Part shown: one piece after another, positions 1 through 64,000 of the stretch
How the letters are laid out: each line of letters starts with the position of its first letter
How positions within the stretch are numbered: the stretch's first letter is position 1
From: an uncultured delta proteobacterium
Lineage (GTDB): Bacteria > Desulfobacterota > RBG-13-43-22
Assembly: GCA_963821645.1 (NCBI GenBank)
Contig: CAWGEQ010000039.1
Coordinates: 5,766-69,765 of the forward strand
DNA length: 64,000 bases
Direction: 5' to 3'
The notes under the pieces: model-generated
The model's input: only the letters and a program-made list of their open reading frames with translations
The model's database searches: none
What the model was told of the DNA's origin: nothing
Translations under genes and position numbers: made by a program

Positions 1-422
1 CTTACTATTGATATTCCAATAGAAGTAATAAAAGTGGGTAATTTATAATTACAAAAACGACATGTCAACCCTACCACTAAGACCATAAGGAACAAGGAAA
101 CAAAAATATTAATCCCGCACGCGCACGGGTAAGGAAGAAAGGAGTAAAATGAGAGTACAAGAACAGCAAACGGGGGGTCTGCAGGATATATTTTATAATA
201 CTTATATCCAAAAAATTTTAGTACATCATCAGCTATGACGGTATACACGGGTTGTCCATTCCAAAGTCTTTTTCCTGCGAAAGAACAATTTGGAAAGTCA
301 TAAGGAATTCGACCATCCAAACGCCGTGGTAGCTGAATTGAACAAAAATATACAAAAAAGGCGACAGCCATCGTTAATATAGATAGAGAGAATATCCAAA
401 TTAGAATTTTATTATATTTCAT
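1..422 (-). CDS. hypothetical membrane protein, 3' end outside window
   Basis: Minus-strand frame is open from ATG 422-420 (MKYNKILIWIFSLSILTMAVAFF...) to the left edge with no stop. Hydrophobic N-terminus, AT-rich, no family recognised. Confidence 0.35.
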   Translation of the reverse strand, partial: MKYNKILIWIFSLSILTMAVAFFVYFCSIQLPRRLDGRIPYDFPNCSFAGKRLWNGQPVYTVIADDVLKFFGYKYYKIYPADPPFAVLVLSFYSFLPYPCACGINIFVSLFLMVLVVGLTCRFCNYKLPTFITSIGISIV

Positions 423-554
423 CTGCTATTTATTCGTTCGACAAGTCTTTCTCAGTTTTATTAATCTCACAGGACCTTTTTGGGCCAAATCCTTGAATAC
501 CTTTTGTTGACTTTTGTGGAATGCGATCAACCATTTCTCATAAACGTGCAAAAG

Positions 555-2027
555 TCAAAGTTTTTTATAAAGAACCGCAGTCTTTGAACTGGACATTACC
601 GCCCATTCAAGGGACCTTGAAAATTGGCTGTCAAACCCAGACCCCTTTATGGTTAAAGCATAATCAAATGGATACTGATTGACCCAGCGCCTGAATTGTT
701 CAGGCTGACTACTTTCAGCCTCCAGATATTTTTTTATAAAATCATCTCCATAGAGTTCGCATCGGTCATCAATAAATACCCGTAACCTTGGGGTATAATA
801 CATGAGAAAACCCCCAAACAGGAATTCATTAAAAATGGGGGTGCCTTCCGGATTGGCCTGCTGGATTTGCAGCAATCCGGGTAAAACCTCTATCGGCCAA
901 TGCCCGGGATCCAGTTTTGCCCAACCTCTCCCCAAAAGCGGAATGGGCCAGTCGGCCCTCTGGCAGGTAAAGCCAATGATCATAAGCAGTATGGGAATAA
1001 AAATTAAACTCCTGTTTAATTTTTTGCGGCGATTGAAAATAGGTGTATTTTGGATTTTGATGATTTCACTCCCCCGGTCGGACAGCCATTTTACCCAACG
1101 GACATGGGGGAACATATCCCCAATGGCAATAGCGGCGAACACAGCAAACAAAGGGGCGTGTCGAACCCTCATCAGGGCCAGACAAAACCAGACAGCCGGG
1201 ATTAGCCAGGTAATCCTGGGCCATCCCGGCAGCGTGCCCAAAAGGCAGATGAAATAAAGAAGTGCAAAGGGCAGGACGGCATAGAAAGACCCGGAGGAAA
1301 AGAGAGGGGCATGTTCCTGAATCACCTGGGGCAGTAAAGGTGAATCCATAATCAAAAACCAGGTCTTGGGGAGGGCTAGGCCATAAGGGTTAACGAAGGC
1401 GGTAGAAAGGCAGGCTAAGATCAGCAGGAGCAGAGAAAAGATTTGTTGAAAAGTCAGGAGAGGGGGGCTTTTTTTGACTAATCTTATCAGTATCCATCCC
1501 GTTCCGGTAATGGCCAGGGTTGCCATCCCGCCCAGGACCCCTCCGTGAATATTCACCCACAGGGCAAAGAGAGGAATCAGCCAGAATAACCGGGAAAGTC
1601 GGATTTGTCCGGATTCGAAATCCGTCAATACGGCAAATAAGACAGCAGAAAAAATAATGGTTACCAGATGAGGACGCACATGAAAGTGGAATGAACTGGC
1701 GGCCATAGCCATGGCAATGATCAGTATGGCCAGCATCGGATGCATCCCTTTTCCCATCAGTCGAAGGATCAGCCAGGTATAAAGAGAGGCCAGGAGAGTC
1801 ACCGTAAACAAAAGGAGGCTGTCAAAACCGCCGATCCGGTGTATAACGGCCATGAGGCACTCCCCCAACCATTGCTGGGCAATCCAGGGTTTACCCGAAA
1901 AGGTAAAACTGAACGGATCGTTGTAAATAAAATGACCGGTCGATAATATCCGCTCCCCTATTACCAGGTGAGAGAAAGTCCCCGGATCACGCAATAAGTT
2001 GCTCCTACCGGCAAACATTAGAAGCAA
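555..2027 (-). CDS. polytopic integral membrane protein, possible GT-C-type glycosyltransferase
   Basis: 490-aa ORF with many hydrophobic helices and an N-terminal DPGTFSHL...DPFSFT...WIAQQWL motif region. Starts at TTG 2027 or at the ATG three codons later. Family assignment is tentative. Confidence 0.55.
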   Translation of the reverse strand: MLLMFAGRSNLLRDPGTFSHLVIGERILSTGHFIYNDPFSFTFSGKPWIAQQWLGECLMAVIHRIGGFDSLLLFTVTLLASLYTWLILRLMGKGMHPMLAILIIAMAMAASSFHFHVRPHLVTIIFSAVLFAVLTDFESGQIRLSRLFWLIPLFALWVNIHGGVLGGMATLAITGTGWILIRLVKKSPPLLTFQQIFSLLLLILACLSTAFVNPYGLALPKTWFLIMDSPLLPQVIQEHAPLFSSGSFYAVLPFALLYFICLLGTLPGWPRITWLIPAVWFCLALMRVRHAPLFAVFAAIAIGDMFPHVRWVKWLSDRGSEIIKIQNTPIFNRRKKLNRSLIFIPILLMIIGFTCQRADWPIPLLGRGWAKLDPGHWPIEVLPGLLQIQQANPEGTPIFNEFLFGGFLMYYTPRLRVFIDDRCELYGDDFIKKYLEAESSQPEQFRRWVNQYPFDYALTIKGSGFDSQFSRSLEWAVMSSSKTAVLYKKL

Positions 2028-2416
2028 CCATAGAGAGAGGAAAATGCCTGATCCCTAACAACAAAACTTTTTTATAACTTTCGTTTTGACGATCGGTCAA
2101 TTAGCACTCCGCTTTCATTTTAGTCATAAAAGCTTTTTCTCTGAAATCTTCGATGCCTTAGATTGGTTGGCCGCCATGGCTCTCATATCCCCGATCAGCG
2201 CGAACAAATGGTTCGATACTATGGCTTCTATAGTATCGTCTCCAATGGGCTTTGTCAAAAAAAACAAGAATCCTGGTTACCTTTCTTTCTATGGAAATAC
2301 TTACCGGCCGCCTCAATTCATGAAAGATGAAGGTTTCGAGATTCTCCTATGTAGCTCTTCGAGCTGACTGAAATCTGGACTTGAAATTTGCGCAATTATT
2401 TGCAAGGATTATTTTT

Positions 2417-3584
2417 ATGGATACCCGTAAACATATATTAGCTCTTGTGATTTTTCTGTCCACTTTGCAAGTGGGATTTTCTCTTTATCCGACTCCATCT
2501 CGATCATGATATTTTTTGGGACCTTGAAGTCTATAAGGCAGCCGTTGAAAATTTTGAAAATAATTCTAACCCTTATTCAATTGGAAATGAGCTATTGTTT
2601 ATATACCACCCTATAGTTCTTGAGTTATTTGGAATTTTGAACAAAATCAATCTTTGCTTTGGATTAGGCGTTTTTTATTCACTGTCTTTATTATTCATGT
2701 GGTTATCTTTAGGGAAAAAATATAGTCGAGAAATACTCCTATCTATCTCCTTTGGTGGAATAGGCTTATTGTCTTTTGCATCGGGCAATATAACCCCATT
2801 TTTACATCTTTTTTTGTTTGCTTTATTATTAAATGAGGTGCGAACCGATAAGTTTTTTTTATCCTATGCAGTAATCTTTATTTTTTCATTAATAAAGCCA
2901 TATTTTTGGCATATTATTTGGTACCAATTTTTGTTGATCAGAGAAATCTAAGGCAAAAAATTGGATTATGTTTATTTTTTATGGCTATATATGTAGCCAT
3001 AGTTATCCTTTACCAAACGTTAAACCCGGATATTGTTAGTCAGTATCATGCCGCCTTGCGTTATCAAATAGTTGGCAAGGAGGATGTTGGATTTTCATTT
3101 TTTTACTGGTTACTAAAATTAACCCACAGTAATCTTATTTCAATTATTTTGCACTCAATACTCTCCATTGCTCTAATTGGTATTATTTTATTTTTTTAGG
3201 GTTCGATGGAGCATGAAAGATTTATCTAAGGAAAACGCGCTTTATTTGACCTATTTTATACTTACAATCATAAACCCGAGGATGAAAGAATATGACTTAT
3301 TTCCGGCACTATTATCTCTTTTCATATTTGGTAAAAATGTTTTAGGGGAAAAGTTCTTAACCTGTTATGTCGCTTCGCTTACAGTCGTGTCCTTTCCCTT
3401 GTTCATATTAATTGTTGGTGTATTAGGTAACTTAAATCTCCCCGCATTGGGATATTTAATTTTTAATTATTTATGGCTGTCGGGCAGGTATCCTTGTTTT
3501 TTTTGCTGCACTCTTATTAAATGCAAGATCCATAAAATTAAAATCAAGAAATTTAAGTGCATCATCAAGGTGAGCCCCCTTTGA
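2417..3584 (+). pseudogene. AT-rich DUF2029/GT87-like membrane protein, at least 3 frameshifts
   Basis: ATG at 2417 (MDTRKHILALVIFLS...). It continues in ORFs 2595..2951, 2906..3199 and 3177..3584 in alternating frames. Contains HDIFWDLEVYKAAVENF...NPY and INPRMKEYDL motifs. Frame breaks lie at T-runs. About 30% GC by eye. Confidence 0.5.
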
Positions 3585-4035
3585 TACAAGGAAGTCCTTC
3601 GACGGCCTATCCGTCCCAGGAACAACCCGTTATTGTCCAAAACATGACAATTTTTTGTCCGATCATGGAGGTTAAAACCTGTCCCTCAGCCTATTCCTAT
3701 CCTTCAAAGGTCCCCTCTTAAACCTTAAGCTCACCAAAATAATTGTAATTTCACCGTTTAATAAATTAATGGCTTAATTGTTGCAAATAGAATATATAAA
3801 ACTAACTGGGAAAATGGGGTTTTCGGCTTTTACCAGAAAAAGGAATTTCTATGAGAAGTAAATAATATCGACCAGATTCTTCAATGCAACTGGTGAACTT
3901 TTTGAATATCATTGACAAATTTATTTTTACCGCCCGTTTGCTTCGCGCACTTGACCAAGATTAGACGAGAAAAGTAATTTGACTCTTTTGCCTTGAGGAG
4001 ATAAAAACAATCAGCCCCGGATGCGCACAGACCTT

Positions 4036-4243
4036 TGCGGACGATAGATTTTTTCATTGCCCGAAAAAACCCGGCAATGAAAAACCAGTCAGGCGCTACT
4101 GCGCCACTGGGCAGAGCCGGAATTTGCGCTTGGGGAGTGTCGCCCAAGGGCAAATATCCCAGTAATCCCGGTAATCAAGCGAGGGAACGAGCGGGCGGTT
4201 CCAAAGGGTTAAACTTTTAAAAATGACCAACTAATTTGGAGAT
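4036..4243 (+). repeat. copy A of a ~200-nt structured element (paralogs at 11752-11998 and 15446-15660, inverted)
   Basis: Aligns by eye with the reverse complement of 11752-11998. Shared blocks: cccggtaatcaagcgagg..cgagc..gcggttccaaa and atgaccaactaatt. Hairpins at 4051-4083 and 4124-4153. Confidence 0.55.
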
Positions 4244-4287
4244 GATCCAAAAGTTTTTATAATAATTCACAACCATAAAAGGAGCAA

Positions 4288-5442
4288 ATGCTAATGGACA
4301 CACCAGCAGGTAAGACACTTGATGCAAATCTTGATAATTCCTACTTTGACGTGAGCAAGGGTCCAAGCGGGTTCGGTCCCCTTGAGACCCTTATGGAAGA
4401 TCAAAGCGTCACGGACATCCTCGTCGATAATTTTGATAAGATCTACGTTGAGAGGAAAGGGAAACTGGAACCTACGGATCTCAAGTTCAAAAGCGAAGCC
4501 GAATTGCGGGCCCTCATAGACGCCATTCTCACCGCCGTAGGCCGCCGGGTGGATGAATCGTGGCCCATGGCGGACGCGAGGCTCGCTGATGGTTCCCGGG
4601 TCAACGTCATTATACCGCCGCTCGCCATTGACGGCCCGAGTATGTCCATACGACGCTTCCGGAAAGACCCGCTGCAACTTGAGGACCTGATCGCCTACAA
4701 GACGCTTACTCCGGTAATCGGAGAACTCTTGGAGGGCATCGTCCGGGCCAGGCTGAATGTCTTAATTTCGGGAGGAACGGGGAGCGGTAAGACCACCCTC
4801 CTCAATGTGCTTTCGGGTTTCATCCCTTCGGATGAACGTATTGTCTCTATCGAGGACTCCGCCGAGCTTCAACTGAAACAACAGTACGTGGTCCGTCTCG
4901 AAACGAGACCGGCCAATACCGAAGGAAAGGGGGAGGTTATCGCCAGGGACCTGGTGAAAAACAGCCTCCGGATGCGGCCGGACCGGATTGTGGTCGGCGA
5001 GGTAAGAGGGGGGGAAGTTTTAGACATGCTGCAGGCGATGAACACCGGGCACGACGGTTCTCTTTCCACGATTCACGCGAACTCCCCTCGCGACGCCCTG
5101 GCCCGCTTGGAAACGCTCGTAGCCATGTCCGGGCTCACCATTCCCCACGAGGCCGTCAGAAAGCAGATCAGTTCTGCCATCGATATCATTATTCAGGTAT
5201 CTCGCCTCGGCGACGGCAGCCGAAAATTGGTCAGTCTTCAGGAAATCGCCGGCATGGAAGGCAATGTGGTTACCATGACGGAGATGTTCTCCTTTGAGCA
5301 AACGGGGGTGACGGAGGAGGGGAGGGTCAAAGGCCTATTTCTGCCGAAGGGCGTCAGACCTAAGTTTGGCGAAAAGTTCCGTGCTCTTGGCATAGAATTC
5401 CCAAAGCACGCCTTCGACCCTAGTCACTGCGTCGAGATTTGA
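4288..5442 (+). CDS. CpaF/TadA-family type II/IV secretion ATPase
   Basis: 384 aa. Walker [10 protein letters not shown], Asp/His box region ([30 protein letters not shown]). RBS aaaggag 6 nt upstream. Confidence 0.85.
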
Positions 5443-5570
5443 AAAGGAATTTCTTGTCAAACAAACGGAATAGAATAATACTCTCATGGACCTGAAACCC
5501 TGAGATTGTAACCCTCTCTTTCAAAGCTGTCTTGACAAAGGGGGCTGCTTAAGGTTAGTAAGATTGCTCC

Positions 5571-7673
5571 ATGACAGATTCTGAGAACATAACTGACGCA
5601 CGAAACGAGCGGCTGGCTGTAGCCATGCTCACCTGCACCGTTTTCTTTGGGGCTGTACTTCTTTTCAGCCTGGAGCCCCTTGTCGGTCGACTGTTAACAC
5701 CCTATTTTGGCAGTGCCGCTCATGTTTGGCTGACTTGTCTCATGTTCTTTCAGGCCATGCTTCTCCTGGGGTATCTGTATGCCCATCTTCTCGCACGTAA
5801 ATTAGGAGCCTGGCATCTGCTTTTCCTGCTTATTCCCTTGGTGAGTCTGCCCTTGCGAATGGGTGCAAACCCCAATCCAGGCGCACCACTTCTCGCCATT
5901 CTCGCGACTCTGGTTTTTCATGTGGCACTCCCGTTTATTGCACTCTCAACCACAGCCGTGGTCGCTCAGACCTGGCTCGCCAATTCCCCGGCGGGACGAA
6001 ATAGGGAGCCATACCCGCTGTACGCCGCTTCAAACGCAGGTTCACTCCTCGCGCTTCTCGGATACGCTTTTCTGATTGAGCCCCTTTCCGGCCTGCGGGT
6101 GCAAAGCTTCGTCTGGTCAGGGGCATACATCGTTTATGTGTTGCTTGTCCTGGTCACCTGGTTCCAGCTTCGGCCAGGCAAAGAATACAAGGAGAACTCC
6201 GAGGCAAACATCGAGACGGTAACACCCCAACCGCTGAAGCTCACCGTGTATGCGCAATGGTTTTTGCTGAGCGCGCTTCCTTCTGCTTTTCTTCTGGCGA
6301 CCACCAACTACATTACACTCGAAGTCGGTTCATTCCCCTTTATCTGGGTCATTCCCCTCGCCCTCTACCTTGGCAGCTTCATCGTGACATTTCGCACCGG
6401 TGGGGGTATACCCGGGTTCATTGAATATCCTCTGGATAGAGATACTGCTTTTGGCCTCTCTGATGTATTTGGTGGGGCCTTCGAGCTGGCTCAGCATTAT
6501 CGGCTCACCTATGCCTCTTTTTTGCTATTTGCCTTGTTGCTCACGGCAACCTATACAAGCGACGACCCGCCACTGGCTATCTCACGAACTTCTATTTGAC
6601 CTCAGCACTCGGGGGATGGCTCGGCGGCGTCATGGTGAGTCTCGTAGCCCCGCTCCTGTTCACCGGATTGTTTGAATACCCTATCCTGTTGCTCTTATTT
6701 GCAGTCACCTTCTGGTGGTGCCACCATAATGATTTCTTCACCTTCTGGCGCCGTGTCTCGTTCATAGAGGGTGGCATACGGCTACTGTTCGTGACTATTA
6801 TAGTAGCCCTTATCGCGATAATGGGCAACAAAACATCGTCATGGAACCGACCAAATTTCGGCATCGAAATTTTTACGGTGCTTATCGTGTCGAAGACGAA
6901 CCAAGCAGAATAGATATGCCCGGTGGTCTTAGAAGGTTGTATCATGGAAGAACACTACATGGCGCCCAATTATTGCGCCAAGACCTGCGCTCGGTGCCCA
7001 CGACATACTATTACGCCGGCAGCGGAATTTCCGAGGTCCTGGAAACGACACCTTCGCCACGTAGAGTAGGCATCATCGGACTCGGATGCGGTGTTGTCTC
7101 TGCCTACGCAAAACCAAATGATACGATCACTTATTATGAAATAGATCCAGACGTTGAGAAAATTGCCCGTCGATGGTTTACCTATCTTGATGACTGCAAG
7201 GGAAGGGTCCAGATCCTTATTGGCGACGGCCGTTTGTTAATGCAAAGTGGTGGAAGAGGGACAACCGAATACGATGTCATCCTAATAGATGCTTTTACCG
7301 GGGACGGCATCCCAACGCACCTCCTTACACGAGAGGCCATCGAGATATATCTTCGCCACCTATCCCAAGGTGGCGTGATGGTGTTTCACATATCAAATCG
7401 TTACTACGATCTGCGACCAGTGCTCAAGGCAATAGCCGCCGAGCTGAAACTATTGGGTGCTAGTGCGAGAACTCTGGCCAGTCAAAGTTGAAACCGTACC
7501 AGATTGCCTCAGAACTACGTGGCCCTCACTCGATCTTCCGGAACGGCTCGAACCACTGTTGAAACGCGGATGGAAACAATTTAAGAACGGAGATGGCCTG
7601 AAAGAGTACCAAGATATGGACAGATGACCACATTAATATCATTAGCCCTTTAAATTTAAAGAGATTTCGGTAA
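5571..7673 (+). pseudogene. membrane-fused spermidine synthase-like protein, multiple frameshifts
   Basis: ORFs 5571..6599, 6596..6913 and 6841..7491 in three frames, plus a tail ending WTDDHINIISPL at 7617-7673. N-terminal polytopic domain. C-terminal class I MTase/spermidine synthase-like fold (VGIIGLGCGV, YDVILIDAFTGDGIP). Confidence 0.65.
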
Positions 7674-8073
7674 TCGACAAATCACCTTGTCGAAATTGCA
7701 GCACGACCAAACAAACATTAGGACTTACCGGGCTAAGGATATAAAGCGATTAGGTGATAACATCCCAGTCCGCAAACCATAGGGGGCTTTTTGAAAAATT
7801 ACTTCCTTGTACTCGATGATTGACTGATTTCGAGAATCCTGTAAGAGTACAAACGATAATGGTTGAAATATTGTGGCAGCGTTGTGAAACCAGGCGGTAA
7901 ACAAAAAAGTTAAACATCAACCTGCGGTATCTTAGGGAAACCGGTCTATTCGACTTAAAAAAATCCGGTTCCGCGACCAAACGTGCGGACAGTGGAAGAT
8001 GCTATATGAGGATGACGACGCTGTTGTGATGCAGCGGATCGGGCAATAAGCCAATCACAGGGAGAAACAAGTA

Positions 8074-9271
8074 TTGGAATCAACCCACGCCAACAGGCGT
8101 AACAGGCAACGCTGGATGTTGCTTGGTCTCATCGTTATGATGGCAATCCTTGTGTATCTAATCAGCAGATTGGTTGCCATCCCTGGGCTCCTCGCCAATG
8201 ACTACTTGGCGTATTGGGCTGCTGGGCGTCTCAACCTCACCGGCGGCAACCCTTACGCAGCCGATCAACTTCTCGCCTTACAGCGCGGCGAAGGGCGAAC
8301 CGCTGAAGCAGTGATGATGTGGAATCCACCTTGGACCTTGGCCTTGACAATGCCGCTGTCATTGCTTAGCTTTCCGATCAGTCGCCTGCTCTGGCTCGGC
8401 CTGAGCATAGTCATGATCCTGATTAGTACGAATTGGACTTGGGCACTCTTTAGAGAAGCGACCGCCTAAGCCATGGCTCGCCTGGACGCTGGCGTTCACC
8501 TTCTTTCCCACGATTTTTACACTGGGCATGGGACAGATCGGTCCGTTGCTTCTATTAGGCGTTGCGGGCTTCCTGCATTTCGAACGGAAGAAGCGATACT
8601 GGTTGGCAGGCGCCTTCGTCGCCCTGCTGGCGATCAAGCCGCATTTGCTGTACTTGGTTTGCCTGGCAATCCTGTTCTGGAGCTGGGCAGCCGGCAACGT
8701 TGGGCCATCATCGGTGGTGCAGCCATCATCGTGTTAGCTGCGACGCTGGCAGCGATGCTATTCAATCCACAGGTCATCAACCAGTACTTAATCCTGATGA
8801 GGTCTGGCTCGCCTCTTAGTATGGGCGACTCCGACGCTCGGCTGCCTTCTTCGACTGCTATTCGGCTCAGGGAAAACCTGGTTGCAGTTCGCTCCGATGG
8901 TGGGGGGTGTCGTCTGGTTTGCGCTCTATGGCATGAAGCATCGAAAAACTTGGCTGTGGGCAGATCGAATATCGTTGTTGTTGCTCGTTTCCGTAGTGAC
9001 GGCTCCTTACGGCTGGTCATTTGATCAAGTCGTGTTGATACCCGTAGTCCTGCAAGTGGCCTGTTTAATGCTGGATGTGCACGACACCCAAACCGCGTGG
9101 AAGGTGGCGATGCCCTACATTATCATTAACATCGTGGCCTTCGCTCTTCGTTATGGCAACATCTACGACCACTGGATGTTTTGGTACGCACCTGCAATGT
9201 TGGTGTGGTATCTTTCTGCTCTTCGATGGAGCAATAATGCTAAAAAGACCGTGTTACCTGTTTCGATCTGA
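8074..9271 (+). pseudogene. DUF2029/GT87-like glycosyltransferase, at least 3 frameshifts
   Basis: Protein-like membrane segments alternate between frame 1 (8074..8469, ~8700-8830) and frame 2 (8528..8737, 8882..9271). Motifs: NDYLAYWAAGRL..GGNPY, GQIGPLLLLGVAG, AIKPHL. Confidence 0.6.
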
Positions 9272-9387
9272 TCTCGTGTTTGCTGGACCCTATGGCTGAG
9301 CCTCTCCCCAAAAACTGGACAAGACAATATGGTGCATCTGAGCACTCCCAAACCGGAAATATAAGAAAAGCACCGGGCCTTAGCCGA

Positions 9388-9699
9388 TCAAAAGGACAGC
9401 AAACCAGCGGCCTCGGGATATTCCCCCAGTTGGAAGAGAAGCCGGCCCAGGTTGAACCGGGCTATTGGGTGGGATGGTTCTTTCTCTAAAAGGGCTTCGT
9501 AGGCTTCTTTGGCCTCATCAAACATATCGTAATGTTGATAGAGTAAGGCCAATCCGAAACGAGGGGCAACAGCCTGGGGATTGATTTCTATGGCCTTTGG
9601 TAAACCCGACGGCCGTAATCCCTCCCTTTCCAGGATATGAGCCGTTCGGATCAAAGCCTCGATGTTCCCCGGATCAATCTCCAGGACCTGTCTGTACAT
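9388..9699 (-). CDS. short TPR-repeat protein (possibly a truncated remnant)
   Basis: 103 aa with TPR-like repeats (YRQVLEIDPGNIEAL, EAKEAYEALLEKEPSHPIARFNLG). Confidence 0.45.
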   Translation of the reverse strand: MYRQVLEIDPGNIEALIRTAHILEREGLRPSGLPKAIEINPQAVAPRFGLALLYQHYDMFDEAKEAYEALLEKEPSHPIARFNLGRLLFQLGEYPEAAGLLSF

Positions 9700-9806
9700 C
9701 TGTTATGCGTAAAATACCCTTGACAAAGGGCTTAATTGATATAAACTTTAAATTAACCCTCGCCTATATTGCTTGAATATAATCCGATTTGCGGCGAAGT
9801 AGTTTT

Positions 9807-9934
9807 CATCCGGAAATTCAAGATTTCCGGATAGCTTTCAGCAGTTAGCCCAACTCTCCAATGATAAAAGGTTTTGCTGAAAGCTAAAAGCTGATGGCTT
9901 AATGCTCCATCCGGAAGAGGGTCGTTTCCGGATG
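9807..9934. repeat. tccggaaa-hairpin / TCAGCTN-heptamer element (R1)
   Basis: Hairpin tcatccggaaattcaagatttccggata, left arm ctttcagcagttagc, right arm gctgaaagctaaaagctgatggc, second hairpin catccggaagagggtcgtttccggatgg. Same family as 10563-10706, 13448-13599 and 60078-60196. Confidence 0.7.
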
Positions 9935-9959
9935 GATACTATTTACAAAGGAGGCCCAA

Positions 9960-10274
9960 ATGTCTAAAGAAAAAGAAATACGATGTTATGGGTTTCAAAC
10001 TTCTTCTGGGAGATGGCAAGGAGTATGCCTTGATTTTAACTTGGCCGCCGAAGCCGATACCATAGATCAGCTAAAGAGTAAAATGGGTGATATTATAAAA
10101 AGTTATATTGAAAGCGTTCTGGATACACCCGATAAATCCTCCATTATTGCCCTATTAAACCGTAAGGCTCCTTTCAAGAATTGGGTTCTTTATTATTTAA
10201 TAAAATCAATTATATTTATAAAAGAGATCCGCACCATAAGTACTTTTCAAAACACGGCCGATGTCCCGTTATAG
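9960..10274 (+). CDS. HicB-like antitoxin
   Basis: 104 aa. N-terminal HicB-like pattern (RWQGVCLDFNLAAEADTIDQLKSKMGDIIKSYIESV). Sits directly upstream of a HicA-like gene. RBS aaaggagg. Confidence 0.5.
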   Translation: MSKEKEIRCYGFQTSSGRWQGVCLDFNLAAEADTIDQLKSKMGDIIKSYIESVLDTPDKSSIIALLNRKAPFKNWVLYYLIKSIIFIKEIRTISTFQNTADVPL

Positions 10275-10280
10275 GTTCCG

Positions 10281-10526
10281 ATGGGGGGTCAATATCCACC
10301 ATTAGACCGCGAACAAGTAGAAAATATTCTTAAAAAGCTTAATTTCTCTCTAAAAAGGCAAAAATCCACCAGTCATGCTCAATGGGAGGGGTATATCAGA
10401 GGAGAGCGCCGGATCGTAACAGTTGATATAGAGAAAAGCAAAAAAGAAAAATATGGACGGTTTCTTCTCAATAAAATGATTCAGCAATCAGGTCTTTCCA
10501 AAAAAGAATTTTATTCATACCTCTAA
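10281..10526 (+). CDS. HicA-like mRNA interferase toxin
   Basis: 81 aa. YcfA/HicA-like pattern (ILKKLNFSLKRQKSTSHAQWEG...RIVTVD...LLNKMIQQSGLSKKEF). Confidence 0.6.
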   Translation: MGGQYPPLDREQVENILKKLNFSLKRQKSTSHAQWEGYIRGERRIVTVDIEKSKKEKYGRFLLNKMIQQSGLSKKEFYSYL

Positions 10527-10562
10527 GATTTTATGGACCTGGGCAGACTTGGTTCCAACTTT

Positions 10563-10706
10563 TCATCCGGAAATCCAAGATTTCCGGATAGCTTTCAGCA
10601 GTCAGCGCTCAGCATTTAGCCCAACTTCCCAATGATAAAGCATTTTGCTGAAAGCTAAGAGCTGATGGCTTCATGCTTCATCCGGAAGAGGGTCGTTTCC
10701 GGATGG
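10563..10706. repeat. tccggaaa-hairpin / TCAGCTN-heptamer element (R2)
   Basis: Near copy of 9807-9934 with extra heptamer units (gtcagcgctcagca). Confidence 0.7.
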
Positions 10707-10730
10707 ATACTATTTACAAAGGAGGCCCAA

Positions 10731-10951
10731 ATGTCTAAAGAAAAAGAAATACGATGTTATGGGTTTCGAACTTCTTCTGGGAGATGACAAGGAGTATGCC
10801 TTGATTTTAACTTGGCCGCCGAAGCTGATACTATAGATCAGCTAAAAGAGTAAAATGGGTGATATTATAAAAAGTTATATTGAAAGCGTTCTGGATACAC
10901 CCGATAAATCCACCATTATTGGCCTATTGAACCGTAAGGCTCCTTTCAGAA
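10731..10951 (+). pseudogene. decayed duplicate of the hicB-like gene
   Basis: Same first ~220 nt as 9960.., but with TGG to TGA (gggagatgacaagg) and a 1-nt insertion (gctaaaagagtaaaatg). Homology stops near 10951. Confidence 0.7.
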
Positions 10952-11086
10952 ATTTTGACTCCCGACCCTGGGAGTCAAAAAATTCCGCCTCCGATTTGTC
11001 GGGGTCTGGGATCTGACTCGGGGAGGGCATCGCCCGAGGGCAAAGAACATTCCGTCTTTATCAAGGTAGGCGGTGAGAGGCCGTGT

Positions 11087-11347
11087 TTACCTCCCCAACA
11101 CTTCCTTGTGGGTCCCTATAGCCGTAATGACCAGACCCCCCTCCGTTCTGAGATAGGTTGCCCGATAGTTCATGGTAATGGTGAAAGCCCAATGGGGAGT
11201 GCCTTTCAATTTTTCATTTCTCAAACCTGGGTAGGATGGGTCGGCTATAAGTTTTTCCAATTGGTCCCAGAATTTCAAGCGCACTTCCTTCGGCAGGTCG
11301 TTTAAAATTTTTATAATATTTTCCGGAATGATGATATTAGTCGCCAA
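11087..11347 (-). CDS. RelE/ParE-superfamily toxin
   Basis: 86 aa. Pattern ...GLRNEKLKGTPHWAFTITMNYRATY...ITAIGTHKEV. Overlaps the upstream antitoxin gene by 11 nt. Confidence 0.65.
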   Translation of the reverse strand: MATNIIIPENIIKILNDLPKEVRLKFWDQLEKLIADPSYPGLRNEKLKGTPHWAFTITMNYRATYLRTEGGLVITAIGTHKEVLGR

Positions 11348-11618
11348 AATGTTCGCGGCCTTCTTTTACCGAGCCAAATACCTTGACTTTTCCCTCTTTT
11401 AAGTTGTTTATTGAGGATTGAATCTCTGTTTGCCATTCCGGGCTCCAAAACAACGACTGGCCCCGGGGAACCTCGACCACCGGCCGGATAACGATCTCAT
11501 ATTCGCCAGCGATAACCTCGACCCGTTCCCCAACCTTTAAAGGAATTTTTTTTCGGACCTGTTCTGGAATGGTAACCTGGTATTTCTCCCTTACTTTAAC
11601 GGTAACTCCCATAATCAT
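11337..11618 (-). CDS. AbrB/MazE/SpoVT-family antitoxin
   Basis: 93 aa. N-terminal swapped-hairpin motif (YQVTIPEQVRKKIPLKVGERVEV). Confidence 0.7.
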   Translation of the reverse strand: MIMGVTVKVREKYQVTIPEQVRKKIPLKVGERVEVIAGEYEIVIRPVVEVPRGQSLFWSPEWQTEIQSSINNLKEGKVKVFGSVKEGREHFGD

Positions 11619-11751
11619 CTACCTTCACTTGAATATTATTTTATTACAATATTAAAATAATATTCCATTAATTACTTACTCGTCAAGAAAATATTGTTGA
11701 AACGGGATCGGACCAAGCCAATAGGCTCGAAAAGTAATAAAAAAGTGTTCT

Positions 11752-11998
11752 TCTCCCAATTAGTTGGTCATGAAAAAGTCTTTAGGTTTTGGAACCGCTT
11801 GCTCGTACCTCGCTTGATTACCGGGATAAAAAACGGGACATTTATTCTTGCCCTCGGGCGAAACTCCCCGAGGGCAACCCTTCAGCTCTGCTCTGCCGAG
11901 CTCCGGGATTGCAGGTTCGCGTCAGCGACAGGCTGTTTACCCGGCACAGGATCGTGCCGGAGGAAAAATATTATCCGTAATGGTCCAGTCGTGGTCAA
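11752..11998 (-). repeat. copy B of the ~200-nt structured element, with its own promoter-like signal
   Basis: Minus-strand TTGACC (11998-11993), 17 nt, GATAAT (11975-11970). Hairpins ccggcac/gtgccgg (~11941-11960) and 11848-11877. The 3' block cccggtaatcaagcgaggtacgagcaagcggttcc is shared with copy A. Confidence 0.5.
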
Positions 11999-12020
11999 GT
12001 GACCGAAGGGAACGGGCGGT

Positions 12021-13431
12021 TTATAAATAATCATTAACAATGCCCACCAAATCATAGGGGTGGGCCTCAATAATCTTGACTTGTACTATCTCCCCGATCT
12101 TCGGTTCCCCATCGGTAATATAGACCACTCCATCCACCTCCGGGGCCTGAAAACGGGTCCGGCCTTGAATCAATAACTCGCTTTCCGGACTGATCCCGCT
12201 TACCAGGACCGGCTCCAGAGAACCGATCCGGTTTTCATTCTTCTTAAGAGAAATTTTCTTCTGGGTCTCCATTAAGAGATCCAGCCGGGCCTTACCGATT
12301 TCTTCCGGCACCTGGTCCGCATAGCCGGCAGCCGGGGTGCCTTCTTCCCGGGAATATCTGAAAACTCCGAGATGATCGAACCCCGTCTCGGAAACAAAAT
12401 CAACCAGCTCCTGAAAATCTTCTTCTGTTTCCCCGGGAAAGCCCACCATGACCGTGGTCCGAAGGGCCGCTTGCGGGAGTGTGCGACGAATTTTTTGGAT
12501 CAAGTCCCTCAAGGCTTTTTGCCCGTAGGGCCGATTCATGGCCTTAAGAATCCGGTCGCTGATATGTTGTATGGGGATGTCTAAATAAGGACAGATCTTT
12601 TCCTCTTGGGCCATCAAGGCTAAAAGGTCCGGGGTAATCCTTTCCGGCCGCAAATAAAGCAGGCGCAGCCATTGAAGGGACTCTATCTTTAACAATTCAA
12701 CAATCAACTCGTTCAAAGAAAGCGGCTGAACAAGATCGGACCCGTAAGCCGTCGTATCCTGGGCGATCAGGATGAGTTCACGGACCCCCTGCCCTGCCAG
12801 GATCTGCGCTTCCTGAATCAGCACCTTTGGGTCGCGGCTGCGGAAGGGTCCCCGGATAGAAGGGATTGTGCAGTAGGCACAGCGATTGGAACACCCCTCG
12901 GCGATCTTCAAATAAGCCGTTCCCGGAGAGGTGGTCAGGAGACGGCCATGCGGTTCTGCCCACAGTCCGGGAACAGGATCCAAAATCATTTTATGCGTTT
13001 TTCTCCCGGCCAGAAGGGCGGATACCTGATCGGCCACGGTCAAAAAAGATTCCGTGCCCAGGAAGAGATCCACTTCGGGTAATTGATCTATCAACTCAAT
13101 TCCCATATCTTTGTGGAAAACACCCGGTGACCACCAGGATCTGACAGGCCCCTTCCTCCTTTAATCGGGCCGCCTCTAAAATAGTGTCGATGCTTTCCTG
13201 GGTGGCGGATTCGATAAAGCTGCAAGTATTGATCAGGATCACTTCAGCCTTATCAGGGTCCTGAGTCAAAGAAAAACCCTTGGCCTCCAATTGATGGAGC
13301 ATGATCTCGCTGTCCACCTGATTCTTGGCACAGCCGAGGCTGATGAAATAGATCTTGGGAAAAGAAGGGGTCGAGGGGTCCAGGATTCGAGGATTCGAGG
13401 GTTTCGTTTTTGGGTTTGATTTGCTTTTCAT
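12021..13431 (-). pseudogene. rimO: ribosomal protein S12 methylthiotransferase RimO, one frameshift near 13100 (or sequencing error)
   Basis: ORFs 13096..13431 (ISLGCAKNQVDSE, VVTGCFPQRYG) and 12021..13106 (radical-SAM CSNRCAYCTIPSIRGPFRSR, C-terminal TRAM) lie in different frames. Confidence 0.85.
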
Positions 13432-13447
13432 TTGACTCCTTAGTTCA

Positions 13448-13599
13448 TGTCCATCCGGAAACAGTATCTTTCCGGATGGAGCGGTCAGCTATCAGCTGTT
13501 AGCTTTCAGCAAAATCTTTTACATTAATGAGTTAGCTGAATGCTGATCGCTGACTGCTAAAAGCTTCATCCGGGAATTTTGGATTTCCGGATGAGAATA
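13448..13599. mobile_element. MITE-like copy (R3) of the tccggaaa/TCAGCTN element inserted in the rimO leader
   Basis: 152 bp between TTCA (13444-13447) and TTCA (13600-13603). The paralogous leader at 15401-15420 has a single TTCA and no insert. Confidence 0.6.
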
Positions 13600-13663
13600 T
13601 TCACCAGACACCGAGAACACCGAGCAGAATCTTGTTTTATGAAGAAACGGGAGCCCCGTTTCT

Positions 13664-13846
13664 TCATGAGCGTATGGAACCATTGGGTTGTTTAAGCTCT
13701 ACGTTCCGGCAAACCTCAATATAAACAACCGATGGGCTTACCTTATCCACTGCGGTTATTACCGCCGTGGAATAGGCGTCCAGCAGGTCCTCGTCGGAAG
13801 GGACCGGTCTGCCTTGCGTCTCGAGTCTGCATGCCAAATCTTTCAT
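13664..13846 (-). pseudogene. N-terminal fragment of an HtrA/DegP-like serine protease
   Basis: 60 aa, DEDLLDAYSTAVITAVDKVSPSVVYIEV matches the region preceding the trypsin-like domain and then stops. A 14-bp hairpin follows (13639-13669). Confidence 0.4.
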
Positions 13847-14062
13847 CGGATACTAATCTAAGAACCTTTTTCATTACTTTCTCCTGCAAGGTGCCGTATT
13901 CGAAATATTTAAATCTAATCATCCCAAGGGAGTTTTGCAACCGCAAACGATGAGGGATTAAGGCGGGTGGTCCACCTAACAATTTGAGGATGTTTATAAA
14001 AAAGGGCTGGCCGGAAGTTTTGTCCCCGGATTCAAAAACCGCATGGAGAACATTTGACCGCT

Positions 14063-14188
14063 AATTCGCCACGGTGCTGAAGGTCATACGGGTCCTCGGC
14101 TTGCGCCTGCACGCAACAACGGCACATTCATAACCTTCATCCCGGAAAGATAGCTCACCTGGGCGGATGGGCGGTTCCTAATATTCCC
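14063..14188. repeat. ~126-bp direct repeat, left copy, flanking higBA
   Basis: Aligns with 15042-15168 (aattcgcc..gtgctgaaggtcatacg...gcacgcaacaacggcacatt.ataaccttcatcccgg...ggcggatgg.cggttcc.aatatt). Internal dyad tgaaggtcat / ataaccttca. Confidence 0.7.
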
Positions 14189-14228
14189 CCAACTTATATT
14201 GTGTACCCGGAAAATCGTAATTTTTTTC

Positions 14229-14258
14229 TTGACAAATCGTAACCCGTGGGGTTACATT
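14229..14258 (+). promoter_or_regulatory. putative higBA promoter with palindromic operator
   Basis: TTGACA 14229-14234. Palindrome gtaacccgtggggttac 14239-14255 overlaps a -10-like tacatt. ATG follows at 14265 (near-leaderless). Confidence 0.45.
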
Positions 14259-14264
14259 TTGATC

Positions 14265-14543
14265 ATGATCAAGTCATTTAAGCATAAAGGTCTTGAGGAT
14301 TTCTTTTATACAGGAAAGAAGAAAGGTATAAAGCCTGAACATGGCGACCGGCTTGAGAGAATTCTTGATAGATTAAATTCCGCCAACGAATTAAAAGATA
14401 TGAATTATCCAGGTTCTCACCTCCACAAGTTGATGGGAGATAAAAAAGAGCACTATGCTGTAAAAGTATCCGGGAACTGGAGGCTTTTTTTTGAGTTCAG
14501 AGGCGGCGATGTCTATCTGGTTGATTACAACGATTATCACTGA
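14265..14543 (+). CDS. higB: HigB-type (RelE/ParE family) toxin
   Basis: MIKSFKHKGLEDFFYTGKKKGIKPEHGDRLERILDRL...NWRLFFEF..GDVYLVDYNDYH is the typical proteic-killer pattern. The internal ATG of ORF 14199..14543 is chosen as start. Confidence 0.8.
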   Translation: MIKSFKHKGLEDFFYTGKKKGIKPEHGDRLERILDRLNSANELKDMNYPGSHLHKLMGDKKEHYAVKVSGNWRLFFEFRGGDVYLVDYNDYH

Positions 14544-14554
14544 GAGGTAAGAGC

Positions 14555-14869
14555 ATGAGAAAAATCGGAAGAAAACCAACCCACCCTGGGAAGATTATAA
14601 AAGAAGATTATTTAAAACCATTATCCCTCACGATCAGCGAATTGGCCTCGACTCTCGGCGTTTCAAGAAAAACGTTATCAAAGATTATTAATGAAAGAGG
14701 CGCTGTTACTCCGGATATGGCACTTCGTTTATCCCGAGCCTTTGAAACGACCCCTGATCTTTGGCTTAATCTACAAAAGAATTACGATTTGTGGCAGGCA
14801 GAGCATACATCGGATGATTGGCAAACGGTAAAACCGCTCTCTCTACAGGTGCTTCATGCTCAGTCATAG
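14555..14869 (+). CDS. higA: HigA-family antitoxin (XRE HTH)
   Basis: HPGKIIKEDYLKPLSLTISELASTLGVSRKTLSKIINERGAVTPDMALRLSRAF. Confidence 0.85.
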   Translation: MRKIGRKPTHPGKIIKEDYLKPLSLTISELASTLGVSRKTLSKIINERGAVTPDMALRLSRAFETTPDLWLNLQKNYDLWQAEHTSDDWQTVKPLSLQVLHAQS

Positions 14870-15041
14870 ACAGGGCCGCAGAGACGGCCCTTGAGGAAGG
14901 AGACCCTGATGCTGTGCTGGCGGGCCGTCGCTTTGAGAAGGATATCAGTCCCGCGCCAAAGGAATGAGCCCGGATAGCTCTGAGACCGGGCTTGGGCGCA
15001 AAAGCCTGCATATAAGCGCCTTGTCTCCGAAGGAAATCCCA

Positions 15042-15168
15042 AATTCGCCCACAGTGCTGAAGGTCATACGAGCTCTGGGCTTAGCGCTTGCACGCAACAA
15101 CGGCACATTGATAACCTTCATCCCGGTAGATCTAATCCCTTTCCGGCGGATGGACGGTTCCAATATTG
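15042..15168. repeat. ~127-bp direct repeat, right copy, flanking higBA
   Basis: See 14063-14188. Confidence 0.7.
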
Positions 15169-15346
15169 CTCCCCAGTCCTTTAACCGGATTGAACTCAGA
15201 CCGACAGTACACAGAAATTTCTAAATGGAATGAAGAACCTCCCCTGGATCACTGGAAATTAATCCTGACAAATTTCGGCCCTACTCCCAAATTGGTCAAA
15301 TTGTCCCCTAATTGTCAATATAAAAGATTTGATCCCAATTACTTCG

Positions 15347-15445
15347 GAGGGGTCGAGGATTCGAGGGTTTCGATTTTGGGTTTGATTTGCTTTTCATTTG
15401 ACTCCTTGGTTCACCACGAGACACCGAGGACACCGAGTAAAATCC
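15347..15445 (-). repeat. duplicate of the rimO RBS plus first ~17 codons and the CACNGAG repeat
   Basis: Reverse complement reads gattttactcggtgtcctcggtgtctcgtggtgaaccaaggagtcaaatgaaaagcaaatcaaacccaaaatcgaaaccctcgaatcctcg. Matches 13365-13443 plus 13600-13630. Confidence 0.75.
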
Positions 15446-15660
15446 ATTTTTTTGCCACAGACAAAGGCAGGACGAGGTGGCGGTGACTTGCCGCCCCCTC
15501 ATTGTCAGGCCCTTCGGGCACTTGAAACCAGCTTCGCCACTCCAGGCTGACGGCTGGTTTACCCGGCCTGTTTTTGTTGGGCCGGGGAAACAATTTTTCG
15601 TCCAGTTTTGTCCGTGTGAGTCGGTGGCAAAAACATTTTAAAACAACTAAGGTGTTACAA
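15446..15660 (-). repeat. copy C (more diverged) of the ~200-nt structured element
   Basis: Shares ggctg.tttaccc-hairpin-g.aaa.aat.t..cgtccag and ttg.cac.gact with copy B. Bracketed by inverted CACNGAG-type arrays (15414-15445, 15666-15695). Confidence 0.4.
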
Positions 15661-15736
15661 AAATAGTCTTCTCTGTGTTCTCTGTGGCTCTGTGGTAAAA
15701 AATCTATCTTGGACAAGAATGATAGGCGAGATGGTT

Positions 15737-16651
15737 TTATCCGCCATAACTGCGAACCGTATAGAGATCTATGGCCGCGAACATAACCCCATAAAAGAAC
15801 AACCATAAGGGAACGGCTTGCCAGACAAAACCCTTTTCCCTTGCCCTCCGGGATTCCAACAACCCTAAAAATTGAACCAGGACAAAACATTCCACGGCAA
15901 AGGGCGGAAACCCGAAAAATCCTAAGACCGGCATTTCAAACAGCTTACTATTTCCCACCCAGGGAACGGCGTATACCCATTTGGCCTCGGCCCAAAAATT
16001 CCAAAATTCCCAGAGAAGGCCGCAGATCATTCCGGATAAAAGGAATTGAAGAAGGGTCCCGATTCTCCCCGCTTCCAGATCTTTCAAAAGGGAAGATCTC
16101 CCCGTGCGGTGGTTAAATGGCTCTAAAAGAAAAATAAAACCTATCCAAACCAGGGGAAAGCAGAAAAGCGGAAGGGTTAGAGGGAGTATGAGGCACAAGG
16201 TACCGGTGACGATCAAAGGCCGGTACCAGGACGGTTGAACGCGAACAGGAGTCAGGCGGCTTTTTTCAAAAATCCCCCAGGCCCATAGAAGGTCTCTGGT
16301 CTCCAGGATGGCCGGCAGGACCGTACCAAAAGCCACAAAATAGCCCGGCCAGCGCAGAAAGATGGATTTCGGCACCCCCAGATAATACCAGTTTTTAAGG
16401 ATCAGGTTGAATCCTTCAAAGATGAGCCAGATCACCACCGACCAGGGTATTAACAGGAAAAACTGCCTGGTCCGGTTGACAATCAGGGAATTCCCTTTCC
16501 GCCGATAGACCAGGCCGTCCACCATCAGGATATAAGACCACCAGACGAGCGAGTAAAAATAGGTGGTCACCGGCCGGAGCCTATAAACCAAGGCGATCTC
16601 AAAGACAACCAGGCCAGCCAGACCTATCCAGAGGTGAATCCCTTTTTTCAT
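15737..16651 (-). CDS. integral membrane protein, family not recognised
   Basis: 304 aa, about 8 hydrophobic segments, W/F-rich. Confidence 0.6.
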   Translation of the reverse strand: MKKGIHLWIGLAGLVVFEIALVYRLRPVTTYFYSLVWWSYILMVDGLVYRRKGNSLIVNRTRQFFLLIPWSVVIWLIFEGFNLILKNWYYLGVPKSIFLRWPGYFVAFGTVLPAILETRDLLWAWGIFEKSRLTPVRVQPSWYRPLIVTGTLCLILPLTLPLFCFPLVWIGFIFLLEPFNHRTGRSSLLKDLEAGRIGTLLQFLLSGMICGLLWEFWNFWAEAKWVYAVPWVGNSKLFEMPVLGFFGFPPFAVECFVLVQFLGLLESRRAREKGFVWQAVPLWLFFYGVMFAAIDLYTVRSYGG

Positions 16652-16767
16652 ATTTAGTCTTTGATGTTATCGTGTTTCTCTTTGTAAGGTGGACGCAGGC
16701 GGGGCAGGCGCCGGGGGGGGTGTCTGGCGAAAGCAGGGTTCAAGGAGTCAAGGGGCAAGGTTTCAAG

Positions 16768-18341
16768 ACATAAAGGCTTGAAGTTAAAAAAAGCGACCTG
16801 CCCCTTATCATCGTGGGTTATATTAGGGAGTGATCCCAATACAGAGCCAAAAATAAGGAGGCAGGTCATGAAACATTTTATCACAGTTGTCGGTATGGAT
16901 GTACACAAAGATTCCATAGAGATTGTAATCGCCGAAACCACAGGAACTCAAGAAGTTCGGCATTACGGAAAAATTAACGGCGACATGGCCTCATTGGACA
17001 AAGCAGTCAGAAAACTCAAAAGTACCAGTAGGGAACTGCACTTTGTCTATGAAGCTGGGCCATGTGGCTATGAGATTTACCGTCACCTATCCTCGCAGGG
17101 GTTTACTTGTGTGGTCGTTGCCCCCTCGAAGACTCCAAGACGGAGCGGCGACCGAATCAAAAACGATCGTCGCGATGCCGAGACACTGGCCCGGCTTTAT
17201 CGGGCCGGGGAGTTAACCCCAGTCTATGTTCCTCGACAGGACGACGAAGCCATGAGGGATTTGAACCGCGCCCGGGAAGATGCGGTCAAGGCCTTGCGCA
17301 CTGCCCATCAAGACTTAGGGGCTTTTCTGCTTCGGTATGGCCACAGGTACCCCGGTAAAACATCCTGGACACCTGCTCATATGCGTTGGCTATCGGACGT
17401 CACCATGCCTCACCCGGCCCAGCAGATTACGCTTCAGGAATATATCCACACGGTAAACGAGGGCACTCTGCGAGTCGGTCGTTTAGTCGACCAGATTCTG
17501 AAGCTGTTGCCCCAAGGGCGCCTGGCCCCAGTGGTTGAAGCCCTCCAGGCCCTCAGAGGGGTGGCTCCTATTGTGGCTATAACCACGGTCTCTGAGATCG
17601 GCGATATAACTCGTTTTGAGAACCCCCGGCAGTTTATGGCCTATCTGGGTCTGATTCCCTCGGAACACTCCAGCGGCCAGTCCGTCAAACGGGGCAGCAT
17701 CACCAAAACCGGCAATGGCCACGTCAGGCGCGTTCTCGTTGAAGCGGCGCAGGCCTATAGCTATCCGGCCCGGATAAGCAGGTTTCTGCTCAAACGACAA
17801 CAGGGACTGCCGCTGCCCTTCCGGGACATTGCCTGGAAAGCCAGGTTAGACTCTGCGGCCGGTTCAGAAGGCTTATGGCCCAAGGAAAAATGAAAACCAA
17901 AGTGGTCACCGCCATTGCCCGCGAGCTCTCCGGCTTCATGTGGGCTATTGCCAGGGAAGTTGATTTACAAAACGTGTAAGGTATGTCAAAAAACAAAACT
18001 TCTTAAAGGAGTACAGAGACAACAAATTATATCCTATCCAGGGGACCAGCAGAGACGCGACCACATTGGGAGAATCCTCGAGGAATCCAAGGAATAAGGT
18101 CATCCGAATTTCCGATCCTAGAGCGAGGCAGCTCCTGTGACGAAGTCAAGTCAGGCGTTCAAAATACGCGAATATCAGAATGATCAAACGTCGCTAAATC
18201 GGTCCCGTCTCTGCTTGTGCCCTGGATTAAAGTGAAAGGCTAACCCTCTACTAAGGGCCAGGAAGAATCTTTTTCTCTTGACAACTGTCAGCCATATCGG
18301 ATTCCGGCTTTCGCCGGAATGACGGATGGAAAAAATTAAAT
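16768..18341 (+). mobile_element. IS110-family insertion sequence (boundaries approximate)
   Basis: Transposase gene plus ~100 nt 5' and ~350 nt 3' non-coding sequence. The ~1.57-kb unit lies between inverted heptamer arms 16736-16767 (gggttcaaggagtcaaggggcaagg) and 18342-18363 (cccttgaaccctcgaatcctgg). Confidence 0.5.
16868..17979 (+). pseudogene. IS110-family DEDD transposase, C-terminal frameshift near 17838 (or sequencing error)
   Basis: MKHFITVVGMDVHKDS..., YEAGPCGY, RIKNDRRDA, TTVSEIGDITRFENPRQFMAYLGLIPSEHSSG..GSITKTGNGHVRR. After AWKA the canonical tail QVRLCGRFRRLMAQGKMKTKVVTAIARELSGFMWAIAREV continues in the +1 frame to TAA 17977-17979. Confidence 0.85.
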
Positions 18342-18406
18342 CCCTTGAACCCTCGAATCCTGGAAACAAAAGGATTTTCTTTGAGCTCCTTTTGACCCTA
18401 CTTAAA

Positions 18407-19252
18407 TCACGATTTTTCCTGGATCAATTTCCGGATCTTGGGCATGGCCTGTTTAGTGGCCTGAATGCCGGCATCCATCAATCGTTTCTTCTGGGTAAAA
18501 TCGGTCATGCCCACGTCCCCCACATTGGGTTCAATGAGCACATCATACCCCCTCGATTTGTAGGTACACAGTTCCCGCCCCATGATATCGATGGATTGCA
18601 GGATGACGTCGATCAGAGAATTGGCCGGAGGATTCTTAATATTCTTCTGGATACTGACGGCAATGATGATATCCGCTCCCCTGGCCCGGGCCACATCCAC
18701 CGGCAGAATGTCGGTCACTCCGCCGTCGACATACATCCTCCCGTTCATTTCCAAAGGCTGGAAAATGCCCGGAATGGAGGAACTGGCCCGCACGGCCTTG
18801 GCCACCGATCCTTTTTCAAAGACCCAGGTATTACCGGCATTCAGGTCCGTGGCCACGGCATAAAAAGGGATCTTCATCTGTTCCATGGTTTTCGCTTTGA
18901 CCTTGGTCTGGATAAATTTTTCCAGCCGCTCCCCCTGCACCGGCCCCATCTTGGAATAAATCAGCGAATAATCGAAGATGTCATCCTTTTCTATGGTGAA
19001 GGACAGCCATTCCAGGTTAAAACTGTTGGGATCGGAGGCATAAAGGGCCCCGATCAGGCTGCCCACACTGGTGCCGACGATCATGTTAATGGGGATCTTT
19101 TCCTGTTCCAGAACGCGGATGACCCCCACATGGGCAAACCCCCGGGCCGCCCCGCCCCCTAAAACCAAGGCGATCTTGGGGGGGCCTTTACGCTCTTTGG
19201 CCGTGGGAACGGTTCCACAGCCCCAGGCGGTCCCGAGTAGTGCCAATAACAA
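18407..19252 (-). CDS. patatin-like phospholipase (RssA-like), probable lipoprotein
   Basis: GGGAARG, GTSVG (GXSXG) and DGG motifs. TTG start at 19252. An upstream ATG (MKW..) with RBS is 1 nt out of frame, so the start is uncertain. Confidence 0.85.
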   Translation of the reverse strand: MLLALLGTAWGCGTVPTAKERKGPPKIALVLGGGAARGFAHVGVIRVLEQEKIPINMIVGTSVGSLIGALYASDPNSFNLEWLSFTIEKDDIFDYSLIYSKMGPVQGERLEKFIQTKVKAKTMEQMKIPFYAVATDLNAGNTWVFEKGSVAKAVRASSSIPGIFQPLEMNGRMYVDGGVTDILPVDVARARGADIIIAVSIQKNIKNPPANSLIDVILQSIDIMGRELCTYKSRGYDVLIEPNVGDVGMTDFTQKKRLMDAGIQATKQAMPKIRKLIQEKS

Positions 19253-19304
19253 ACCACATGCAATCCATTTACTGCCATTTCATAAAACGACCTCCATTGA
19301 ATAA

Positions 19305-19403
19305 AAGGTATAAGGTCCACGGTTTACGGGTTTTTAACCTTGGACCTCATACCTTGCACCTTTCACCTTTCACCTTGACCTTGAACCTTATACCTTGCAC
19401 CTT
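19305..19403. repeat. inverted AAGGTNC / GNACCTT heptamer array
   Basis: 19305-19324 pairs with 19336-19355 at 18/20, followed by further ACCTT-type units. Confidence 0.8.
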
Positions 19404-19407
19404 CTTT

Positions 19408-20151
19408 TCAAATCGCCACCAACTCCATCTTCCCCCAGACGCCTACCTGATCCCCAATAATGATCAAGACCCCTTCCACCTGGGGAATCTGCCGGGCCCA
19501 ATCCAAGGCCGGTTGAATATCGTTTTTGGTCTGTACCCGGTTACCTACGGCCGTAGCCAGGGCATCGGAGAGCACAGCCGAAGGAGATAACAGGGTTACC
19601 GCATCGGCCTTGCCGAAGCTTAGAGAATGACCCACCGTGCCCGACGAAGTGCAGAGTCCTCTGGGTGTTGGAGATGGGTCCAGCCGGATTCCTAATCTCT
19701 GACTCAAAGGAGACTGCCCGGCATAAATCCCGATGGTCAAAGGTTCAGGGCAAAGGATAAATAAATCCCCGCCGTTTTCAATGATAATGTCCTTCGATTC
19801 GGCCAATAAATCCTGACCGACAAATTGGGCCATGGCCCCGGCCACGGCCGCCATGGGGCCGACTCCGGCAATCCGAGCGGCTTGAAGCATGGCCTGGACA
19901 ATAGGCGGGGCCAGGGGGTCCAAGGCCAGGGGCTGGAGTGCTTCCTTGAATTCAGGGTTTTGTCGGATATAACTTTCCAGGGCATGGCGGTATTGATAAA
20001 CCCGTTCATACCCTTCGGCCGAAAGATTTTTCCTGGCCCGCACCCAGAGGTCGGTTTCTTTGACCTGGACGGTGAAAGAGACCCAATCCGGAGAATTGAT
20101 TTTACTGCGGTAGAACCGTTCCTGATGTTCAATCATAATAAAATGGTTCAA
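19408..20151 (-). CDS. UPF0280 / ApbE-like family protein
   Basis: 247 aa. GVGPMAAVAGAMAQFVG, IIENGGDLF, CTSSGTVGHSLSFGKADAVT, LSDALATAVGN. Confidence 0.7.
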   Translation of the reverse strand: MNHFIMIEHQERFYRSKINSPDWVSFTVQVKETDLWVRARKNLSAEGYERVYQYRHALESYIRQNPEFKEALQPLALDPLAPPIVQAMLQAARIAGVGPMAAVAGAMAQFVGQDLLAESKDIIIENGGDLFILCPEPLTIGIYAGQSPLSQRLGIRLDPSPTPRGLCTSSGTVGHSLSFGKADAVTLLSPSAVLSDALATAVGNRVQTKNDIQPALDWARQIPQVEGVLIIIGDQVGVWGKMELVAI

Positions 20152-20407
20152 GGTACAAGGTGCAAGGTTCGAGGTTAAAGGTCAAGGATCGAGGATCGAA
20201 CATCAAGGTCTAAGGTACAAGGTACAAGGTTCAAGGTTCAGAAGGTCCAAGGTCTGAGGTCACAAACCGTCCAAGTACCTTGCCTTTGTACTGACAAGCT
20301 ATGGTTTCCAACGGTTTATGCATCCAATACACGGCTTACGGCTTTTCCTTATCCCCTTGAACCTTGAACTTTTTACCTTGTGCCTTAAACCTTGAACCTT
20401 AAACCTT
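20145..20407. repeat. inverted AAGGTNC / GNACCTT heptamer array filling the whole UPF0280-dnaE spacer
   Basis: Left arm 20145-20262 (about 16 units), unique centre, right arm 20354-20407. Confidence 0.8.
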
Positions 20408-20410
20408 TTT

Positions 20411-23400
20411 CTATGGATAAACCACTTCCAAAATCGGATGGCAGGAGATGCCCTTTAGTTCTCTTCTTAACCTGGCCGAAGGCCGGATATTCTGGGTTTC
20501 CGGAAGGTTCAACAGGACCTGGCTTTTATCGGGAAGACAGGCGCAAATCTGGACCGGACAGGCGCCGGGATGTCCCTTTAAAAAATCGGATAACTCGATG
20601 ATCCGATCCCGGGTCAGACCTTCTACCGGAATCTTGAGAACGGCCTGCTGGGCCATTTTTTCTTCGGCCTCGGTCAGGAGCAGCATATCATTGGCAATCA
20701 CCTTGATCCCTTTTTCATCCTTGGTGGTAAACCCGGCAATCCACAAGGGACCTTCTTCTTTCAGGACCGTCGATGATTTTCGGTAAACATCCGAAAAAAT
20801 GATGACCTCACAGGAGCCGGTCAGATCTTCAATGGTGGCAAAGGCCATCCGCTCCCCTTTTTTGCTGTTGATCTCTTTCAAGGCCGCCACCATACCGACC
20901 AAACGCACATTTTCTTTGTCCTCATAGTCGGCCAAGGCCTGGATATCGACTGTCTTTAAGTCCGGTAAACTCTCGGCATAGCGGGTCAGGGGATGGCCGG
21001 TGATATAAAAACCCAGGATTTCCTTTTCATAGGAAAGCTTTTGGCTCTCTCTCCATTCTTCAGCCATCGGAGGCTCGATATCGGGGCGGGTTAACCCCGA
21101 ATCTCCTCCCATGGAAAAAAGACTGAACTGATTTTCGGTCTGTTCTTTTTGACGCTGCTGCCCTATCTCCAGGGCTTCGGGTAAAAAGGCCATCAGCCTG
21201 GCCCGGGCCACTCCCAGGGAATCAAAGGCCCCGCATTTAATCAGGCTTTCCACCACCCGGCGATTCACCCGGCGAAGATCCACCCGCTGACAAAAATCGA
21301 TCAGGGACTTGAAGGCCCCCTCCTTCTTTCTGGCCTCGAGGATGGACTCAATGGCCCCGGCCCCGACATTTTTCACCGCCGCCAACCCGAAACGGATCTT
21401 GTCTTCCACCACGGCAAAATCCAATGGACTCAGGTTCACATCGGGCGGCAGGACCACGATCCCTTTTTCCCGGCATTCGGTGATGCATTTGGTCACTTCC
21501 GTTGAATTGCCCATCTTGCTGGTCACCAAAGCGACCATAAAATCCAGAGGATAATGGGCCTTCAGATAGGCGGTCTGGTAGGTAATCAGGGCATAGGCGG
21601 CACTGTGGGACTTGTTGAAACCGTAGCCGCCGAAGGTCTCCATATTTTTAAAAATGGCTTCGGCCTTCTTTTGATCGATTTTTTTCTTTTTGGTCCCATC
21701 CAGAAAGCGGCTTTTCTGCTGGGCCATGACCTCGGGGATCTTTTTACCCATGGCCTTGCGCAAGATGTCGGCCTCTCCCATGGAATAATCGGCCATCAGA
21801 CCGGCGATCTGCATAACCTGCTCCTGATAGACGATAATCCCCAGGGTTTCTTTCAATACCCCTTCCAGGAGGGGATGCGGATATTCTACCGGTACTTCCC
21901 CATGTTTTCTCTTGATATAATCCGCCACCATCCCGCTATTTAAAGGGCCGGGGCGATAGAGGGCATTGAGGGCGATGAGGTCTTCAAAATTCTGGGGTTG
22001 GCTCTTGATCAAAAGGTCCTTCATGCCCGAACTTTCCAATTGAAACACCCCGGTAGTATCCCCTCGGGCTAATAGTTGGTAAGTTTCCGGATCATCCAAG
22101 GGGATCCGAATCAAATCAATCTTGAGGCCGTGGGTCCGTTCGATGGTCCTTAAGGCATACTGGATGATGGTCAGGTTGTTCAAGCCCAGGAGGTCGAACT
22201 TGATCAGGCCCATTTCCTGGACCGATTTCATTTCATACTGGGTCAGGATTTCACCCTTGGGGCCTTTGTATAAGGGAACGGTCTCGGTGATGGGATGGGG
22301 GGAAATGACCACGCCGGCGGCGTGGGTGGAGGCATGGCGGGGAAGTCCCTCCAGGGCTTCGGCAATGGTCAGCAGTTCTTTAATGGTCGGATCGGTTTCC
22401 TTCAGCTCTTTAAGCCGGGGCTCCGCCTCGAGGGCTTCTTTTAAAGTAATGTTTAATTTCGAAGGGATCAGCTTGGCGATCTTATCCACTTCGCCATAAG
22501 GGATATTCAGGGCCCGCCCCACATCCCGAATGACGGCCCGGGCCTGCATCTTTCCAAAAGTGATGATCTGGGCCACATGCTCTTGCCCATATTTCCCGGC
22601 AATGTATTTCAAGACCTCATCCCGCCGTTCTACGCAGAAATCCACGTCGATATCCGGGAGTTCTTTTCGTTCCAGGTTCAGAAAGCGCTCAAAGATCAGG
22701 CCGTAATCCAAAGGATCGATATCGGTAATCCCCAGGGAATAGGCCACCAGACTCCCGGCCCCGGAACCCCGGCCGGGTCCGACCGGAATCCCTTGCTGCT
22801 TGGCAAACCCCACATAATCGGCCACGACCAAAAAATATCCGGAAAATCCCGTTGTGGTGATTACCATCAGTTCCTTTTCCAGGCGGTCCCGATACTCTTT
22901 AAAACGCGACGGGGGAAAGGAGGGATCCAGTTGTTCCTTCATTGACAGTCTTTTCTCCAGACCGGCGCGGGCCTCATTTTTAAGCCGGCCGTCCATGGTC
23001 TCTTCCGGGGGCAAGGGATAGCGGGGGAGAAAAGATTGGCCGAAGTTCAATTCCAGGTTGCAGCGATCGGCAATGCGCAGGGTATTTTGGATGGCTTCCG
23101 GCAAGTCTGAAAAAAGGGCCGTCATCTCTTCCGGTGATTTGAAATAAAGCTGATTGGTGGAAAAACGCAACCGGTTGGGGTCTTCAACGGTCTTCCCGGT
23201 CTGGATGCAAAGCAAGACGTCATGGGCCTTGGACTCTTCCTGGGTCAGGTAATGACAATCGTTGGTGGCCACGATGGGTATGCCCAACTGACGGTGGATC
23301 TCCAGCAACCCCTTATTGACGATTTCCTGCTCGGGGATATCGTTTTTTTGCAGTTCAAGAAAAAAACGATCCTGATCGAAGATCTCGGCCATTTCCCGGG

Positions 23401-23836
23401 TGATTTTTAAAGCCCGGTCATAGTCGTTATTAAGCAAGGCATAGGGGATTTCGCCGTGAAGACAGGCCGACAGGGCGATCAATCCTTTATGATGCTCCTT
23501 CAGAAGCTCCCGGTCGATCCTGGGTTTATAATAAAAACCTTCAAAATAGGCCTGGGTCACCAATTTGACTAAGTTACGATAACCCTTTTCATTTTTGCAG
23601 AGCAAGACCAAGTGGAAGGCGTTTTCCCTGTGGGGATGGCCCTCTTTATCAAAGCGGCTTCCCGGGGCCACATACATTTCGCAGCCGATGATGGGTTTCA
23701 GTCCATGTTTCTGGGCCTGTTTATAAAACTCCACCATGCCGAAGATGTTGCCGTGATCGGTCATGGTTATGGCCGGGAGTTTGAAGGCCTGGGCCTTTTC
23801 AAACAACTCTTTGAGCCTTATCTCACCATCCAGCAA
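20411..23836 (-). CDS. dnaE: DNA polymerase III alpha subunit, downstream duplicate: complete C-terminus, lacks native start
   Basis: 1141 aa with PHP, polymerase core, OB and C-terminal domains. Frame is open only from a stop at 23915-23917. First usable start is TTG 23836, so the first 17 aa including part of HLHLHTQYS are missing. Confidence 0.85.
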   Translation of the reverse strand: MLDGEIRLKELFEKAQAFKLPAITMTDHGNIFGMVEFYKQAQKHGLKPIIGCEMYVAPGSRFDKEGHPHRENAFHLVLLCKNEKGYRNLVKLVTQAYFEGFYYKPRIDRELLKEHHKGLIALSACLHGEIPYALLNNDYDRALKITREMAEIFDQDRFFLELQKNDIPEQEIVNKGLLEIHRQLGIPIVATNDCHYLTQEESKAHDVLLCIQTGKTVEDPNRLRFSTNQLYFKSPEEMTALFSDLPEAIQNTLRIADRCNLELNFGQSFLPRYPLPPEETMDGRLKNEARAGLEKRLSMKEQLDPSFPPSRFKEYRDRLEKELMVITTTGFSGYFLVVADYVGFAKQQGIPVGPGRGSGAGSLVAYSLGITDIDPLDYGLIFERFLNLERKELPDIDVDFCVERRDEVLKYIAGKYGQEHVAQIITFGKMQARAVIRDVGRALNIPYGEVDKIAKLIPSKLNITLKEALEAEPRLKELKETDPTIKELLTIAEALEGLPRHASTHAAGVVISPHPITETVPLYKGPKGEILTQYEMKSVQEMGLIKFDLLGLNNLTIIQYALRTIERTHGLKIDLIRIPLDDPETYQLLARGDTTGVFQLESSGMKDLLIKSQPQNFEDLIALNALYRPGPLNSGMVADYIKRKHGEVPVEYPHPLLEGVLKETLGIIVYQEQVMQIAGLMADYSMGEADILRKAMGKKIPEVMAQQKSRFLDGTKKKKIDQKKAEAIFKNMETFGGYGFNKSHSAAYALITYQTAYLKAHYPLDFMVALVTSKMGNSTEVTKCITECREKGIVVLPPDVNLSPLDFAVVEDKIRFGLAAVKNVGAGAIESILEARKKEGAFKSLIDFCQRVDLRRVNRRVVESLIKCGAFDSLGVARARLMAFLPEALEIGQQRQKEQTENQFSLFSMGGDSGLTRPDIEPPMAEEWRESQKLSYEKEILGFYITGHPLTRYAESLPDLKTVDIQALADYEDKENVRLVGMVAALKEINSKKGERMAFATIEDLTGSCEVIIFSDVYRKSSTVLKEEGPLWIAGFTTKDEKGIKVIANDMLLLTEAEEKMAQQAVLKIPVEGLTRDRIIELSDFLKGHPGACPVQICACLPDKSQVLLNLPETQNIRPSARLRRELKGISCHPILEVVYP

Positions 23837-23938
23837 GCTGTACTGGGTATGGAGATGGAGATGGACAAACGGGGCTTGAGAACGGCTGCTGGGCCATTTT
23901 TTCTTCGGCCTCGGTCAGGAGCTGCATATCATTGGCAA

Positions 23939-26900
23939 TCACCTTGATCCCTTTTTCGCCTTGGTGGTAAACCCGGCAATCCACAAGGGACCTTCTTCTT
24001 TCAGAACCGTCGATGATTTTCGGTAAACATGAGAAAAAATGATGACCTCACAGGAGCCGGTCAGATCTTCAATGGTGGCAAAGGCCATCCGCTCCCCTTT
24101 TTTGCTGTTGATCTCTTTTAAGGCCGCCACCATACCGACCAAACGCACATTTTCTTTGTCCTCATAGTCGGCCAAGGCCTGGATATCGACTGTCTTTAAG
24201 TCCGGTAAACTCTCGGCATAGCGGGTCAGGGGATGGCCGGTGATATAAAAACCCAGGATTTCCTTTTCATAGGAAAGCTTTTGGCTCTCTCTCCATTCTT
24301 CAGCCATCGGAGGCTCGATATCGGGGCGGGTTAATCCAGAATCTCCTCCCATGGAAAAAAGACTGAACTGATTTTCGGTCTGTTCTTTCTGACGCTGCTG
24401 CCCTATCTCCAGGGCTTCGGGTAAAAAGGCCATCAGCCTGGCCCGGGCCACTCCCAGGGAATCAAAGGCCCCGCATTTAATCAGGCTTTCCACCACCCGG
24501 CGATTCACCCGGCGAAGATCCACCCGCTGACAAAAATCGATCAGGGACTTGAAGGCCCCCTCCTTCTTTCTGGCCTCTAAGATGGACTCAATGGCCCCGG
24601 CACCGACATTTTTCACCGCCGCCAACCCGAAACGGATCTTGTCTTCCACCACGGCAAAATCCAATGGACTCAGATTCACATCGGGCGGCAGGACCACGAT
24701 CCCTTTTTCCCGGCATTCGGTGATGCATTTGGTCACCTCCGTTGAATTGCCCATCTTGCTGGTCACCAAAGCGACCATAAAATCCAGAGGATAATGGGCC
24801 TTCAGATAGGCGGTCTGGTAGGTAATCAGGGCATAAGCGGCGCTGTGGGACTTGTTGAAACCGTAGCCGCCAAAGGTTTCCATATTTTTAAAAATGGCTT
24901 CGGCCTTCTTTTGATCAATTTTTTTCTTTTTGGTCCCATCCAGAAAGCGGCTTTTCTGCTGGGCCATGACCTCGGGGATCTTTTTACCCATGGCCTTGCG
25001 CAAGATGTCGGCCTCTCCCATGGAATAATCGGCCATCAGACCGGCGATCTGCATAACCTGCTCCTGATAGACGATAATCCCCAGGGTTTCTTTCAATACC
25101 CCTTCCAGGAGGGGATGCGGATATTCTACCGGTACTTCCCCATGTTTTCTCTTGATATAATCCGCCACCATCCCGCTATTTAAAGGGCCGGGGCGATAGA
25201 GGGCATTGAGGGCGATGAGGTCTTCAAAATTCTGGGGTTGGCTCTTGATCAAAAGGTCCTTCATGCCCGAACTTTCCAATTGAAACACCCCGGTAGTATC
25301 CCCTCGGGCCAATAGTTGGTAAGTTTCCGGATCATCCAAGGGGATCCGAATCAAATCAATCTTGAGGCCGTGGGTCCGTTCGATGGTCCTTAAGGCATAC
25401 TGGATGATGGTCAGGTTGTTCAAGCCCAGGAGGTCGAACTTGATCAGGCCCATATCCTGGACCGATTTCATTTCATACTGGGTCAGGATTTCACCCTTGG
25501 GGCCTTTATATAAGGGAACGGTCTCGGTGATGGGATGGGGGGAAATGACCACGCCGGCGGCGTGGGTGGAGGCATGGCGGGGAAGTCCCTCCAGGGCTTC
25601 GGCAATGGTCAGCAGTTCTTTAATGGTCGGATCGGTTTCCTTCAGCTCTTTAAGCCGGGGCTCCGCCTCAAGGGCTTCTTTTAAAGTAATGTTTAATTTC
25701 GAAGGGATCAGCTTGGCGATCTTATCCACTTCGCCATAAGGGATATTCAGGGCCCGCCCCACATCCCGAATGACGGCCCGGGCCTGCATCTTTCCAAAAG
25801 TGATGATCTGGGCCACATGCTCTTGCCCGTATTTCCCGGCAATGTATTTTAAGACCTCATCCCGCCGTTCTACGCAGAAATCCACGTCGATATCCGGGAG
25901 TTCTTTTCGTTCCACGTTCAGAAAGCGCTCAAAGATCAGGCCGTAATCCAACGGATCGATATCGGTAATCCCCAGGGAATAGGCCACCAGACTCCCGGCC
26001 CCGGAACCCCGGCCGGGTCCGACCGGAATCCCTTGCTGCTTGGCAAACCCCACATAATCGGCCACGACCAAAAAATATCCGGAAAATCCCGTTGTGGTGA
26101 TTACCGTGAGTTCCTTTTCCAGGCGGTCCCGATACTCTTTAAAACGCGACGGGGGAAAGGAGGGATCCAGTTGTTCCTTCATGGACAGTCTTTTCTCCAG
26201 ACCGGCGCGGGCCTCATTTTTAAGCCGGCCGTCCATGGTCTCTTCCGGGGGCAAGGGATAGCGGGGGAGAAAAGATTGGCCGAAGTTCAATTCCAGGTTG
26301 CAACGATCGGCAATGCGCAGGGTATTTTGGATGGCTTCCGGCAAGTCTGAAAAAAGGGCCGTCATCTCTTCCGGTGATTTGAAATAAAGCTGATTGGTGG
26401 AAAAACGCAACCGGTTGGGGTCTTCAACGGTCTTCCCGGTCTGGATGCAAAGCAAGACGTCATGGGCCTTGGCCTCTTCCTGGGTCAGATAATGACAGTC
26501 ATTAGTAGCCACTATGGGGAGACCCAACTGACGGCTGATTTCCAACAAACCCTTGTTGACGATTTCCTGTTCCGGGATATCATTCTTTTGCAGTTCAAGA
26601 AAAAAACGATCCTGATCGAAGATCTCGGCCATTTCCCGGGTGATTTTTAAAGCCCGGTCATAGTCTTTATTAAGCAAGGCATAGGGGATTTCGCCGTGAA
26701 GACAGGCCGACAGGGCGATCAATCCTTTATGATGCTCCTTCAGGAGTTCCCGGTCGATCCTGGGTTTATAATAAAAACCTTCGAAATAGGCCTGGGTCAC
26801 CAATTTGACTAAGTTACGATAACCCTTTTCATTTTTGCAGAGCAAGACCAGGTGGAAGGCGTTTTCCCTGTGGGGATGGCCCTCTTTATCGAAGCGGCTT

Positions 26901-27124
26901 CCCGGGGCCACATACATTTCGCAGCCGATGATGGGTTTCAGTCCATGTTTCTGGGCCTGTTTATAAAACTCCACCATGCCGAAGATGTTGCCGTGATCGG
27001 TCATGGTTATGGCCGGGAGTTTGAAGGCCTGGGCCTTTTCAAACAACTCTTTGAGCCTTATCTCCCCATCCAGCAAGCTGTACTGGGTATGGAGATGGAG
27101 ATGGACAAACGGGGCGTGGGGCAT
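23939..27124 (-). CDS. dnaE: DNA polymerase III alpha subunit, upstream duplicate: native start, C-terminally truncated by a 1-nt deletion
   Basis: Starts MPHAPFVHLHLHTQYSLLDG (ATG 27124). Collinear with the other copy, with 8 aa differences. Ends ...GFTTKAKKGSR, about 100 aa short. Confidence 0.85.
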   Translation of the reverse strand: MPHAPFVHLHLHTQYSLLDGEIRLKELFEKAQAFKLPAITMTDHGNIFGMVEFYKQAQKHGLKPIIGCEMYVAPGSRFDKEGHPHRENAFHLVLLCKNEKGYRNLVKLVTQAYFEGFYYKPRIDRELLKEHHKGLIALSACLHGEIPYALLNKDYDRALKITREMAEIFDQDRFFLELQKNDIPEQEIVNKGLLEISRQLGLPIVATNDCHYLTQEEAKAHDVLLCIQTGKTVEDPNRLRFSTNQLYFKSPEEMTALFSDLPEAIQNTLRIADRCNLELNFGQSFLPRYPLPPEETMDGRLKNEARAGLEKRLSMKEQLDPSFPPSRFKEYRDRLEKELTVITTTGFSGYFLVVADYVGFAKQQGIPVGPGRGSGAGSLVAYSLGITDIDPLDYGLIFERFLNVERKELPDIDVDFCVERRDEVLKYIAGKYGQEHVAQIITFGKMQARAVIRDVGRALNIPYGEVDKIAKLIPSKLNITLKEALEAEPRLKELKETDPTIKELLTIAEALEGLPRHASTHAAGVVISPHPITETVPLYKGPKGEILTQYEMKSVQDMGLIKFDLLGLNNLTIIQYALRTIERTHGLKIDLIRIPLDDPETYQLLARGDTTGVFQLESSGMKDLLIKSQPQNFEDLIALNALYRPGPLNSGMVADYIKRKHGEVPVEYPHPLLEGVLKETLGIIVYQEQVMQIAGLMADYSMGEADILRKAMGKKIPEVMAQQKSRFLDGTKKKKIDQKKAEAIFKNMETFGGYGFNKSHSAAYALITYQTAYLKAHYPLDFMVALVTSKMGNSTEVTKCITECREKGIVVLPPDVNLSPLDFAVVEDKIRFGLAAVKNVGAGAIESILEARKKEGAFKSLIDFCQRVDLRRVNRRVVESLIKCGAFDSLGVARARLMAFLPEALEIGQQRQKEQTENQFSLFSMGGDSGLTRPDIEPPMAEEWRESQKLSYEKEILGFYITGHPLTRYAESLPDLKTVDIQALADYEDKENVRLVGMVAALKEINSKKGERMAFATIEDLTGSCEVIIFSHVYRKSSTVLKEEGPLWIAGFTTKAKKGSR

Positions 27125-27133
27125 CTTTAATCC

Positions 27134-27355
27134 AGGTATAAGGTACAAGGTGCAAGGTGTAAGGTTAAAAACAACAAACTTCCTCTATGCTTTGAGCTTA
27201 TTTGTTTGCAATATATTTTTCTCCCTCTTACATCCCACATCTTATCCCTTGCCTCCTGATCCCTTAATTCTTTGGGTTTGCACCCTGCGTCTTAACCTTG
27301 CACCTTGGACCTTATACCTTGAACCCTTCACCTTGTACCTTGGGCCTTGCACCTT
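27134..27355. repeat. inverted AAGGTNC / GNACCTT heptamer array (dnaE-guaA spacer)
   Basis: Left arm 27134-27167, ~125-nt centre, right arm 27293-27355. Confidence 0.8.
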
Positions 27356-27359
27356 TCTT

Positions 27360-28919
27360 TCATTCCCACTCGATCGTACTGGGGGGCTTGGAAGAGATAT
27401 CGAAGACAACCCGGTTGACCCCTTTGACTTCATTGATGATCCGGTTGGAAAGGCGACTTAAAAGGTCATAGGGGATCCGGGTCCAGTCCGCCGTCATGGC
27501 ATCCAGACTGTCGACGATGCGCAAGGCGATGACATGTTCATAGGTTCGCTCATCCCCCATGACTCCCACGGTCTTGATCGGCAGCAGAACGGCAAAAGAC
27601 TGCCAGACCTTGGTGTACAAGTCGGCCTTTCTTATCTCTTCCCAGACGATGGTATCGGCCTGACGGAGGATGGACAAACGGGCCTCGGTCACCTCCCCCA
27701 GGATACGGATGGCCAGTCCCGGCCCGGGGAAAGGCTGCCGGTTGACGACCTCTTCGGGCAGGCCAAGGTTGCGGCCCACTTCACGCCCCTCATCTTTAAA
27801 CAACTCCCGCAGGGGCTCGATGAGTTTTAATTTCATTCGGGCCGGAAGTCCGCCCACATTATGATGGGTCTTGATCGTAGCCGAAGGGCCTCTAAACGAG
27901 ACCGATTCGATCACATCCGGATACAGGGTGCCCTGGGCCAGGAAACGGACGGGGCCGATCTTTCTGGCCTCGGCTTCAAAAATTCGGATAAATTCATGAC
28001 CGATGATGGTCCGCTTTTTTTCCGGGTCGATCACCCCTTGGAGTTTTTTTAGAAATGACCTGGAGGCATCCACATAAACCAAGGGGATATGATAATGGCC
28101 CCGGAAAAGTTTGACCACCTTCTCGGCCTCTCCGCTGCGCAGCACCCCATTGTTGACAAAGATACAGGTCAATTGTTTGCCGATGGCCTGATGGAGCAGG
28201 ACCGCCACCACCGAAGAATCTACCCCGCCGGAAAGGGCGCAGATCACTTTTTCGTGGCCCACCTGTTGTCGAATGGCGGTGATGGTCTGTTTGATAAAAG
28301 AACTGGGGGTCCATAAAGGTTTCAGACGGCAGACCTTAAAAAGAAAATTCTTCAGGATCCGCTGCCCGGATGGGGTATGGACCACTTCAGGATGGAACTG
28401 GACCCCGAAGACCGTGCGGGCCTGGTTACCCATGGCCGCCACCGGCGCATTATGGCTTTGGGCAATGGCTACAAAACCTTTGGGAAGCTTTTCGATCCGG
28501 TCCCCATGACTCATCCAGACGACCTGACTCTTTTTCCCTCCCCCTTTGTCCAGTCCGAAGAAGAGGTCTTGAAAATCCAGAAAATTGAGTTCCACCCGGC
28601 CGTATTCTCTTTTGGCCGACCGCCCTACCCGGCCTTTTAACTGATGGGTGATCCACTGCATGCCATAACAGATTCCCAAAATCGGGATCCCTAAATCCAA
28701 AATTTTCGGGTCCGGGATAGGGGCCTTGGGATCATAAACGCTGGCCGGGCTTCCGGACAGGATAATCCCCTTGGGATCGAAGGCCTTGATTTTTTCCCAA
28801 GGCCAATTAAAGGGATGGATCTCGCAGTAAACCTTGGCCTCCCGGACCCGGCGGGCAATGAGCTGGGTCGTCTGGGAGCCAAAATCTAAAATGAGGACTT
28901 TTTGACTGTGTATGTCCAT
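27360..28919 (-). CDS. guaA: GMP synthase (glutamine-hydrolysing)
   Basis: 519 aa. GATase (GICYGMQ), ATP-PPase SGGVDSS, C-terminal ...PPSTIEWE. Confidence 0.95.
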
Positions 28920-28934
28920 TTTTAATACCTATTG

Positions 28935-28970
28935 GGTTTAAGGTTCAAGGTATAAGGTCTACGGTTGAGG
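28935..28970. repeat. AAGGTNC-type arm flanking the four-helix-bundle gene
   Basis: ggtttaaggttcaaggtataaggtctacggttgagg. 13-nt perfect complement (caaggtataaggt) to 29365-29398. Confidence 0.75.
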
Positions 28971-28978
28971 AAAAAACA

Positions 28979-29335
28979 TTAATTCTTTGATCTGGCTTGA
29001 ATCAATTTTGTTAACATACTTGAAATGGCTTGACATTCATTCTGTATGTGGATGAGATTTTCCTGATTTATGTAACCTATTTCAAAAGAAATAAGCGCTT
29101 GTGTTAATAGTTCGGCCAGAGAACCTTTAGCCATAAAAAAATACTGAACAGATTGCTTGTTGGTTTTTAATTCATCTCCTTCTGCGATATTGCTCGGAAC
29201 GGATACCGCAGCCCGACGAATCTGGTCTCTCAAACCATAATCTTTGGAAAAAGGTCCTTCATTGGTTAATTGGTAAATAAAAACGGCCAAAATTTTTGCT
29301 CGTTGCCAGACTTTTAAGTCGAAGAAGTTTCCCAT
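28979..29335 (-). CDS. four-helix-bundle protein (23S rRNA intervening-sequence protein family)
   Basis: 118 aa. DLKVWQRA, LRDQIRRAAVSVPSNIAEG, AKGSLAELLTQ. More AT-rich than guaA/guaB. Confidence 0.85.
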   Translation of the reverse strand: MGNFFDLKVWQRAKILAVFIYQLTNEGPFSKDYGLRDQIRRAAVSVPSNIAEGDELKTNKQSVQYFFMAKGSLAELLTQALISFEIGYINQENLIHIQNECQAISSMLTKLIQARSKN

Positions 29336-29364
29336 GACTTCTCCTCTATTTTCATTTTTTTATT

Positions 29365-29397
29365 TACCTTGGACCTTACACCTTATACCTTGGACCT

Positions 29398-29398
<1 letters not shown>
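29365..29398. repeat. GNACCTT-type arm flanking the four-helix-bundle gene
   Basis: taccttggaccttacaccttataccttggacctt. Abuts the guaB stop codon. Confidence 0.75.
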
Positions 29399-31029
<1,631 letters not shown>

Positions 31030-31030
31030 T

Positions 31031-32068
31031 TTATATGATCATCCCCTCCAGCAGACCGGCATCGCTGACCAGCAGGTCCTCTTGGGAAAAATGATCCAAA
31101 ATTTCCAAAACCAGCAAAAGCCCGGCGGCAATGACATCGGCCCTTCCGGGTTCTAATCCGGCTAATTTCGCCCGTCGGTCCAAAGGCAGGGCGAAGATTT
31201 CTTCGGATAATTGCCGAAGACGATCTTTAGTCAGCACCGTCCCATTAATCTGATCCGGGTCATAGTCGAAAAGCTTTTTGACCATGGCGGCCAAAGTGGT
31301 AACCGTGCCGGCTGTTCCGATTAAATTTTTTATATTATCATTATTCATTAAATTTTTCTTTAAAATATTTTGACAATGGCCCTTAAGCAATTCCGATTCA
31401 TCCGGGCCTGGGGGATCGGATTTTAGAAAACGCTCAGTTAAGGCCACGACCCCGAGGGGCAGACTAAGCCTGTCGGCCATTTGTCCTTCTTTCATAAAGA
31501 CAAATTCGGTGCTTCCGCCGCCCATATCAAATATAACGGTTTCCCCGGACCTTGAGGGAAACATAGAAAGGACCCCCTGAGCCATGAGTCGGGCCTCTTC
31601 CAGACCCGAGATAATCCGCACCGGTAGACGGGTTTCCTTTTCGATCCGGTCTAAAAAAGTGGCAATATTTTTGGCCTCCCGCAAAACGCCTGTTCCGACT
31701 GCAAAAATGTTGGTTACCCCTTCACGGTCGGCCCTGATTTTAAATCTTTTTAAGACCTTCACGGCGGATTCGATGGCCCGGGCGGAAAGGAGTCGGTCCG
31801 GATAAAAATTCCTCCCCAACCGGACGATCTCCCGATCCCGACAGACCGGATAAAACCCTTGTGCTGATTTTTCGGCGATTAACAGTCGTAAGGTATTGGA
31901 ACCGATGTCAATGGAGGCAATTTTTCCCAACGTGGCGGCATCATGGTTAGTGGTTGATTTCTGGAAAGTTATAACAAATCTCCTCTTTGATTTCAAGGAG
32001 ATTATGGGTTCTCCTCTTTCTTGACATAGTTCATCACTTATGAGACACTTCATTCCGTTTAACTCCAA
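31031..32068 (-). CDS. Ppx/GppA-family phosphatase
   Basis: IASIDIGSNTLRLLIAE, DMGGGSTEF. Start uncertain: TTG 32068, ATG 32053 or TTG 31930. Confidence 0.8.
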   Translation of the reverse strand: MELNGMKCLISDELCQERGEPIISLKSKRRFVITFQKSTTNHDAATLGKIASIDIGSNTLRLLIAEKSAQGFYPVCRDREIVRLGRNFYPDRLLSARAIESAVKVLKRFKIRADREGVTNIFAVGTGVLREAKNIATFLDRIEKETRLPVRIISGLEEARLMAQGVLSMFPSRSGETVIFDMGGGSTEFVFMKEGQMADRLSLPLGVVALTERFLKSDPPGPDESELLKGHCQNILKKNLMNNDNIKNLIGTAGTVTTLAAMVKKLFDYDPDQINGTVLTKDRLRQLSEEIFALPLDRRAKLAGLEPGRADVIAAGLLLVLEILDHFSQEDLLVSDAGLLEGMII

Positions 32069-32097
32069 AATAATTTCACTATCTTTCAGGAGAGGCT

Positions 32098-32325
32098 ATG
32101 CCCACCAAAAACCCGAGAATCAATGTCGTCCTTGATAAACCCCTTTATCAAAACATCCAATTCCTGGCTAAAAAGGACGGAGTATCTTTATCCACCAAAC
32201 TGAGAGATCTGATTAAAGAAGCGTTGGATGTCCAAGAAGATGTCTATTTGACCAAGGTGGCCGAAAAACGGGAAAAGTCTTTTAAGGACTCCCGGGCGTT
32301 TAGCCATGAGGAAGTCTGGGCTTGA
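32098..32325 (+). CDS. ribbon-helix-helix antitoxin (RelB/CopG-like)
   Basis: 75 aa. NPRINVVLDKPLYQNIQFLAKKDGVSLSTKLRDLIKEAL. RBS ggagagg. Confidence 0.6.
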   Translation: MPTKNPRINVVLDKPLYQNIQFLAKKDGVSLSTKLRDLIKEALDVQEDVYLTKVAEKREKSFKDSRAFSHEEVWA

Positions 32326-32338
32326 TTACCAGGTTGCT

Positions 32339-32521
32339 GAAACGGGTACCGCCCCGTAGGGGTGGGAGTAAGCCGCGATGTGGGCGAAAAAAGGCCCATC
32401 TATTGCGTTCCCCTCACCCCTCGTCATTGCGGCGTACTTCTATGTACGCCTCATTCCTCGGGATTTCTTCGCATCGAGGGCGCTGCTCAGTCCCACCCCT
32501 TCGGGGCGGGTTCCCGGTTTC
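32339..32521. mobile_element. ~183-bp TIR-bounded structured insertion between antitoxin and toxin genes
   Basis: Left end gaaacgggtaccgccccgtaggggtgggagt. Reverse complement of right end is gaaaccgggaacccgccccgaaggggtgggact. Internal hairpins ggcgtac-ttctat-gtacgcc and cctcg..cgagg. Confidence 0.45.
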
Positions 32522-32607
32522 GGGCGCCTTATATCTGGACCTTTTTGAGCAACCTGTCAAAAAAGAGTTTTTCCGCATCCTGTTGTTTGAATAAGGGCTT
32601 AAATCAG

Positions 32608-32898
32608 ATGACTTTTGAACTTGCCTATCATCCAGAAGTAAAAAAAATGGACTTGCCCAGGATCGACTTAAAAAATAAGGCCATGATTAAAAAAGCCATT
32701 GAGGAACGCTTAACTACCGGGCCAGAACTTTACGGAAGACCTTTACGACGAACTCTCAAGGGATACTGGAAACTTAGGGTTGGAGAATATCGGATCGTTT
32801 TTAAAATAACGGGGAGGAAAATTTTTATTTTTGGAATTATCCATAGAAAAGATATTTATCCTCAGGTAACCAGACGAGCCATCAGGGAAATCTCATGA
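32608..32898 (+). CDS. RelE/StbE-family toxin
   Basis: MTFELAYHPEVKKMDLPRIDLKNKAMIKKAIEERL...LKGYWKLRVGEYRIVFKI. Internal ATG of ORF 32362..32898. Confidence 0.75.
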   Translation: MTFELAYHPEVKKMDLPRIDLKNKAMIKKAIEERLTTGPELYGRPLRRTLKGYWKLRVGEYRIVFKITGRKIFIFGIIHRKDIYPQVTRRAIREIS

Positions 32899-34608
32899 AA
32901 CCAGCCGATGATTTAAAAAAGACCCTGTTCCGCATTCATGACAAGGGCTATAAGGCCTATCAGGACATTGAAGGCCTGTATCTCTTTTCCCAATATGAAC
33001 TGTCCATCGACCGCGTCCAGGCAGATCCTTTTGCCCCTCCCTCCCGGGTCCGAGCCATAATCTCTCTAAAAAAATGGCGAATTTTTTCGGACCTCTGGGA
33101 AACCAAGACCCGTCGCATCGCCTTTGGCGATTTTATCGGCCGCCAGGTCCAGCAGGCCATCCGCAATCTTTCCTCCAAGCACCGGGGAACCGGGAAGAGC
33201 GGAATGATCGCTATTGAGGCCGGGGGACCCGAAATCCTGGAACGGTCGGCCGTGGTGATTCATGGAGAAACCCTGGAACTGCGTCTGACCGTGGGACTGC
33301 CCGCGGCCGGTCGGACTGTCCTGGGGATGGAAGCGGTGTCCATTTTTTTCGAAGACCTGCCCAAGGTCATCCAGCAAGGGGTTTTTCAGTTCCCCAACAT
33401 GGGGCTGGAAGTCAAACATTTTGTGGACGCCTACGAGGACCAGGAGTGGCTGCGAGTCGGCCCTTGCGGGAAAAGGGCTGGTGGCCTTTATCCCTGAGGG
33501 GGCCATCCTGCCCCGGGAAAGCGGCATCAGTTCCCGGCCCCTGGCCATGGGAACCGTCCCATTTTATCCTCCCCAGGAGGCATCGATGACCTTCCAGCTT
33601 CCCCACAAAGGGTCGATCACCGGCTTGGGGCTGGCTAAAGGGGTGACCTTGATCGTCGGCGGGGGCTTTCACGGAAAGTCCACGCTGCTAAAGGCCCTGG
33701 AATTAGGGATCTACAGCCACATCCCGGGAGACGGCCGGGAATATGTGGTCACCGATGCCAAGGCCGTCAAGATCAGGGCCGAAGACGGGAGGTTTGTGGA
33801 AAAGGTCAACATCAGCCCCTTTATCAAATCACTTCCCTTACTTCGGGACACGGTCCGCTTCAGCACCGATAACGCCAGCGGCAGCACCTCCCAGGCCGCC
33901 AATATCATGGAGGCCCTGGAAATGGGGGCCAGGGTCTTGCTGATCGATGAGGATACCTCGGCCACTAATTTTATGATCCGGGACCGGCGCATGCAGGAAT
34001 TAGTCAAAAAGGCCCATGAACCGATTACCCCTTTTATCGACAAGGTCCGCCAGCTCTATCAGGACCAGGGAGTTTCCACCCTCTTGGTCATGGGTGGCAC
34101 CGGTGACTATTTTGAAGCGGCCGATACGGTCATCTGGATGAACAATTATCGGCCCTTTTGCGTCACTCAGGAAGCCCGGGCCATTGCCGAAAAATTTCCT
34201 GTCCATCGCCTTCCCGAGGGTGGGGAGAATTTCGGAGAGATTTCCCCGCGTCAGCCCAAACCGGACAGCTTTAATCCGAGTATGGGGCACAAGGAGGTGC
34301 GCATCGAAGCCAAGGGTTTGGAAACCCTGATTTACGGGGAACAGGCCATTGACCTGTCTTTCCTGGAACAGTTAGCGGAGACCGGACAGACCCGGGCCAT
34401 CGGCCGGATCATTCATCTTTATGCCTCGAAGTATTTAACAGGTAGTGCCGATCTCAAGGAAGGGCTGGAAAAGACCTTGGCCGAGATCGAAGAGAAAGGG
34501 TTAGACGACCTCATGCCCTATAAGGTGGGAAACCTGGCCAAACCCCGACTCTTTGAAATCGCCGGGGCCATCAACCGCCTGCGAAGCTTGCAAATAAAAC
34601 CGAAATAG
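32895..34608 (+). pseudogene. ABC-class ATPase (COG3044-like), one frameshift near 33460 (or sequencing error)
   Basis: ORFs 32895..33497 and 33421..34608. TLIVGGGFHGKSTLL (P-loop), LLIDEDTSATNFM. Start ATG overlaps the relE-like stop (ATGA). Confidence 0.7.
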
Positions 34609-34616
34609 GTTCCATG

Positions 34617-34716
34617 AAGCGGTCAGCCGTCAGCTTTTAGCTTTCAGCGAACCCCGCCACCATTACATGAAATTGATTTTCGGCGAACGTTGAACGTTAA
34701 AGAACCTTGAACGGTA
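34617..34716. repeat. hybrid spacer: TCAGCTN-type units followed by GAACGTT/GAACCTT units
   Basis: gcggtcagccgtcagcttttagctttcagcg ... gaacgttgaacgttaaagaaccttgaacgg. Confidence 0.5.
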
Positions 34717-34717
34717 T

Positions 34718-35269
34718 TTAAACCTTCCCATCCCGGATAAACCCGGCCCCTGTTTCCAGTGCGGTGGTATTGATGGGAATCATCTTGTGGTAGCGTTTGT
34801 CCAGGGCGCGGGAAAAGGCCTTAACCACGGCCTCCGCGGTGAGTACCTTTGTTTCTTCGATAACGGCCCCCAGCATGGCCATGTTGGCTAATCGCTGGTC
34901 CCCGGCCTTGGCGGCCAAATCAATGGTCGGGACCTTGATCATTTTGGTTTCCGGGTAGTCCCCTTCCTGAGTATCGATCAAAGAAGAATTGACGAAGAGC
35001 CAGCCTCCGGGTTTGACCATGGGTCCGAATCTCAAAAGAGAGGGTTTATTCATGACTATGGCGGATACCGGGTGATGGATTACCGGAGAGCCGATCTCCT
35101 GGTCGGATATGACTACCGTGCAGTTGGCCGTCCCGCCGCGCATCTCCACCCCATAAACGGGCATATAGGTGACATGACGGCCTTCTTCCATGGCCCCATA
35201 AGTCAGGAGATTCCCGATCAACAGGACCCCCTGTCCTCCAAAACCGGCTACAATGACATCGAAGTACAT
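34718..35269 (-). CDS. 2-oxoacid:ferredoxin oxidoreductase gamma subunit
   Basis: 183 aa. VAGFGGQGVLLIGNLL, YGVEMRGGTANCTVVIS. Confidence 0.85.
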   Translation of the reverse strand: MYFDVIVAGFGGQGVLLIGNLLTYGAMEEGRHVTYMPVYGVEMRGGTANCTVVISDQEIGSPVIHHPVSAIVMNKPSLLRFGPMVKPGGWLFVNSSLIDTQEGDYPETKMIKVPTIDLAAKAGDQRLANMAMLGAVIEETKVLTAEAVVKAFSRALDKRYHKMIPINTTALETGAGFIRDGKV

Positions 35270-35284
35270 GAATACAGCTCCTAA

Positions 35285-35323
35285 AGCTCTTAGCTATTAG
35301 CTGTCAGCTTTCAGCTTTCAGCT
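35285..35323. repeat. TNAGCTN-type heptamer arm
   Basis: agctcttagctattagctgtcagctttcagctttcagc. Roughly complementary to 35676-35708. Confidence 0.65.
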
Positions 35324-35375
35324 TGTTGATGAATGAGATAACATCTTTTTCACTTCGAGCAATTCTTGGTTTAAT

Positions 35376-35668
35376 TCATTCATAATCAAAGTTGTTTAAA
35401 AAACCTAAATCGTGGGCAAGTAATAGATGATATTCCAACTCACTGGCGGAACCCATAGCTATTTGAAAAAAGCGGGCCATTTCAGCTTCGCTATTTCTGC
35501 CACACCCTTCCGCAATATTGGCCGGGAATAGAGATACAGGCCCTTCTAACCTGGCTGGTCAATCCGTAACAATTCTTCCTTTGGAAAGCTTAATGTCTTC
35601 TTATACACTTTCAGAGTTAATTGATGGCTTTTCTGCCAAACCATCAATTCTTTAAAATTTTTCAGATG
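35376..35668 (-). pseudogene. decayed four-helix-bundle (23S rRNA IVS-protein family) gene
   Basis: Minus strand reads [40 protein letters not shown]. The +1 frame then reads [47 protein letters not shown]. No start codon, one frameshift. Confidence 0.7.
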
Positions 35669-35675
35669 GCCGCCT

Positions 35676-35708
35676 CGCTTTCAGCTGAATCGCTAATCGC
35701 TAATTGCT
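35676..35708. repeat. GCTNANN-type heptamer arm
   Basis: cgctttcagctgaatcgctaatcgctaattgc. Overlaps the 3' end of the beta-subunit gene. Confidence 0.6.
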
Positions 35709-36458
35709 TCCTGGCTGTATTTCTTTAAATATCCCCAATGGGAAATAGGGGATCATCTCTTCCCCGACCCGCTTGTTAGCCTTTTCCGGGGACATCTTCC
35801 AGTTGGTGGGACAACTGGAGAGGAATTCCACAAAGGAAAATCCCTGATTCTTGATCTGGACTTCAAAGGCCTTTTTCAACATCTTTTTGGCCTGCATCAG
35901 ATTTTTGGGAGTATCGACGGCCACCCGGGCGGAAAAGGTCGTTCCTCCCAGCATGGTCATGAGTTCGGCCATGCGGATCGGATACCCTTCACGGCGAAAA
36001 TCCCGTCCGAATGGGGAGGTGGTCGTGGCCTGACCCAACATGGTCGTCGGGGCCATCTGACCCCCGGTCATCCCATAAACAGTGTTGTTGACAAAGATGA
36101 TGGTAATATTTTCCCCACGATTGGCGGCATGAAGACCCTCGGCAATACCCAGGGCAGCCAGGTCCCCGTCTCCCTGATAGGTAAAGACAAAATTCTCCGG
36201 TCTGGCCCTTTTGATCCCCGTGGCCACGGCCGCCGCCCTTCCATGGGGGGACTCACAGACATCGATGTCAAAATAGTCATACATAAAGACCGAGCAACCC
36301 ACCGAGGCGGCACAGATGGTCTTTTCCCGAAGATCATAGGCATCGAGGCATTCGGCCACCAGTCGGTGGATGACGCCGTGATGACACCCGGGACAAAAAT
36401 GAAAGGGCACATCTTTCAAACTCTTGGGACGTTTAAATACCTGTTTCATTACCTTCAC
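35700..36458 (-). CDS. 2-oxoacid:ferredoxin oxidoreductase beta subunit (TPP-binding)
   Basis: 252 aa. [12 protein letters not shown]...[11 protein letters not shown]. Confidence 0.9.
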
Positions 36459-37507
36459 CGATATACTTTCTTAATCTCTTCAAACAATTCATCGGGGGTG
36501 GGGATCGAACCGGGCGGCCGGCCGTAAAAATCCACATTGGCCCCCTTGTTCACCGAGAGTTTCACATCCTCGACCATCTGACCCGTATTGAGTTCGACCA
36601 CAAAAAAATGATTCTTTTTTTGCGATAGCTCCCTTAGCGCTTCTTCAGGATAAGGATAAAGGGTAATGGGGCGGAAGAGGCCGACCTTCATCCCCTTTTC
36701 CCGGGCCATATTGACGGATGATTTTATAATACGGGCCACGGACCCGAAAGAAACCACCACCATGTCGGCATCATCGGTCAAATAGGTCTGGTATTGGATC
36801 TCGGCCTTCATCTGTTGGTATTTTTGGAACAACTTCCAGTTATGCTGGGTCAGGTCCCCTTCGTTCAGGTAAAGGCTTTTTAAAAAACGTGCATCACGAC
36901 CTTCGGCGCCGGTCAAGGCCCAGGGCTTGTCAATCTCCTGGGGGATATAAGACCGGAGGACGATGGGCTCCTTCATCTGCCCCAGAAGGGCATCACCTAA
37001 AATCATAACGGGGTTACGATACTTATCGGCCAGATCAAAGGCCTTCATGGTCAGGTCATAATTTTCCTGAACTGAAAAAGGGGCCAGGACGATGACCCGG
37101 TAATCTCCGTGACCTCCTCCGCGGGTAGCCTGAAAATAATCTCCTTGTGATGGAGAAATGCCTCCCAAGCCCGGCCCGCTGCGGCTCATATTGACGATGA
37201 CTCCCGGAATCTCGGACCCGGCCATGTAGGAAATGCCTTCCTGTTTTAAGGAGATGCCCGGGCTGGAAGAAGAGGTCATGGCCCTGGCCCCGGTGGCCCC
37301 TGCACCAAGAAGCATGTTGATGGAGGCGATTTCACTCTCGGCCTGTATAAAGGTCCCTCCAACCGCCGGCAGGTGTTTAGACAAATATTCCGGGATCTCA
37401 TTTTGGGGGGTGATGGGGTATCCGAAATAAAATTTACAGTTGGCGGCCATGGCCCCCCTGGCTATCGCTTCGTTTCCGTTTACCAGTTCAATATCAGGTT
37501 TTGACAT
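36455..37507 (-). CDS. 2-oxoacid:ferredoxin oxidoreductase alpha subunit
   Basis: Start at [19 protein letters not shown] (RBS ggag). [14 protein letters not shown]. Confidence 0.9.
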
Positions 37508-37515
37508 AGGGACTC

Positions 37516-37719
37516 CTACTTCCAGACCTCGATAACGCAATCGGGGCACATCTCCGCGCAAAGGGCGCAACCGGTGCATTGGTCCTCATGTTTGATTTTC
37601 GCCACCGTATAGCCTTGGTTATTAATTTTTTTGCTGATAACGATACTTTTCTTGGGGCAGGCCAGGACGCAAAGTCCGCAACCCTTGCACCGTTCTTCTT
37701 GAAAGGCAATCTTTGGCAT
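37516..37719 (-). CDS. 2-oxoacid:ferredoxin oxidoreductase delta subunit (2x[4Fe-4S] ferredoxin)
   Basis: 67 aa. CKGCGLCVLACP and CTGCALCAEMCP. Confidence 0.85.
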   Translation of the reverse strand: MPKIAFQEERCKGCGLCVLACPKKSIVISKKINNQGYTVAKIKHEDQCTGCALCAEMCPDCVIEVWK

Positions 37720-37830
37720 AACAATTCCCTATTACTTCCAAAATTTTTTCCCTTCCCCAATCCCCATAGGAGGTAAGGAATAGAGGAGGAGTAATTTTAC
37801 AGAAATCGATCGGCTGAGGGCAAAGGGTCT

Positions 37831-38772
37831 TCAGCCTTTTTCTGCGGAGGCCAAGGCGTCCAAGGACTTCAGGTCTTCCACATTATACGACCGGTATTCA
37901 TAATCCCTGGGCAGGCATTTTCGGACCAAACCGAGGAGGACCTTTTTGGGACCTACTTCCACAAAACGGGATACCCCTTGAGTCATCAGATTCCCGACCA
38001 GTTCCACCCAACGGACAGGATGATTAATCTGACTCCCCATAATTTCTTTTATCTTTATCGGATCGCTTTCTGCTTTTCCGGTTACATTAAATAAAATGGT
38101 CTTTAGGGGTGGATTAAATTTTATCGGGGAAAGGACTTCCCTAAAGGCCTCCATGGCCTCCTCCATCAAAGGGCTGTGCCAGGCCCCGCTGACCGCCAGA
38201 GGAACGGCCTTGCCTCCGCTTTGGGTTACCCGAAGAGAGGCCTTTTCAACCAATTCCCTGGTCCCGGAGATCACGGTTTGGTCCGGCGTATTATAATTAG
38301 CCGCCCCGATGGCCCCTTCCCGCCCCAATTCAGAAAGGATGGTCTGCAACGTTTCAGGGACCAGCCCTATGACGGCCGCCATGGCCCCGGGGTTTTTCCG
38401 TGCCGCCTCGTCCATTAAGGCCCCCCGGGCCTTGACCAGCCTGAGGGTATCTTCCAGGCCGATCACGCCGGCGCAACAAAGGGCCGAATATTCACCCAGA
38501 CTATGTCCGGCCGTAACCGCTGGGGTCAGACCCTTCTCCTCCAAACAGGCCAATACCGCCAAATTGACCGCGGTTATAGCCGGTTGCAGGTTGGCAGTCA
38601 AGGTTAATTGTTCCAGGGGACCATTAAAACATAATTCTCTTAACGGCAATCCGGTTATCTCTTCTGCTTTTTTAAAAAGTCCCTTGGCCGCGGGGTATTG
38701 ATCATGGATTTCCTTCCCCATTCCCACATACTGGGAACCCTGCCCCGGAAATAAAAAAGCCTTAAAATTCAT
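37831..38772 (-). CDS. fabD: malonyl CoA-ACP transacylase
   Basis: FLFPGQGSQYVGMG, GHSLGEYSAL. Start at MNFKAF. Confidence 0.9.
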   Translation of the reverse strand: MNFKAFLFPGQGSQYVGMGKEIHDQYPAAKGLFKKAEEITGLPLRELCFNGPLEQLTLTANLQPAITAVNLAVLACLEEKGLTPAVTAGHSLGEYSALCCAGVIGLEDTLRLVKARGALMDEAARKNPGAMAAVIGLVPETLQTILSELGREGAIGAANYNTPDQTVISGTRELVEKASLRVTQSGGKAVPLAVSGAWHSPLMEEAMEAFREVLSPIKFNPPLKTILFNVTGKAESDPIKIKEIMGSQINHPVRWVELVGNLMTQGVSRFVEVGPKKVLLGLVRKCLPRDYEYRSYNVEDLKSLDALASAEKG

Positions 38773-38850
38773 ACGGGTCTTCTCCTGGAAATTTTGCTTA
38801 TTATATAAATCCAAAATCATTATAATTCAAGGAAAAACCAACAGCGGTGA

Positions 38851-38879
38851 TTGACTTTTATAAAACTTTAGACTATGTT
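38851..38879 (+). promoter_or_regulatory. putative sigma70-type promoter of hpt
   Basis: TTGACT, 17 nt, TATGTT, about 45 nt upstream of the hpt ATG. Confidence 0.35.
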
Positions 38880-38925
38880 TTCTAAAAAAAGCGGTAATTT
38901 AAAGAAAACACCCCTTTAAAAAATA

Positions 38926-39453
38926 ATGCCTATTCCGGCCAAAAAAAAACGGTTGTATACCCGGCGCGAGATCCAGAAAAGGGTCCAAGAACTGGCCGGC
39001 ATCATTTCGGAAGATTACCGGAAGGAGGAACTGATCCTGATCGGCGTCTTGAAAGGGGCCTTTGTCTTCCTCTCCGATCTGGCCAGAAATCTCTCCATTC
39101 CGGTCAAGCTGGATTTTGTCAGGCTGGCCAGTTACGGCAGCCGGAGCCAAACCCAAGGAGAAGTGCGTCTCACTAAAACCATTGAAATCCCGATCAAGGA
39201 TAAACACATCCTGGTGGTCGAAGACATCGTAGACAGCGGACTGACCCTGAATTTCCTCCTGGAATTCCTAAAAAATGAAAATCCCAAATCGGTCCGGATT
39301 TGTGCTTTGATTAATAAAAGCGAGCGACGGGAAGTGGCGGTTAACATCGATTACGTTGGATTTTCAGTCTCTCAAGGGTTTATTGTGGGTTACGGGCTTG
39401 ATTTTGATGAACGGTACCGCCACCTCCCGGCATTATATCAACTTGATTTTTAA
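38926..39453 (+). CDS. hpt: hypoxanthine phosphoribosyltransferase
   Basis: 175 aa. ILVVEDIVDSGLTL (PRPP motif), GFIVGYGLDFDERYRHLP. Confidence 0.9.
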   Translation: MPIPAKKKRLYTRREIQKRVQELAGIISEDYRKEELILIGVLKGAFVFLSDLARNLSIPVKLDFVRLASYGSRSQTQGEVRLTKTIEIPIKDKHILVVEDIVDSGLTLNFLLEFLKNENPKSVRICALINKSERREVAVNIDYVGFSVSQGFIVGYGLDFDERYRHLPALYQLDF

Positions 39454-39483
39454 TTAATGCCTTTTTTGTATAAGGAGGCCCTC

Positions 39484-40259
39484 TTGATCATTCGATGTGA
39501 ACGATGCACAACCACCTATCATTTAGATCAAAAATTTGTCGAGCCCTTCGGTTCCAAAGTTCGGTGCACGCGCTGTGGCCATATCTTCTGGGTCGAACCT
39601 GCCTTTTTTCGGAGACTCCACCTCGTTTGGAATCGGTCCCCGAACTGGGCCCTTCGATGGTCCTGGAGGATGAGAAGGAAACGGGGGTCCAGCAAAGGCA
39701 GCCGTCTAAGAAAACCCTTTGGGTTTTGGGGACCATCCTATTGTTTGTTCTGCTGGCCCCGGCCGGTCGTTTTTTAGTGATCCAACACCATCATCCCAAT
39801 TGGACCTTTGCCGATATCTGGTCGAACGTCTTTTTCCTTCCTATTGACCCGGAGGGAAACCAAAAAATAAGCCTGATTAATATAAAAAAAAATTTTAAAG
39901 ATAATCCGAAAATAGGCCGATTTTTTGTGATCGAAGGAGAAATAAAAAACGGCTACCCGAACCCACGTCAGAAAATCAAAATCCGGGGCTCTTTGAGAAC
40001 AGCGGAAAATCGAGTGGCCGCCAGCCGGGAAGTCTATTCAGGTTGGACCTTAACCGACGCGGAATTGGAAACCCTCTCACTGGAGGAAATAAACAAACTG
40101 ATTTTATCCCAACCTGACCGGTTTTCCACCAACATCCGGGTTGCTCCCGGGAAAACACTGCCTTTTATGATCCTTTTTCCGCCCCTGCTTCCGGGCTCGA
40201 CCCAGGTCTCTATAGAGGTGGTCAGTTCTCAAAAGGCCATTTTGTCTTCAACGCCTTAA
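39484..40259 (+). pseudogene. MJ0042-type zinc-ribbon / DUF3426 membrane protein, frameshift at T6 run 39604-39609 (or sequencing error)
   Basis: (M)IIRCERCTTTYHLD...KVRCTRCGHIFWVEP in frame 1. Then ...TLWVLGTILLFVLL... and the DUF3426-like tail continue in ORF 39504..40259. Confidence 0.6.
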
Positions 40260-40275
40260 TCCATTTGGGGATTAA

Positions 40276-41379
40276 ATGCGATTTGCAAGCCGTTTTATTT
40301 TCGACCTCTTCATCTTTGCGCTGATTCTAATCGGGGGTTGGATCGGATACATGGTCATCGAAGGCTGGAATGGCCTCGACGCCCTCTATATGACGATCAC
40401 CACCATTACCACCGTAGGTTTTCAAGAAGTCCATCCTTTAAGCCAAAACGGAAGGATCTTTACCATGTTTTTGATCCTCTTCGGAGTGGGCTTTTTCCTT
40501 TATTTTCTGGGCAGTATAACCGGGATGGTCGTCCAGGGGACCTTAAAGGACATGTTCGGGAGGAGAAAGTTGGAAAAGCAAATCCTTCATCTAAACGGTC
40601 ACTATATCATTTGCGGGTATGGCCGCATCGGCAGAACCGTCACCCAACTGCTGCAAGAAAAACCCATCGAGGTGGTGGTCATCGAAAAAGACCCGGAGAC
40701 TATCCCCATTTTTCAAGAAAAAAATCTCCTCTACGTTATGGGGGAGGCCGCCTCGGAAGAGAATCTGCTCAAGGCCGGAATCGAAAAGGCCAGGGGTTTG
40801 GTGGCGGCCGCTTCCTCAGACGCCGACAATGTCTATATCACCTTGACAGCCAGAGGGTTAAACCCCGATTTATTCATTTTGGCCCGGGCCGCCGAAGAAT
40901 CTTCGATTAAAAAATTGACCCGGGCCGGGGCCGACAAGGTCATCTCCCCTTATGATATCGGGGCCCGCAGAATGGCCAACACCATTCTGCGGCCCACCGT
41001 CATTGACTTTATCGAACTGGCCGTACACAATCGCAATCTGGATTTACAGATGGAGGAATTGCTCGTGGGAAGGGATTCCGAAATCAAGGAGTCCACCTTA
41101 ATGGAATCGGCTATACGAAGAGATTATGATCTGATCGTGGTGGCCATCAAGAAAAAATCCGGTGAAATGATCTTTAATCCATCATCTCAGGCCAAGATCC
41201 AGGAAGGAGATGTTTTAGTGGCCATGGGAGATCGGAAAAATCTGAATCGGTTGGAAAAAAAATTAGGGATTAAGGCGCTAATCCTAAAAAACAAGTTCGG
41301 AGTTTGTAATGAGTCGGAGAGAAGCCCTGACAAAAGCCTGAAAACTCCAACTCCCCACCCCGAACTAATTTTATCTTAG
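40276..41379 (+). CDS. 2-TM pore / RCK (TrkA-N, TrkA-C) potassium-channel-like protein
   Basis: Two TM helices, pore loop TTITTVGFQEV, Rossmann ICGYGRIGR, C-terminal TrkA-C (DVLVAMGD). Confidence 0.8.
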   Translation: MRFASRFIFDLFIFALILIGGWIGYMVIEGWNGLDALYMTITTITTVGFQEVHPLSQNGRIFTMFLILFGVGFFLYFLGSITGMVVQGTLKDMFGRRKLEKQILHLNGHYIICGYGRIGRTVTQLLQEKPIEVVVIEKDPETIPIFQEKNLLYVMGEAASEENLLKAGIEKARGLVAAASSDADNVYITLTARGLNPDLFILARAAEESSIKKLTRAGADKVISPYDIGARRMANTILRPTVIDFIELAVHNRNLDLQMEELLVGRDSEIKESTLMESAIRRDYDLIVVAIKKKSGEMIFNPSSQAKIQEGDVLVAMGDRKNLNRLEKKLGIKALILKNKFGVCNESERSPDKSLKTPTPHPELILS

Positions 41380-42236
41380 GCCGTGCCGTAACTGTGAAGT
41401 CCGGATAAAATAAAATTGACCCCGAAGTAGGTAAAGAGGACACAGGCAAACCCGATGATCGAGAGCCAGGCGACCCGGCTTCCATGCCAGCCCTTCATCA
41501 TCCGGGCATGCAAAAAAGCGGCATAGAGCAGCCAGGTGATCAGGGACCAGGTTTCTTTGGGGTCCCAACTCCAATAGGTTCCCCAGGCCGAATGGGCCCA
41601 GACCGAACCGGTCGCGATCCCCAGGGTCAGCAACAAGAAGCCGATGATAATCGTTTGGTAAATCAAATCATCCAGCACCGAAATCCCGGGGAAATAGGAT
41701 AAAAGTCCGCCGTTTTCTTTTTTCTTTTCATTCAGCGGTTTCTTGAGCAGATACATGATGCTCAGACTGCAGGAGACAGCAAAGGCGGCATATCCCAGGA
41801 AGCAGGTGATCACATGGGCGATCAGCCAGTTACTTTGAAGGGCCGGTAAGAGAGGCTGGATCCGGTCATTCATGTTAGGGGAAAAAGAGGCATAGGCCAT
41901 GGAAAGAAAGGCAAAGGGGGTAGCAAAAACTCCGATCGTTCTGGATTTCGTCTTCCATTCGATCCAGATGTAAATCAGGGCGATAGTCCAGGCGAAAAAA
42001 ATCAAGGACTCATAAAGATTGGAAAGCGGGGCATGGCCGATCCCCATTTGATAAGATTCAATCCAGCGCAGGATAATGGCCCCGGTTTGGACTAAAAAAA
42101 CGGCCCGGATGATCCAGGAGGCTAATCGGCCGATCCCCTCTTTTTTGAGCACCAGGGAAATCAAATAGAAAAAGGCTGAAAAAAAATAGCCAAAGGTTAC
42201 CAGGCCAAGTAAAAAAGAACTGTTCATCTCAACCAC
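41376..42236 (-). CDS. ccsA: cytochrome c biogenesis protein CcsA/ResC (System II)
   Basis: WGTYWSWDPKETWSLITWL (WWD motif), polytopic. Confidence 0.85.
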   Translation of the reverse strand: MVEMNSSFLLGLVTFGYFFSAFFYLISLVLKKEGIGRLASWIIRAVFLVQTGAIILRWIESYQMGIGHAPLSNLYESLIFFAWTIALIYIWIEWKTKSRTIGVFATPFAFLSMAYASFSPNMNDRIQPLLPALQSNWLIAHVITCFLGYAAFAVSCSLSIMYLLKKPLNEKKKENGGLLSYFPGISVLDDLIYQTIIIGFLLLTLGIATGSVWAHSAWGTYWSWDPKETWSLITWLLYAAFLHARMMKGWHGSRVAWLSIIGFACVLFTYFGVNFILSGLHSYGTA

Positions 42237-43590
42237 TCCGAAGCTTCTCGGTTAATTGTTCCATCTTGTGTACAAAGGCCCCCCGGTTTTTGTGAGCGGT
42301 CCCGCCTACCTGGATCTCCGTCCTCAATCTCCCTTTAGAATCTTTCTTTTCCCGGACCCAAATCCAGATCTGTCGATGGGAAATATAAAAGGCAATGATA
42401 AATCCGATCAGCATCAAAGAAGACCCGACCCAGATAAACCAGACACCCGGATCGCGATTGACCTGCAGACCGGACAGGTATTGGAGCTTGACTTCATTGA
42501 TCCTGAGACGATATTCGCCCAACTGGTTGCCGTGAAATTCAGGATGATTGGCCAGGATCCAGGTATGATCGACTTCTTCCCCATCTTTAAGAAGGACCAC
42601 CCCCAAGGCCGGCCCCATATTGGACAGGTCGTTTACATACCGGACCGCCATCAACGAAAAGGGGCTATCGGACAGAGGAACCTTCTGGTCCATCTTGAGC
42701 CATAACTCCGATTCCTGGTCCCCTTTTTTTAAAGACAGCCTTATGGACGAGGGAAACTGATCCCAGGACGATTGGTAAAAAGTGATGCCCTTATAAGTAA
42801 AAGGGTCATTGACCCTGATCACCGTCTTCTCTTTTTCTTGGCCCTGTTCCCAGACACTCAGATCGGACCGATATTCTTTGGGCATCCCGTTGGGGTAAAA
42901 GGCCATATTAAATTTATCCAACTTGACGGAGAAATCCAGTCTTTTTACGGATTGAGGGCCTTTGATGGAAATCTGGTCTCGGCTCTCCCCTTCCCTAAGC
43001 TCCAAGAATCCCTTGAAGCCGTAAAGGGATCCTATTACGGTCCCTAAAAAAATAATTAACAGGCTGAGATGTACCAAATAAACCCCCAGCCGGCTGAATC
43101 GACCCCTTTCCAGATAAAAGGCCGTTCCCTGGGATGAGGGAAGGGAAACCGGACTGCCGAAATGCCTGCCTAACAGGGATCGGGTCCAGGCCAGGGAATC
43201 AATGGGGTGTTCTTTAAAGGAAAATTTTTGATTAAAAGGAAGGGAGGTGAACAAGGTATCGGAAACAACCCGAGGAGGGGCCTTGATCACTCTCCAGGTA
43301 GTAGAAAAACGTTTAAGGGAACAAACAATTAGATTAAGGGTTAAGAGAAACAAGAGCCACAGGAACCACCAGGAATGGTACATATCATAAAGTTGAAAAA
43401 ATTGGATCAGTTTGCCGGCCAGAGGACTGGTGCCCTCTGTAACCATCTCCAGAGGTTGACCCTGAGGCAGAACAGTCCCCAGGATAGAGGTGACGGCCAA
43501 GGTGATCAGGAGAACCAGGGCCAGCTTAACCGAAGCAAAAAAATCAATTATTTTAGATAAAATTCCTTTGGGAGCTTTCTCCGGGGGCAT
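42229..43590 (-). CDS. cytochrome c biogenesis protein ResB/Ccs1
   Basis: 453 aa. N-terminal ASVKLALVLL..., large periplasmic domain. Overlaps ccsA by 8 nt. Confidence 0.8.
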   Translation of the reverse strand: MPPEKAPKGILSKIIDFFASVKLALVLLITLAVTSILGTVLPQGQPLEMVTEGTSPLAGKLIQFFQLYDMYHSWWFLWLLFLLTLNLIVCSLKRFSTTWRVIKAPPRVVSDTLFTSLPFNQKFSFKEHPIDSLAWTRSLLGRHFGSPVSLPSSQGTAFYLERGRFSRLGVYLVHLSLLIIFLGTVIGSLYGFKGFLELREGESRDQISIKGPQSVKRLDFSVKLDKFNMAFYPNGMPKEYRSDLSVWEQGQEKEKTVIRVNDPFTYKGITFYQSSWDQFPSSIRLSLKKGDQESELWLKMDQKVPLSDSPFSLMAVRYVNDLSNMGPALGVVLLKDGEEVDHTWILANHPEFHGNQLGEYRLRINEVKLQYLSGLQVNRDPGVWFIWVGSSLMLIGFIIAFYISHRQIWIWVREKKDSKGRLRTEIQVGGTAHKNRGAFVHKMEQLTEKLRSG

Positions 43591-43715
43591 CCTTATTATT
43601 TCCAGTCAGTCAACTCGAATTTTTTCTTAAAATAATACCTTGATTAAAAAAGTCAATAAATCTATCATAAATTTCCGGTATCGACAAGAACATTTACTCT
43701 GGGAGGAATGAGGTC

Positions 43716-45002
43716 ATGTTGGACCTAAAACTGATTCGGGAACGGTTGGCCTGGGTCAAGGATCGGCTGTCCCTGCGCGGCCAGGATTTGCCCTGGGAAA
43801 CCTTTGAGTCTTTAGATAAGGAACGCCGGGAGATCCTCCAAGAGACAGAGTCCTTAAAGCACCGTCGCAATGTGGTTTCCGAGCAGATCGGCAGGAAGAA
43901 ACAGGAAAAACAAGAGGCCCGGGAAGCCATTGAGGAAATGCGTCAAGTTTCAAAAAGGATCAAGGAATTTGATGATGCCTTAACCCTGATTGAAGAGAAA
44001 TTCTCGGCCATACTGCTTACCTTGCCCAATATTCCTCATGAATCGGTTCCCGTCGGTTATTCCAGCGATGACAACCCGGTCGTTCGCACCTGGGGCGACA
44101 AACCGATTTTTTCTTTCTCCCCCCGGCCCCACTGGGAGATCGGAGAAGCCTTGGATATCCTCGACTTCGAAAGGGCCACCCGGATGACCGGGGCCCGTTT
44201 TGTAGTTTATAAAGGGCCGGGGGCCAGACTGGAACGGGCCCTGATCAATTTTATGCTCGACCTGCACACCAAAACCCATGGATACACCGAAATCCTCCCC
44301 CCTTTCATGGTCAACAGCCAAAGCATGACCGGCACCGGTCAATTGCCCAAATTTAGGGATGAGCTGTTTAAATTGGAAGGATGGGATTATTATTTGATCC
44401 CCACGGCCGAAGTGCCGGTGACCAACCTCTTTCAGCAGGAAACCCTTTCCGCCCAGGAACTGCCCAAATATTTTGTGGCCTGTACCCCTTGCTTTCGATC
44501 CGAAGCCGGTTCTTACGGCAAAGATACCCGTGGCCTTATACGCCAGCATCAGTTCAACAAAGTGGAGTTGGTGAAATTCAGTCTCCCTGAAGATTCTTAC
44601 GCCGAGCTGGAAGCTTTGCTGGGAAACGCCGAAGAGGTCCTTAAACGGTTGCAGTTGCCCTATCAGGTGGTCAGCCTTTGTACCGGCGATCTGGGGTTTT
44701 CTTCGGCCAAGACCTATGATATCGAAGTATGGCTCCCCGGACAAAATCTATACCGGGAAATATCTTCCTGCAGCAATTTTGAAGATTTTCAGGCTCGCCG
44801 GGCCAATATCCGTTTTCGTCGGGAAGGCAGGTCCAAGACCGAGCTGGTCCACACCTTGAATGGCTCCGGCTTGGCTGTGGGCCGAACCCTGGTAGCCCTC
44901 TTAGAAAACTACCAGCAAGCCGACGGCAGCATCCTGATCCCGCCGGCCTTGCAGCCTTACATGGACGGCATCGAGCGGATAACCAAAAGGTGCAAGGTAT
45001 AA
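43716..45002 (+). CDS. serS: seryl-tRNA synthetase
   Basis: 428 aa. N-terminal coiled coil, class II motifs ([16 protein letters not shown]). Confidence 0.95.
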
Positions 45003-45091
45003 GGTATAAGGTTCAAGATACAAGAAAAAATTTAAAAACCTTACGACCTTGGCATCAACCCGTGAACCTTATACCTTGGACCGTGGACCTT
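44987..45091. repeat. inverted heptamer array between convergent serS and queD
   Basis: aaggtgcaaggtataaggtataaggttcaag ... aaccttacgaccttgg..gtgaaccttataccttggaccgtggacctt. The last 5 serS codons lie in the left arm. Confidence 0.75.
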
Positions 45092-45098
45092 TTTCTTC

Positions 45099-45470
45099 TT
45101 ATTCCTCAAGATAGGTGGCACAGGACGTATCGGATTCCCAAACCGAGACCTTGCTCACCTTGGCCCTTTCATCGTTTAGAAGACGGCTCAATTGCCGAAA
45201 GAGATAGCGGGCGATATGTTCCGAGGAAGGGTTTTCTTCTTGAAAAGGAGTGAGTTCGTTTAAATAATGATGGTCCAGCCCATTTAAAATTTCCTGGGTC
45301 GTTGTTTTAATTTCTCCAAAATCCCGTACCAGTCCTGCGGAATCCAGTTGATCGGCCAGGACAAAAACCTCCACCTTCCAGTTGTGCCCGTGGAGTTGTT
45401 CGCATTTCCCCTGAAAATTCCTCAACCGATGGGCAGCGGCAAATTGGGTGATGATCTTTAATTCGAACAT
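45099..45470 (-). CDS. queD: 6-carboxy-5,6,7,8-tetrahydropterin synthase
   Basis: 123 aa. FAAAHRL...CEQLHGHNWKVEV. Confidence 0.9.
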   Translation of the reverse strand: MFELKIITQFAAAHRLRNFQGKCEQLHGHNWKVEVFVLADQLDSAGLVRDFGEIKTTTQEILNGLDHHYLNELTPFQEENPSSEHIARYLFRQLSRLLNDERAKVSKVSVWESDTSCATYLEE

Positions 45471-45598
45471 TTCTAATTTTCCCCTAATGAAAGACGGATA
45501 TCAACCCGGAGGGTTTCAGGCAGTATAAAATTTCTCCCCTCATTTGTAGTGCCCGGTTTTTAAACCGGCCCCTGCAGGGATCGAGTTTTACGAATCCA

Positions 45599-45904
45599 TC
45601 AACTTGAAGTCTTTAACATTTTTAAACGGTTCTGGTACTTCTGGATTAATCCCTGTAAGTCCGACTGCAGACCGGCCAGACCCTGGTGTCTTTTCCCCAA
45701 GATGCGCTCCAATTCCGTCAGCCCATATTGGACCACCTCGATCTCTTTTTTCCGAAGCTCTTCCTGAACCCGTTGATTGATTTGTTTAATGAGTTCCAGA
45801 TCCATGATCGTCCGAAGTTCCCTTCTCCATAAAATGAATTGGGCTTTAAAATAACTATGAAAGAATCTCTTCACAATGTCAAGGAATGGATTCGGTTGAC
45901 TCAA
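45599..45904 (-). CDS. hypothetical small coiled-coil protein
   Basis: 101-aa ORF. No family recognised. Start may be the internal MDLELIKQ. Confidence 0.35.
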   Translation of the reverse strand: MSQPNPFLDIVKRFFHSYFKAQFILWRRELRTIMDLELIKQINQRVQEELRKKEIEVVQYGLTELERILGKRHQGLAGLQSDLQGLIQKYQNRLKMLKTSS

Positions 45905-45930
45905 TACAGGGTTGACAGAATCGAAATGGC

Positions 45931-47673
45931 ATGGTATTTTTCGACATTATGAAAACAAATAACCGGTTCACCCCAATTTTCACCCGCACCATGTGGTTAT
46001 GTCTGTCGGGGATTTTCCTTATCCTTTTTTCCTTTCTCTGTCTGCCCTCCTGGGCCGCAGAGACAAAACGACTGGCCATTCTTCCCTTAAGCCTGAATGC
46101 TCCCGAAAAGATGGCCTATTTACGCGAAGGAGTTGAGGATATGCTTTCCTCACGATTGGCCTGGGAGGGAAAGGTCTTGGTCTTGAACCGTTCCCAGGTG
46201 CAGCAGGGTACGGAAAAAATTTCCGGCCCCTTCGACGAATCCCTTGCCCTGCGGATAGGAAAACAATTGGGAGTGCAGGTCGTTCTTTGGGGAAGCATCA
46301 ATGTCATCGGCACCAATGTTAGTTTGGATTTTAGCGTCTTAGATTTTTCCGAAAATCAACCCGTGAAAAAATTTTATAGCCAGGCCAAGGGAATGGATGA
46401 AGTCATCCTTCGGGTCACCGAAATTTCAGATGAGATCAATGAAAAAGTCTTTGGCCGCCCGAAAACGGCCTTGGCTTCCCCGGCTGCAGGAGAAACCTCA
46501 CAACCTAAAAATCCGGAGGCTTCGCCAGGACAGTCTGTTCCCGGAAAGGCCCCGGCCCCGCTATCGCTCAAAAACTTTATCATTAATCCCCTTTCACCCC
46601 AGATCATTATGAATGCCGGAGGGTTTGACGTGACCGGGGTCTGGCGCAGTACGGTCCTTCCTTTTGCCATTGTCGATATGGCCTTTGGGGATTTGGACGG
46701 CGACGGCAAGATAGAAACGGTCCTGATCAGCAAAAATAAAATCACTATCTGCCGTTTTGTCCAGGACCGCTTTGAGATCATCAAAGAAATTCCAGGAGAT
46801 CGCTGGGACAATTATGTCGCCGTTGATGTGGGAGATATCAACGGAACCGGCCGACCCCAAATTTTCGTGACCAATTACCGCAGAGATGGTTTGAGGTCCA
46901 AGGCCCTCTCCTGGGAACAGGGAGAGTACAAGACGATCGCCAAGGATATCCCCTATCACCTTCGAATCCATCATATCCCCAGGAGGGGGGCTGTGCTTTT
47001 AGGCCAGAAACAGATTATCAATAATCCCTTTGGCTCGGGGATACATATTTTGTCCTGGAAAGACGGAAAGTATGTTCCCGTTGAAACATTAAAGCTCCCG
47101 GATGACTTTACCGTATTTAATTTTATTTTCTTGGATTTAAATACCGATGGCTCTCAGCAGTACCTGTATTTGAACTCCTATAACCGACTCATGGTCCTGA
47201 CCGAAAAAGGCAAGGTCGAATATTCCAGCAGCGAATCCTACGGGGGATCCACCAACCTGATATTGACGGGGGAAGGTGATTCTGACTCCTATTCGTCACC
47301 AAACAGGACCAACGAGAAAAACACTTTCTATATCCCGGCTCGCATGGTGGTCACTTCAGTCTTGAATCGGGGGAAAAAGGAGATCATCATCAACAAAAAC
47401 AAGGGCTCCTTTGCCAACTTCCTGGAACGCTACAAGTCCTATACCAGCGGAGAAATATTTTCTCTTTCCTGGGACGGGGCGGTCATGAAGGAAAACTGGC
47501 GTACCCAGATCATAAACGACTACGTAGCCAATTACGGCGTGGCTGATTTTAAGAATAACGGACAACAGCAGTTGGTGGTTGGGGTGGTTCAATCGACCGG
47601 ACTCCCCTTGGTCTCCAATGCCCGCAGTGTCTTGTATTGTTATGACCTGGGTACGATTACCGGGCAAAAATAG
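45931..47673 (+). CDS. secreted FG-GAP/VCBS-repeat protein
   Basis: Signal peptide (LCLPSWAAE). DLDGDGKIE, DVGDINGTGRPQ, LDLNTDGSQQ repeats. Confidence 0.7.
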   Translation: MVFFDIMKTNNRFTPIFTRTMWLCLSGIFLILFSFLCLPSWAAETKRLAILPLSLNAPEKMAYLREGVEDMLSSRLAWEGKVLVLNRSQVQQGTEKISGPFDESLALRIGKQLGVQVVLWGSINVIGTNVSLDFSVLDFSENQPVKKFYSQAKGMDEVILRVTEISDEINEKVFGRPKTALASPAAGETSQPKNPEASPGQSVPGKAPAPLSLKNFIINPLSPQIIMNAGGFDVTGVWRSTVLPFAIVDMAFGDLDGDGKIETVLISKNKITICRFVQDRFEIIKEIPGDRWDNYVAVDVGDINGTGRPQIFVTNYRRDGLRSKALSWEQGEYKTIAKDIPYHLRIHHIPRRGAVLLGQKQIINNPFGSGIHILSWKDGKYVPVETLKLPDDFTVFNFIFLDLNTDGSQQYLYLNSYNRLMVLTEKGKVEYSSSESYGGSTNLILTGEGDSDSYSSPNRTNEKNTFYIPARMVVTSVLNRGKKEIIINKNKGSFANFLERYKSYTSGEIFSLSWDGAVMKENWRTQIINDYVANYGVADFKNNGQQQLVVGVVQSTGLPLVSNARSVLYCYDLGTITGQK

Positions 47674-47682
47674 GTTCTTTAC

Positions 47683-47759
47683 GGCGGTGTAGCTCAGGTG
47701 GTCAGAGCATGCGGCTCATATCCGCAGTGTCCGGGGTTCAACTCCCTGCACCGCCACCA
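47683..47759 (+). tRNA. tRNA with CAT anticodon (elongator Met, or Ile2 if lysidine-modified)
   Basis: Cloverleaf: acceptor ggcggtg/caccgcc, D arm gctc..gagc, anticodon arm tgcgg-ctCATat-ccgca, T arm cgggg-ttcaact-ccctg, encoded CCA. G1-C72, so not an initiator. Confidence 0.9.
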
Positions 47760-47882
47760 TTTAACAGTCCGACACAATCCCAAGAAGTACAAAACCCGTT
47801 AGAAATAACGGGTTTTGTATTGCCTGAGATGATTGCCGACAGATTCCTTCACCAGGTTCCCCAGTACCCAATCCATCCAATT

Positions 47883-47916
47883 AAAAAAAAGCCCCCGAAA
47901 ATAAGGGGGCTTTTTT
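47883..47916. terminator. bidirectional rho-independent terminator (groEL / tRNA side)
   Basis: A8 - gccccc gaaaataa gggggc - T6. Confidence 0.7.
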
Positions 47917-47940
47917 GCTTACCATAAAAAGGTTGACGAT

Positions 47941-49587
<1,647 letters not shown>

Positions 49588-49599
49588 TTACTTCCTCCT

Positions 49600-49887
49600 T
49601 TATTCTATTACGCCTAAGATATCATCTTCTCGCATCATTAGATACTCTTCGCCTTCGATTTTGATCTCGGTCCCGGAATACTTTCCAAAGAGGATCTTGT
49701 TGCCCACCTTGACGTCCAGGGCAAGCTTGGTCCCGTTCTCCAAAATCTTCCCGGTTCCAACGGCAATGACTTTGCCTTCCTGGGGTTTTTCCTTGGCGGT
49801 ATCCGGGATAATAATCCCTCCTTTGGTCTTTTCTTCTTCCTCAAGTCTCTGTACAATGACTCGATCATGTAATGGCCTAATTTTCAT
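49600..49887 (-). CDS. groS: co-chaperonin GroES
   Basis: [41 protein letters not shown] aaggag. Confidence 0.95.
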
Positions 49888-49924
49888 AGGTTTACGCTCC
49901 TTCTTTAAAGAAATTATTGGATTT

Positions 49925-49951
49925 TTAGCACTCAATGTAGTTGAGTGCTAC
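49925..49951. promoter_or_regulatory. CIRCE operator (HrcA binding site) upstream of groES
   Basis: ttagcactc-aatgtagtt-gagtgctac, versus consensus TTAGCACTC-N9-GAGTGCTAA. Confidence 0.85.
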
Positions 49952-50252
49952 TTTTTAATATAAGCTTAAAATTTTAAAATTCAAGTAAAAAATTCAAACA
50001 TTTGAAATATCCCCCTTTAGAATCCAATTAAGCCATCTCATGGTATCCTCCCCCCTCCCTTTTGAGGGTTTCACCTGTTTCGGGTACACGGGATATAAGA
50101 ATGCCCGGTTTGGCCTATGGTGTATTATCGAAAGGCCGAGCAAGAGGCATGGATCGACCGAGATGGAAAGGCTCGGTTCTTCACCACGTCCGGTTCCTCC
50201 ACACAAAGGTACAAGCTGGTGGTGAGGGATCACGAGTGGCACCTTTCGAGGA

Positions 50253-50576
50253 ATGGGGTCACTACAGGTAATGCAGACGGTGGCAGATTGGGTGTTTCCC
50301 TTCAAGTCCCGCGTCAACGATACCCTCGAATTGCTGTTTGAGCAGCGCGGAAAGGTCTTTCTGGTGTATAAAGCGGGGAGCAGAGAGGAAGAGATTAAAC
50401 GCATCAATGGGGAGTGGTGTTACGACGTGACCGCCCACTGGCAGGATTTTGACACTGTGTGGGATGATCTCATGGAACCTGAGAAAAAGAATCCATCAGC
50501 AGCAGAAAAGTTAATACTCAAATTCATGAAGGGACGGAGGCCGTATTGGTGGCGGGTATTATACAACACTCCCTGA
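50253..50576 (+). CDS. hypothetical protein
   Basis: 107-aa ORF (…VADWVFPFKSRVNDTLELLFEQRGKVFLVYKAG…). Overlaps protein-like ORF 50117..50341 in another frame. No family recognised. Confidence 0.3.
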   Translation: MGSLQVMQTVADWVFPFKSRVNDTLELLFEQRGKVFLVYKAGSREEEIKRINGEWCYDVTAHWQDFDTVWDDLMEPEKKNPSAAEKLILKFMKGRRPYWWRVLYNTP

Positions 50577-51023
50577 CGACTCATTTCTCCAGCGAGGCAA
50601 AAGGGTCAGAACCGAACTATAGTGACCCCCCTTGGATCAAATTGGTGTTGCATTAATTGCTGCTCTTGGGCTAATATGATTCACTGTTGGAATGGTTCTT
50701 TTTCACGGCAGCCAATGTTTTTTGGGGTATTTTGGCGGGTATGACTAAAGCGGCTACTTGATAAACAGCCGTTATTTAATCTGTCATGCAATCAGTTCAA
50801 TGGACTGCACCCCCATTAATCAAAAGACATTGACGGACGTTATCGCTGATCATAAAATATTTATAAACCGAGTTTAGACCATGAAATAGTAAGAACCATG
50901 ACCCGTTTTCTTTATTATTTTTATATTTTCATTTGGGCGGCTGCCTGGATCAATAAGGAATAAACCTTTAAATCCAATTGACCAAAGGCAGTCGCCGCAG
51001 GTGCTGCCCATGGTTATCCTAAA

Positions 51024-51056
51024 AGCCCTGGGCTTTTGAACCAGGGCTTTTTTTTT
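51024..51056 (+). terminator. strong rho-independent terminator with no annotated upstream gene
   Basis: agccctgg-gcttttgaa-ccagggct followed by T8. Ends 2 nt before ATG 51059. Confidence 0.6.
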
Positions 51057-51058
51057 GA

Positions 51059-52654
51059 ATGATGGGAAAAAAATCACTTTATCTTTCACCCAGCCAGGTT
51101 GAAAAAAAATTTAAAGATGCCCGTCTGGGACTCAAAGAGACGCTGTCTTTGATAGAAATGACCTGGGAGGACCCCCCCCGGAGTTCGGTCCTTAAACCTT
51201 CCAGTCGATTATTTAATCCCCTGGATCGGTTGTCCCGTTCGACGGTCAGGGGGAGCCGGATCCAACGATTCAGGCCCAACGGTCCCACTCAACCTTTTCA
51301 AGTGTTTGAGGTCTATACCCAGGAAAAAGAGGTATTGGCCTATTTAAACTTGCTTTATTTGCGCAAACCCCTTCCCTGCTATTATTTGGTTTACGTGGAA
51401 GTAACTCCTTCATTACGAGGAAAAGGATTGGGAAACCGGATACTGGAGGCCTTTCGTGACCTGGTTGAAGAAAAGGGGGCGCTGGGCCTTTTGGATAATA
51501 TCATCCCCCCCGAAGACCCTACCTTTGATATTTATACCAAACTGGGCTGGACCTCCCTTGATAACCTGATCGGGTCCGACGAAGGCTTGAATCAAGGCCA
51601 TTATATGATCTACCACCCCACAAGTTTAAAAACGAAGTCTTTTAAACTCAAGCTTTCCCAGTTGATTTTCAATCTCGAGAAAAAAAGGCCCGTGATTGAG
51701 ATGCAGGACAACGAATTAATGGTTCAACGAACCATCCGGGAGTTCAATGACCTCCATTCGGCCTTGAAAAGGCTCTTTAAAAAAGAGCTTGAATCCGGAA
51801 ACAGTTCCCCCCTGATGCGTTTTATGTTCACCAAATTTACCACCCGATTGTTGGGTTTTCAAAGACGTATCCAGGAATTATTGGGTTATACCGGCGGTGA
51901 GTCCTTAAAACAAATCGCGCTCTCTTCCCATATCTGTTCTCTGCCCATTCAGCCCTTCAACTTTGTTCCGGAAGGAAACGATTTTAAACTATTCGGAGAT
52001 CCTTCTTTATGGACGTCTTTACCCCATGCCATAAAGGCCAATCCTACTCTGGCCATTGAAAGATTGCCCTTATATCAAAGACCCTATCTGAAACAATGGA
52101 TGGAGGAAAAAGGATGTTCCGAGCCTCTCAGGCTGACCATTGCCGACCTTTTGGATCTTGGTTTCGATCCCACCCGCTTGAGGGAACTGGCCCTCCCGGA
52201 TCGCGTTTTTATGTTTGAGCGGATCTCCCCCGTCCTCCTCGATGAAATTGAGGAAAGAAAAGACTTAGTCCATAAAATAGATCGGAAAACTCGAGAAATC
52301 AGGATTCAGCAGGCTCAAGTCAAAATCAATCCACCCCTTCTCTGGATTCACGACCGGGGAAACGGTTATATTTTACGAAGAAAGATAGAGGGGATCCACT
52401 GGGAGGAAGCGGTTTATCAACTCAAACAAAATCCGGACCTCCGGTTTCTCAATCAGCACCTGTTATTGGATCAAAAACTGACTAAAATCATAGGAGAGAC
52501 AATGAACTGGATTAAGGCCCACATCCGGGTCTCCGATCCGTCGATCATTCAAGACTTGGCCTATTTTGTCCCCTGGAACCTGGAGAAGAACCGTCCGCTG
52601 TTCTCCATTGACAACGCCAATGTCCCCTATTTAGAAAAGATTTGGGTGGCCTGA
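51059..52654 (+). CDS. GNAT-domain protein with long uncharacterised C-terminal region
   Basis: 531 aa. GNAT motif A-like VEVTPSLRGKGLGNRILEAF. The remaining ~380 aa are not recognised. Start uncertain (no RBS). Confidence 0.55.
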   Translation: MMGKKSLYLSPSQVEKKFKDARLGLKETLSLIEMTWEDPPRSSVLKPSSRLFNPLDRLSRSTVRGSRIQRFRPNGPTQPFQVFEVYTQEKEVLAYLNLLYLRKPLPCYYLVYVEVTPSLRGKGLGNRILEAFRDLVEEKGALGLLDNIIPPEDPTFDIYTKLGWTSLDNLIGSDEGLNQGHYMIYHPTSLKTKSFKLKLSQLIFNLEKKRPVIEMQDNELMVQRTIREFNDLHSALKRLFKKELESGNSSPLMRFMFTKFTTRLLGFQRRIQELLGYTGGESLKQIALSSHICSLPIQPFNFVPEGNDFKLFGDPSLWTSLPHAIKANPTLAIERLPLYQRPYLKQWMEEKGCSEPLRLTIADLLDLGFDPTRLRELALPDRVFMFERISPVLLDEIEERKDLVHKIDRKTREIRIQQAQVKINPPLLWIHDRGNGYILRRKIEGIHWEEAVYQLKQNPDLRFLNQHLLLDQKLTKIIGETMNWIKAHIRVSDPSIIQDLAYFVPWNLEKNRPLFSIDNANVPYLEKIWVA

Positions 52655-52700
52655 TTCCGCTTTTTTCTTGACAAGCCGGATTGACCATGAATACCTTAAA

Positions 52701-52752
52701 AAGGTCAAAGGTCAAAGGTCAAAGGTCAAAGGTCAAAGGTCAACAGGTCAAA
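52701..52752. repeat. six perfect tandem AAGGTCA units plus one variant
   Basis: aaggtca x6 (52701-52742), then acaggtca. Confidence 0.9.
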
Positions 52753-52772
52753 GCCGCTCCAAGGTTTCCCAA

Positions 52773-53456
52773 ATGATAAACTGGTCTAAAAAAACCCTCG
52801 GGGTTCTCTTGTTTTTTTTAGGGACAGGGCTGGCCGTTTCCGCCCCTCTGGCCCCTTCTTTAAAAATTCCTTCCCCGGACTATGACTTTGGGGAGGTCGA
52901 AGAAGGGAGTATCCTGTCCCACGACTACCTGATAAAAAATACCGGTCCTGGAATCCTGGAAATAGTTAATGTTCGACCCGGCTGAGGCTGTTCCGTGGCC
53001 CATTTTGACCGGGCCGTCTCCCCAGGAGGGGAAGGGAAAATTTCCTTAACGGTAAATTTAAAAAGGTATCATGGACAGGTCTGGAAATCAGCCACGATTG
53101 TCAGCAACGACCCGGAAAAGCCAAATGTAACGTTGAGCTTTCATGGAAAGATCCGCCCTTTTATTGAATTACTCCCCACATCTTCCATCGAATTCAGGAG
53201 TAAGGGGCCGGGGCAAGAAGAAAAAACCATCGATATCCTGGCCACCTCACACCCCTTTCATATCCAAAAGATAGAAAACGGACTTACCGAGAAAATCAGA
53301 TATCGTTTAGAGACCGTTAAAGATGGTCAGCACTATCGGCTCAAAATTACCAGGATTCAAAAATCAGGAAAATTTTTTGGATTCATTAAGTGTTTCACCG
53401 ATCACCCCCAAAAACCGGAAATTCAAATCCCGATTATAAACAATCTCGACGGGTGA
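52773..53456 (+). CDS. secreted DUF1573-family protein with in-frame TGA (52983-52985) at the first Cys of the CGC motif; candidate selenoprotein or nonsense pseudogene
   Basis: ORFs 52668..52985 and 52995..53456 share one frame. Signal peptide MINWSKKTLGVLLFFLGTGLAVSA. YDFGEVEEGS...IKNTGPGILEIVNVRPG[TGA]GCSVA...PGGEGKISL...IVSNDP. Confidence 0.6.
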
Positions 53457-53465
53457 CCTGAAACC

Positions 53466-54686
53466 ATGCATCTTGTCGCCCTTACCCATCTCTTTTCCCC
53501 GGCCAGGGGAGGGACGGAAAACGCCCTCCTCGATTTGGCCAAAGGACTGGTTAAAAAGGGACATCGGGTAACCGTGGTCACATCCAATCAAATCCGCCTG
53601 GAAGATTTTAGAAAGCCTCGACCCAATCCTTCCCTGCCGGGGGAAGAATTCAAAGAGGGCATTCATATTATCCGTTTACCCCTTTCTCCAAGCCAACGGT
53701 TCATCTTAGCCAAAATAGGGGCCCTGGCCCTGCGCAGTGGTCTTATGGGTGGAGAAACCTTCTGGTTCATGACCCATGTCCCCCACCTTCCCCAGATGAT
53801 CAAGAAGGCCCGGGAACTCAACCCGGACCTTGTCTATGCCGTCCCCTTCCCGACCGCATCCATTTATTATGCTTCGGCGGCCGCTAAAAAAATAGGCCGC
53901 CCGTGGGTCATTCAACCCCATCTTCATTTTAATGACTTAAATGCCTCCCTGGTAAAAATCATCCGCTGGATCTTCCCCAAGGCTTCAGCCATATTGACCA
54001 ATACCCCGGCTGAAAAAAATTATTTAATCCAACAAGGTCTTCAGGGCGACAAGATTCATGCCTTGGGACAAGGGCTTGACCTTACCCTTCTGGAAGGGGG
54101 GGACGGCTGCCGTTTCCGTTCAACCCTTGGTCTCACCGACGAACCCCTGATCCTTTTTCTGGGCCGCAAGGTGCAGGATAAGGGGATCGACATCCTCTTA
54201 GACACCATGCCCTTGATCTGGAAAGAGGAACCCCGCTCGGTCTTAATCTTGGCCGGTCGGACCAGCCCCTATTTTAAGACCTTATACAACGGCCATTCCC
54301 TTTCTAAAGATTCCCGTATCATTTCTTTGGATGATTTTCCGGATGAAAAAAAATTGGACCTCCTGGCGGCTTGTGACCTGCTCATCCTTCCTTCCCGGGT
54401 CGAAAGTTTTGGGGTGGTTTTTTTGGAGGCCTGGGCCAAGGGAAAACCGGTCATCGGGGCCCCCATACCGGCTGTCGCCGACCTGATCGATCAGGGGGAA
54501 GATGGGTTTTTAGTCACCTACGGCGATCGACTCGGCCTGGCCGCCGCAGCGACCAGACTGATAAAAGATCCTGCCCTCCGAAGGACTATGGGAGAAAGAG
54601 GGAAGCTCAAGGTGCAGGAGCGATTTGAAATCGGCCGAATTACCGATCGCATGGAGGCTTTATTTTTGAGCCTCATAAAGTCATGA
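53466..54686 (+). CDS. glycosyltransferase family 4 (GT-B)
   Basis: 406 aa. GGTENALLDLAKGL, C-terminal ESFGVVFLEAWAKGKPVI..., EDGFLV. Confidence 0.85.
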   Translation: MHLVALTHLFSPARGGTENALLDLAKGLVKKGHRVTVVTSNQIRLEDFRKPRPNPSLPGEEFKEGIHIIRLPLSPSQRFILAKIGALALRSGLMGGETFWFMTHVPHLPQMIKKARELNPDLVYAVPFPTASIYYASAAAKKIGRPWVIQPHLHFNDLNASLVKIIRWIFPKASAILTNTPAEKNYLIQQGLQGDKIHALGQGLDLTLLEGGDGCRFRSTLGLTDEPLILFLGRKVQDKGIDILLDTMPLIWKEEPRSVLILAGRTSPYFKTLYNGHSLSKDSRIISLDDFPDEKKLDLLAACDLLILPSRVESFGVVFLEAWAKGKPVIGAPIPAVADLIDQGEDGFLVTYGDRLGLAAAATRLIKDPALRRTMGERGKLKVQERFEIGRITDRMEALFLSLIKS

Positions 54687-55546
54687 CTGAAGTCGCCCTT
54701 ACAGTATCGGTGGTCATTTGTACCTTAAACCGCGAAGAGTCCCTGATCCATGTCCTCAAACTCTTGAAAGATCAGACCAGGCCACCATTGGAGATCCTGG
54801 TTATGGATCAAAGCCGGGAGCATAAGCCGGAGACCTGGGATTACCTGAAGGAAAACCAAGACCGGATCCGCCTCTTGCCCTTGCCTTTCCCGTCCACTAC
54901 CGGGGCCCGCAACATGGCCCGGAAAGACGTACGGGGGGACATCGTCCTCTTCCTGGATGATGATGTCCTGTTTCATCCCACCTTGATTGAAACCCATCTG
55001 GAAAACTATCGGGATGAACCTCTGGGGGCCGTCAGCGGCAAGGTCCTTTACGACGGCTGTACGGAAAATGACTGGCCCTGGGCGGCTCGAATTACCCCGA
55101 GCGGGAAATACCTCCGGAATTTTACCACCGATCAAAGATGCCTGGTTCCGACCTTGTACGGCTGTAATATGTCCATCCGGAATAAGGTCCTTCAGGAGGT
55201 CGGGGAATTCGACCTGAATTACTGGGGTAACTTTTTATGGGAGGAGGTGGATTATGCCCTTCAGATCCGAAAGCATGGGTATCAGATCCTCTATGAGCCA
55301 AGGGCGGCGGTATTTCATGTCATGGAAAAGCAGGGAGGGAGCAGAACCCCCCCTCCTCGAAGGTATCTGGAAAGTACGGTTTTCAACGACTGGTATTTTT
55401 TCTTTAAATATATCCCCAAAAAATTTTGGCCCTTTTTGTTATACCGGCAGAAAAGGACCTGGTTTGAATACCTCAAGGTAAACCGGGGGAATATCCTTCC
55501 CCTGCTTAAACAAATAAGCCTGGCCCATAAAAAAATATTCCCCTGA
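54683..55546 (+). CDS. glycosyltransferase family 2
   Basis: 287 aa. VSVVICTLNREE, FLDDDV (DXD), GCNMSIR. Confidence 0.85.
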   Translation: MTEVALTVSVVICTLNREESLIHVLKLLKDQTRPPLEILVMDQSREHKPETWDYLKENQDRIRLLPLPFPSTTGARNMARKDVRGDIVLFLDDDVLFHPTLIETHLENYRDEPLGAVSGKVLYDGCTENDWPWAARITPSGKYLRNFTTDQRCLVPTLYGCNMSIRNKVLQEVGEFDLNYWGNFLWEEVDYALQIRKHGYQILYEPRAAVFHVMEKQGGSRTPPPRRYLESTVFNDWYFFFKYIPKKFWPFLLYRQKRTWFEYLKVNRGNILPLLKQISLAHKKIFP

Positions 55547-55756
55547 CGAGGAATAAATATTTAAAAAAATCTTGACTTGCGTAGATAAGGCTATTAAAGT
55601 CCTTTGTCATTAAATCCGTCATTGACCCAGGTTGGCGTGGATGACGGTCGAAGTTGGTGAACAACTCGACGGGCTCAGGCATCGGAGAAACTCTCCTCGG
55701 TGCTTTTTTTTTGGCAAGTCGGCCCCCAACTTGAGAAATACTTCAAGAGGAGGGAT

Positions 55757-55966
55757 ATGACTATGCCTGAAGGACGCGTAAAGTGGTTCAACGAAAACAA
55801 GGGTTATGGCTTTATTGAAGTTGATGATCAGGATAAGGATGTTTTTATCCACCATTCAGCGATCAGTATGCAGGGTTTCAGGACCTTGCAAGAAGGCCAG
55901 CGGGTAAGCTTTGATATCGAGCAGGGTAAAAAAGGCCCGGCTGCGGTCAATGTAAAGGCCCTGTAA
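55757..55966 (+). CDS. cspA: cold-shock protein (CspA family)
   Basis: [15 protein letters not shown] (RNP1), VFIHHSAI (RNP2). Long 5' UTR. Start at 55757 or 55763. Confidence 0.95.
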
Positions 55967-55990
55967 CCTTTCGTTAATCATCAAAAAGCA

Positions 55991-56024
55991 AAGGGGGATG
56001 AAGGTCTATTCGTCCCCTTTTTTA
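55991..56024 (+). terminator. rho-independent terminator after csp
   Basis: aagggga...tcccctt followed by a T-run. Confidence 0.6.
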
Positions 56025-56147
56025 TGACCACCGAAGACCACCGCTTCTTTTTTTCTCCTTGACCCCTCTTTAGGCCTATCTTATATTCTCCCTGTAAAAT
56101 ATTGAGTACAATTTTTCCTAACGATCCATCCAAAAACGGAGGACCCT

Positions 56148-56639
56148 ATGGCCAAGTCTTCCCTGATCACCGATGAGGCCCGGGCACTCATCGGGAAAGA
56201 GTCCGAACCGGTCACCGGAGAAGTGTACGCCAAAGACATCCGCCGATTTTGTTACGCCGTTGGGGACCTGAACCCCCTTTACCTGGATGAGGAGTTTGCC
56301 AACCAGACCAGCTTTGGCGGAATCGTCGCACCCCCCATGTTTTTTGACATCCCGACACTTCCGGAATATCCCCAGGACCGGTTGAAAGAGGACGGCCTGC
56401 CCCAAACCGGATTAGGGCCGCCGCTCAAGGTGACCCGGGCCATGGCCGGCGGAAACGAGATCGGGTTCTTCAAACCCATACGAGTCGGCGACCGGATCAC
56501 CCGAGTGAGCAAGATCGCCGAGATCTACGAAAAGGAAGGACGCTCCGGAACTCTGGTATTCACGGTTTACGAACACCGATATTCAAACCAGGATGGCGAT
56601 CTGGTGGCCGTGGAGCGGATGACCGGGATTTCCTGGTGA
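56148..56639 (+). CDS. MaoC/FAS1-like dehydratase N-terminal-type hotdog subunit
   Basis: 163 aa. FCYAVGDLNPLYLDEEFA...GGIVAPPMFF. Confidence 0.75.
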   Translation: MAKSSLITDEARALIGKESEPVTGEVYAKDIRRFCYAVGDLNPLYLDEEFANQTSFGGIVAPPMFFDIPTLPEYPQDRLKEDGLPQTGLGPPLKVTRAMAGGNEIGFFKPIRVGDRITRVSKIAEIYEKEGRSGTLVFTVYEHRYSNQDGDLVAVERMTGISW

Positions 56640-56649
56640 GGAGGGCGGA

Positions 56650-57084
56650 GTGAATCGTCGGCAGCGATACTTCGAGGACGTGCAGGTCGGGGAAGAGATG
56701 CCTGACATGGCCAGGGTCCCCACGCGGGCCCAGCTTTTCATGTACAGCGCCGTCAGTTGGAACGTACACCGGATCCATTATGATCAGGATTACGCCAAGA
56801 GCGAAGGACATCCGGCTGTCCTCGTCCACGGTCCGCTTCAGGGTGCCTTTTTGGGTCAATATCTGACCGACTGGGCAGGGCCGGAAGGAAGACTCAGAAA
56901 AATCGGTTGGATCAACAGGGGCCGGGCCTTCGCCGAAGAACCCTATATCATCAAAGGCCGGGTGAAGGCCAAGCGGAACGCCGCCGGGGAGGACCTCGTC
57001 GACTGTGAGATTTGGAGCGAGAACCACGGGGGCGAGCGGCTAATCGTCGGCGAAGCCACCGTCTCCCTTCCTTCCCGCCGGTGA
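56650..57084 (+). CDS. MaoC-like dehydratase hotdog subunit
   Basis: 144 aa. YSAVSWNVHRIHYDQDYA...VHGPLQGAFL. GTG start. Confidence 0.8.
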   Translation: MNRRQRYFEDVQVGEEMPDMARVPTRAQLFMYSAVSWNVHRIHYDQDYAKSEGHPAVLVHGPLQGAFLGQYLTDWAGPEGRLRKIGWINRGRAFAEEPYIIKGRVKAKRNAAGEDLVDCEIWSENHGGERLIVGEATVSLPSRR

Positions 57085-57113
57085 GGGTCCAAGCGGGTTA
57101 ATATTAGGTTGTC

Positions 57114-57142
57114 TTGACACGCTAACCGCTTTTCCCTATACT
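57114..57142 (+). promoter_or_regulatory. near-consensus sigma70-type promoter
   Basis: TTGACA (57114-57119), 17 nt, TATACT (57137-57142). About 260 nt upstream of the peptidase start. Confidence 0.45.
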
Positions 57143-57406
57143 TTTTCAAAATATTCCTTACCATGGAAATAAGGTTCAAACCCTGGAGAGTTTAACCATG
57201 GATGATGGAAGGGTTGGGCATTCCCTCGGGGTGCGGGAGTGATGGTAGAAGGGTGCTATCAAGGGCGATGGGAATAGACAACCAATCGGTTCTGCCCCGC
57301 ACCTCCGTGGGGGAGACGGTTTCGGAAATTTTTTACGCCTTTGTCAACCATGGAGATGATTTTTCTGACGGTTAAACAAAATCTGGAGAATGTACAGGAA
57401 GAAACT

Positions 57407-60076
57407 ATGAGAAAAAAGTCAAAATTCATTTTGCGGGTCTGTCTGTGGATGGCCTTGCTTTTGGTGCTTTCCGTCATCGAGACGGCTGCGGCGGTCGATA
57501 GTGTCCGGGCCACCCTTAATAACGGCCTTAAAGCCGTGGTGGTTCGGAATCAACTGGCCCCGGTGGTGACGACCATGGTCAATTATTTAGCCGGCTCCAA
57601 TGAAGCCCCGGAGGGCTTTCCCGGAATGGCCCATGCCCAGGAACACATGATGTTCCGGGGCAGCCCGGGCCTTTCGGCCGCACAACTTTCCAATCTCATC
57701 GCGGCCATGGGCGGTAATTTTAATGCCAACACCCAGCAGACGGTCACCCAATACTATTTCACCGTACCGGCTGAAGACCTGGCCTTGGCCCTTAAAATCG
57801 AGGCCGTCCGGATGCAGAATGTGCTGAACGAACAGAAATTGTGGGAACAGGAACGGGGGGCCATCGAACAGGAGGTCGCCCAGGATTATTCAAACCCCAT
57901 GTATATCTTCTACAGCACCCTCCTTTCCAAAATGTTTGCCGGGACCCCCTATGCCCATGATGCCCTGGGGACCCGGCCCTCGTTTCAGAAAACCACCGGC
58001 GCCATGCTTAAAGAATATTACGACCGATGGTACGGCCCGAATAACGCCATCCTGATTGTTGTGGGTGATGTGGACCCGGAGGCGACCCTCGGCCTTGTCA
58101 AAGAAATATTCGAGGCTATTCCCTCGCGGCCCGTGCCTCCCCGGCCTGAAATCCATCTCCAGCCACTCAAACCGGAGATGATCCGATTGAATACCGATTT
58201 GCCCTACGGTCTTTCCGTGGTGGCCTATCGTTTCCCGGGATACGGCAATCCGGATTTCGCCGCCGGGCAGGTCCTGGGAGATATCCTGGACAGCCAACGG
58301 AGCGACCTCTTTGAACTGGTGACTAAGGGAAAGGCCTTGATGTCCGGGTTCAACACGACCGCCCTTCCCCAGGCGGGAATGGGCTATACCCTGGCCGCCT
58401 TCCCCAAGGGGAAAGACGGCCAGGGCATGATCAAGACCTTGAAGGAGATTATCGCCCGATATGGCGAAAAGGGCTTTTCGGAAGACCTGGTGGAGGCCTC
58501 AAAACGCCGCCAGGTGGCCAATGCCGAATTTCAGAAAAATTCGGTTGAAGGCCTGGCGTCTGCCTGGTCCCAGGCACTGGCCATAGAAGGCCATCATTCT
58601 CCGGATGACGACATTGAGGCCATTAAGCGGGTCTCGGTGGAGGATGTCAATCGGGTGGCCAGGACCTACCTGATTAATGATACCGCGGTCACGGCCGTTT
58701 TGACACCCCAACCCCAGGGGAAAGTCGTTTCATCCAAGCCTTTTCACGGCCGGGAGTCTTTTGCCCCCAAAGAAACCAAATCGGTCAGCCTGCCGGATTG
58801 GGCGGAAAAGGTTTTGAAACCCCCATCCCTGCCGGTCTTCAAGGTGAATCCCCAGGTAACTATCCTGCCCAATGGTTTGCGTTTGATCATCCAGCCCGAG
58901 AAGATCAGCCGAACCGTCAGCCTCTTCGGACGGGTTAAAAACAAACCGGATCTACAGACCCCTAAAGGCCAGGAAGGGGTGTCCGATATCCTTGAGGACC
59001 TCTTTACCTACGGGACGGTCACCCTGGACCGGCTGGCTTTCAGAAAAGCGGCCGACGACATCGCCGCTGATCTTCAGGCCGGCAGCACCTTCTCCCTCCA
59101 GGTCTTGAGAGATCAATTTGACAAAGGGGTGCAGCTATTGGCCGATAATCTGCTTCATCCGGCCTTGCCGGAATCGGCCTTCAAGGTCGTCAAGCAAGAA
59201 AATATCGAACTGACAGCGGGGAAATTAAAAAGCCCCGGATATTTAGTGCGGCGGTCCCTTCTCCGCTCCCTTTACCCCGAGAAAGATCCGACCCTTCGTC
59301 AAGCCACACCCAAGACACTGGCTTCTGTCTCATTGGCCGATGTTAAAGAGTATTACCAAAAGACCTTTCGGCCCGACCTGACCACCATCGTTATACTGGG
59401 AGACGTAACCCCCGAACAGGCCACGGAGGTCGTCAAAAAATATTTCCAGGAGTGGAAAGCCGTCGGCCCGAAGCCGCGGACCGATCTTCCTCCCGTCCCT
59501 CCTAATAAGGCCTCCCGTACGGCGGTTCCCGATGCCAGCCGGGTACAGGATGAGGTGACCCTGGCCCAGACCCTTGGGCTGACCCGCTCCCATCCGGACT
59601 ATTATGCCCTGCAGGTGGGGAACAACGTCTTGTCCGGGGCCTTTTATGCCACCCGCTTATACCGGGATCTTCGCGAAAAGGCCGGGTTGGTATACACCGT
59701 GGAATCTCACCTGGAAGCCGGCAAGACCCGGGCCATTTTTCAGATCAGCTATGCCTGCGATCCCCCGAACGTCCCCAAGGCCAGAACCATGATCGTCGAG
59801 AATCTAAAAAAAATGCAGACCACGCCGGTGACCCCGGAAGAACTCCGGCAGGCCAAAACCTTGCTGCTTCGGAGAATCATTCTTTCCGAATCCAGGGTCA
59901 GCGGAATCGGTGAACGACTTCTGGAGTTAGCCCTCAAAGATTTACCTTTAGATGAGCCCTTGAGGGCAGCCAGGCGTTATCTGACCGCTACGGCCGACGA
60001 AGTGCAAGCCGCCTTCACCAAGTGGATAAGACCCCTGGACCTGGTCCAGGTGAGCGTCGGCCCAAAACCCAAGTAA
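57407..60076 (+). CDS. two-module M16-family (pitrilysin/insulinase) zinc peptidase, secreted
   Basis: Signal peptide MRKKSKFILRVCLWMALLLVLS. HAQEHMMFRG (HXXEH). Start at the internal ATG of ORF 57341..60076. Confidence 0.9.
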   Translation: MRKKSKFILRVCLWMALLLVLSVIETAAAVDSVRATLNNGLKAVVVRNQLAPVVTTMVNYLAGSNEAPEGFPGMAHAQEHMMFRGSPGLSAAQLSNLIAAMGGNFNANTQQTVTQYYFTVPAEDLALALKIEAVRMQNVLNEQKLWEQERGAIEQEVAQDYSNPMYIFYSTLLSKMFAGTPYAHDALGTRPSFQKTTGAMLKEYYDRWYGPNNAILIVVGDVDPEATLGLVKEIFEAIPSRPVPPRPEIHLQPLKPEMIRLNTDLPYGLSVVAYRFPGYGNPDFAAGQVLGDILDSQRSDLFELVTKGKALMSGFNTTALPQAGMGYTLAAFPKGKDGQGMIKTLKEIIARYGEKGFSEDLVEASKRRQVANAEFQKNSVEGLASAWSQALAIEGHHSPDDDIEAIKRVSVEDVNRVARTYLINDTAVTAVLTPQPQGKVVSSKPFHGRESFAPKETKSVSLPDWAEKVLKPPSLPVFKVNPQVTILPNGLRLIIQPEKISRTVSLFGRVKNKPDLQTPKGQEGVSDILEDLFTYGTVTLDRLAFRKAADDIAADLQAGSTFSLQVLRDQFDKGVQLLADNLLHPALPESAFKVVKQENIELTAGKLKSPGYLVRRSLLRSLYPEKDPTLRQATPKTLASVSLADVKEYYQKTFRPDLTTIVILGDVTPEQATEVVKKYFQEWKAVGPKPRTDLPPVPPNKASRTAVPDASRVQDEVTLAQTLGLTRSHPDYYALQVGNNVLSGAFYATRLYRDLREKAGLVYTVESHLEAGKTRAIFQISYACDPPNVPKARTMIVENLKKMQTTPVTPEELRQAKTLLLRRIILSESRVSGIGERLLELALKDLPLDEPLRAARRYLTATADEVQAAFTKWIRPLDLVQVSVGPKPK

Positions 60077-60077
60077 T

Positions 60078-60196
60078 CCGCATCCGGAAATTCAAGATTT
60101 CCGGATGCGGCGTTCAGCGTATGGCGTCGCGTTTAACCAAATCGATTTTTACAGGAGTTTTGCCGAAAGCTGAAAGCTGATCACTGATTGCTCCAT
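60078..60196. repeat. tccggaaa-hairpin / GCTGAAA element (R7), truncated at the right end
   Basis: Perfect 13-bp hairpin ccgcatccggaaa-ttcaaga-tttccggatgcgg (60078-60110) right after the peptidase stop, then gccgaaagctgaaagctgatcactgattgc. Confidence 0.7.
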
Positions 60197-60208
60197 GAAA
60201 GGAAACCC

Positions 60209-60823
60209 ATGAACACCATCCCAGTCCTGGAAATTTTTTCAGACTATGTCTGACCCTGGTGCTATTTCATTACCGGGCGTATTGATCGATTACAAAAGAC
60301 TTATGAAATTGATGTCCGCTGGACGGCCTTTCCCCTCCATCCCGAAACCCCCGAGGAAGGGCAAACCCTTGAACAACTTTTCTCCGGACGTCTGGACCTC
60401 GACCAGGTTATGGCCAGGCTGAAACAGGCGGCCCGAGATGCCGGACTGCCCTTCGGCGATCGAAAAATGACCTATAACAGCCGATTAGCCCAGGAACTGG
60501 CCAAATGGGCCGGTTCCAAGGAAAAAGAAGACCAATTTCACCAGGCGATTTTCCAGGCCTATTTTGTCAAAGGCATCAATATCGGGAAAATTGCCGAGCT
60601 GGCCAGACTGGCCGAATCCATCGGGCTCCCCGGAAAAGAAGCCGAAGAGGTTTTGCAGAAGAGGACTTTTAAAGAGGCTGTTGATAGCGATTGGCTCAGA
60701 TCGCGTCAAATGGGCATCCAAGCCGTTCCCACCTTGGCCTTGGACCGTTGTGTCCTGGTTGGTGCCCAGCCCTACGAAAAGATGGCGGAGTTTTTGGAGG
60801 CGGCTAGTGTACGAAAGTCCTGA
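60209..60823 (+). CDS. DsbA/FrnE-like thiol oxidoreductase with in-frame TGA (60251-60253) at the first Cys of CPWC; probable selenoprotein (UPWC)
   Basis: MNTIPVLEIFSDYV[TGA]PWCYFITGRIDRL... is in frame with ORF 60410..60823 (…VPTLALDRCVLVGAQPYE). Confidence 0.7.
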
Positions 60824-61838
60824 ATCCATCCAACCGGCCCTGATCTACCCCTACACCTTGTTCGAAGAAGAAGCCTTGGCCTGGTCGATCCTTTTATGTA
60901 ACCAGGCCGTATTGCTGCACCCTTTTCCTTTACCCTTGCCACCATCTTATCTCCCCTTAATGGACCAGGGATTGCTTCAGGTCCGCTCATTAGAGCGGAC
61001 CCGGGAGGAAATCCGGATAAAGGAAAGAAACTTGAGGGCCGTCCAAACCTATATTGCCGGCCTTCCGGACCAAGGTTTTCTAAAAACCCTCAAAGGACTG
61101 ACCTCCGGGGAGGCCCTGGAAACCCAGGAAGAAATAGTCGGTCTTTTGAAAGGAGAAACTTCCAAGAAGAATCCGGAATATCCTTCAGCCATTGACGGTC
61201 AGACCCTCCTCTGCCTTATTCACCAATGGCTGATGCAGGAATGGGAAATGGAGGCCTCTGTGGCTATGGCCGAGGAACAGGAAAAGACCCTGACTATGGG
61301 CTGGCAGGAAAATCCGGAAGAGACAGTGACCTGGTCCCCCCCGGTCCCGTCTGTTTTGAGAAAGAACGAAACCGAGCTCCCCTGTCCCTTGGCCTTGACC
61401 GCCTGGAAAGAATTAAGGGATCAATTAGCCCCTGAACCTTTAAATCTTTTCACTACTCAGTGGTGGGCCTGGACCGAGCATTACGGCCTGGATCCGGATG
61501 AAGAACCACCTGTTTCCATTCCCCTGCCGGACTTGGGTCCCTTAGACGCTTCAAATTTCCAAAAACAATTAGAGGCCCGGGGTCCTTCAAAAACAGGATC
61601 TACCGTCTCAAGGTTTCCGGAAGGGCCTTTAAGGTCCCTGCTGGTTTCCCCTCAAGAAGGCGCGATCGTCGATTTTCAAAAGGCCCTATCGGGCTTAGGG
61701 TTGCCGCCCAACGGTCGATATTGTCTGATTCTTCCCCCGATAAAACTTTCCCTAAAAGGGCCGGAGGCCTATCGAAGACAAAATGGGTGGGGACCATTGA
61801 TCCTCCTTTCCCTTAGGCCCTTTGGGTTAAGAGGCTGA
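60807..61838 (+). CDS. hypothetical protein
   Basis: GTG 60807 with RBS ggagg 6 nt upstream, overlapping the DsbA-like 3' end. 343 aa, P/L/E-rich, no family recognised. Confidence 0.5.
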   Translation: MYESPESIQPALIYPYTLFEEEALAWSILLCNQAVLLHPFPLPLPPSYLPLMDQGLLQVRSLERTREEIRIKERNLRAVQTYIAGLPDQGFLKTLKGLTSGEALETQEEIVGLLKGETSKKNPEYPSAIDGQTLLCLIHQWLMQEWEMEASVAMAEEQEKTLTMGWQENPEETVTWSPPVPSVLRKNETELPCPLALTAWKELRDQLAPEPLNLFTTQWWAWTEHYGLDPDEEPPVSIPLPDLGPLDASNFQKQLEARGPSKTGSTVSRFPEGPLRSLLVSPQEGAIVDFQKALSGLGLPPNGRYCLILPPIKLSLKGPEAYRRQNGWGPLILLSLRPFGLRG

Positions 61839-61936
61839 GGAAGTACGGTGCTTTTCCCTTGACAACTTTTTTTATTTTCCCTAAAAAGTCTTAGACACCC
61901 TTTTGGTTTAAAATTCAAACAGGAAAGAGAAGAATC

Positions 61937-62122
61937 ATGTTTAAGGTCGAAGTAGACCCGGATAAGTGCGTCGGCGACGAAGAATGTGTCGAGGTCTGTC
62001 CGGTAGATGTTTTTGAGCTTCAAGACGGGAAAGCCGTTCCCGTTCAGGCCGATGAATGCCTGGGATGTGAAAGCTGTATCGAGGTCTGTGAATTTAAAGC
62101 GATAACGGTAACCGAGGTCTGA
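61937..62122 (+). CDS. small [4Fe-4S] ferredoxin
   Basis: 61 aa. CVGDEECVEVCP and CLGCESCIEVC. Confidence 0.9.
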   Translation: MFKVEVDPDKCVGDEECVEVCPVDVFELQDGKAVPVQADECLGCESCIEVCEFKAITVTEV

Positions 62123-62168
62123 AACAAAAAGGCCTGCCGGAATGATTCTCAGCAGGCCTTTTGTTTTC
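62123..62168. terminator. bidirectional rho-independent terminator (ferredoxin / cytochrome c3)
   Basis: aaacaaaaa-ggcctgc...gcaggcc-ttttgtttt. Confidence 0.7.
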
Positions 62169-62181
62169 AATCTGAAACTGC

Positions 62182-62619
62182 TTACTTCTTTACATGACAT
62201 TGGGCGCAGAGAGTCGGCCCTGTCTTCTTGCCCTCGGTCTTCAATTTGGTGTGACAATCCTTGCAGTTTTTGTGAAAGGCATTTTGAAGGGTCGGCTTCT
62301 TGCCTTCTTCGACCGCCTTGTGGCATTCGCTGCACTTTTGAACTTTATCGCCTTCTTTCCAGATATTTTTACCATCTTTATAGTTATGGTGACATTGGGT
62401 ACAGGCGATTTTGTGGTCCTTCACATGTTTCAGGTGGGAAAACTCTACGGGTGGCTTTGTCCGTTTGCCGTCCTTGAACAAAGCCTTGTCATTATCGATT
62501 TTAACGGTATCCGGGGGTTTAACGGCAGCGGCATAAACCCAGGCCACCAACCCTAAGGAAAAGACAAACGCCGTTATAAGAGACATGATCACCAGGCCTT
62601 TTTTCATCTTTTGATTCAC
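62182..62619 (-). CDS. tetraheme cytochrome c3 family protein
   Basis: Signal peptide plus four CXXCH motifs (CTQCH, CSECH, CKDCH, CAQCH). Confidence 0.9.
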   Translation of the reverse strand: MNQKMKKGLVIMSLITAFVFSLGLVAWVYAAAVKPPDTVKIDNDKALFKDGKRTKPPVEFSHLKHVKDHKIACTQCHHNYKDGKNIWKEGDKVQKCSECHKAVEEGKKPTLQNAFHKNCKDCHTKLKTEGKKTGPTLCAQCHVKK

Positions 62620-62807
62620 CTCCCTCCCCTTTTTTTATCGAAAAACTTTTCTATTTTTTTATCTTAAGGTCGATCTTAATCGATCCCAAAATTTGAAGCT
62701 CCCTGCCCCAAAGGTGCAGTCCGTCACGTTGGACGGGAAATGCGCTCAACCTCCATGTTCAATAATCATCTCATATAATCAAACCCGGTACTTCTGTCAA
62801 GAAAAAG

Positions 62808-62836
62808 TTGACAGACCCTTTGGGTTCTGTTATAAA
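62808..62836 (+). promoter_or_regulatory. putative sigma70-type promoter upstream of tatA
   Basis: TTGACA, 17 nt, TATAAA. Confidence 0.45.
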
Positions 62837-63081
62837 AAACAACAATAATATTCTATTATTTGGGGAGGTTTTCTTACGGAAACATTCACCACTCATAGTG
62901 TCTGGAGTATTTTACCCTGGCAAGTCCCCTGGGATTTAGGTCATGCCTTTTTTCTCGGCCTTACCTATCTGGTTCTATGCATTTTGGGGGTTACCTTAAC
63001 CATTGCGGCCTTGAGGACTCGCCGGTCTCTGAAAAATCCTCCCCATTAAACCCTTGATGGCCTCTAATTTAAGGAGCTCCG

Positions 63082-63294
63082 ATGTTCGGTCTGGGAAATC
63101 AAGAATTAATCATTATCCTGGTCATTGTCTTTTTCATCTTTGGGGCCAAAAAATTGCCTGAAATCGGCAAGGGTCTGGGAAAAAGTATTCGTGAGTTTAA
63201 AGACAGTATAAGCGGTATGAGCGACGGGGGAGAAAATACCACCCCCCACAAACCCAAAGAAGAAAAAAAAGATTCCCCGGGACCGACCCCCTAA
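63082..63294 (+). CDS. tatA: twin-arginine translocase TatA/E
   Basis: [40 protein letters not shown]. Confidence 0.9.
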
Positions 63295-63326
63295 AGCCGG
63301 CCGGCGGCCCTGGTCAAACTAAGCCT

Positions 63327-64000
63327 TTATTCCGATTCTTTTACCTTGCTCCACAATTCTTCCCACTCCCCTATGGACAAAGACGGCAAAGAAGATGAGA
63401 TACCCTCATCCGGGGATCGGGCTTCGCTGATCATGGCGCGAAAGCGTCTTAAAAATTTTTGATTGGTTTTTCGCAGGGCGTTCTCGGCCGGAACGCCCAA
63501 AAATCTTCCCACATTGACCAGGGAGAACAACACGTCCCCCAACTCTTCTCCGGCCGCCTCCGGATCATTTTTCCCGATGGCCTCTTCTAATTCCCTAAAT
63601 TCCTCCCGGACCTTTTCCAATACCCCGTTGATGTGGGGCCAATCAAACCCTAATCCGGCGGCCCTTTGAGAAATTCGATGGGCCTTGAGTAATGAGGGTA
63701 CGTCAACCGGAATGGATTCAAAAGGATCCTGCCCCTTATTCTCCCCGGCCTTGATATCCTGCCAGCCCTGAACGACCTGTTCAGCATTTTCCCATTTTTT
63801 ATCGCCGAAGATATGGGGATGACGACGAACCATCTTTTGATAAATGGCCTCGATGACCCGGCTCAAATCAAATTGACCCTCTTCCTCATAGATCCGACAC
63901 AAGAAAACGACCTGAAACAAGAGATCCCCCAATTCCTCTTTGATCTCCGCAACGGCCTTCCGATCCAGGGCGTCGGCCAACTCGTAGGTTTCCTCCAAGA
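63327..64000 (-). CDS. mazG: MazG nucleoside triphosphate pyrophosphohydrolase, 5' end outside window
   Basis: Tandem MazG domains (EETYELADA..ELGDLLFQVV, EEFRELEEA..ELGDVLFSLV). The frame is open to the right edge. Confidence 0.85.
   Translation of the reverse strand, partial: LEETYELADALDRKAVAEIKEELGDLLFQVVFLCRIYEEEGQFDLSRVIEAIYQKMVRRHPHIFGDKKWENAEQVVQGWQDIKAGENKGQDPFESIPVDVPSLLKAHRISQRAAGLGFDWPHINGVLEKVREEFRELEEAIGKNDPEAAGEELGDVLFSLVNVGRFLGVPAENALRKTNQKFLRRFRAMISEARSPDEGISSSLPSLSIGEWEELWSKVKESE

Follow-up and report, generated by a model that had tools for sequence, protein, structure and literature searches.

What kind of element lies on the minus strand between rimO and a toxin-antitoxin operon in the window, the 64,000-nt stretch of a metagenome-assembled genome (MAG) analyzed here? 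The original prediction, made from the letters alone, regarded it as one of three copies of a ~200-nt multicopy small RNA with compensatory hairpin changes and a promoter of its own; taken at face value, this three-copy claim risks placing a false "multicopy small RNA" in the catalogue. The answer that we favor, as probable though by no means certain, is that the element is one of a lineage-specific family of modular, palindromic repeats, interspersed between the genes of an order of sulfate-reducer-like bacteria, non-coding and non-autonomous, of the same kind as BOX, BIME, REPIN and Correia elements. This repeat family is previously undescribed (a full-text search of open-access papers returned no description of such repeats for this lineage), and we claim membership in no named family.

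Much of what had been read from the three copies is present in the sequence. Copies A and B align with a local score of 107 (shuffles, 17.6 +/- 2.2), but copy C, which had been aligned with them along most of its length, yields only two short matches. The pairing changes between A and B are as described, both in stem 1 (cattgcc/ggcaatg versus ccggcac/gtgccgg) and in stem 2 (ttgcgcttggg/cccaagggcaa versus ttgccctcggg/cccgagggcaa), and so are the TTGACC-17-GATAAT signal of B, the inverted CACNGAG arrays that enclose copy C, and the flanks of B, which starts on the final base of the rimO stop codon and downstream of which lies a MazE-type antitoxin gene (PF04014). No open reading frame is conserved, and A and B have no common reading frame. 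Three details have to be corrected, however. The "-35 block" said to be kept in C reads ACGGAC there and not TTGAC, and the T2SSE/CpaF-like ATPase gene 3′ of A (ATG at 4288; Pfam PF00437) begins 39 nt from the element rather than 45. Moreover, the element is multicopy to a greater extent than the three copies claimed: BLAST and a covariance model (R1, constructed from eight full copies) locate no fewer than 13 copies, full or partial, in the MAG (53 contigs, 76% complete), which in the window comprise A, B and a further fragment (Table 1), and additional covariation was found as well. Copy C, on the minus strand, is not recovered by R1 (E about 0.3); it retains a degenerate box, GGAC repeats, a hairpin CCCGGCC/GGCCGGG and a mirror-box remnant TCAAGTGCCCGAAGGG, and hairpin 4 is absent from it.

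Table 1. Positions of the repeat copies and their modules in the window, and of further copies elsewhere in the MAG (given by contig; bit scores and E-values are from covariance model R1).
Feature	Position	Strand	Description
Copy A	3929..4248	+	69.6 bits, E 5e-16
Left terminus of A	3929-3955	+	followed by an insert of ~75 nt
Hairpin 1 of A	4055-4079	+	
Hairpin 4 of A	4124-4153	+	
Right terminus of A	4165-4200	+	
M6 box of A	4223-4248	+	
Fragment of a further copy	10923..11068	+	24.7 bits, E 5.5e-5; right-arm remnant with hairpin-4-like stem and TTTATCAAGG
Copy B	11747..12021	-	full inverted-doublet element with 3′ M6 box; 199 bits, E 5e-48
Left-arm terminus of B	11994..12021	-	AACCGCCCG + 13-nt box TTCCCTTCGGTCA + CTTGAC
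Promoter-like TTGACC-17-GATAAT in B	11970..11998	-	10/12 consensus matches; overlaps two GGAC repeats ~10 nt apart
Hairpin 1 of B (left-arm hairpin)	11941..11960	-	CCGGCAC-GATCCT-GTGCCGG
Hairpin 4 of B (right-arm hairpin)	11848..11877	-	TTGCCCTCGGG-GAGTTTCG-CCCGAGGGCAA
Right-arm terminus of B	11793..11827	-	ATCCCGGTAATCAAG + variable centre + CGGTT; mirror of left terminus
M6 box of B	11747..11771	-	ATGACCAACTAATTGGGAGAAGAAC
Copy C	15446..15660	-	decayed partial relative; short local matches only, z 4.3-5.5
MAG copy	C34:43734		
MAG copy	C9:3328		
MAG copy	C16:6333		
MAG copies	C36		two, either side of an HTH/PIN pair
MAG copies	C15 and C12		duplicated pair
MAG copies	C31		three 5′ fragments

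The unit from which all these copies are built is an arm of ~90 nt, in which AACCGCCCG is followed by a 13-nt box (TTCCCTNNGGTCA) or a variable hairpin, then by CTTGAY, two or three GGAC(A/G)A repeats spaced ~10 nt apart, a T-run and a GC-rich hairpin. A full element consists of two such arms arranged head to head, with the box in the left arm and the variable hairpin at the corresponding place in the right arm; the 38 distinct full-length doublets extracted from all loci measure 172-285 nt. The 5′ block AACCGCCCG-TTCCCTNNGGTCA-CTTGAC, when reverse-complemented, corresponds to the 3′ block TCAAG-(variable)-CGGGCGGTT, and the terminal inverted repeat AACCGCCCG/CGGGCGGTT is perfect. When elements are cut between hairpins 1 and 4, the left half and the reverse-complemented right half are 73-77% identical over ~78 positions, which is 4-7 sd above shuffles, with the exception of copy B at about 2 sd. 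Since the halves align in inverse orientation, the element is an inverted doublet of the arm, and since the 5′ block is mirrored at the 3′ end, the predicted "-35 block" is the 5′ arm of a long palindrome. With its two arms placed head to head, the element folds into one long, imperfect hairpin on which two local hairpins form the cap. At locus L183, the left arm has an 18-nt insertion whose complement is present in the right arm.

The two arms are not conserved equally. The left-arm terminus is the most conserved module of the family, with invariant columns in alignment A2 and identical or nearly identical occurrences at 9 places in the MAG genome, whereas the right arm is far less conserved. 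Both hairpins combine conserved loops (consensus GAYNNT for hairpin 1 and GANNNTCG for hairpin 4) with variable stems, of which we count 20 distinct examples for hairpin 1, flanked by TTTTTC and GAAAAG, and 24 for hairpin 4, flanked by GTTG and CAAA. The M6 box is a separate module, and heptamer-repeat hairpins in a sister genome are likewise bounded by it.

Compensatory changes maintain these hairpins, as the original prediction had proposed. In an alignment of 44 distinct forward copies (A4), 93% of cells pair, versus 35-50% when the partners are slid, and 17 of 43 pairs have changed on both sides, counts that are indicative and are not probabilities because the model itself served to fit the alignment and the copies are related to one another. 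Changes on both sides are found in 7 of 9 pairs of hairpin 1, in 4 of 5 pairs of the GGACG:TGTCC helix and in 4 of 11 pairs of hairpin 4 (98% of cells paired), and in 0 of 10 pairs of the outer AACCGCCCG:CGGGCGGTT helix, which is conserved in sequence without covariation. Folding of the element as a whole has no strand preference in energy: the z-scores for the two strands of copy B are -3.3 and -3.6, and over 38 copies the mean strand difference is -1.2 kcal/mol, with the top strand favored in 20. The distinct stems of hairpins 1 and 4, read on the box-carrying strand, contain G-U pairs and A-C mismatches in a ratio of 15 to 5 (6 to 1 in an independent set of stems collected by regular expression). 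This excess is a modest hint, drawn from stem sequences, that there may be a single preferred folding strand, and an RNA carried by the element would explain it too.

The distribution of the family is that of a lineage-specific element. Matches at E <= 0.01 occur in 16 of the 21 genomes of the taxonomic family, which represent its whole order in the genome collection, and the element is absent from 20 genomes of other families of the phylum. Of 401 genomes sampled across the phylum, 4 contain an exact 21-nt pattern of the box, and these belong to a single genus (g1); the reversed pattern has zero matches, and the box is absent from 388 genomes of 110 other families. Among named genomes, the box was found in 13 stretches from ten MAG records, six of which are labelled delta-proteobacterial. 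A metagenome scan recovered it in 101 stretches, about half of them from a single sample (Ga0233425) and many at contig ends, and more than 60 loci are known from metagenomes. Plasmid, phage and viral-contig collections hold no relatives, the three box matches in viral contigs being at chance level and without the element. Only a tRNA passes the Rfam gathering thresholds in the whole window, the best Rfam hit to copy B at permissive thresholds has E = 3.4, and no known mobile-element end matches the element. One locus with GGTAATCG, the box and GCGGGCGGTTAAAC resides in a MAG labelled Opitutales, of another phylum (L092), and could be due to horizontal transfer or to a binning error.

Copies are found as singlets or doublets, and also in tandem arrays and as mosaics within which other units are nested. 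Within the MAG, copies I/J and K consist of a left arm only, E/F lack the left terminus, and copy G and the first C36 copy end within the loop of hairpin 4. In elements from Ga0233425, extra 27-nt units are present zero to two times in the right arm, and the element is bordered left and right by other palindromic units. There is a subfamily in which heptamer arrays stand in place of hairpin 4 and the elements follow one another head to tail, 25-30 nt apart. Recent proliferation to near-identical copies is evident in one sample, where nine copies of 231-259 nt lie on different contigs with unrelated left flanks and identity starts abruptly at TTAATACGAAAATAACTTAT/AACC. The adjoining units in Ga0233425 contigs (L108, L125, L132, L176 and others) include ~60-nt tandem palindromic units of the form TATTTTCATGCTTCGTGG-(variable hairpin)-CATGAGGGTTTAATACGAAAATAG that flank the elements, and their stems have compensatory variation of their own.

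Near-identical genomes also differ in the copies that they carry. In genome G009, whose rimO is 98% identical, both copy B and the MazE-type toxin-antitoxin pair are missing. The site is not a clean empty one, as a heptamer hairpin bounded by the M6 box stands there instead, with the junction inside the last rimO codons. The copy A locus, with an orthologous copy at G009:C60, and the copy C region, which is 97% conserved upstream of rimO, are retained in G009. Copy D is common to genome G013 only; the cassette downstream of it, BrnT/BrnA, is found elsewhere in four other genomes without the element, and the search for an empty site at D found that synteny downstream of its upstream gene is not conserved outside G013. 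Two further differences between the MAG (G000) and G009 fall in the window. A ~1.9-kb segment with a HigBA-like pair (window 13365-15445, G000:C39:19130-21210), with ~60 bp of the rimO start duplicated at its flanks, is absent from G009, in which rimO joins the copy C region directly. In addition, ~3.9 kb after the CpaF-like gene (window 5441-9364, G000:C39:11206-15129) have no counterpart in G009:C60, which is otherwise 90-98% identical around this interval.

Folding on both strands, mixed orientation, mosaic forms and near-identical copies, together with the lack of a terminator, are traits of interspersed palindromic repeats. All copies are intergenic. Downstream genes are co-oriented with the element in 52 cases and opposed in 32 (crude ORF calls, n=84), and between co-directional gene pairs 30 copies lie in sense and 18 in antisense. 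If the element is such a repeat, its copies would be spread or exchanged by a putative trans-acting protein whose recognition sites on single-stranded nucleic acid would be the box, the repeats and the loops of the hairpins, and the RAYT-like Y1 transposases are the sole candidates near copies for this role. A copy that is transcribed could, with a predicted structure of -60 to -150 kcal/mol, serve as a processing or stability element on the host mRNA. The left arm, for its part, would supply an inward-facing sigma-70-like promoter, as in Correia elements.

Several observations nevertheless count against the repeat interpretation. No consistent direct repeat that could represent a target-site duplication is seen at the flanks, where adjoining repeat units obscure the exact ends of the element (only the copy at L031 lies between direct repeats, of 15 nt), and no cognate transposase or insertion sequence with matching ends was found, the Y1 genes of the MAG itself having other ends. 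With neither a target duplication nor a clean empty site, transposition itself is something that we infer. The far better conservation of the left arm is unexpected for terminal repeats bound by a transposase, and both the conserved promoter-like geometry and the G-U excess have to be weighed on the same side. No protein recurs as a neighbor of the copies except for a Y1_Tnp (RAYT-like) gene, which adjoins arms at three metagenome loci (L144, L155 and L170). The gene at L170 (in the region L170:600-2205, metagenome contig Ga0315276_10180963) encodes a RAYT-like Y1 transposase with a C-terminal HTH; it lies between two copies of the last ~90 bp of its upstream gene, and it is bracketed not by the arms but by direct copies of a different palindromic unit, TTTACCGATTT..CTCAAAGCA..AAATCGGTAAA. 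The MAG also has a RAYT-like Y1_Tnp gene outside the window (G000:C39:101509-102486, 325 aa, in the region G000:C39:101440-102560), and this gene is flanked by 22-bp inverted repeats, GGGGAYGTTGTTTCTGAATTGA, that are unrelated to the element.

The alternative that survives best is the small-RNA gene of the original prediction, in which the left arm would be a portable promoter (upstream box, -35 TTGACA, -10 GAYNAT), a possibility that we consider unlikely; we give as little credence to its second part, a structured RNA that would start with hairpin 1 and include hairpin 4 and the conserved UGUCC..UUUAUCCCGGUAAUCAAG. Its premises of multiple copies and covarying hairpins stand, the hairpin loops are conserved, and the promoter-like signal does recur. 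A hexamer with A2, T6 and at least three of six matches to TATAAT lies 16-18 nt after TTGAnn in 61 of 95 unique arms, compared with 4-9 of the 95 at control offsets of <16 nt or >23 nt; at the adjacent offset of 20-22 nt the score is 47, owing to the GAT and T-run region. The most frequent combination joins TTGACA to GACGAT or GATGAT. The best argument for a small RNA is that the geometry is kept in the heptamer-armed subfamily, with GATAAT or GAGAAT at 16 nt despite an unrelated heptamer spacer, and the excess of G-U over A-C always falls on the strand that this promoter would transcribe. However, the promoter-like block is one arm of an inverted duplication, and the -35 and -10 bases are mirrored on the other arm, such that TTGATT-17-CATAAT also appears on the bottom strand and the geometry may simply follow from the duplication. 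In A-type arms a third GGAC repeat disrupts the promoter spacing, and no credible terminator follows the signal. Moreover, truncated and single-arm copies are common, near-identical copies reside at many loci, the element lies in either orientation to its neighbors, and the whole element folds equally well on either strand.

A bolder form of this idea, which we hold to be rather doubtful, would combine mobility and transcription. Each left arm would be a portable protein-binding box plus a sigma-70 promoter firing a highly structured RNA of ~150-200 nt, the element would be a mobile small-RNA gene at dozens of loci, and the box shared with heptamer-armed cassettes would mark a common "arm-cargo-arm" RNA machinery. 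Heptamer-armed hairpin cassettes of other Desulfobacterota-type MAGs do have the same 22-nt box at their foot.

We regard it as improbable that the element is a single-stranded DNA substrate on which an integron-like recombinase, or a HUH/Y1 enzyme of the RAYT or IS200/IS605 type with specificity for one strand, would act in recombination or transposition, an enzyme that would recognize, with similarly low probability, the conserved-loop hairpins and the asymmetric box. Conserved loops on variable stems, the mild preference for one strand, the breakpoints of truncated copies in or next to hairpin loops and the RAYT-like Y1_Tnp genes adjoining arms at the three metagenome loci are what such an enzyme would lead one to expect, but the Y1 gene of L170 and the RAYT-like gene of the MAG are associated with other repeats, as noted above, and inspection of the sequences revealed neither a GTAG nor a CGTC tag. 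Integron attC sites are 57-141 nt long with an R″ box RYYYAAC and an R′ box GTTRRRY, one site per cassette. An attC site was rejected for the present element, in which AAC...GTT is present but with flanks that misfit (GTTCCAA), the length is 172-285 nt, and copies stand in tandem with no ORF separating them. A cis-regulatory leader of the riboswitch or attenuator type for downstream toxin-antitoxin and accessory genes is very improbable and was rejected on the orientation statistics (of 84 genes downstream, no more than 52 run in the direction of the element) and because the BrnTA cassette moves independently, for although six MAG copies (B, D, I, J, K and the first of C36) lie just upstream of, and co-oriented with, genes of the MazE-type, BrnT/BrnA, Fic, DUF433/DUF5615 and HTH/PIN kinds, these genes are functionally unrelated, a separate promoter-like site belongs to the toxin-antitoxin operon that follows B, and tandem copies have no gene between them.

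The interspersed repeat that we favor can be compared with several known systems. MITEs are non-coding, multicopy elements of 50-800 bp with terminal inverted repeats of at least 10-15 bp, a target-site duplication of 2-10 bp and a cognate transposase or insertion sequence with matching ends (PMC11602168, PMC3049150). The present element corresponds to them in size, non-coding nature, copy number and inverted repeats, but not in possessing such a transposase. Closer by description are the BOX elements of Streptococcus pneumoniae and S. suis, composite repeats of the form boxA-boxB(n)-boxC (PMC3049150). Both families are composite and intergenic, with terminal modules that pair, internal modules of variable number, strong predicted stem-loops if transcribed, a clustered distribution and no identified dedicated transposase (PMC3049150). 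Here, however, the terminal modules are inverted ~90-nt arms, each with a GC-rich hairpin, and the host lineage and the modules are different; we claim no relation in sequence.

REP, REPIN and BIME sequences share with the present family GC-rich palindromes arranged as singlets, inverted doublets and mosaic clusters in alternating orientation, as well as compensatory upkeep of stems, persistence within a lineage and the proximity of Y1-transposase-like genes to some copies (PMC3116915, PMC2817692, PMC3733652). The inverted doublet of GC-rich palindromes is thus a trait that the element has in common with REPINs. Their arms, however, are 20-40 nt long rather than ~90 nt, the arms here are unequally conserved, and we find no RAYT flanked by these arms. 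A conserved GTAG or CGTC tetranucleotide marks the foot of REP palindromes (PMC3733652), and neither is present at the foot of the palindromes in the present family. The Correia elements of Neisseria (CREE/NEMIS) resemble it in having a length of ~100-300 bp, long terminal inverted repeats and promoter-like -35/-10 signals within the repeat (reviewed in PMC3049150 and PMC11602168, where PMC3024310 is cited for the promoter). Either type would form a long double-stranded RNA hairpin if co-transcribed, and Correia elements are RNase III targets (PMC3049150). In contrast, the 26-bp terminal repeats, TA duplication and IHF site of Correia elements have no demonstrated equivalents here.

A comparison can also be made within the same genome. 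Heptamer-repeat hairpins share the intergenic niche of the present family and are bounded, as it is, by the M6 box, and copy C is enclosed by heptamer arrays, which in one subfamily take the place of hairpin 4 and in a second abut the 22-nt box. Nevertheless, the arms of the heptamer-repeat hairpins are made of 7-nt repeats, whereas the present family has arms of unique sequence and encloses no four-helix-bundle gene. In the second, heptamer-armed family, the 22-nt box CCCGTTCCCTTCGGTCACTTGA has TCTCTCG on one side and a (CACAGAG)n arm on the other; the element is closed by the opposite arm and contains the CATTGCC..GGCAATG hairpin of copy A. This arrangement was seen at L099, L124, L133, L134, L143, L160, L164, L190, L193 and other loci, as well as in a MAG labelled Desulfatiglandales (L090).

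Recognition of the family accounts for contig breaks and long intergenic regions in these MAGs, and for differences in toxin-antitoxin islands, next to rimO and other genes, between near-identical genomes. It also offers a clean case of an inverted-doublet repeat whose arms pair a conserved promoter-like module with conserved-loop hairpins. If this promoter is active, insertions would rewire the expression of neighboring genes, as Correia elements do. Knowledge of the family should aid annotation and strain typing in a poorly studied order. An unusual setting for the left arm is found outside the window on contig C31 (G000:C31:8400-26230), where the first ~100 codons of a gene (625 aa, weak NERD match) are present at least seven times. 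Three of these gene-start copies are joined to a left arm and then to accessory genes (Fic; DUF433 with DUF5615/PIN), a layout that looks like the result of repeated insertions, each duplicating the 5′ end of the gene.

Follow-up and report, generated by a model that had tools for sequence, protein, structure and literature searches.

Bacterial MITEs such as Correia of Neisseria, Chunjie of Geobacter and Nezha of cyanobacteria occur in tens of copies, with members that vary in length or are truncated (PMC10969869), and among insertion sequences (ISs) ISRm17 has been placed in the ISDol1 group of ISNCY (PMC10194956). We analyzed a window of 64,000 nucleotides (G000:C39:5766-69765) from a Thermodesulfobacteriota lineage, in which the leader of rimO carries a repeat of this general kind. 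Like Correia, Chunjie and Nezha, the repeat is small, non-coding and intergenic and has terminal inverted repeats and target duplications; unlike them, it has ends that are complete palindromes, apparently mobile alone, and a body that is an unrelated heptamer-repeat hairpin cargo rather than a deleted IS interior. The body resembles the heptamer repeats of Xanthomonas and Nostoc (PMC4692102) in being an inverted degenerate 7-nt array that varies in steps of 7, but it differs from plain heptamer-repeat hairpins in that the hairpin is carried between transposon ends. Judged by sequence comparison, the insert is very probably a non-autonomous transposon (MITE) mobilized in trans by a DDE transposase, that of an IS of the ISDol1 group of the ISNCY family.

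The window belongs to a 3.03-Mb assembly (G000) of 53 contigs, with 50.8% G+C and 76% completeness. The rimO gene lies at 12021-13431 on the minus strand and encodes UPF0004, radical SAM and TRAM domains. It is read in two frames, with one extra C near 13102 (AATTCCCATA versus AATT-CCATA in G009, the closest sister genome; the open frame of relatives is ~495-505 aa), which may reflect a genuine frameshift or an error of assembly. In several sister species (L013 and L015-L017), the rimO start codon lies within a GGATTCRAGG / CCTTGAATCC repeat hairpin, so that part of the RimO N-terminal extension is encoded by heptamer-type repeats in these species.

Upstream of rimO, the MITE lies 5 nt from the ribosome-binding site. 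Reading of 13436-13616 gave actccttagTTCA, 152 nt and TTCAccagacaccgag, the arrangement given in the preliminary description, and 15401-15428 read actccttggTTCAccacgagacaccgag, with a single TTCA and no insert, again as described there. The insert had been placed at 13448-13599. Its length of 152 nt held, and alignment with the family and the parent IS shifted both bounds one base leftward, to 13447-13598 (plus strand; nhmmer E = 7.6e-43, model positions 2-151). Terminal hairpins and inverted heptamer arms were seen as previously outlined, with a CATCCGGAAA-loop-TTTCCGGATG hairpin at both ends and inverted TCAGCYN heptamer arrays between them. On the plus strand, the left terminal palindrome, one mini-MITE unit that is known alone elsewhere with a 6-bp duplication, spans 13447-13482 (ATGTCCATCCGGAAA, loop, TTTCCGGATGGAG), and the second unit, the right terminal palindrome, spans 13566-13598 (TCATCCGGGAA, loop, TTTCCGGATGAGAAT). 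Between them lie the two arms of the cargo hairpin, the left one (13484-13510) composed of TCAGCYN heptamers and the right one (13534-13565) of the inverted heptamers GCTGANN. The predicted fold of the insert as RNA has an energy of -61.1 kcal/mol (z = -7.95 versus shuffles), and as DNA it consists of three separate hairpins (z = -8.68 versus shuffles).

By BLAST and profile search, we found 13 full-length copies of the family in G000, 137-152 bp long, together with about 10 partial or modular ones. All 13 full-length copies are intergenic, with no spanning ORF, and are often 1-50 bp from a gene end; ribosome-binding sites and stop codons can be only a few bases away. Both ends of the 13 copies, and of the copies in relatives, are 15-16 bp inverted repeats, GT(A/G/T)T(C/T)CATCCGGAAA. 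When the copies were aligned, one end read GT(A/G)TCCATCCGGAAAC and the other the reverse complement of GT(T)T(T/C)CATCCGGAAAT, with the ends G...C just outside the TCC...GGA cores. The suspicion that in other copies the 'ttca' preceding 'tccgg' might be part of the element end proved half right, these bases belonging to the outer inverted repeat (GTTTTCATCC). The terminal bases of the rimO-leader copy are A...T, as opposed to the G...C of most family copies, and the same A...T variant is found in L006. Internal length variation among the copies consists of 7- and 14-nt indels, which are whole heptamers.

Three further repeats in the window, at 9807-9934, 10563-10706 and 60078-60196, had been assigned to one family with the insert. 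Family searches and alignment bore out their membership, and the limits of the first two had to be extended, to 9802-9939 and 10559-10710. Both of these are full-length copies on the minus strand, the first upstream of a hicB-like gene and the second within a tandem duplication of the MITE and a toxin-antitoxin module. This duplication occupies 9802-11400 and comprises the MITE and a hicB-like/hicA module, with the second unit starting identically at 10559. The third relative, at 60081-60196 on the minus strand (model positions 30-147), has one terminal palindrome and the heptamer hairpin and lacks the other palindrome. The cargo also exists alone, as a TCAGCYN heptamer hairpin without terminal palindromes at 34614-34697 on the plus strand (C39:40379-40462; model positions 30-106, E = 3.2e-7). 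A search of 13 other genomes of the genus found the family in every one, and it also occurs in some other families of the phylum; the end motif was present tens to >100 times per genome, compared with 0-6 times for a control pattern. A limited literature search found no description of the element.

The preliminary description had proposed a 4-bp target duplication, TTCA. Collection of the copies and alignment of their termini, as suggested there, yielded a different value for the family, namely a TAnnTA-like duplication of 6 bp that is exact or matches at 5/6 positions in 9 of the 13 full-length G000 copies. The flanks are TATTTA on both sides of the copies on contigs C25, C48 and C23, TAATTA on both sides of those on C15 and C52, TAACTA on C53, TAATTC on C38 and TAGATA on C5, and TAAGTA / TCAGTA (5/6 match) on C27. 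The duplication is absent in the other four, which are the rimO copy, the two copies of the 9802-10710 tandem duplication and the copy on C31. Among the two-hairpin elements in all DNA examined, flanks matching at ≥5/6 positions were found in 28/37, compared with 0/37 in an offset control taken 10 nt further out. The flanks of the rimO copy are TAGTTC and ATTCAC, in which TTCA alone is repeated. The left TTCA lies at 13444-13447, and the right TTCA, at 13600-13603, also forms the opening bases of a CACNGAG-heptamer element (TTCACCAG...).

We investigated the presence or absence of the insertions in G009, in which the RimO N-terminus is 97% identical, by searching for the joined flanks of each G000 copy and then reading the junctions. 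The rimO leader of G009, with ~98% DNA identity, reads ...gactccttagTTCAccacagagacaccgaggacaccgag, continuing ...gactccttagTTCAccacagagacaccgaggacaccgagtaaaatcc..., with a single TTCA and no insert, and the joined flanks matched contiguously across the junction. No MITE was found upstream of rimO in ten further species of the genus. The sites of the copies on C25, C38 and C5 were also empty in G009, each with a single target copy (cATTTA, TAATTC and cAGATA, respectively). At the C53 site there was no insert in diverged sequence, and at the C48 site the MITE was absent and the left flank non-homologous. Two sites, that of window 9802-9939 and that on C31, were filled in both G000 and G009, and the sites of the remaining G000 copies were rearranged or missing in G009. 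The mix of filled and empty sites indicates that insertions of the family are both older and younger than the split of G000 and G009, and the arrival of the rimO copy would postdate the separation from the G009 lineage. For genome evolution, the younger insertions are ones gained after two sister species had separated.

The earlier argument for mobility had compared the filled rimO leader with the empty site at 15401-15428. That site is indeed empty, but it is not a simple paralogous one, as it flanks a 1.97-kb segment that is absent from G009, and being one side of the duplication around this segment it is weak evidence when taken alone. On the sequences compared, the argument is carried instead by the G009 orthologue of the rimO site and the four further empty sites in G009, which make it stronger than the paralogue did. 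Together with the conserved ends, the target duplications and a parent IS, the empty sites bear out the proposal of a MITE-type mobile element.

We also observed that many contig pairs of G000 are 95-99% identical over 2-11 kb (C8/C25, C17/C43, C2/C51, C41/C46, C23/C53, C5/C45 and others), indicating that two or more closely related strains are mixed in the assembly. A different short sequence stands at two MITE sites in the twin contig (C8:12666-12730 and C43:7095-7130). On C8, the twin of the C25 site retains TATTTA twice and the final 11 nt of the element, the body being replaced by 41 nt of unique filler.

The history of the rimO copy itself has to be considered separately from the nature of the family. 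Compared with G009, G000 has 1.97 kb extra, at 13448-15413, between two copies of the rimO start module. The second of these, at 15349-15437 on the far side of the segment, is unoccupied and truncated and consists of the ribosome-binding site, ATG, ~17 codons, TTCA and a CACNGAG arm. The rimO MITE lies at the switch point, with orthology to G009 on its left and non-orthologous sequence on its right, where a different member of the CACNGAG-heptamer element family that starts TTCACCA..., a higBA pair and the truncated rimO start are found. The rimO copy could therefore have arrived as the outermost part of the 1.97-kb segment (13448-15413), by recombination at TTCA or the CACNGAG arm that relied on homology or microhomology, a history that we regard as unlikely but well worth weighing. 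The position of the MITE exactly at the switch and the length of the repeat, only 4 bp, speak for this history, as does TATTCA at 13598-13603, which fits the family target pattern and might be the original right-hand duplication; furthermore, TTCACCA... starts a dispersed heptamer-element family, so that the repeat could be recombination homology. On the other hand, when 13448-13599 and one TTCA are removed, the leader matches G009 through TTCACCA (joined flanks, contiguous over 1-393), and terminal A...T variants with near-matching duplications occur elsewhere (L006), so that a decayed ordinary insertion is possible at rimO. Under either history, the rimO site in G009 reads as empty.

Several features of this region were observed in addition. 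The higB/higA pair, at 14199-14869, is present at other loci in sister genomes, with 93% identity in G005. The start-module copy on the left has chromosome-like sequence to its left and variant sequence to its right, and the opposite holds for the copy on the right. Window 13600-13670 and the loci L290-L295 read TTCACCAC/G..CACCGAG..CACAGAG, followed by a GAAGAAACGGGAG..CCGTTTCTTC hairpin, and the TTCACCAC-type sequence is the start of another dispersed heptamer-array element, with several copies in G001, G008 and G012.

A transposase with matching ends, which the preliminary description had recommended looking for, was found in related genomes and metagenomes by search with the NCBIfam ISNCY model NF033593. 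The parent IS is ~1.69 kb long and encodes a single transposase of 453 aa, in which Pfam identifies DUF772 and DDE_Tnp_1 domains. The ends of the IS are GTTTCCATCCGGAAAC ... CATTTCCGGATGGACAC, with a flanking 6-bp duplication that is usually TAATTA; the MITE agrees with the IS in both its 15-16 bp ends and its 6-bp duplication. The transposase scored 406 bits against NF033593, for which the cut-off is 325 bits. With models of the IS5, IS1182 and IS982 families, the scores were far below the respective cut-offs. The nearest named relatives are genes of the ISRm17/ISMlo5 family, with 49-51% amino acid identity over 98% of the length.

Metagenomes commonly contain intact 453-aa transposases, 82-97% identical, most of them on contigs 1.6-2.1 kb long, and one 97%-identical protein is labelled 'ISNCY family transposase [Desulfomonilaceae bacterium]'. 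In the metagenome contigs L282, L284, L287 and L289, the ~1.69-kb IS has the ends GTTTCCATCCGGAAAC and GTGTCCATCCGGAAAT(G), with TAATTA on both sides. The IS copies in sister genomes are damaged or cut: that in G013 has stops and a nested repeat, that in G009 is cut at a contig end, and those in G002 and G018 are fragments. The G013 element (C140) is ~1.83 kb long, with the left junction TCCTTA|GTTTCCATCCGGAAAC and the right junction CATTTCCGGATGGACAC|TCCTTA. On contig C4 of G009, the IS is cut by the contig start, and its right end abuts a MITE copy via a common TAATTA. Protein and DNA searches of G000 for the parent IS and its transposase gave no match, in keeping with the earlier report that no cognate transposase is visible in the window; because the assembly is only 76% complete, this does not establish that the IS is absent from the genome. 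Since IS copies mostly assemble as lone contigs of 1.6-2.1 kb, binned genomes lack the IS, and in metagenome-assembled genomes MITEs can therefore abound while their parent is lost to short unbinned contigs. We also found that the G013 IS (L265) is interrupted at IS positions ~1503-1656 by another repeat of ~150 bp, which has 77-85% identical copies in G000 (C24:8837-9025 and window ~32389-32466) and is a further small repeat family.

The parent IS resembles the ISDol1 group (ISDol1, ISRm17 and ISMlo5) in exceeding the NF033593 cut-off, in its length of ~1.7 kb and in its single ORF. Elements of this group have 6-7 bp duplications, and the single ISRm17-like copy that we read, with 7 bp, agrees. 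This copy, on S. meliloti pSymA, has the ends GTGCCCGTCCATAAACG and the duplication TAGTCTA. The repeats of the parent IS start with GTG/GTT and resemble those of the ISRm17-like copy (GTGCCCGTCCATAAACG versus GTGTCCATCCGGAAATG); the duplication is 6 bp in the parent IS and 7 bp in the copy examined. A difference from the ISDol1 group is that the window holds a non-autonomous derivative only, in a Thermodesulfobacteriota host that probably belongs to the Desulfomonilaceae, judging only from the label of the 97%-identical protein. We found no description of MITEs of the ISDol1 group in a limited literature search. On the S. meliloti plasmid (L280; CP073679.1, 563-611), the ISRm17-like copy faces a solo end in inverted orientation, with only the 7-bp TAGTCTA between the two tips (GTTTATGGATGGGCAC-TAGTCTA-GTGCCCGTCCATAAAC).

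Other sources of a parent were examined. The end motif was sought at rve (PF00665), DDE_Tnp_1 (PF01609) and Y1_Tnp (PF01797) loci across the 14 genomes of the genus, with no relevant finding, and one candidate, the DDE_Tnp_1 locus L216, was rejected, as the MITE merely adjoins it. Between end pairs 0.7-7 kb apart in G000 and the sister genomes, the intervals contained housekeeping genes (primase, sigma factor and acyl-CoA enzymes). When the ORFs adjoining 118 hairpin-bearing loci in public genomes were clustered, metabolic genes alone recurred.

In the proposed mechanism, the transposase of the parent IS would bind the CATCCGGAAA-containing repeats and cut at the outer G/C; the ends would then be joined to AT-rich, TAnnTA-like target sites that are cut in a 6-bp stagger. 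As a miniature composite transposon, the ~150-bp element would use its outermost repeats. The annotation is settled for a repeat present in tens of copies per genome in a Thermodesulfobacteriota genus, and the repeat is now linked to a named IS group, ISDol1. This is a MITE family of the ordinary kind, now with defined ends, a defined duplication, dated insertions and a parent IS; the general understanding of transposons is unchanged by it. It is possible that the MITE acquired a host function after insertion.

Two other explanations for the family as a whole were weighed against transposition by the ISDol1-group IS. The repeats might be a structured RNA or regulatory hairpin (a terminator, an sRNA or an RNase III site) that spread by duplication and selection. 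The very stable predicted fold and the copies adjoining gene starts and stops would suit such a role, but a search of Rfam with the element gave no match, and the promoter and terminator scan gave no promoter-like site and a single terminator-like site, which is within shuffled expectation (mean 1.2). The precise empty sites with one target copy in sister genomes and the ends held in common with an IS also contradict a structured RNA, which we therefore consider very improbable. Hardly credible, finally, is the reading of the hairpins as REP-like palindromes and of the 150-bp unit as a REPIN moved by a RAYT (Y1/HUH) transposase: the family does have two inverted palindromes around a spacer that fold as one long hairpin, does occur as singlets and tandem arrays (e.g., L164) and does share its genus with many Y1_Tnp genes, but unlike REPINs it has variable 6-bp target duplications, which the IS200/IS605-RAYT type Y1/HUH mechanism does not make, a DDE-type IS with identical ends and no linked Y1 transposase, the hairpin being near 0/30 of the Y1_Tnp loci of the genus examined.

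Within the preferred reading, a MITE of the ISDol1-group IS, two features alone go beyond a routine MITE: palindromes that consist of ends only, and a composite build. A complete palindrome of 35-38 bp forms each MITE end and consists of a left repeat, a loop of 5-8 nt and a right repeat. We found that this palindrome (GTTYTCATCCGGAAA, loop, TTTCCGGATGARAAC) also occurs alone with its own 6-bp duplication in G011, in G001 and in public Thermodesulfobacteriota assemblies. In 12 cases the flanks of a solo palindrome matched at ≥5/6 positions, for example in L147 (TAAAGA) and L155 (GAGTTA). G000 has one at C43:72146-72182 with the duplication TAACTA, and the matching intergenic region of G009 is too diverged to tell empty from filled. 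Given these solo occurrences, the ~150-bp element would, from its anatomy, be a composite in which two ends-only mini-elements surround a heptamer-repeat hairpin cargo.

Palindrome pairs were found to bracket other sequences as well, with the duplication outside the pair, in L148 (GAATTA), L150 (TAGACG), L151 (TAACTA), L158 and L160 (TAATTA) and L166 (TAGATA). At least two large groups, unrelated to each other, can be distinguished among the bracketed sequences, and the TCAGCYN heptamer hairpin is one of them. Ends-only palindromes would thus be able to bracket and move other hairpin modules. We tentatively propose, as a reading that is quite possible though short of probable, that the real mobile unit is the 35-38 bp palindrome, with two transposase-binding ends back to back, and that pairs of it act as miniature composite transposons picking up and spreading unrelated hairpin cargo, including the heptamer-repeat hairpins with which intergenic spacers of the genus are filled. 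To our knowledge, a mobile palindrome of 35-38 bp would be smaller than any described prokaryotic MITE. If the proposal is true, palindrome pairs would provide a concrete means by which heptamer-repeat hairpins, whose spread is unexplained, have been dispersed at least in part. In L164 (G001:C181:12070-12330), three palindromic mini-elements stand in tandem with GGGTTA after each, an arrangement that suggests either repeated use of one target or tandem duplication.

What the first reader, a model, noticed from the sequence alone, without database searches (positions are those of the whole stretch)
20145..20407. Core intergenic spacers are built from inverted arrays of degenerate heptamers (AAGGTNC ... 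GNACCTT)
The pattern occurs at 19305-19403, 20145-20407, 27134-27355, 28935-29398, 30902-31029, 44987-45091 and 52701-52752, and at the arms 16736-16767 / 18342-18363. Each spacer has tandem 7-nt units of the AAGGTNC type on the left (aaggtac aaggtgc aaggttc gaggtta aaggtca ...). The reverse-complement type lies on the right, around a unique centre of 11 to ~400 nt. Arms are partly complementary (19305-19324 vs 19336-19355 at 18/20), so long imperfect hairpins are possible in several registers. The arrays fill entire spacers between co-directional housekeeping genes (UPF0280|dnaE|guaA|guaB|ppx) and between convergent ones (serS/queD). The variable sixth position and variable unit number suggest slippage-type growth rather than copy-paste of one MITE. 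I do not recognise this as a described REP, BIME or MITE family.
Basis: seen in the sequence. Interest (0 to 1): 0.65.

Follow-up and report, generated by a model that had tools for sequence, protein, structure and literature searches.

The report
Heptamer-repeat hairpins flanking four-helix-bundle genes
The gaps between housekeeping genes here are filled by hairpin elements built from 7-base repeats, a repeat class already described in Xanthomonas and cyanobacteria. What appears to be new is that these repeats consistently flank a small gene (PF05635) otherwise known from the intervening sequences that RNase III cuts out of 23S ribosomal RNA.

Summary
Fifteen chains of AAGGTNY or RNACCTT units (0.08 expected in shuffles) occupy the spacers. 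In seven spacers they form a pair, always AAGGT-arm then ACCTT-arm; one array is one-armed. A second family (TCAGCTN) and an 8-nt family are also present.

Related metagenomic genomes (synonymous divergence 0.7-1.1) keep the arms at every orthologous spacer. Unit number, the variable positions and the centre all change, which fits 7-nt slippage.

The kind is not new. Convergent inverted pairs of degenerate intergenic heptamers close to stop and start codons were described in Xanthomonas (GGGAATC) and Nostoc. This is a new member in a Thermodesulfobacteriota lineage.

One "spacer" contains a 118-aa PF05635 gene (23S-rRNA-IVS / S23p family) under purifying selection. A second, frameshifted paralog sits between TCAGCTN arms.

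I found the same layout (purine-rich array, PF05635 gene, complementary array) in 16 plasmid loci, three Xanthomonadales loci (accB|accC), four metagenome contigs and a true 23S rRNA IVS in Azospirillum. Protein clades follow the unit type across phyla.

Most likely these are IVS-like hairpin cassettes and their gene-less derivatives, with stems that RNase III would process. Function is inferred, not shown.

The parts
19305..19323 (.). AAGGTNY arm (3 units), spacer between the AbpE/UPF0280-like gene and the patatin gene
19337..19403 (.). RNACCTT arm (10 units), same spacer. It ends 4 nt from the stop codon of the upstream gene.
   Evidence: fold z = -3.7
20143..20260 (.). AAGGTNY arm in three blocks (about 15 units), dnaE|abpE spacer
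20346..20407 (.). RNACCTT arm (9 units), dnaE|abpE spacer. It ends 3 nt from the dnaE stop codon.
   Evidence: fold z = -7.3 with the arms paired to each other
27133..27165 (.). AAGGTNY arm (5 units), guaA|dnaE spacer
27295..27355 (.). RNACCTT arm (9 units), guaA|dnaE spacer. It ends 4 nt from the guaA stop codon.
   Evidence: fold z = -3.9
28940..28965 (.). AAGGTNY arm (4 units) on one side of the PF05635 gene. In the mRNA it is the 3' arm, lying just upstream of guaA.
28979..29335 (-). fhb1: 118-aa four-helix-bundle protein (PF05635 / TIGR02436, the 23S rRNA IVS protein or S23p family) in the loop of the guaB|guaA hairpin
   Evidence: NCBIfam TIGR02436 E 1e-32; Pfam PF05635 E 5e-34; PDB 2GSC XCC0516 E 6e-17; dN/dS 0.03-0.16; same syntenic position in relatives
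29366..29398 (.). RNACCTT arm (5 units) on the other side of the PF05635 gene. It overlaps the guaB stop codon by 1 nt.
   Evidence: the minimum-free-energy fold pairs it with 28940-28965 and encloses the whole ORF, z = -4.0
30895..30926 (.). Degenerate AAGGTNY-type arm (CGGTGCAAGGTTTACGGT...), ppx|guaB spacer
30997..31029 (.). RNACCTT arm (5 units), ppx|guaB spacer. It ends 1 nt from the ppx stop codon.
   Evidence: fold z = -1.8
44987..45019 (.). AAGGTNY arm (5 units) between the convergent genes serS and queD. The first units encode the last 5 codons of serS.
45066..45091 (.). RNACCTT arm (4 units), serS/queD spacer
   Evidence: fold z = -5.1, with an A-run and a T-run flanking the stem
52701..52748 (+). 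One-armed direct array (AAAGGTC) x 7, with no inverted partner
   Evidence: fold z = 0.1
35284..35323 (.). Arm of the second family (TYAGCTN, 6 units) on one side of fhb2
35379..35660 (-). fhb2: a second PF05635 paralog, about 35% identical to fhb1, split over three frames (a pseudogene or sequencing errors). It lies between the TPP-binding and gamma subunit genes of a 2-oxoacid:ferredoxin oxidoreductase.
   Evidence: tblastn; HMM hit; ortholog at L081 3850-4223; neighbouring genes
35676..35700 (.). Complementary arm of the second family (CAGCTGAATCGCTAATCGCTAAT) on the other side of fhb2
   Evidence: the fold pairs it with 35284-35323
34617..34649 (.). Solo array of the TCAGCNN family in the convergent spacer after the POR gamma subunit gene
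13486..13511 (.). Solo array of the TCAGCTN family (4 units)
60161..60192 (.). Solo array of the same family in the opposite orientation (GAAAGCT units)
16736..16767 (.). G-rich arm of a related family with an 8-nt period (GGGTTCAA GGAGTCAA GGGGCAA GG)
16778..17893 (+). IS110-family transposase gene lying in the loop between the 8-nt-period arms
   Evidence: NF033542 E 2.8e-69; the relative L081 has the arm but no IS
18342..18363 (.). C-rich arm of the 8-nt-period family, just after the patatin stop codon

Best explanation
The spacers are occupied by a lineage-wide family of hairpin elements. Each element starts 0-5 nt after a stop codon with a tandem array of AAGGTNY units. A variable centre follows, and then a tandem array of the complementary RNACCTT units that ends shortly before the next gene.

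Shown:
- This is the Thermodesulfobacteriota member of the known class of intergenic heptamer repeats (Xanthomonas GGGAATC, Nostocales heptamers).
- The arms change by steps of 7 nt.
- The arms persist at orthologous sites although synonymous sites are nearly saturated.
- The same arms enclose PF05635 genes in this window, in four other phyla, and in a genuine 23S rRNA intervening sequence.

Inferred:
- After transcription the two arms pair in any of several registers and loop out the centre.
- As demonstrated for rRNA IVSs of the same build, the stem is a substrate for RNase III. This would let the cassette, or its gene-less remnant, sit between essential genes, or inside rRNA, without harm, and would separate the neighbouring cistrons.
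- The arms are kept uniform by slippage and concerted evolution.
- The PF05635 pentamer is the probable trans-acting partner of its own repeat family.
For: Anatomy and non-randomness:
- Lag-7 scan, chain counts and unit statistics.

Conservation with turnover:
- Relatives carrying fhb at 97%, 86% and 82% identity keep the order ppx-guaB-fhb-guaA-dnaE-abpE.
- Every spacer in them has both arms, with different unit numbers and centres.
- Perfect cores make up 70-78% of units in all four genomes, although dS of the flanking genes is 0.7-1.1.

Pairing:
- The minimum-free-energy folds pair the arms with each other, z = -3.7 to -7.3 for four solo spacers (-1.8 for ppx|guaB). The stem encloses the whole fhb1 and fhb2 ORFs.
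- Orientation is always convergent: 7 of 7 in the window, and 14 convergent against 0 divergent partners in 80 metagenome loci.

Link to PF05635:
- Two fhb genes in the window, each between its own repeat family.
- 16 plasmid loci. Upstream tandem score of at least 18 in 10 of 18 fhb genes against 2 of 109 control genes. Inverted flank match of at least 15/16 in 8 of 18 against 1 of 109.
- Xanthomonas, Lysobacter and Dyella carry accB|fhb|accC with GGGAATC and CCCATTC arms, while the other spacers in those loci are bare. Rehm's own table independently lists an array at XCC0516.
- All 4 fhb genes found in 440 kb around (AAGGTNN)5 arrays directly abut the array. None was found in 1.3 Mb of control loci.
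- The Azospirillum fhb lies inside the LSU rRNA gene, and its stem is made of heptamer arrays.
- The fhb tree follows unit type across phyla. The fhb2 of this delta lineage groups with the Pseudanabaena and Calothrix proteins that have AGCT-type arms.

RNase III:
- The Coxiella IVS (S23p ORF, terminal inverted repeats, 3 heptamers whose number varies between strains) is cut by RNase III at the first repeat (PMC4990558).
Against: - No RNA data exist for this organism. Processing is inferred only by analogy with rRNA IVSs.
- Sense and antisense strands fold equally well (the sense strand is the more stable in 10 of 27 cases). There is therefore no strand-specific G-U signature to favour an RNA-level role over a DNA-level role.
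- The variable positions of the two arms are only weakly coordinated. Fourteen of 18 informative spacers are more stable than unit-permuted controls, but none is individually significant and orthologs are not independent.
- Arms can be very unequal: 10 units against 3 in abpE|pat.
- One array (52701-52748) has no partner, and 66 of 80 metagenome arrays showed none within 600 nt (17 of those lie near a contig end).
- PF05635 has no known biochemical activity, and in Coxiella the protein is probably not made.
- The plasmid sample is dominated by Nostocales and contains paralogous contexts.
Confidence: 0.55

Rival explanations
1. The arrays are neutral or selfish microsatellite hairpins. They arise and persist only through 7-nt replication slippage and intra-hairpin template switching, and they have no function. 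PF05635 genes and IS elements are found inside them only because a hairpin loop between genes is a safe landing site.
For: - Unit number and centres turn over freely.
- An IS110 also sits in one loop.
- Variable positions are barely coordinated between arms, and there is no strand bias in folding.
- Mrazek's slippage idea for heptamers is cited.
Against: - The same unit family occupies at least 8 spacers, and its cores stay 70-78% perfect at dS 0.7-1.1.
- Orientation is always convergent.
- The arms abut stop and start codons.
- fhb is vertically inherited under purifying selection at one site, which does not look like a recent lander.
- fhb clade tracks unit type across phyla.
Confidence: 0.2
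2. The arrays act at the DNA level as binding arrays for a protein, possibly the PF05635 pentamer or a nucleoid protein, as BIMEs do for IHF and gyrase. Alternatively they act as cruciforms affecting supercoiling or transcription.
For: - Hairpin potential is strand-symmetric.
- A 7-bp period puts every third unit on the same helix face, and Tandem Repeats Finder also reports periods of 14 and 21.
- In Nostoc, reporter assays show that heptamer repeats alter NtcA- and LexA-dependent promoter activity, and an unidentified binding partner is postulated (bioRxiv 10.1101/2022.06.06.494920).
Against: - In the one experimentally studied relative, the Coxiella IVS, the stem acts as RNA and is cut by RNase III.
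- The arrays avoid divergent promoter spacers in the window and sit between co-directional or convergent genes.
- No DNA-binding motif is known in PF05635.
Confidence: 0.15
3. The hairpins are bidirectional intrinsic terminators or attenuators that separate transcription units.
For: - Many elements have an A-run before the 5' arm and a T-run after the 3' arm.
- The serS/queD element looks like a bidirectional terminator.
- One terminator-like site lies at the end of the ppx|guaB 3' arm.
Against: - The terminator scan shows no enrichment: 29 sites found against 24 +/- 5 expected, and only one lies in a spacer.
- The stems are long, AU-rich and interrupted, unlike canonical terminators.
- The same arms enclose a translated gene, and in Azospirillum they lie inside 23S rRNA, where termination would be lethal.
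Confidence: 0.07
4. The elements are copies of one MITE or REP family spread by a transposase.
For: - They have an inverted-repeat architecture and many copies in intergenic DNA.
- IS110-family elements are known, from my own knowledge, to target REP-like repeats.
Against: - Centres are unrelated between copies, and only the arms match in self-BLAST.
- Length at a single orthologous site ranges from 83 to 285 nt.
- No target-site duplication or GTAG/CGTC head is visible in the sequences.
- No RAYT or other cognate transposase was seen among the window ORFs scanned.
Confidence: 0.03

Closest known systems
Intergenic heptameric simple-sequence repeats: Xanthomonas GGGAATC and Nostoc GGGGAYT (Rehm et al. 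2015, PMC4692102); cyanobacterial STRR (Mazel et al. 1990, from memory); TAACTGA repeats (MacGregor 2015, PMC4679880)
   Same: - Tandem degenerate 7-nt units, about 90% intergenic and within a few nt of stop or start codons.
- Convergent inverted pairs between co-directional housekeeping genes.
- Retained between related species with length variation.
- Several unit families per genome.
   Different: - The unit is AAGGTNY, with no GGG tracts, so the G-quadruplex reading proposed for Xanthomonas does not carry over.
- The host is a Thermodesulfobacteriota lineage.
- None of those papers connects the repeats to PF05635 genes.
23S rRNA intervening sequences (IVS) with an S23p ORF: Leptospira, Coxiella and others (Ralph & McClelland 1993, cited; Warrier et al. 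2016, PMC4990558)
   Same: - Terminal inverted repeats form a stem that loops out a PF05635 ORF.
- Heptamer repeats lie upstream of the ORF, and their copy number varies between strains (Coxiella).
- The Azospirillum IVS stem is built from inverted heptamer arrays.
   Different: - The elements here lie between protein-coding genes, not in helix 25 or 45 of 23S rRNA.
- Most copies have no ORF.
- RNase III cleavage has not been tested.
REP/REPIN elements and their RAYT genes (Bertels & Rainey 2011, PMC3116915, listed; further details from my own knowledge)
   Same: - Many short palindromic intergenic elements, plus a single vertically inherited gene flanked by its own repeat family.
- Different gene subfamilies go with different repeat families.
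   Different: - REPs are single 20-40 nt palindromes with a GTAG or CGTC head, not tandem 7-nt arrays.
- RAYT is a Y1 transposase, whereas PF05635 is a small four-helix bundle with no known catalytic activity.
Avd, the accessory protein of diversity-generating retroelements
   Same: The same four-helix-bundle superfamily (weak NCBIfam hit to DivGenRetAVD, E 3e-4). From my own knowledge, Avd is a pentameric protein that binds nucleic acid.
   Different: There is no reverse transcriptase, template repeat or variable repeat near any of the loci examined.

Membership tests
Intergenic heptameric SSR (STRR-like; Rehm 2015 class) | Head-to-tail tandem units of 7 nt | tested here: met
   The lag-7 scan gives 13 arrays against 0-2 for other lags. 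The step is 7 nt in 61 of 65 cases.
Intergenic heptameric SSR (STRR-like; Rehm 2015 class) | Intergenic, within about 0-50 nt of ORF ends | tested here: met
   All arrays lie in spacers, and the arms end 0-5 nt from stop codons.
Intergenic heptameric SSR (STRR-like; Rehm 2015 class) | Frequent convergent inverted pairs | tested here: met
   7 of 7 pairs in the window are convergent. In metagenome loci, 14 are convergent and 0 divergent.
Intergenic heptameric SSR (STRR-like; Rehm 2015 class) | Kept at the same gene junctions in related genomes, with length variation | tested here: met
   Orthologous spacers in L081, L082, L084 and L086
G-quadruplex-forming heptamers (Rehm 2015 sub-type) | GGG tract in each unit | tested here: not met
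   The units carry GG only (AAGGTNY) or no G run at all (TCAGCTN).
23S rRNA IVS element | Terminal inverted repeats forming a stem that loops out the element | tested here: met
   The minimum-free-energy folds close the element through arm-arm pairing.
23S rRNA IVS element | PF05635 (S23p) ORF in the loop | tested here: met
   Met for 2 of about 9 elements: fhb1 at 28979-29335 and fhb2 at 35379-35660. The other elements have no ORF.
23S rRNA IVS element | Inserted in a 23S rRNA helix | tested here: not met
   The window has no rRNA; the only Rfam hit is one tRNA. The elements lie between protein-coding genes.
23S rRNA IVS element | Excised by RNase III | not testable with these tools
   Shown only for Coxiella and others in the literature
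REP / BIME | Single 20-40 nt imperfect palindrome with a conserved GTAG or CGTC head | tested here: not met
   The arms are tandem 7-nt arrays that start with A-rich sequence followed by AAGGT. No such head is present in any copy.
REP / BIME | Cognate RAYT (Y1 transposase) gene | not tested
   Only about 20 window ORFs were scanned, and none was a Y1 transposase. The rest of the genome is unavailable.
MITE | Conserved internal sequence, uniform length and target-site duplication | tested here: not met
   Self-BLAST matches the arms only. Length at one orthologous site is 83-285 nt. No target-site duplication is seen.
Intrinsic terminator | Short GC-rich stem followed by a U tract | tested here: inconclusive
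   T-runs often follow the 3' arm. The consensus scan found only one site in a spacer and no enrichment.
CRISPR array | 23-50 nt repeats separated by unique spacers | tested here: not met
   The units are contiguous 7-mers.
REPIN-RAYT-like two-component system (analogy only) | A gene flanked by its own repeat family, with the gene clade co-varying with the repeat family | tested here: met
   fhb1 goes with AAGGTNY and fhb2 with TCAGCTN in the same genome. The tree groups proteins by unit type across phyla, with one exception, L188.

The most novel reading that the evidence does not exclude
PF05635 four-helix-bundle proteins (S23p, '23S rRNA IVS protein') and short-period, mostly heptamer, inverted arrays form one widespread two-part system, comparable to RAYT and REPINs.

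- Each protein subfamily recognises, and perhaps maintains or spreads, its own repeat family.
- The hundreds of gene-less heptamer hairpins in Xanthomonas, Nostocales and this delta lineage are the non-autonomous partners.
- The classical rRNA intervening sequences, and the PF05635 genes seen inside cas operons, are the same cassette landed in different transcripts.

This would name the long-sought binding partner of bacterial heptamer repeats and give PF05635 a function.
Probability: 0.35. Interest if true: 0.85.

Novelty: new member of a known kind. Interest (0 to 1): 0.62.

Why it matters
Taken alone, the arrays add one more lineage and one more unit (AAGGTNY) to a repeat class that has been described but never explained.

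The wider value is the link found while checking them. In every lineage I could sample, PF05635 genes sit between inverted arrays of the genome's own short-period repeat. That sample covers five phyla and includes one true rRNA IVS. The protein clades also follow the repeat type.

This connects three separately reported observations:
- intergenic heptamer repeats,
- 23S rRNA intervening sequences,
- PF05635 genes described as 'CRISPR-associated'.

It also yields direct experiments: RNase III mapping at the arms, binding of the XCC0516 pentamer to GGGAATC arrays, and deletion of XCC0516 in Xanthomonas.

In the paper library I searched, only the Coxiella IVS paper notes heptamers next to an S23p gene, and it treats them as a local feature.

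Tried and rejected
- Exact-protein look-ups of guaA, fhb and serS from the window found nothing, so the source genome is not in the collection.
- The guaA scan of reference genomes reached only 70% identity, to Thermodesulfobacteriota MAGs, so it gave no close orthologous spacers. It did show heptamer arrays with other units in 5 of 80 loci.
- A narrow fhb HMM and a broader one found no PF05635 gene in those 80 loci.
- The centres of the gene-less spacers show no remnant of an fhb ORF by relaxed tblastn. Derivation of the solo hairpins from fhb cassettes is therefore not shown.
- Rfam has no family matching the spacers.
- The promoter and terminator consensus scans show no enrichment.
- PADLOC gives no defence-system hit for fhb.
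- The test for coordination of the variable positions between arms was weak.
- The sense-versus-antisense folding test showed no bias.
- G-quadruplex reading rejected: the units carry only GG or no G run.
- CsrA-type GGA sites considered and rejected: the core is AAGGT.
- CRISPR, MITE and REP memberships rejected (see the membership table).
- Ralph & McClelland 1993 (PMC47033) could not be read.
Full report

Yes. The sequence at 20145-20407 and at the other listed sites reads as described.

- A scan for self-identity at a fixed lag finds 13 arrays at lag 7, and 0-2 at any lag from 4 to 12.
- Chains of at least three AAGGT or ACCTT cores spaced 6-8 nt occur 15 times in the window, against 0.08 per shuffle.
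- The unit is AAGGTNY. Positions 1-5 are nearly invariant, position 6 is fully degenerate, and position 7 is C36 T20 A5. The step is 7 nt in 61 of 65 cases.
- All arrays lie between ORFs or overlap only a few terminal codons. The arms end 0-5 nt from the stop codon of the upstream gene.
- At all seven paired sites the AAGGT arm is on the left and the ACCTT arm on the right. Because this is an inverted repeat, the purine-rich arm comes first on either strand.

Other repeat families are also present. A second heptamer family (TCAGCTN) occurs at 13486-13511, 34617-34649, 35284-35323, about 35676-35700 and 60161-60192. A family with an 8-nt period occurs at 13366-13401 and at 16736-16767 / 18342-18363.

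**2. Gene context and organism**

The minus-strand genes are, in order:
- ppx (31031-32068)
- guaB
- a 118-aa PF05635 / TIGR02436 four-helix-bundle gene, here called fhb1 (28979-29335)
- guaA
- dnaE
- an AbpE/UPF0280-like gene
- a patatin gene

The "spacer" at 28935-29398 is therefore a gene flanked by the two arms.

The closest reference genomes are Thermodesulfobacteriota MAGs, at only 70% GuaA identity. The source genome itself is not in the collections.

**3. Orthologous spacers**

Close homologs of fhb1 led to metagenomic contigs from relatives: L081 (97% identity), L082-L085 (86%) and L086-L093 (82%). All have the same gene order.

- Every orthologous spacer carries both arms in the same layout. 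The number of units, the variable positions and the centre differ. For example, dnaE|abpE is 275, 285, 83 and 165 nt long.
- Synonymous divergence of guaA and fhb1 between these genomes is 0.7-1.1. Even so, 70-78% of cores are perfect in each genome.
- The arms are therefore either under constraint or continually regenerated. Change in 7-nt steps fits replication slippage.
- fhb1 itself is under purifying selection (dN/dS 0.03-0.16, compared with 0.06-0.12 for guaA).

**4. Structure**

- In minimum-free-energy folds of the transcribed strand, the two arms pair with each other and close the whole spacer. Z-scores are -3.7, -7.3, -3.9, -1.8 and -5.1 for the five gene-less elements.
- For the two fhb elements the stem encloses the whole ORF (z = -4.0 and -2.2).
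- The one-armed array at 52701-52748 gives no signal (z = 0.1).
- Pairing rests mainly on the AAGGT/ACCTT cores. The variable positions of the two arms are only weakly coordinated.
- Sense and antisense strands fold equally well. The data therefore do not say whether the hairpin matters as RNA or as DNA.
- There is no Rfam match in the spacers.
- Consensus terminators and promoters are not enriched.

**5. What is already known**

Heptamer repeats are a described class.

- Rehm et al. 2015 (PMC4692102) report degenerate GGGAATC units in Xanthomonas. They are 89-93% intergenic, with 70-75 convergent inverted pairs, 3-30 nt from ORF ends, between co-directional housekeeping genes (gltB|gltD, groES|groEL, atpA|atpG, atpD|atpC). 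They are retained between two species with length variation.
- MacGregor 2015 (PMC4679880) describes TAACTGA repeats and cites the finding that heptanucleotide repeats are the most abundant long SSR class, with a slippage explanation.
- A Nostoc preprint shows effects of heptamer repeats on expression and postulates an unidentified binding partner.

The arrays in this window are therefore a new member of a known kind, not a new kind.

**6. The link to PF05635**

A second fhb paralog lies at 35379-35660. It is about 35% identical to fhb1 and split by frameshifts. It sits between the TPP-binding and gamma subunit genes of an oxidoreductase and is flanked by inverted TCAGCTN-type arms. L081 has the same arrangement.

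The only solved homolog of fhb1 is XCC0516 of Xanthomonas (PDB 2GSC). Rehm's own supplementary table lists a GGGAATC array between accB (XCC0517) and XCC0516.

I then sampled fhb genes elsewhere.

- *Plasmids.* A tblastn search against plasmids gave 23 records, mostly Nostocales. In the 16 loci I fetched, the gene is a small insert between other genes: cas6|cas4 twice, cmr2|cmr3, nrdB|nrdA, hlyD|ABC transporter, parA|parB. It is flanked by arrays of period 6-8 nt, purine-rich upstream and the reverse complement downstream.
- *Controls.* Compared with 109 control genes from the same loci, an upstream tandem score of at least 18 occurs in 10 of 18 fhb genes against 2 of 109 controls. An inverted flank match of at least 15/16 occurs in 8 of 18 against 1 of 109.
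- *Xanthomonadales.* In Xanthomonas, Lysobacter and Dyella the gene lies between accB and accC. A GGGAATC-type arm starts right after the accB stop codon, and in Xanthomonas and Dyella the CCCATTC-type arm ends right at the accC ATG (in Lysobacter about 10 nt upstream of it). The neighbouring spacers are bare.
- *Metagenomes.* A scan for (AAGGTNN)5 hit at least 120 contigs. In the 80 loci returned (440 kb) an HMM found four fhb genes, and all four directly abut the matched array. One of them lies between cysD and cysN. None was found in 1.3 Mb of control loci.
- *A true rRNA IVS.* The Azospirillum lipoferum hit lies inside the 23S rRNA gene. Its stem is made of inverted heptamers (CAGAGGA CGGATGA ... 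/ CCGTCCT CTGTCTT ...).
- *Coxiella.* Warrier et al. 2016 describe three GACAGAT heptamers upstream of the S23p ORF in the Coxiella IVS, with strain-variable copy number and RNase III cleavage at the first repeat.

A neighbour-joining tree of the proteins groups them by repeat type rather than by host.
- The delta-lineage fhb2 (TCAGCTN) groups with Pseudanabaena (AAAGCTA) and Calothrix (TTAGCTG).
- fhb1 groups with the cysD|cysN protein and another AAGGT-flanked protein.
- The two GGCAGAA-flanked proteins pair, as do the two GGGAA-type proteins.
- There is one exception, L188.

In the searchable paper library I found no paper that generalises this link.

**7. Most likely mechanism**

Shown:
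- The elements are hairpin-forming arrays that change in 7-nt steps.
- They are conserved in place.
- They have the same build as the arms of PF05635 cassettes and of rRNA IVSs.

Inferred:
- In the transcript the arms pair in any of several registers and loop out the centre.
- The stem is cut by RNase III, as in rRNA IVSs. This would make the cassette or its gene-less remnant harmless between essential genes and would separate the cistrons.
- The PF05635 pentamer is the probable partner of its own repeat family, by analogy with RAYT and REPINs.

Rivals:
- neutral slippage hairpins that merely offer safe landing sites,
- DNA-level protein-binding arrays,
- bidirectional terminators,
- a MITE family.

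Each is scored, with evidence for and against, in the Rival explanations section. MITE, REP and CRISPR memberships fail the defining features I could test.

**8. Verdict**

The arrays are a new member of a known kind. The unexpected result is the consistent, cross-phylum association with PF05635 genes and rRNA IVSs, which is testable and appears to be unreported as a general rule.

Noticed in passing
window 20633-23875 and 23875-27115: A head-to-tail 3.24-kb duplication inside dnaE at 98.15% identity gives two truncated dnaE ORFs (1141 and 1069 aa). Relatives have a single 1157-aa dnaE. This is probably an assembly artefact that joined two strain variants.
   Followed up: partly
window 16736-18363: An IS110-family transposase gene (16778-17893, plus strand) sits in the loop between the two arms of an 8-nt-period hairpin downstream of the patatin gene. 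The relative L081 keeps the 5' arm but has no IS.
   Followed up: partly
window 27125-27241 (minus strand); L082 and L086 guaA|dnaE spacers: The centre of the guaA|dnaE hairpin carries a strong Shine-Dalgarno sequence and a 31-37 aa ORF (MWDVRGRKIYCKQ...). The ORF reads through the 3' arm and stops at or near the dnaE start. It is present in three of the four genomes and replaced in L081.
   Followed up: partly
L081 12025-12130 versus the dnaE|abpE centres (window 20255-20350; L081 15770-15900): A 24-35 nt piece of the dnaE|abpE centre occurs in inverted orientation in the guaA|dnaE centre of L081 (96% over 24 nt). This suggests that sequence is exchanged between hairpin centres.
   Followed up: partly
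window 44987-45002: The last five codons and the stop codon of serS are made of array units, so the array has extended into or replaced the C-terminus.
   Followed up: no
L014 5392-8010 (MAG 'bacterium Yes70-08'): (CAATCCG)n heptamer arrays lie in frame inside the leuS ORF, where they are translated as IRNPQSA-type repeats, as well as in the adjacent spacers.
   Followed up: no
window 9803-10180 / 10560-10951; 10563-10707 / 13450-13594; 14063-14191 / 15042-15175; 13387-13447 / 15353-15413: Another set of dispersed repeats (81-97% identity, both direct and inverted) lies in the 9.8-15.5 kb region, which is lower in G+C. They are unrelated to the heptamer arms.
   Followed up: no
L095, L098 (cas6|fhb|cas4); L106 (cmr2|fhb|cmr3): PF05635 genes inside cas operons were previously read as CRISPR-associated (PMC3936711). 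They carry the same flanking heptamer arrays, so they may simply be cassette insertions between operon genes.
   Followed up: partly
L108 8792-11990 (Azospirillum lipoferum 4B plasmid AZO_p2): The 23S rRNA gene contains a PF05635 ORF, that is, a classical IVS. Its stem is built from inverted degenerate heptamers.
   Followed up: yes
L102 (Nostoc sp. C052 plasmid), e.g. 1586-1811, 5949-6086, 12076-12159, 16032-16123: Many gene-less convergent array pairs from several 7- and 8-nt families lie within 20 kb, alongside one fhb gene flanked by GGGAACA arms.
   Followed up: no

What the first reader, a model, noticed from the sequence alone, without database searches (positions are those of the whole stretch)
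20633..27114. Head-to-tail 3.24-kb near-identical duplication inside dnaE leaves two individually incomplete polymerase genes
20633-23874 and 23875-27114 align base-for-base at an offset of 3240-3242 nt (for example 20761 vs 24001, 23821 vs 27061). The upstream copy keeps the native start (MPHAPFVHLHLHTQYS). A 1-nt deletion (tttttcgcc at ~23955 vs tttttcatcc at 20711-20720) ends it about 100 aa early. The downstream copy has the full C-terminus. Its frame opens only after a stop at 23915-23917, and no ATG or GTG precedes TTG 23836, so it lacks the first 17 aa of the PHP domain. The junction (ctcaag|ccccgtttgtcc, ~23874) joins the C-terminal region to codon ~5 with about 1 nt of microhomology. 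That is not what a k-mer collapse would produce. The copies differ by 8 aa. They also differ by about 19 substitutions packed into ~125 nt (23222-23345 vs 26462-26585), while the rest is almost identical, which looks like a gene-conversion or recombination patch. The redundant 70-nt stub 23875-23945 carries three changes, including two 1-nt deletions. As written, an essential replicase has no single intact gene.
Basis: partly seen in the sequence, partly recalled or inferred. Interest (0 to 1): 0.75.

Follow-up and report, generated by a model that had tools for sequence, protein, structure and literature searches.

The report
Doubled dnaE gene, probably an assembly artefact
The sequence really does contain two head-to-tail, 98% identical copies of most of the replicative DNA polymerase gene, but they look like the alleles of two co-occurring strains strung together by an error-prone long-read metagenome assembly, not a real broken replicase.

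Summary
Window 20633-23878 (copy A) and 23875-27118 (copy B) are a spacerless direct repeat on the minus strand. It has 3244 aligned nt, 59 substitutions and 2 one-nt deletions (98.2% identity). Neither ORF is a complete dnaE.

The biological reading is probably wrong.
- The copies differ like orthologous alleles of separate strains. 47 of 59 changes are at third codon positions, and dN/dS is 0.054.
- Copy A is closer to a single-copy dnaE from another sample (L003, 99.0%) than to copy B.
- Five related contigs all have one dnaE in the same guaA-dnaE-abpE context.
- The four long-read relatives each carry private 1-nt indels in dnaE. The window has similar indels breaking three other conserved genes.
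- Copy B's only two indels lie within 84 nt of the junction.
- The 20-substitution patch matches a different lineage (L085). It is an import into one allele, not conversion between the copies.
- A duplication with both ends inside an essential gene would destroy it.

Best explanation: a haplotype concatenation or false duplication, an error class documented for long-read metagenome assemblers (about 0.78). A real inter-strain recombinant remains possible (about 0.15). Only read mapping across 23874/23875 can decide. Interest is low.

The parts
23875..27118 (-). Repeat copy B, upstream in gene orientation. It covers dnaE codon 3 to about residue 1085 and is the divergent allele.
   Evidence: Alignment. 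By the distance arithmetic, about 46 of the 59 differences fall on copy B's own branch, and at most variable sites copy B's allele is absent from L003, L001 and L004. Mostly third codon positions.
20633..23878 (-). Repeat copy A, downstream in gene orientation. Its allele is 99.0% identical to the single-copy dnaE of L003.
23939..27124 (-). ORF B, 1061 aa. It has the native start and the PHP, palm, fingers, HhH and partial OB domains. It ends early after a 1-nt deletion at about 23958.
   Evidence: It equals database protein P0002.
20411..23836 (-). ORF A, 1141 aa from TTG. It lacks the first 16 residues, including the HLHLH motif, and has the complete C-terminus.
   Evidence: Database protein P0001 is the same ORF called from a later start.
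23874..23875 (-). Junction. The base corresponding to 20633 (after residue 1085, AVLK) is joined to codon 5 of dnaE.
   Evidence: The junction 24-mer is absent from JGI metagenome contigs.
23875..23959 (-). 84-nt stub at the end of copy B. It holds the only two indels between the copies, plus two substitutions, and contains the stops at 23939-41 and 23915-17.
   Evidence: The local indel excess has P about 6e-5.
20411..20632 (-). Unique 3' end of dnaE (last 73 codons plus the stop), present once. It corresponds to the C-terminal domain of E. coli alpha, from about residue 1087.
26473..26585 (-). Recombination patch in copy B. It has 20 substitutions against copy A (23233-23345) and matches an L085-like lineage.
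27130..27355 (.). Heptamer (AAGGTNN/NNACCTT) arrays in the guaA-dnaE spacer. This region is highly variable between strains (85.7% identity to L003).
20133..20407 (.). Opposing heptamer arrays in the dnaE-abpE spacer. They fold into a long hairpin.

Best explanation
The tandem dnaE is most likely not a feature of any living genome. It looks like a misjoin in an error-prone long-read (Nanopore/Flye-type) metagenome assembly. The sample probably held two closely related strains of an uncultured Thermodesulfobacteriota (RBG_13_43_22-like) species whose dnaE alleles differ by about 1.8%. The assembler should report one allele, or two alternative contigs. Instead, the contig runs through the allele of one strain (copy B, with its upstream flank) to a point 222 nt before the stop. 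It then restarts at codon 5 of the other strain's allele (copy A, with its downstream flank). The poor consensus at the false joint explains the two 1-nt deletions next to the junction.

Shown:
- the structure;
- the allele-like divergence of the two copies;
- a single-copy dnaE in all relatives found;
- indel errors throughout the window and in the relatives.

Inferred:
- the sequencing platform and assembler of the window itself;
- the coexistence of two strains in the sample;
- the absence of reads spanning the junction.
For: 1. The copies diverged as functional genes in separate lineages. There are 47 synonymous and 9 non-synonymous changes, dS 0.069, dN 0.0037, dN/dS 0.054. 47 of 59 changes are at codon position 3, P = 4e-13.
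2. Copy A is closer to L003, a single-copy dnaE from another sample, than to copy B (32 vs 59 differences). Copy B is 27-33 differences further than A from each of the close relatives L003, L001 and L004.
3. Copy B's substitution patch comes from an L085-like lineage (7 vs 20 differences). This is ordinary population recombination in an independent allele.
4. All five related contigs have one dnaE between guaA and abpE and no internal repeat.
5. Error profile. Each of the four long-read relatives has its own private 1-nt indel(s) splitting dnaE. The short-read contig L085 has none. The window has private 1-nt indels breaking ABC_ATPase, miaB and hyp455.
6. Copy B's only two indels lie within 84 nt of the junction. 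The expected number is 0.011, P = 6e-5.
7. Identity to L003 steps at the junction. Copy B is 97.6% and the upstream flank 97.5%. Copy A is 99.0% and the downstream flank 98.6%. Fisher tests: A vs B P = 8e-6; flanks P = 0.011.
8. A duplication with both endpoints inside an essential single-copy gene leaves no intact copy. As written, neither ORF is complete, and the junction removes the C-terminal domain from ORF B.
9. Precedent. Long-read metagenome assemblers concatenate subpopulation variants and report direct duplications that no read supports. metaFlye is among the worst for clipping events and unsupported indels (bioRxiv 10.1101/2025.04.22.649783). The Microflora Danica MAGs, whose naming matches that of the relatives' records, were made with Flye 2.9.2 --meta --nano-hq plus one round of Medaka (PMC12313526).
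Against: - No reads are available, so support for the junction and the depth across it are untested.
- The platform and assembler of the window's own contig are inferred from relatives and from the error profile. They are not documented. Exact look-ups of its proteins returned nothing.
- Repeat-graph assemblers usually need spanning reads to lay out a resolved two-copy tandem repeat. A clean spacerless junction with about 1 nt of microhomology is also what genuine illegitimate recombination produces.
- The step in identity across the junction is clear only against L003, not against L001 or L004. It could be ordinary mosaicism.
- No second false duplication was found in the 64-kb window.
Confidence: 0.78

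Rival explanations
1. A real, recent in vivo inter-strain recombinant. DNA from one strain, covering the upstream flank plus dnaE up to residue 1085, entered a cell of a sister strain. It was fixed by homologous recombination upstream and by an illegitimate microhomology join at codon 5 of the resident dnaE (homology-facilitated illegitimate recombination). Alternatively, a circularised 3.24-kb dnaE fragment integrated by a single crossover. Either route gives a genuine tandem of two alleles.
For: The join is head-to-tail and spacerless with 1-4 nt of microhomology. The two copies are distinct natural alleles. The similarity to L003 steps at the junction, as expected if upstream and downstream DNA have different origins. 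A resolved tandem in a repeat-graph assembly usually implies spanning reads (general knowledge, not tested).
Against: The product has no intact dnaE. ORF B lacks the C-terminal domain. ORF A lacks the promoter, the first 16 residues with the HxH motif, and any canonical start before TTG 23836. Such a cell should be non-viable or strongly counter-selected, and should not reach assembly-level abundance. The structure is absent from all five related contigs and from JGI metagenomes. The two indels clustered at the junction look like consensus errors.
Confidence: 0.15
2. An old, genuine tandem duplication retained in this lineage. Both truncated products would be under selection, for example a polymerase lacking the tau-binding domain alongside an N-terminally shortened full-length enzyme.
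For: Both ORFs are free of internal stops, and dN/dS between them is very low.
Against: Copy A is closer to the single-copy gene of L003 than to copy B, so the split between the copies is not younger than the split between strains. Tandem 3.2-kb repeats at 98% identity are expected to collapse or homogenise by homologous recombination (general knowledge). No relative keeps the duplication. The stub shows indels rather than the roughly 6 substitutions expected from dS 0.069 over 84 neutral sites.
Confidence: 0.03
3. An artefact at the level of DNA molecules rather than of the assembler. A chimeric read or reads, from a ligation chimera or from two unsplit consecutive reads, would have joined fragments of the two strains and been used as the backbone of the contig.
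For: This would explain a junction at arbitrary positions with negligible homology and poor consensus next to it.
Against: A random chimera joining the same locus, in the same orientation, only 3.2 kb out of register is improbable. The published pipeline applied a coverage cut-off of 8 to large datasets (PMC12313526).
Confidence: 0.04

Closest known systems
False duplications and concatenated subpopulation haplotypes in long-read metagenome assemblies (Trigodet et al., bioRxiv 10.1101/2025.04.22.649783)
   Same: A long direct repeat sits inside one contig. The copies correspond to variants of one locus from closely related subpopulations. Unsupported indels break ORFs. The conspecific contigs have Flye-style names.
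   Different: The defining evidence, reads clipped at the joint or a coverage drop, could not be examined here. The published examples use PacBio HiFi data, and most of them concern structurally different variable regions rather than a 98% identical gene.
Spontaneous tandem duplication by illegitimate (microhomology) recombination in bacteria
   Same: Head-to-tail layout, no spacer, 1-4 nt of microhomology at the novel joint, kilobase-scale unit.
   Different: New duplications are identical at birth and unstable. These copies differ by 1.8% in an allele-like, purifying-selection pattern, and copy A is nearer to another strain than to copy B. Both endpoints lie inside an essential gene.
Homology-facilitated illegitimate recombination during natural transformation (described in Acinetobacter baylyi, Streptococcus pneumoniae and Pseudomonas stutzeri; from my own knowledge)
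   Same: It would join foreign-strain DNA to resident DNA, with one homologous end and one microhomology end. It would explain two alleles in tandem and a flank of different ancestry.
   Different: There is no evidence that the molecule exists in vivo, and the product would inactivate dnaE.
Naturally split DnaE of cyanobacteria (dnaE-n / dnaE-c with a split intein)
   Same: The replicative polymerase alpha subunit is encoded by two incomplete ORFs.
   Different: There, the halves do not overlap, lie far apart and carry intein halves. Here, both ORFs cover the same about 1040 residues, lie in tandem and have no intein domain.

Membership tests
DnaE (Pol III alpha subunit, C-family replicative polymerase) | PHP, polymerase core (PF07733), fingers, HhH and OB domains in order | tested here: met
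   Both ORFs hit PF02811, PF07733, PF17657, PF14579 and PF01336 with E-values down to 1e-102. The closest proteins are annotated as DNA polymerase III subunit alpha. The C-terminus aligns to PDB 5fku and 7pu7 alpha subunits.
DnaE (Pol III alpha subunit, C-family replicative polymerase) | One ORF containing both the N-terminal PHP start (HxH) and the C-terminal domain, as in orthologues of about 1157 aa | tested here: not met
   ORF B stops at residue 1061. ORF A starts at residue 17. Orthologues P0003-P0016 are 1157-1188 aa.
Long-read assembly false duplication / haplotype concatenation | A direct repeat in the contig whose copies are variants of a locus that is single-copy in related genomes | tested here: met
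   There is one dnaE in L001, L002, L003, L004 and L085, with the same neighbours, and none of them has a self-repeat.
Long-read assembly false duplication / haplotype concatenation | The copies carry strain-level (allelic) differences rather than post-duplication decay | tested here: met
   dN/dS is 0.054 and 80% of changes are at codon position 3. Copy A is closer to L003 than to copy B. The patch is imported from an L085-like lineage.
Long-read assembly false duplication / haplotype concatenation | The assembly comes from noisy long reads, shown by unsupported indels that break genes | tested here: inconclusive
   Window-private 1-nt indels sit in ABC_ATPase, miaB and hyp455. Each long-read relative has private indels in dnaE. 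The window's own record and method could not be retrieved.
Long-read assembly false duplication / haplotype concatenation | Reads clip at the joint, or no read spans it, and the depth of the copies sums to the depth of the flanks | not testable with these tools
   No read data are available.
Genuine tandem duplication (illegitimate recombination) | A novel head-to-tail joint with little or no homology | tested here: met
   CTCAAG|CCCCG, with 1 nt of microhomology, or 4 nt with one mismatch.
Genuine tandem duplication (illegitimate recombination) | The copies are each other's closest relatives | tested here: not met
   A-L003 is 32 differences, A-B is 59 and B-L003 is 79.
Genuine tandem duplication (illegitimate recombination) | The joint is found in independent sequences | tested here: not met
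   The junction 24-mer has no match in JGI metagenome contigs. The proteins P0001 and P0002 occur on one contig only.
Split-intein DnaE | Intein (Hint) halves at the break, and non-overlapping halves | tested here: not met
   There is no intein family among the Pfam hits, and the two ORFs overlap over about 1040 residues.

The most novel reading that the evidence does not exclude
The junction is real. A natural cell line carries a merodiploid dnaE made of the alleles of two strains, created by one-ended illegitimate recombination after DNA uptake. It survives because one truncated product still supports replication: either the N-terminally shortened ORF A, or ORF B lacking the tau-binding domain.
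Probability: 0.12. Interest if true: 0.45.

Novelty: not a real feature. Interest (0 to 1): 0.12.

Why it matters
If it is an artefact, as argued, its main value is quality control. A public MAG contig appears to carry a false 3.2-kb duplication and scattered frameshifts. These produce two spurious 'truncated DnaE' proteins in protein databases (P0001 and P0002). The case also shows a cheap way to flag such joins without reads. Compare each copy with conspecific contigs, check whether the differences between copies look allelic (dN/dS, codon position), and look for indels crowding the joint. If the junction were real, it would be a rare natural record of inter-strain illegitimate recombination inside an essential replicase gene. 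It would then raise the question of how the cell replicates.

Tried and rejected
- Exact-sequence look-ups of the window's ORF B, of P0001 and P0002, and of guaA returned nothing. They were meant to find the source record and sample, which stay unknown.
It returned only relatives of 53% identity or less.
- The junction 24-mer found nothing in JGI metagenome contigs.
- The supplementary accession tables of PMC12313526 are not held. The link between ERZ250394xx-5xx and Microflora Danica is therefore unconfirmed.
- Gene conversion between the two copies as the origin of the patch was rejected, because the patch matches L085.
- The split-intein and dnaE2/imuC-type paralogue ideas were rejected. 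The ORFs have no intein domain and are 98% identical.
- The heptamer arrays as the recombination substrate were rejected. Similar arrays flank dnaE in direct orientation (family D3), but the junction lies inside the coding sequence, not in the arrays.
- A haplotype step at the junction was tested with L001 and L004 as well. It gave no consistent pattern. Only L003 shows it.
- Rfam found only one tRNA in the window.


Full report
**1. Observation**

A local alignment of the region against itself pairs 20633-23878 with 23875-27118. It has 3244 positions, 59 substitutions and two 1-nt gaps, 98.18% identity. Self-BLAST of the whole window finds this pair and only two short unrelated repeats.

The gene is on the minus strand.
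- ORF B runs from ATG 27124 to the stop at 23939. It is 1061 aa and starts with the native MPHAPFVHLHLHTQYS.
- ORF A runs from TTG 23836 to the stop at 20411. It is 1141 aa and has the full C-terminus.
- Both carry the PHP, Pol III alpha core, fingers, HhH and OB domains.

The joint reads ...GTTCTCAAG|CCCCGTTTGTCC. The native C-terminal sequence is ...CTCAAGATTCCGG and the native start is ATGCCCCACGCCCCGTTTG. That gives 1 nt of microhomology.

- 8 amino-acid differences between the copies;
- a cluster of 20 substitutions in 125 nt, reached by none of 5000 random placements;
- no canonical start codon upstream of TTG 23836.

Because two 1-nt deletions sit in the last 84 nt of copy B, the unit is now exactly 3240 nt. 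The two ORFs therefore share a coordinate frame, separated by two stop codons.

**2. Who the relatives are**

A protein search found the window's two ORFs only on one 141,528-bp contig (P0001 and P0002). It also found full-length DnaE proteins of about 1157 aa from uncultured Thermodesulfobacteriota/'Deltaproteobacteria RBG_13_43_22'-like bacteria.

Four contigs of the same species or genus come from ENA assemblies ERZ25039477, -480, -509 and -551 and have Flye-style names:
- L001, 96-97% nt identity;
- L002, 80%;
- L003, 97.6-99.0%;
- L004, 94-95%.

One more comes from a short-read Logan assembly (L085, 89%). All five have a single dnaE between guaA and abpE, and none contains an internal repeat.

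**3. Error profile**

In every long-read relative, dnaE is split by a private 1-nt indel at a different position. The short-read L085 gene is intact.

The window has private 1-nt indels that break three other conserved genes: ABC_ATPase (33456), miaB (about 13100) and a 455-aa gene (835 and 1044). Single-base frameshifts in this assembly therefore cannot be read as biology.

Copy A has no indel relative to the family. Copy B has exactly two, and both lie within 84 nt of the joint. The expected number is 0.011, P = 6e-5. That fits a badly supported consensus at a false join.

**4. What kind of difference separates the copies**

- 47 of 59 substitutions are at third codon positions (P = 4e-13).
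- There are 47 synonymous and 9 non-synonymous changes, with dN/dS 0.054.

The divergence therefore accumulated while each copy was a constrained, functional gene.

Polarising with relatives shows where the changes sit. At most variable sites copy A has the allele shared by L003, L001 and L004, and copy B has a private one.
- Copy A differs from L003 at 32 sites and from copy B at 59.
- Copy B is 27-33 differences further than copy A from each of the close relatives L003, L001 and L004.

The dense patch in copy B is 7 differences from L085 and 20 from copy A. It is an import from an L085-like lineage, not conversion between the copies.

The two copies are therefore alleles of two strains. They are not paralogues born in this genome.

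**5. Flanks**

Identity to L003 is as follows:

| Region | Identity to L003 |
|---|---|
| Copy B | 97.6% |
| Upstream coding flank | 97.5% |
| Copy A | 99.0% |
| Downstream coding flank | 98.6% |

Fisher tests give P = 8e-6 for A vs B and P = 0.011 for the flanks. This fits a change of haplotype at the joint. L001 and L004 show no clear step, so this line of evidence is only moderate.

**6. Functional consequence if real**

A duplication with both endpoints inside the gene leaves no intact copy.
- The joint falls after residue 1085, which aligns to about residue 1087 of E. coli alpha, at the start of the C-terminal domain. From my own knowledge, this is the tau-binding domain.
- ORF A lacks its promoter, any Shine-Dalgarno-like sequence and the first 16 residues, including the HxH motif of the PHP domain.

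For an essential gene that is single-copy in all relatives, such a genome should not reach assembly-level abundance.

**7. Precedent**

Trigodet et al. (bioRxiv 10.1101/2025.04.22.649783) report that long-read metagenome assemblers:
- concatenate subpopulation-specific variants;
- report long direct duplications that no read supports;
- introduce unsupported indels that break ORFs.

metaFlye is among the worst offenders for clipping events and unsupported indels. The Microflora Danica MAGs were built with Flye 2.9.2 --meta --nano-hq and one round of Medaka (PMC12313526). Their 'MFDxxxxx.bin / contig_N' naming matches the style of the relatives' records. I could not confirm that the ERZ accessions belong to that project, and I could not retrieve the window's own record.

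**8. Verdict**

The best explanation is an assembly or sequencing artefact that placed the dnaE alleles of two co-occurring strains in tandem (confidence 0.78).

The main rival is a real inter-strain recombinant, formed by homology-facilitated illegitimate recombination or by integration of a circularised fragment (0.15). It fits the clean microhomology joint and the change in flank identity, but it requires a viable cell without an intact replicase.

An old, selected duplication (0.03) is contradicted by the tree and by its absence from all relatives. A chimeric-read backbone (0.04) is possible but improbable, given the same locus, the same orientation and only 3.2 kb of offset.

Only read mapping or a junction PCR can settle the question.

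**9. Side observations**

- Lineage-specific intergenic heptamer arrays that form long hairpins.
- A higBA-like cassette inserted upstream of miaB, flanked by a 61-nt duplication.
- A 393-nt repeat pair.
- An Avd/23S-IVP-like ORF between guaB and guaA.

Noticed in passing
window 19305-19403, 20143-20407, 27133-27355, 28940-28965, 29366-29398, 30997-31029, 44987-45091, 52701-52740: Intergenic arrays of a 7-nt unit, (AAGGTNN)n on one strand and (NNACCTT)n on the other. A three-unit pattern gives 46 hits, against 0 in shuffles. Opposing arrays within one spacer pair into long imperfect hairpins: the dnaE-abpE spacer folds at -101 kcal/mol, z = -6.9. They occur in the close relatives L001-L004 and in none of 81 other fetched loci. 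They recall the heptameric STRR repeats of cyanobacteria (from my own knowledge), but their function here is unknown.
   Followed up: partly
window 26473-26585 (copy B) vs L085: The 20-substitution patch of copy B is nearly identical to a relative of only about 89% overall identity (L085: 7 differences, against 20 to copy A). It is a short homologous-recombination import across a species-level distance inside dnaE.
   Followed up: yes
window 13387-15413: A stretch of about 1.9 kb that is absent from L001 and L004 lies upstream of miaB. It carries a higB/higA-like toxin-antitoxin pair (ORFs 14199-14543 and 14555-14869). It is flanked by a 61-nt direct repeat of the miaB 5' end (13387-13447 and 15353-15413, 97% identical).
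   Followed up: partly
window 33456; about 13096-13102; 835 and 1044: Window-private 1-nt indels split conserved genes that are intact in relatives: ABC_ATPase (570 aa), miaB (467 aa) and a 455-aa hypothetical protein. They are most likely consensus errors of the assembly.
   Followed up: yes
window 9803-10180 and 10560-10951: A pair of direct repeats of about 390 nt at 92% identity with 16 gap positions. Similar sequence occurs in intergenic DNA of L001 and L004. The element was not identified.
   Followed up: no
window 28979-29335 (minus strand); remnant at 35394-35568: A 118-aa ORF of the PF05635 family (23S rRNA intervening-sequence protein, an Avd-like four-helix bundle) lies between guaB and guaA and is conserved in L001 and L003. 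A weak second match looks like a frameshifted remnant.
   Followed up: no
L004 9141-10478: A group II intron-type reverse transcriptase (RVT_1 + GIIM) lies downstream of the dnaE neighbourhood in relative L004. It is absent from the corresponding part of the window.
   Followed up: no
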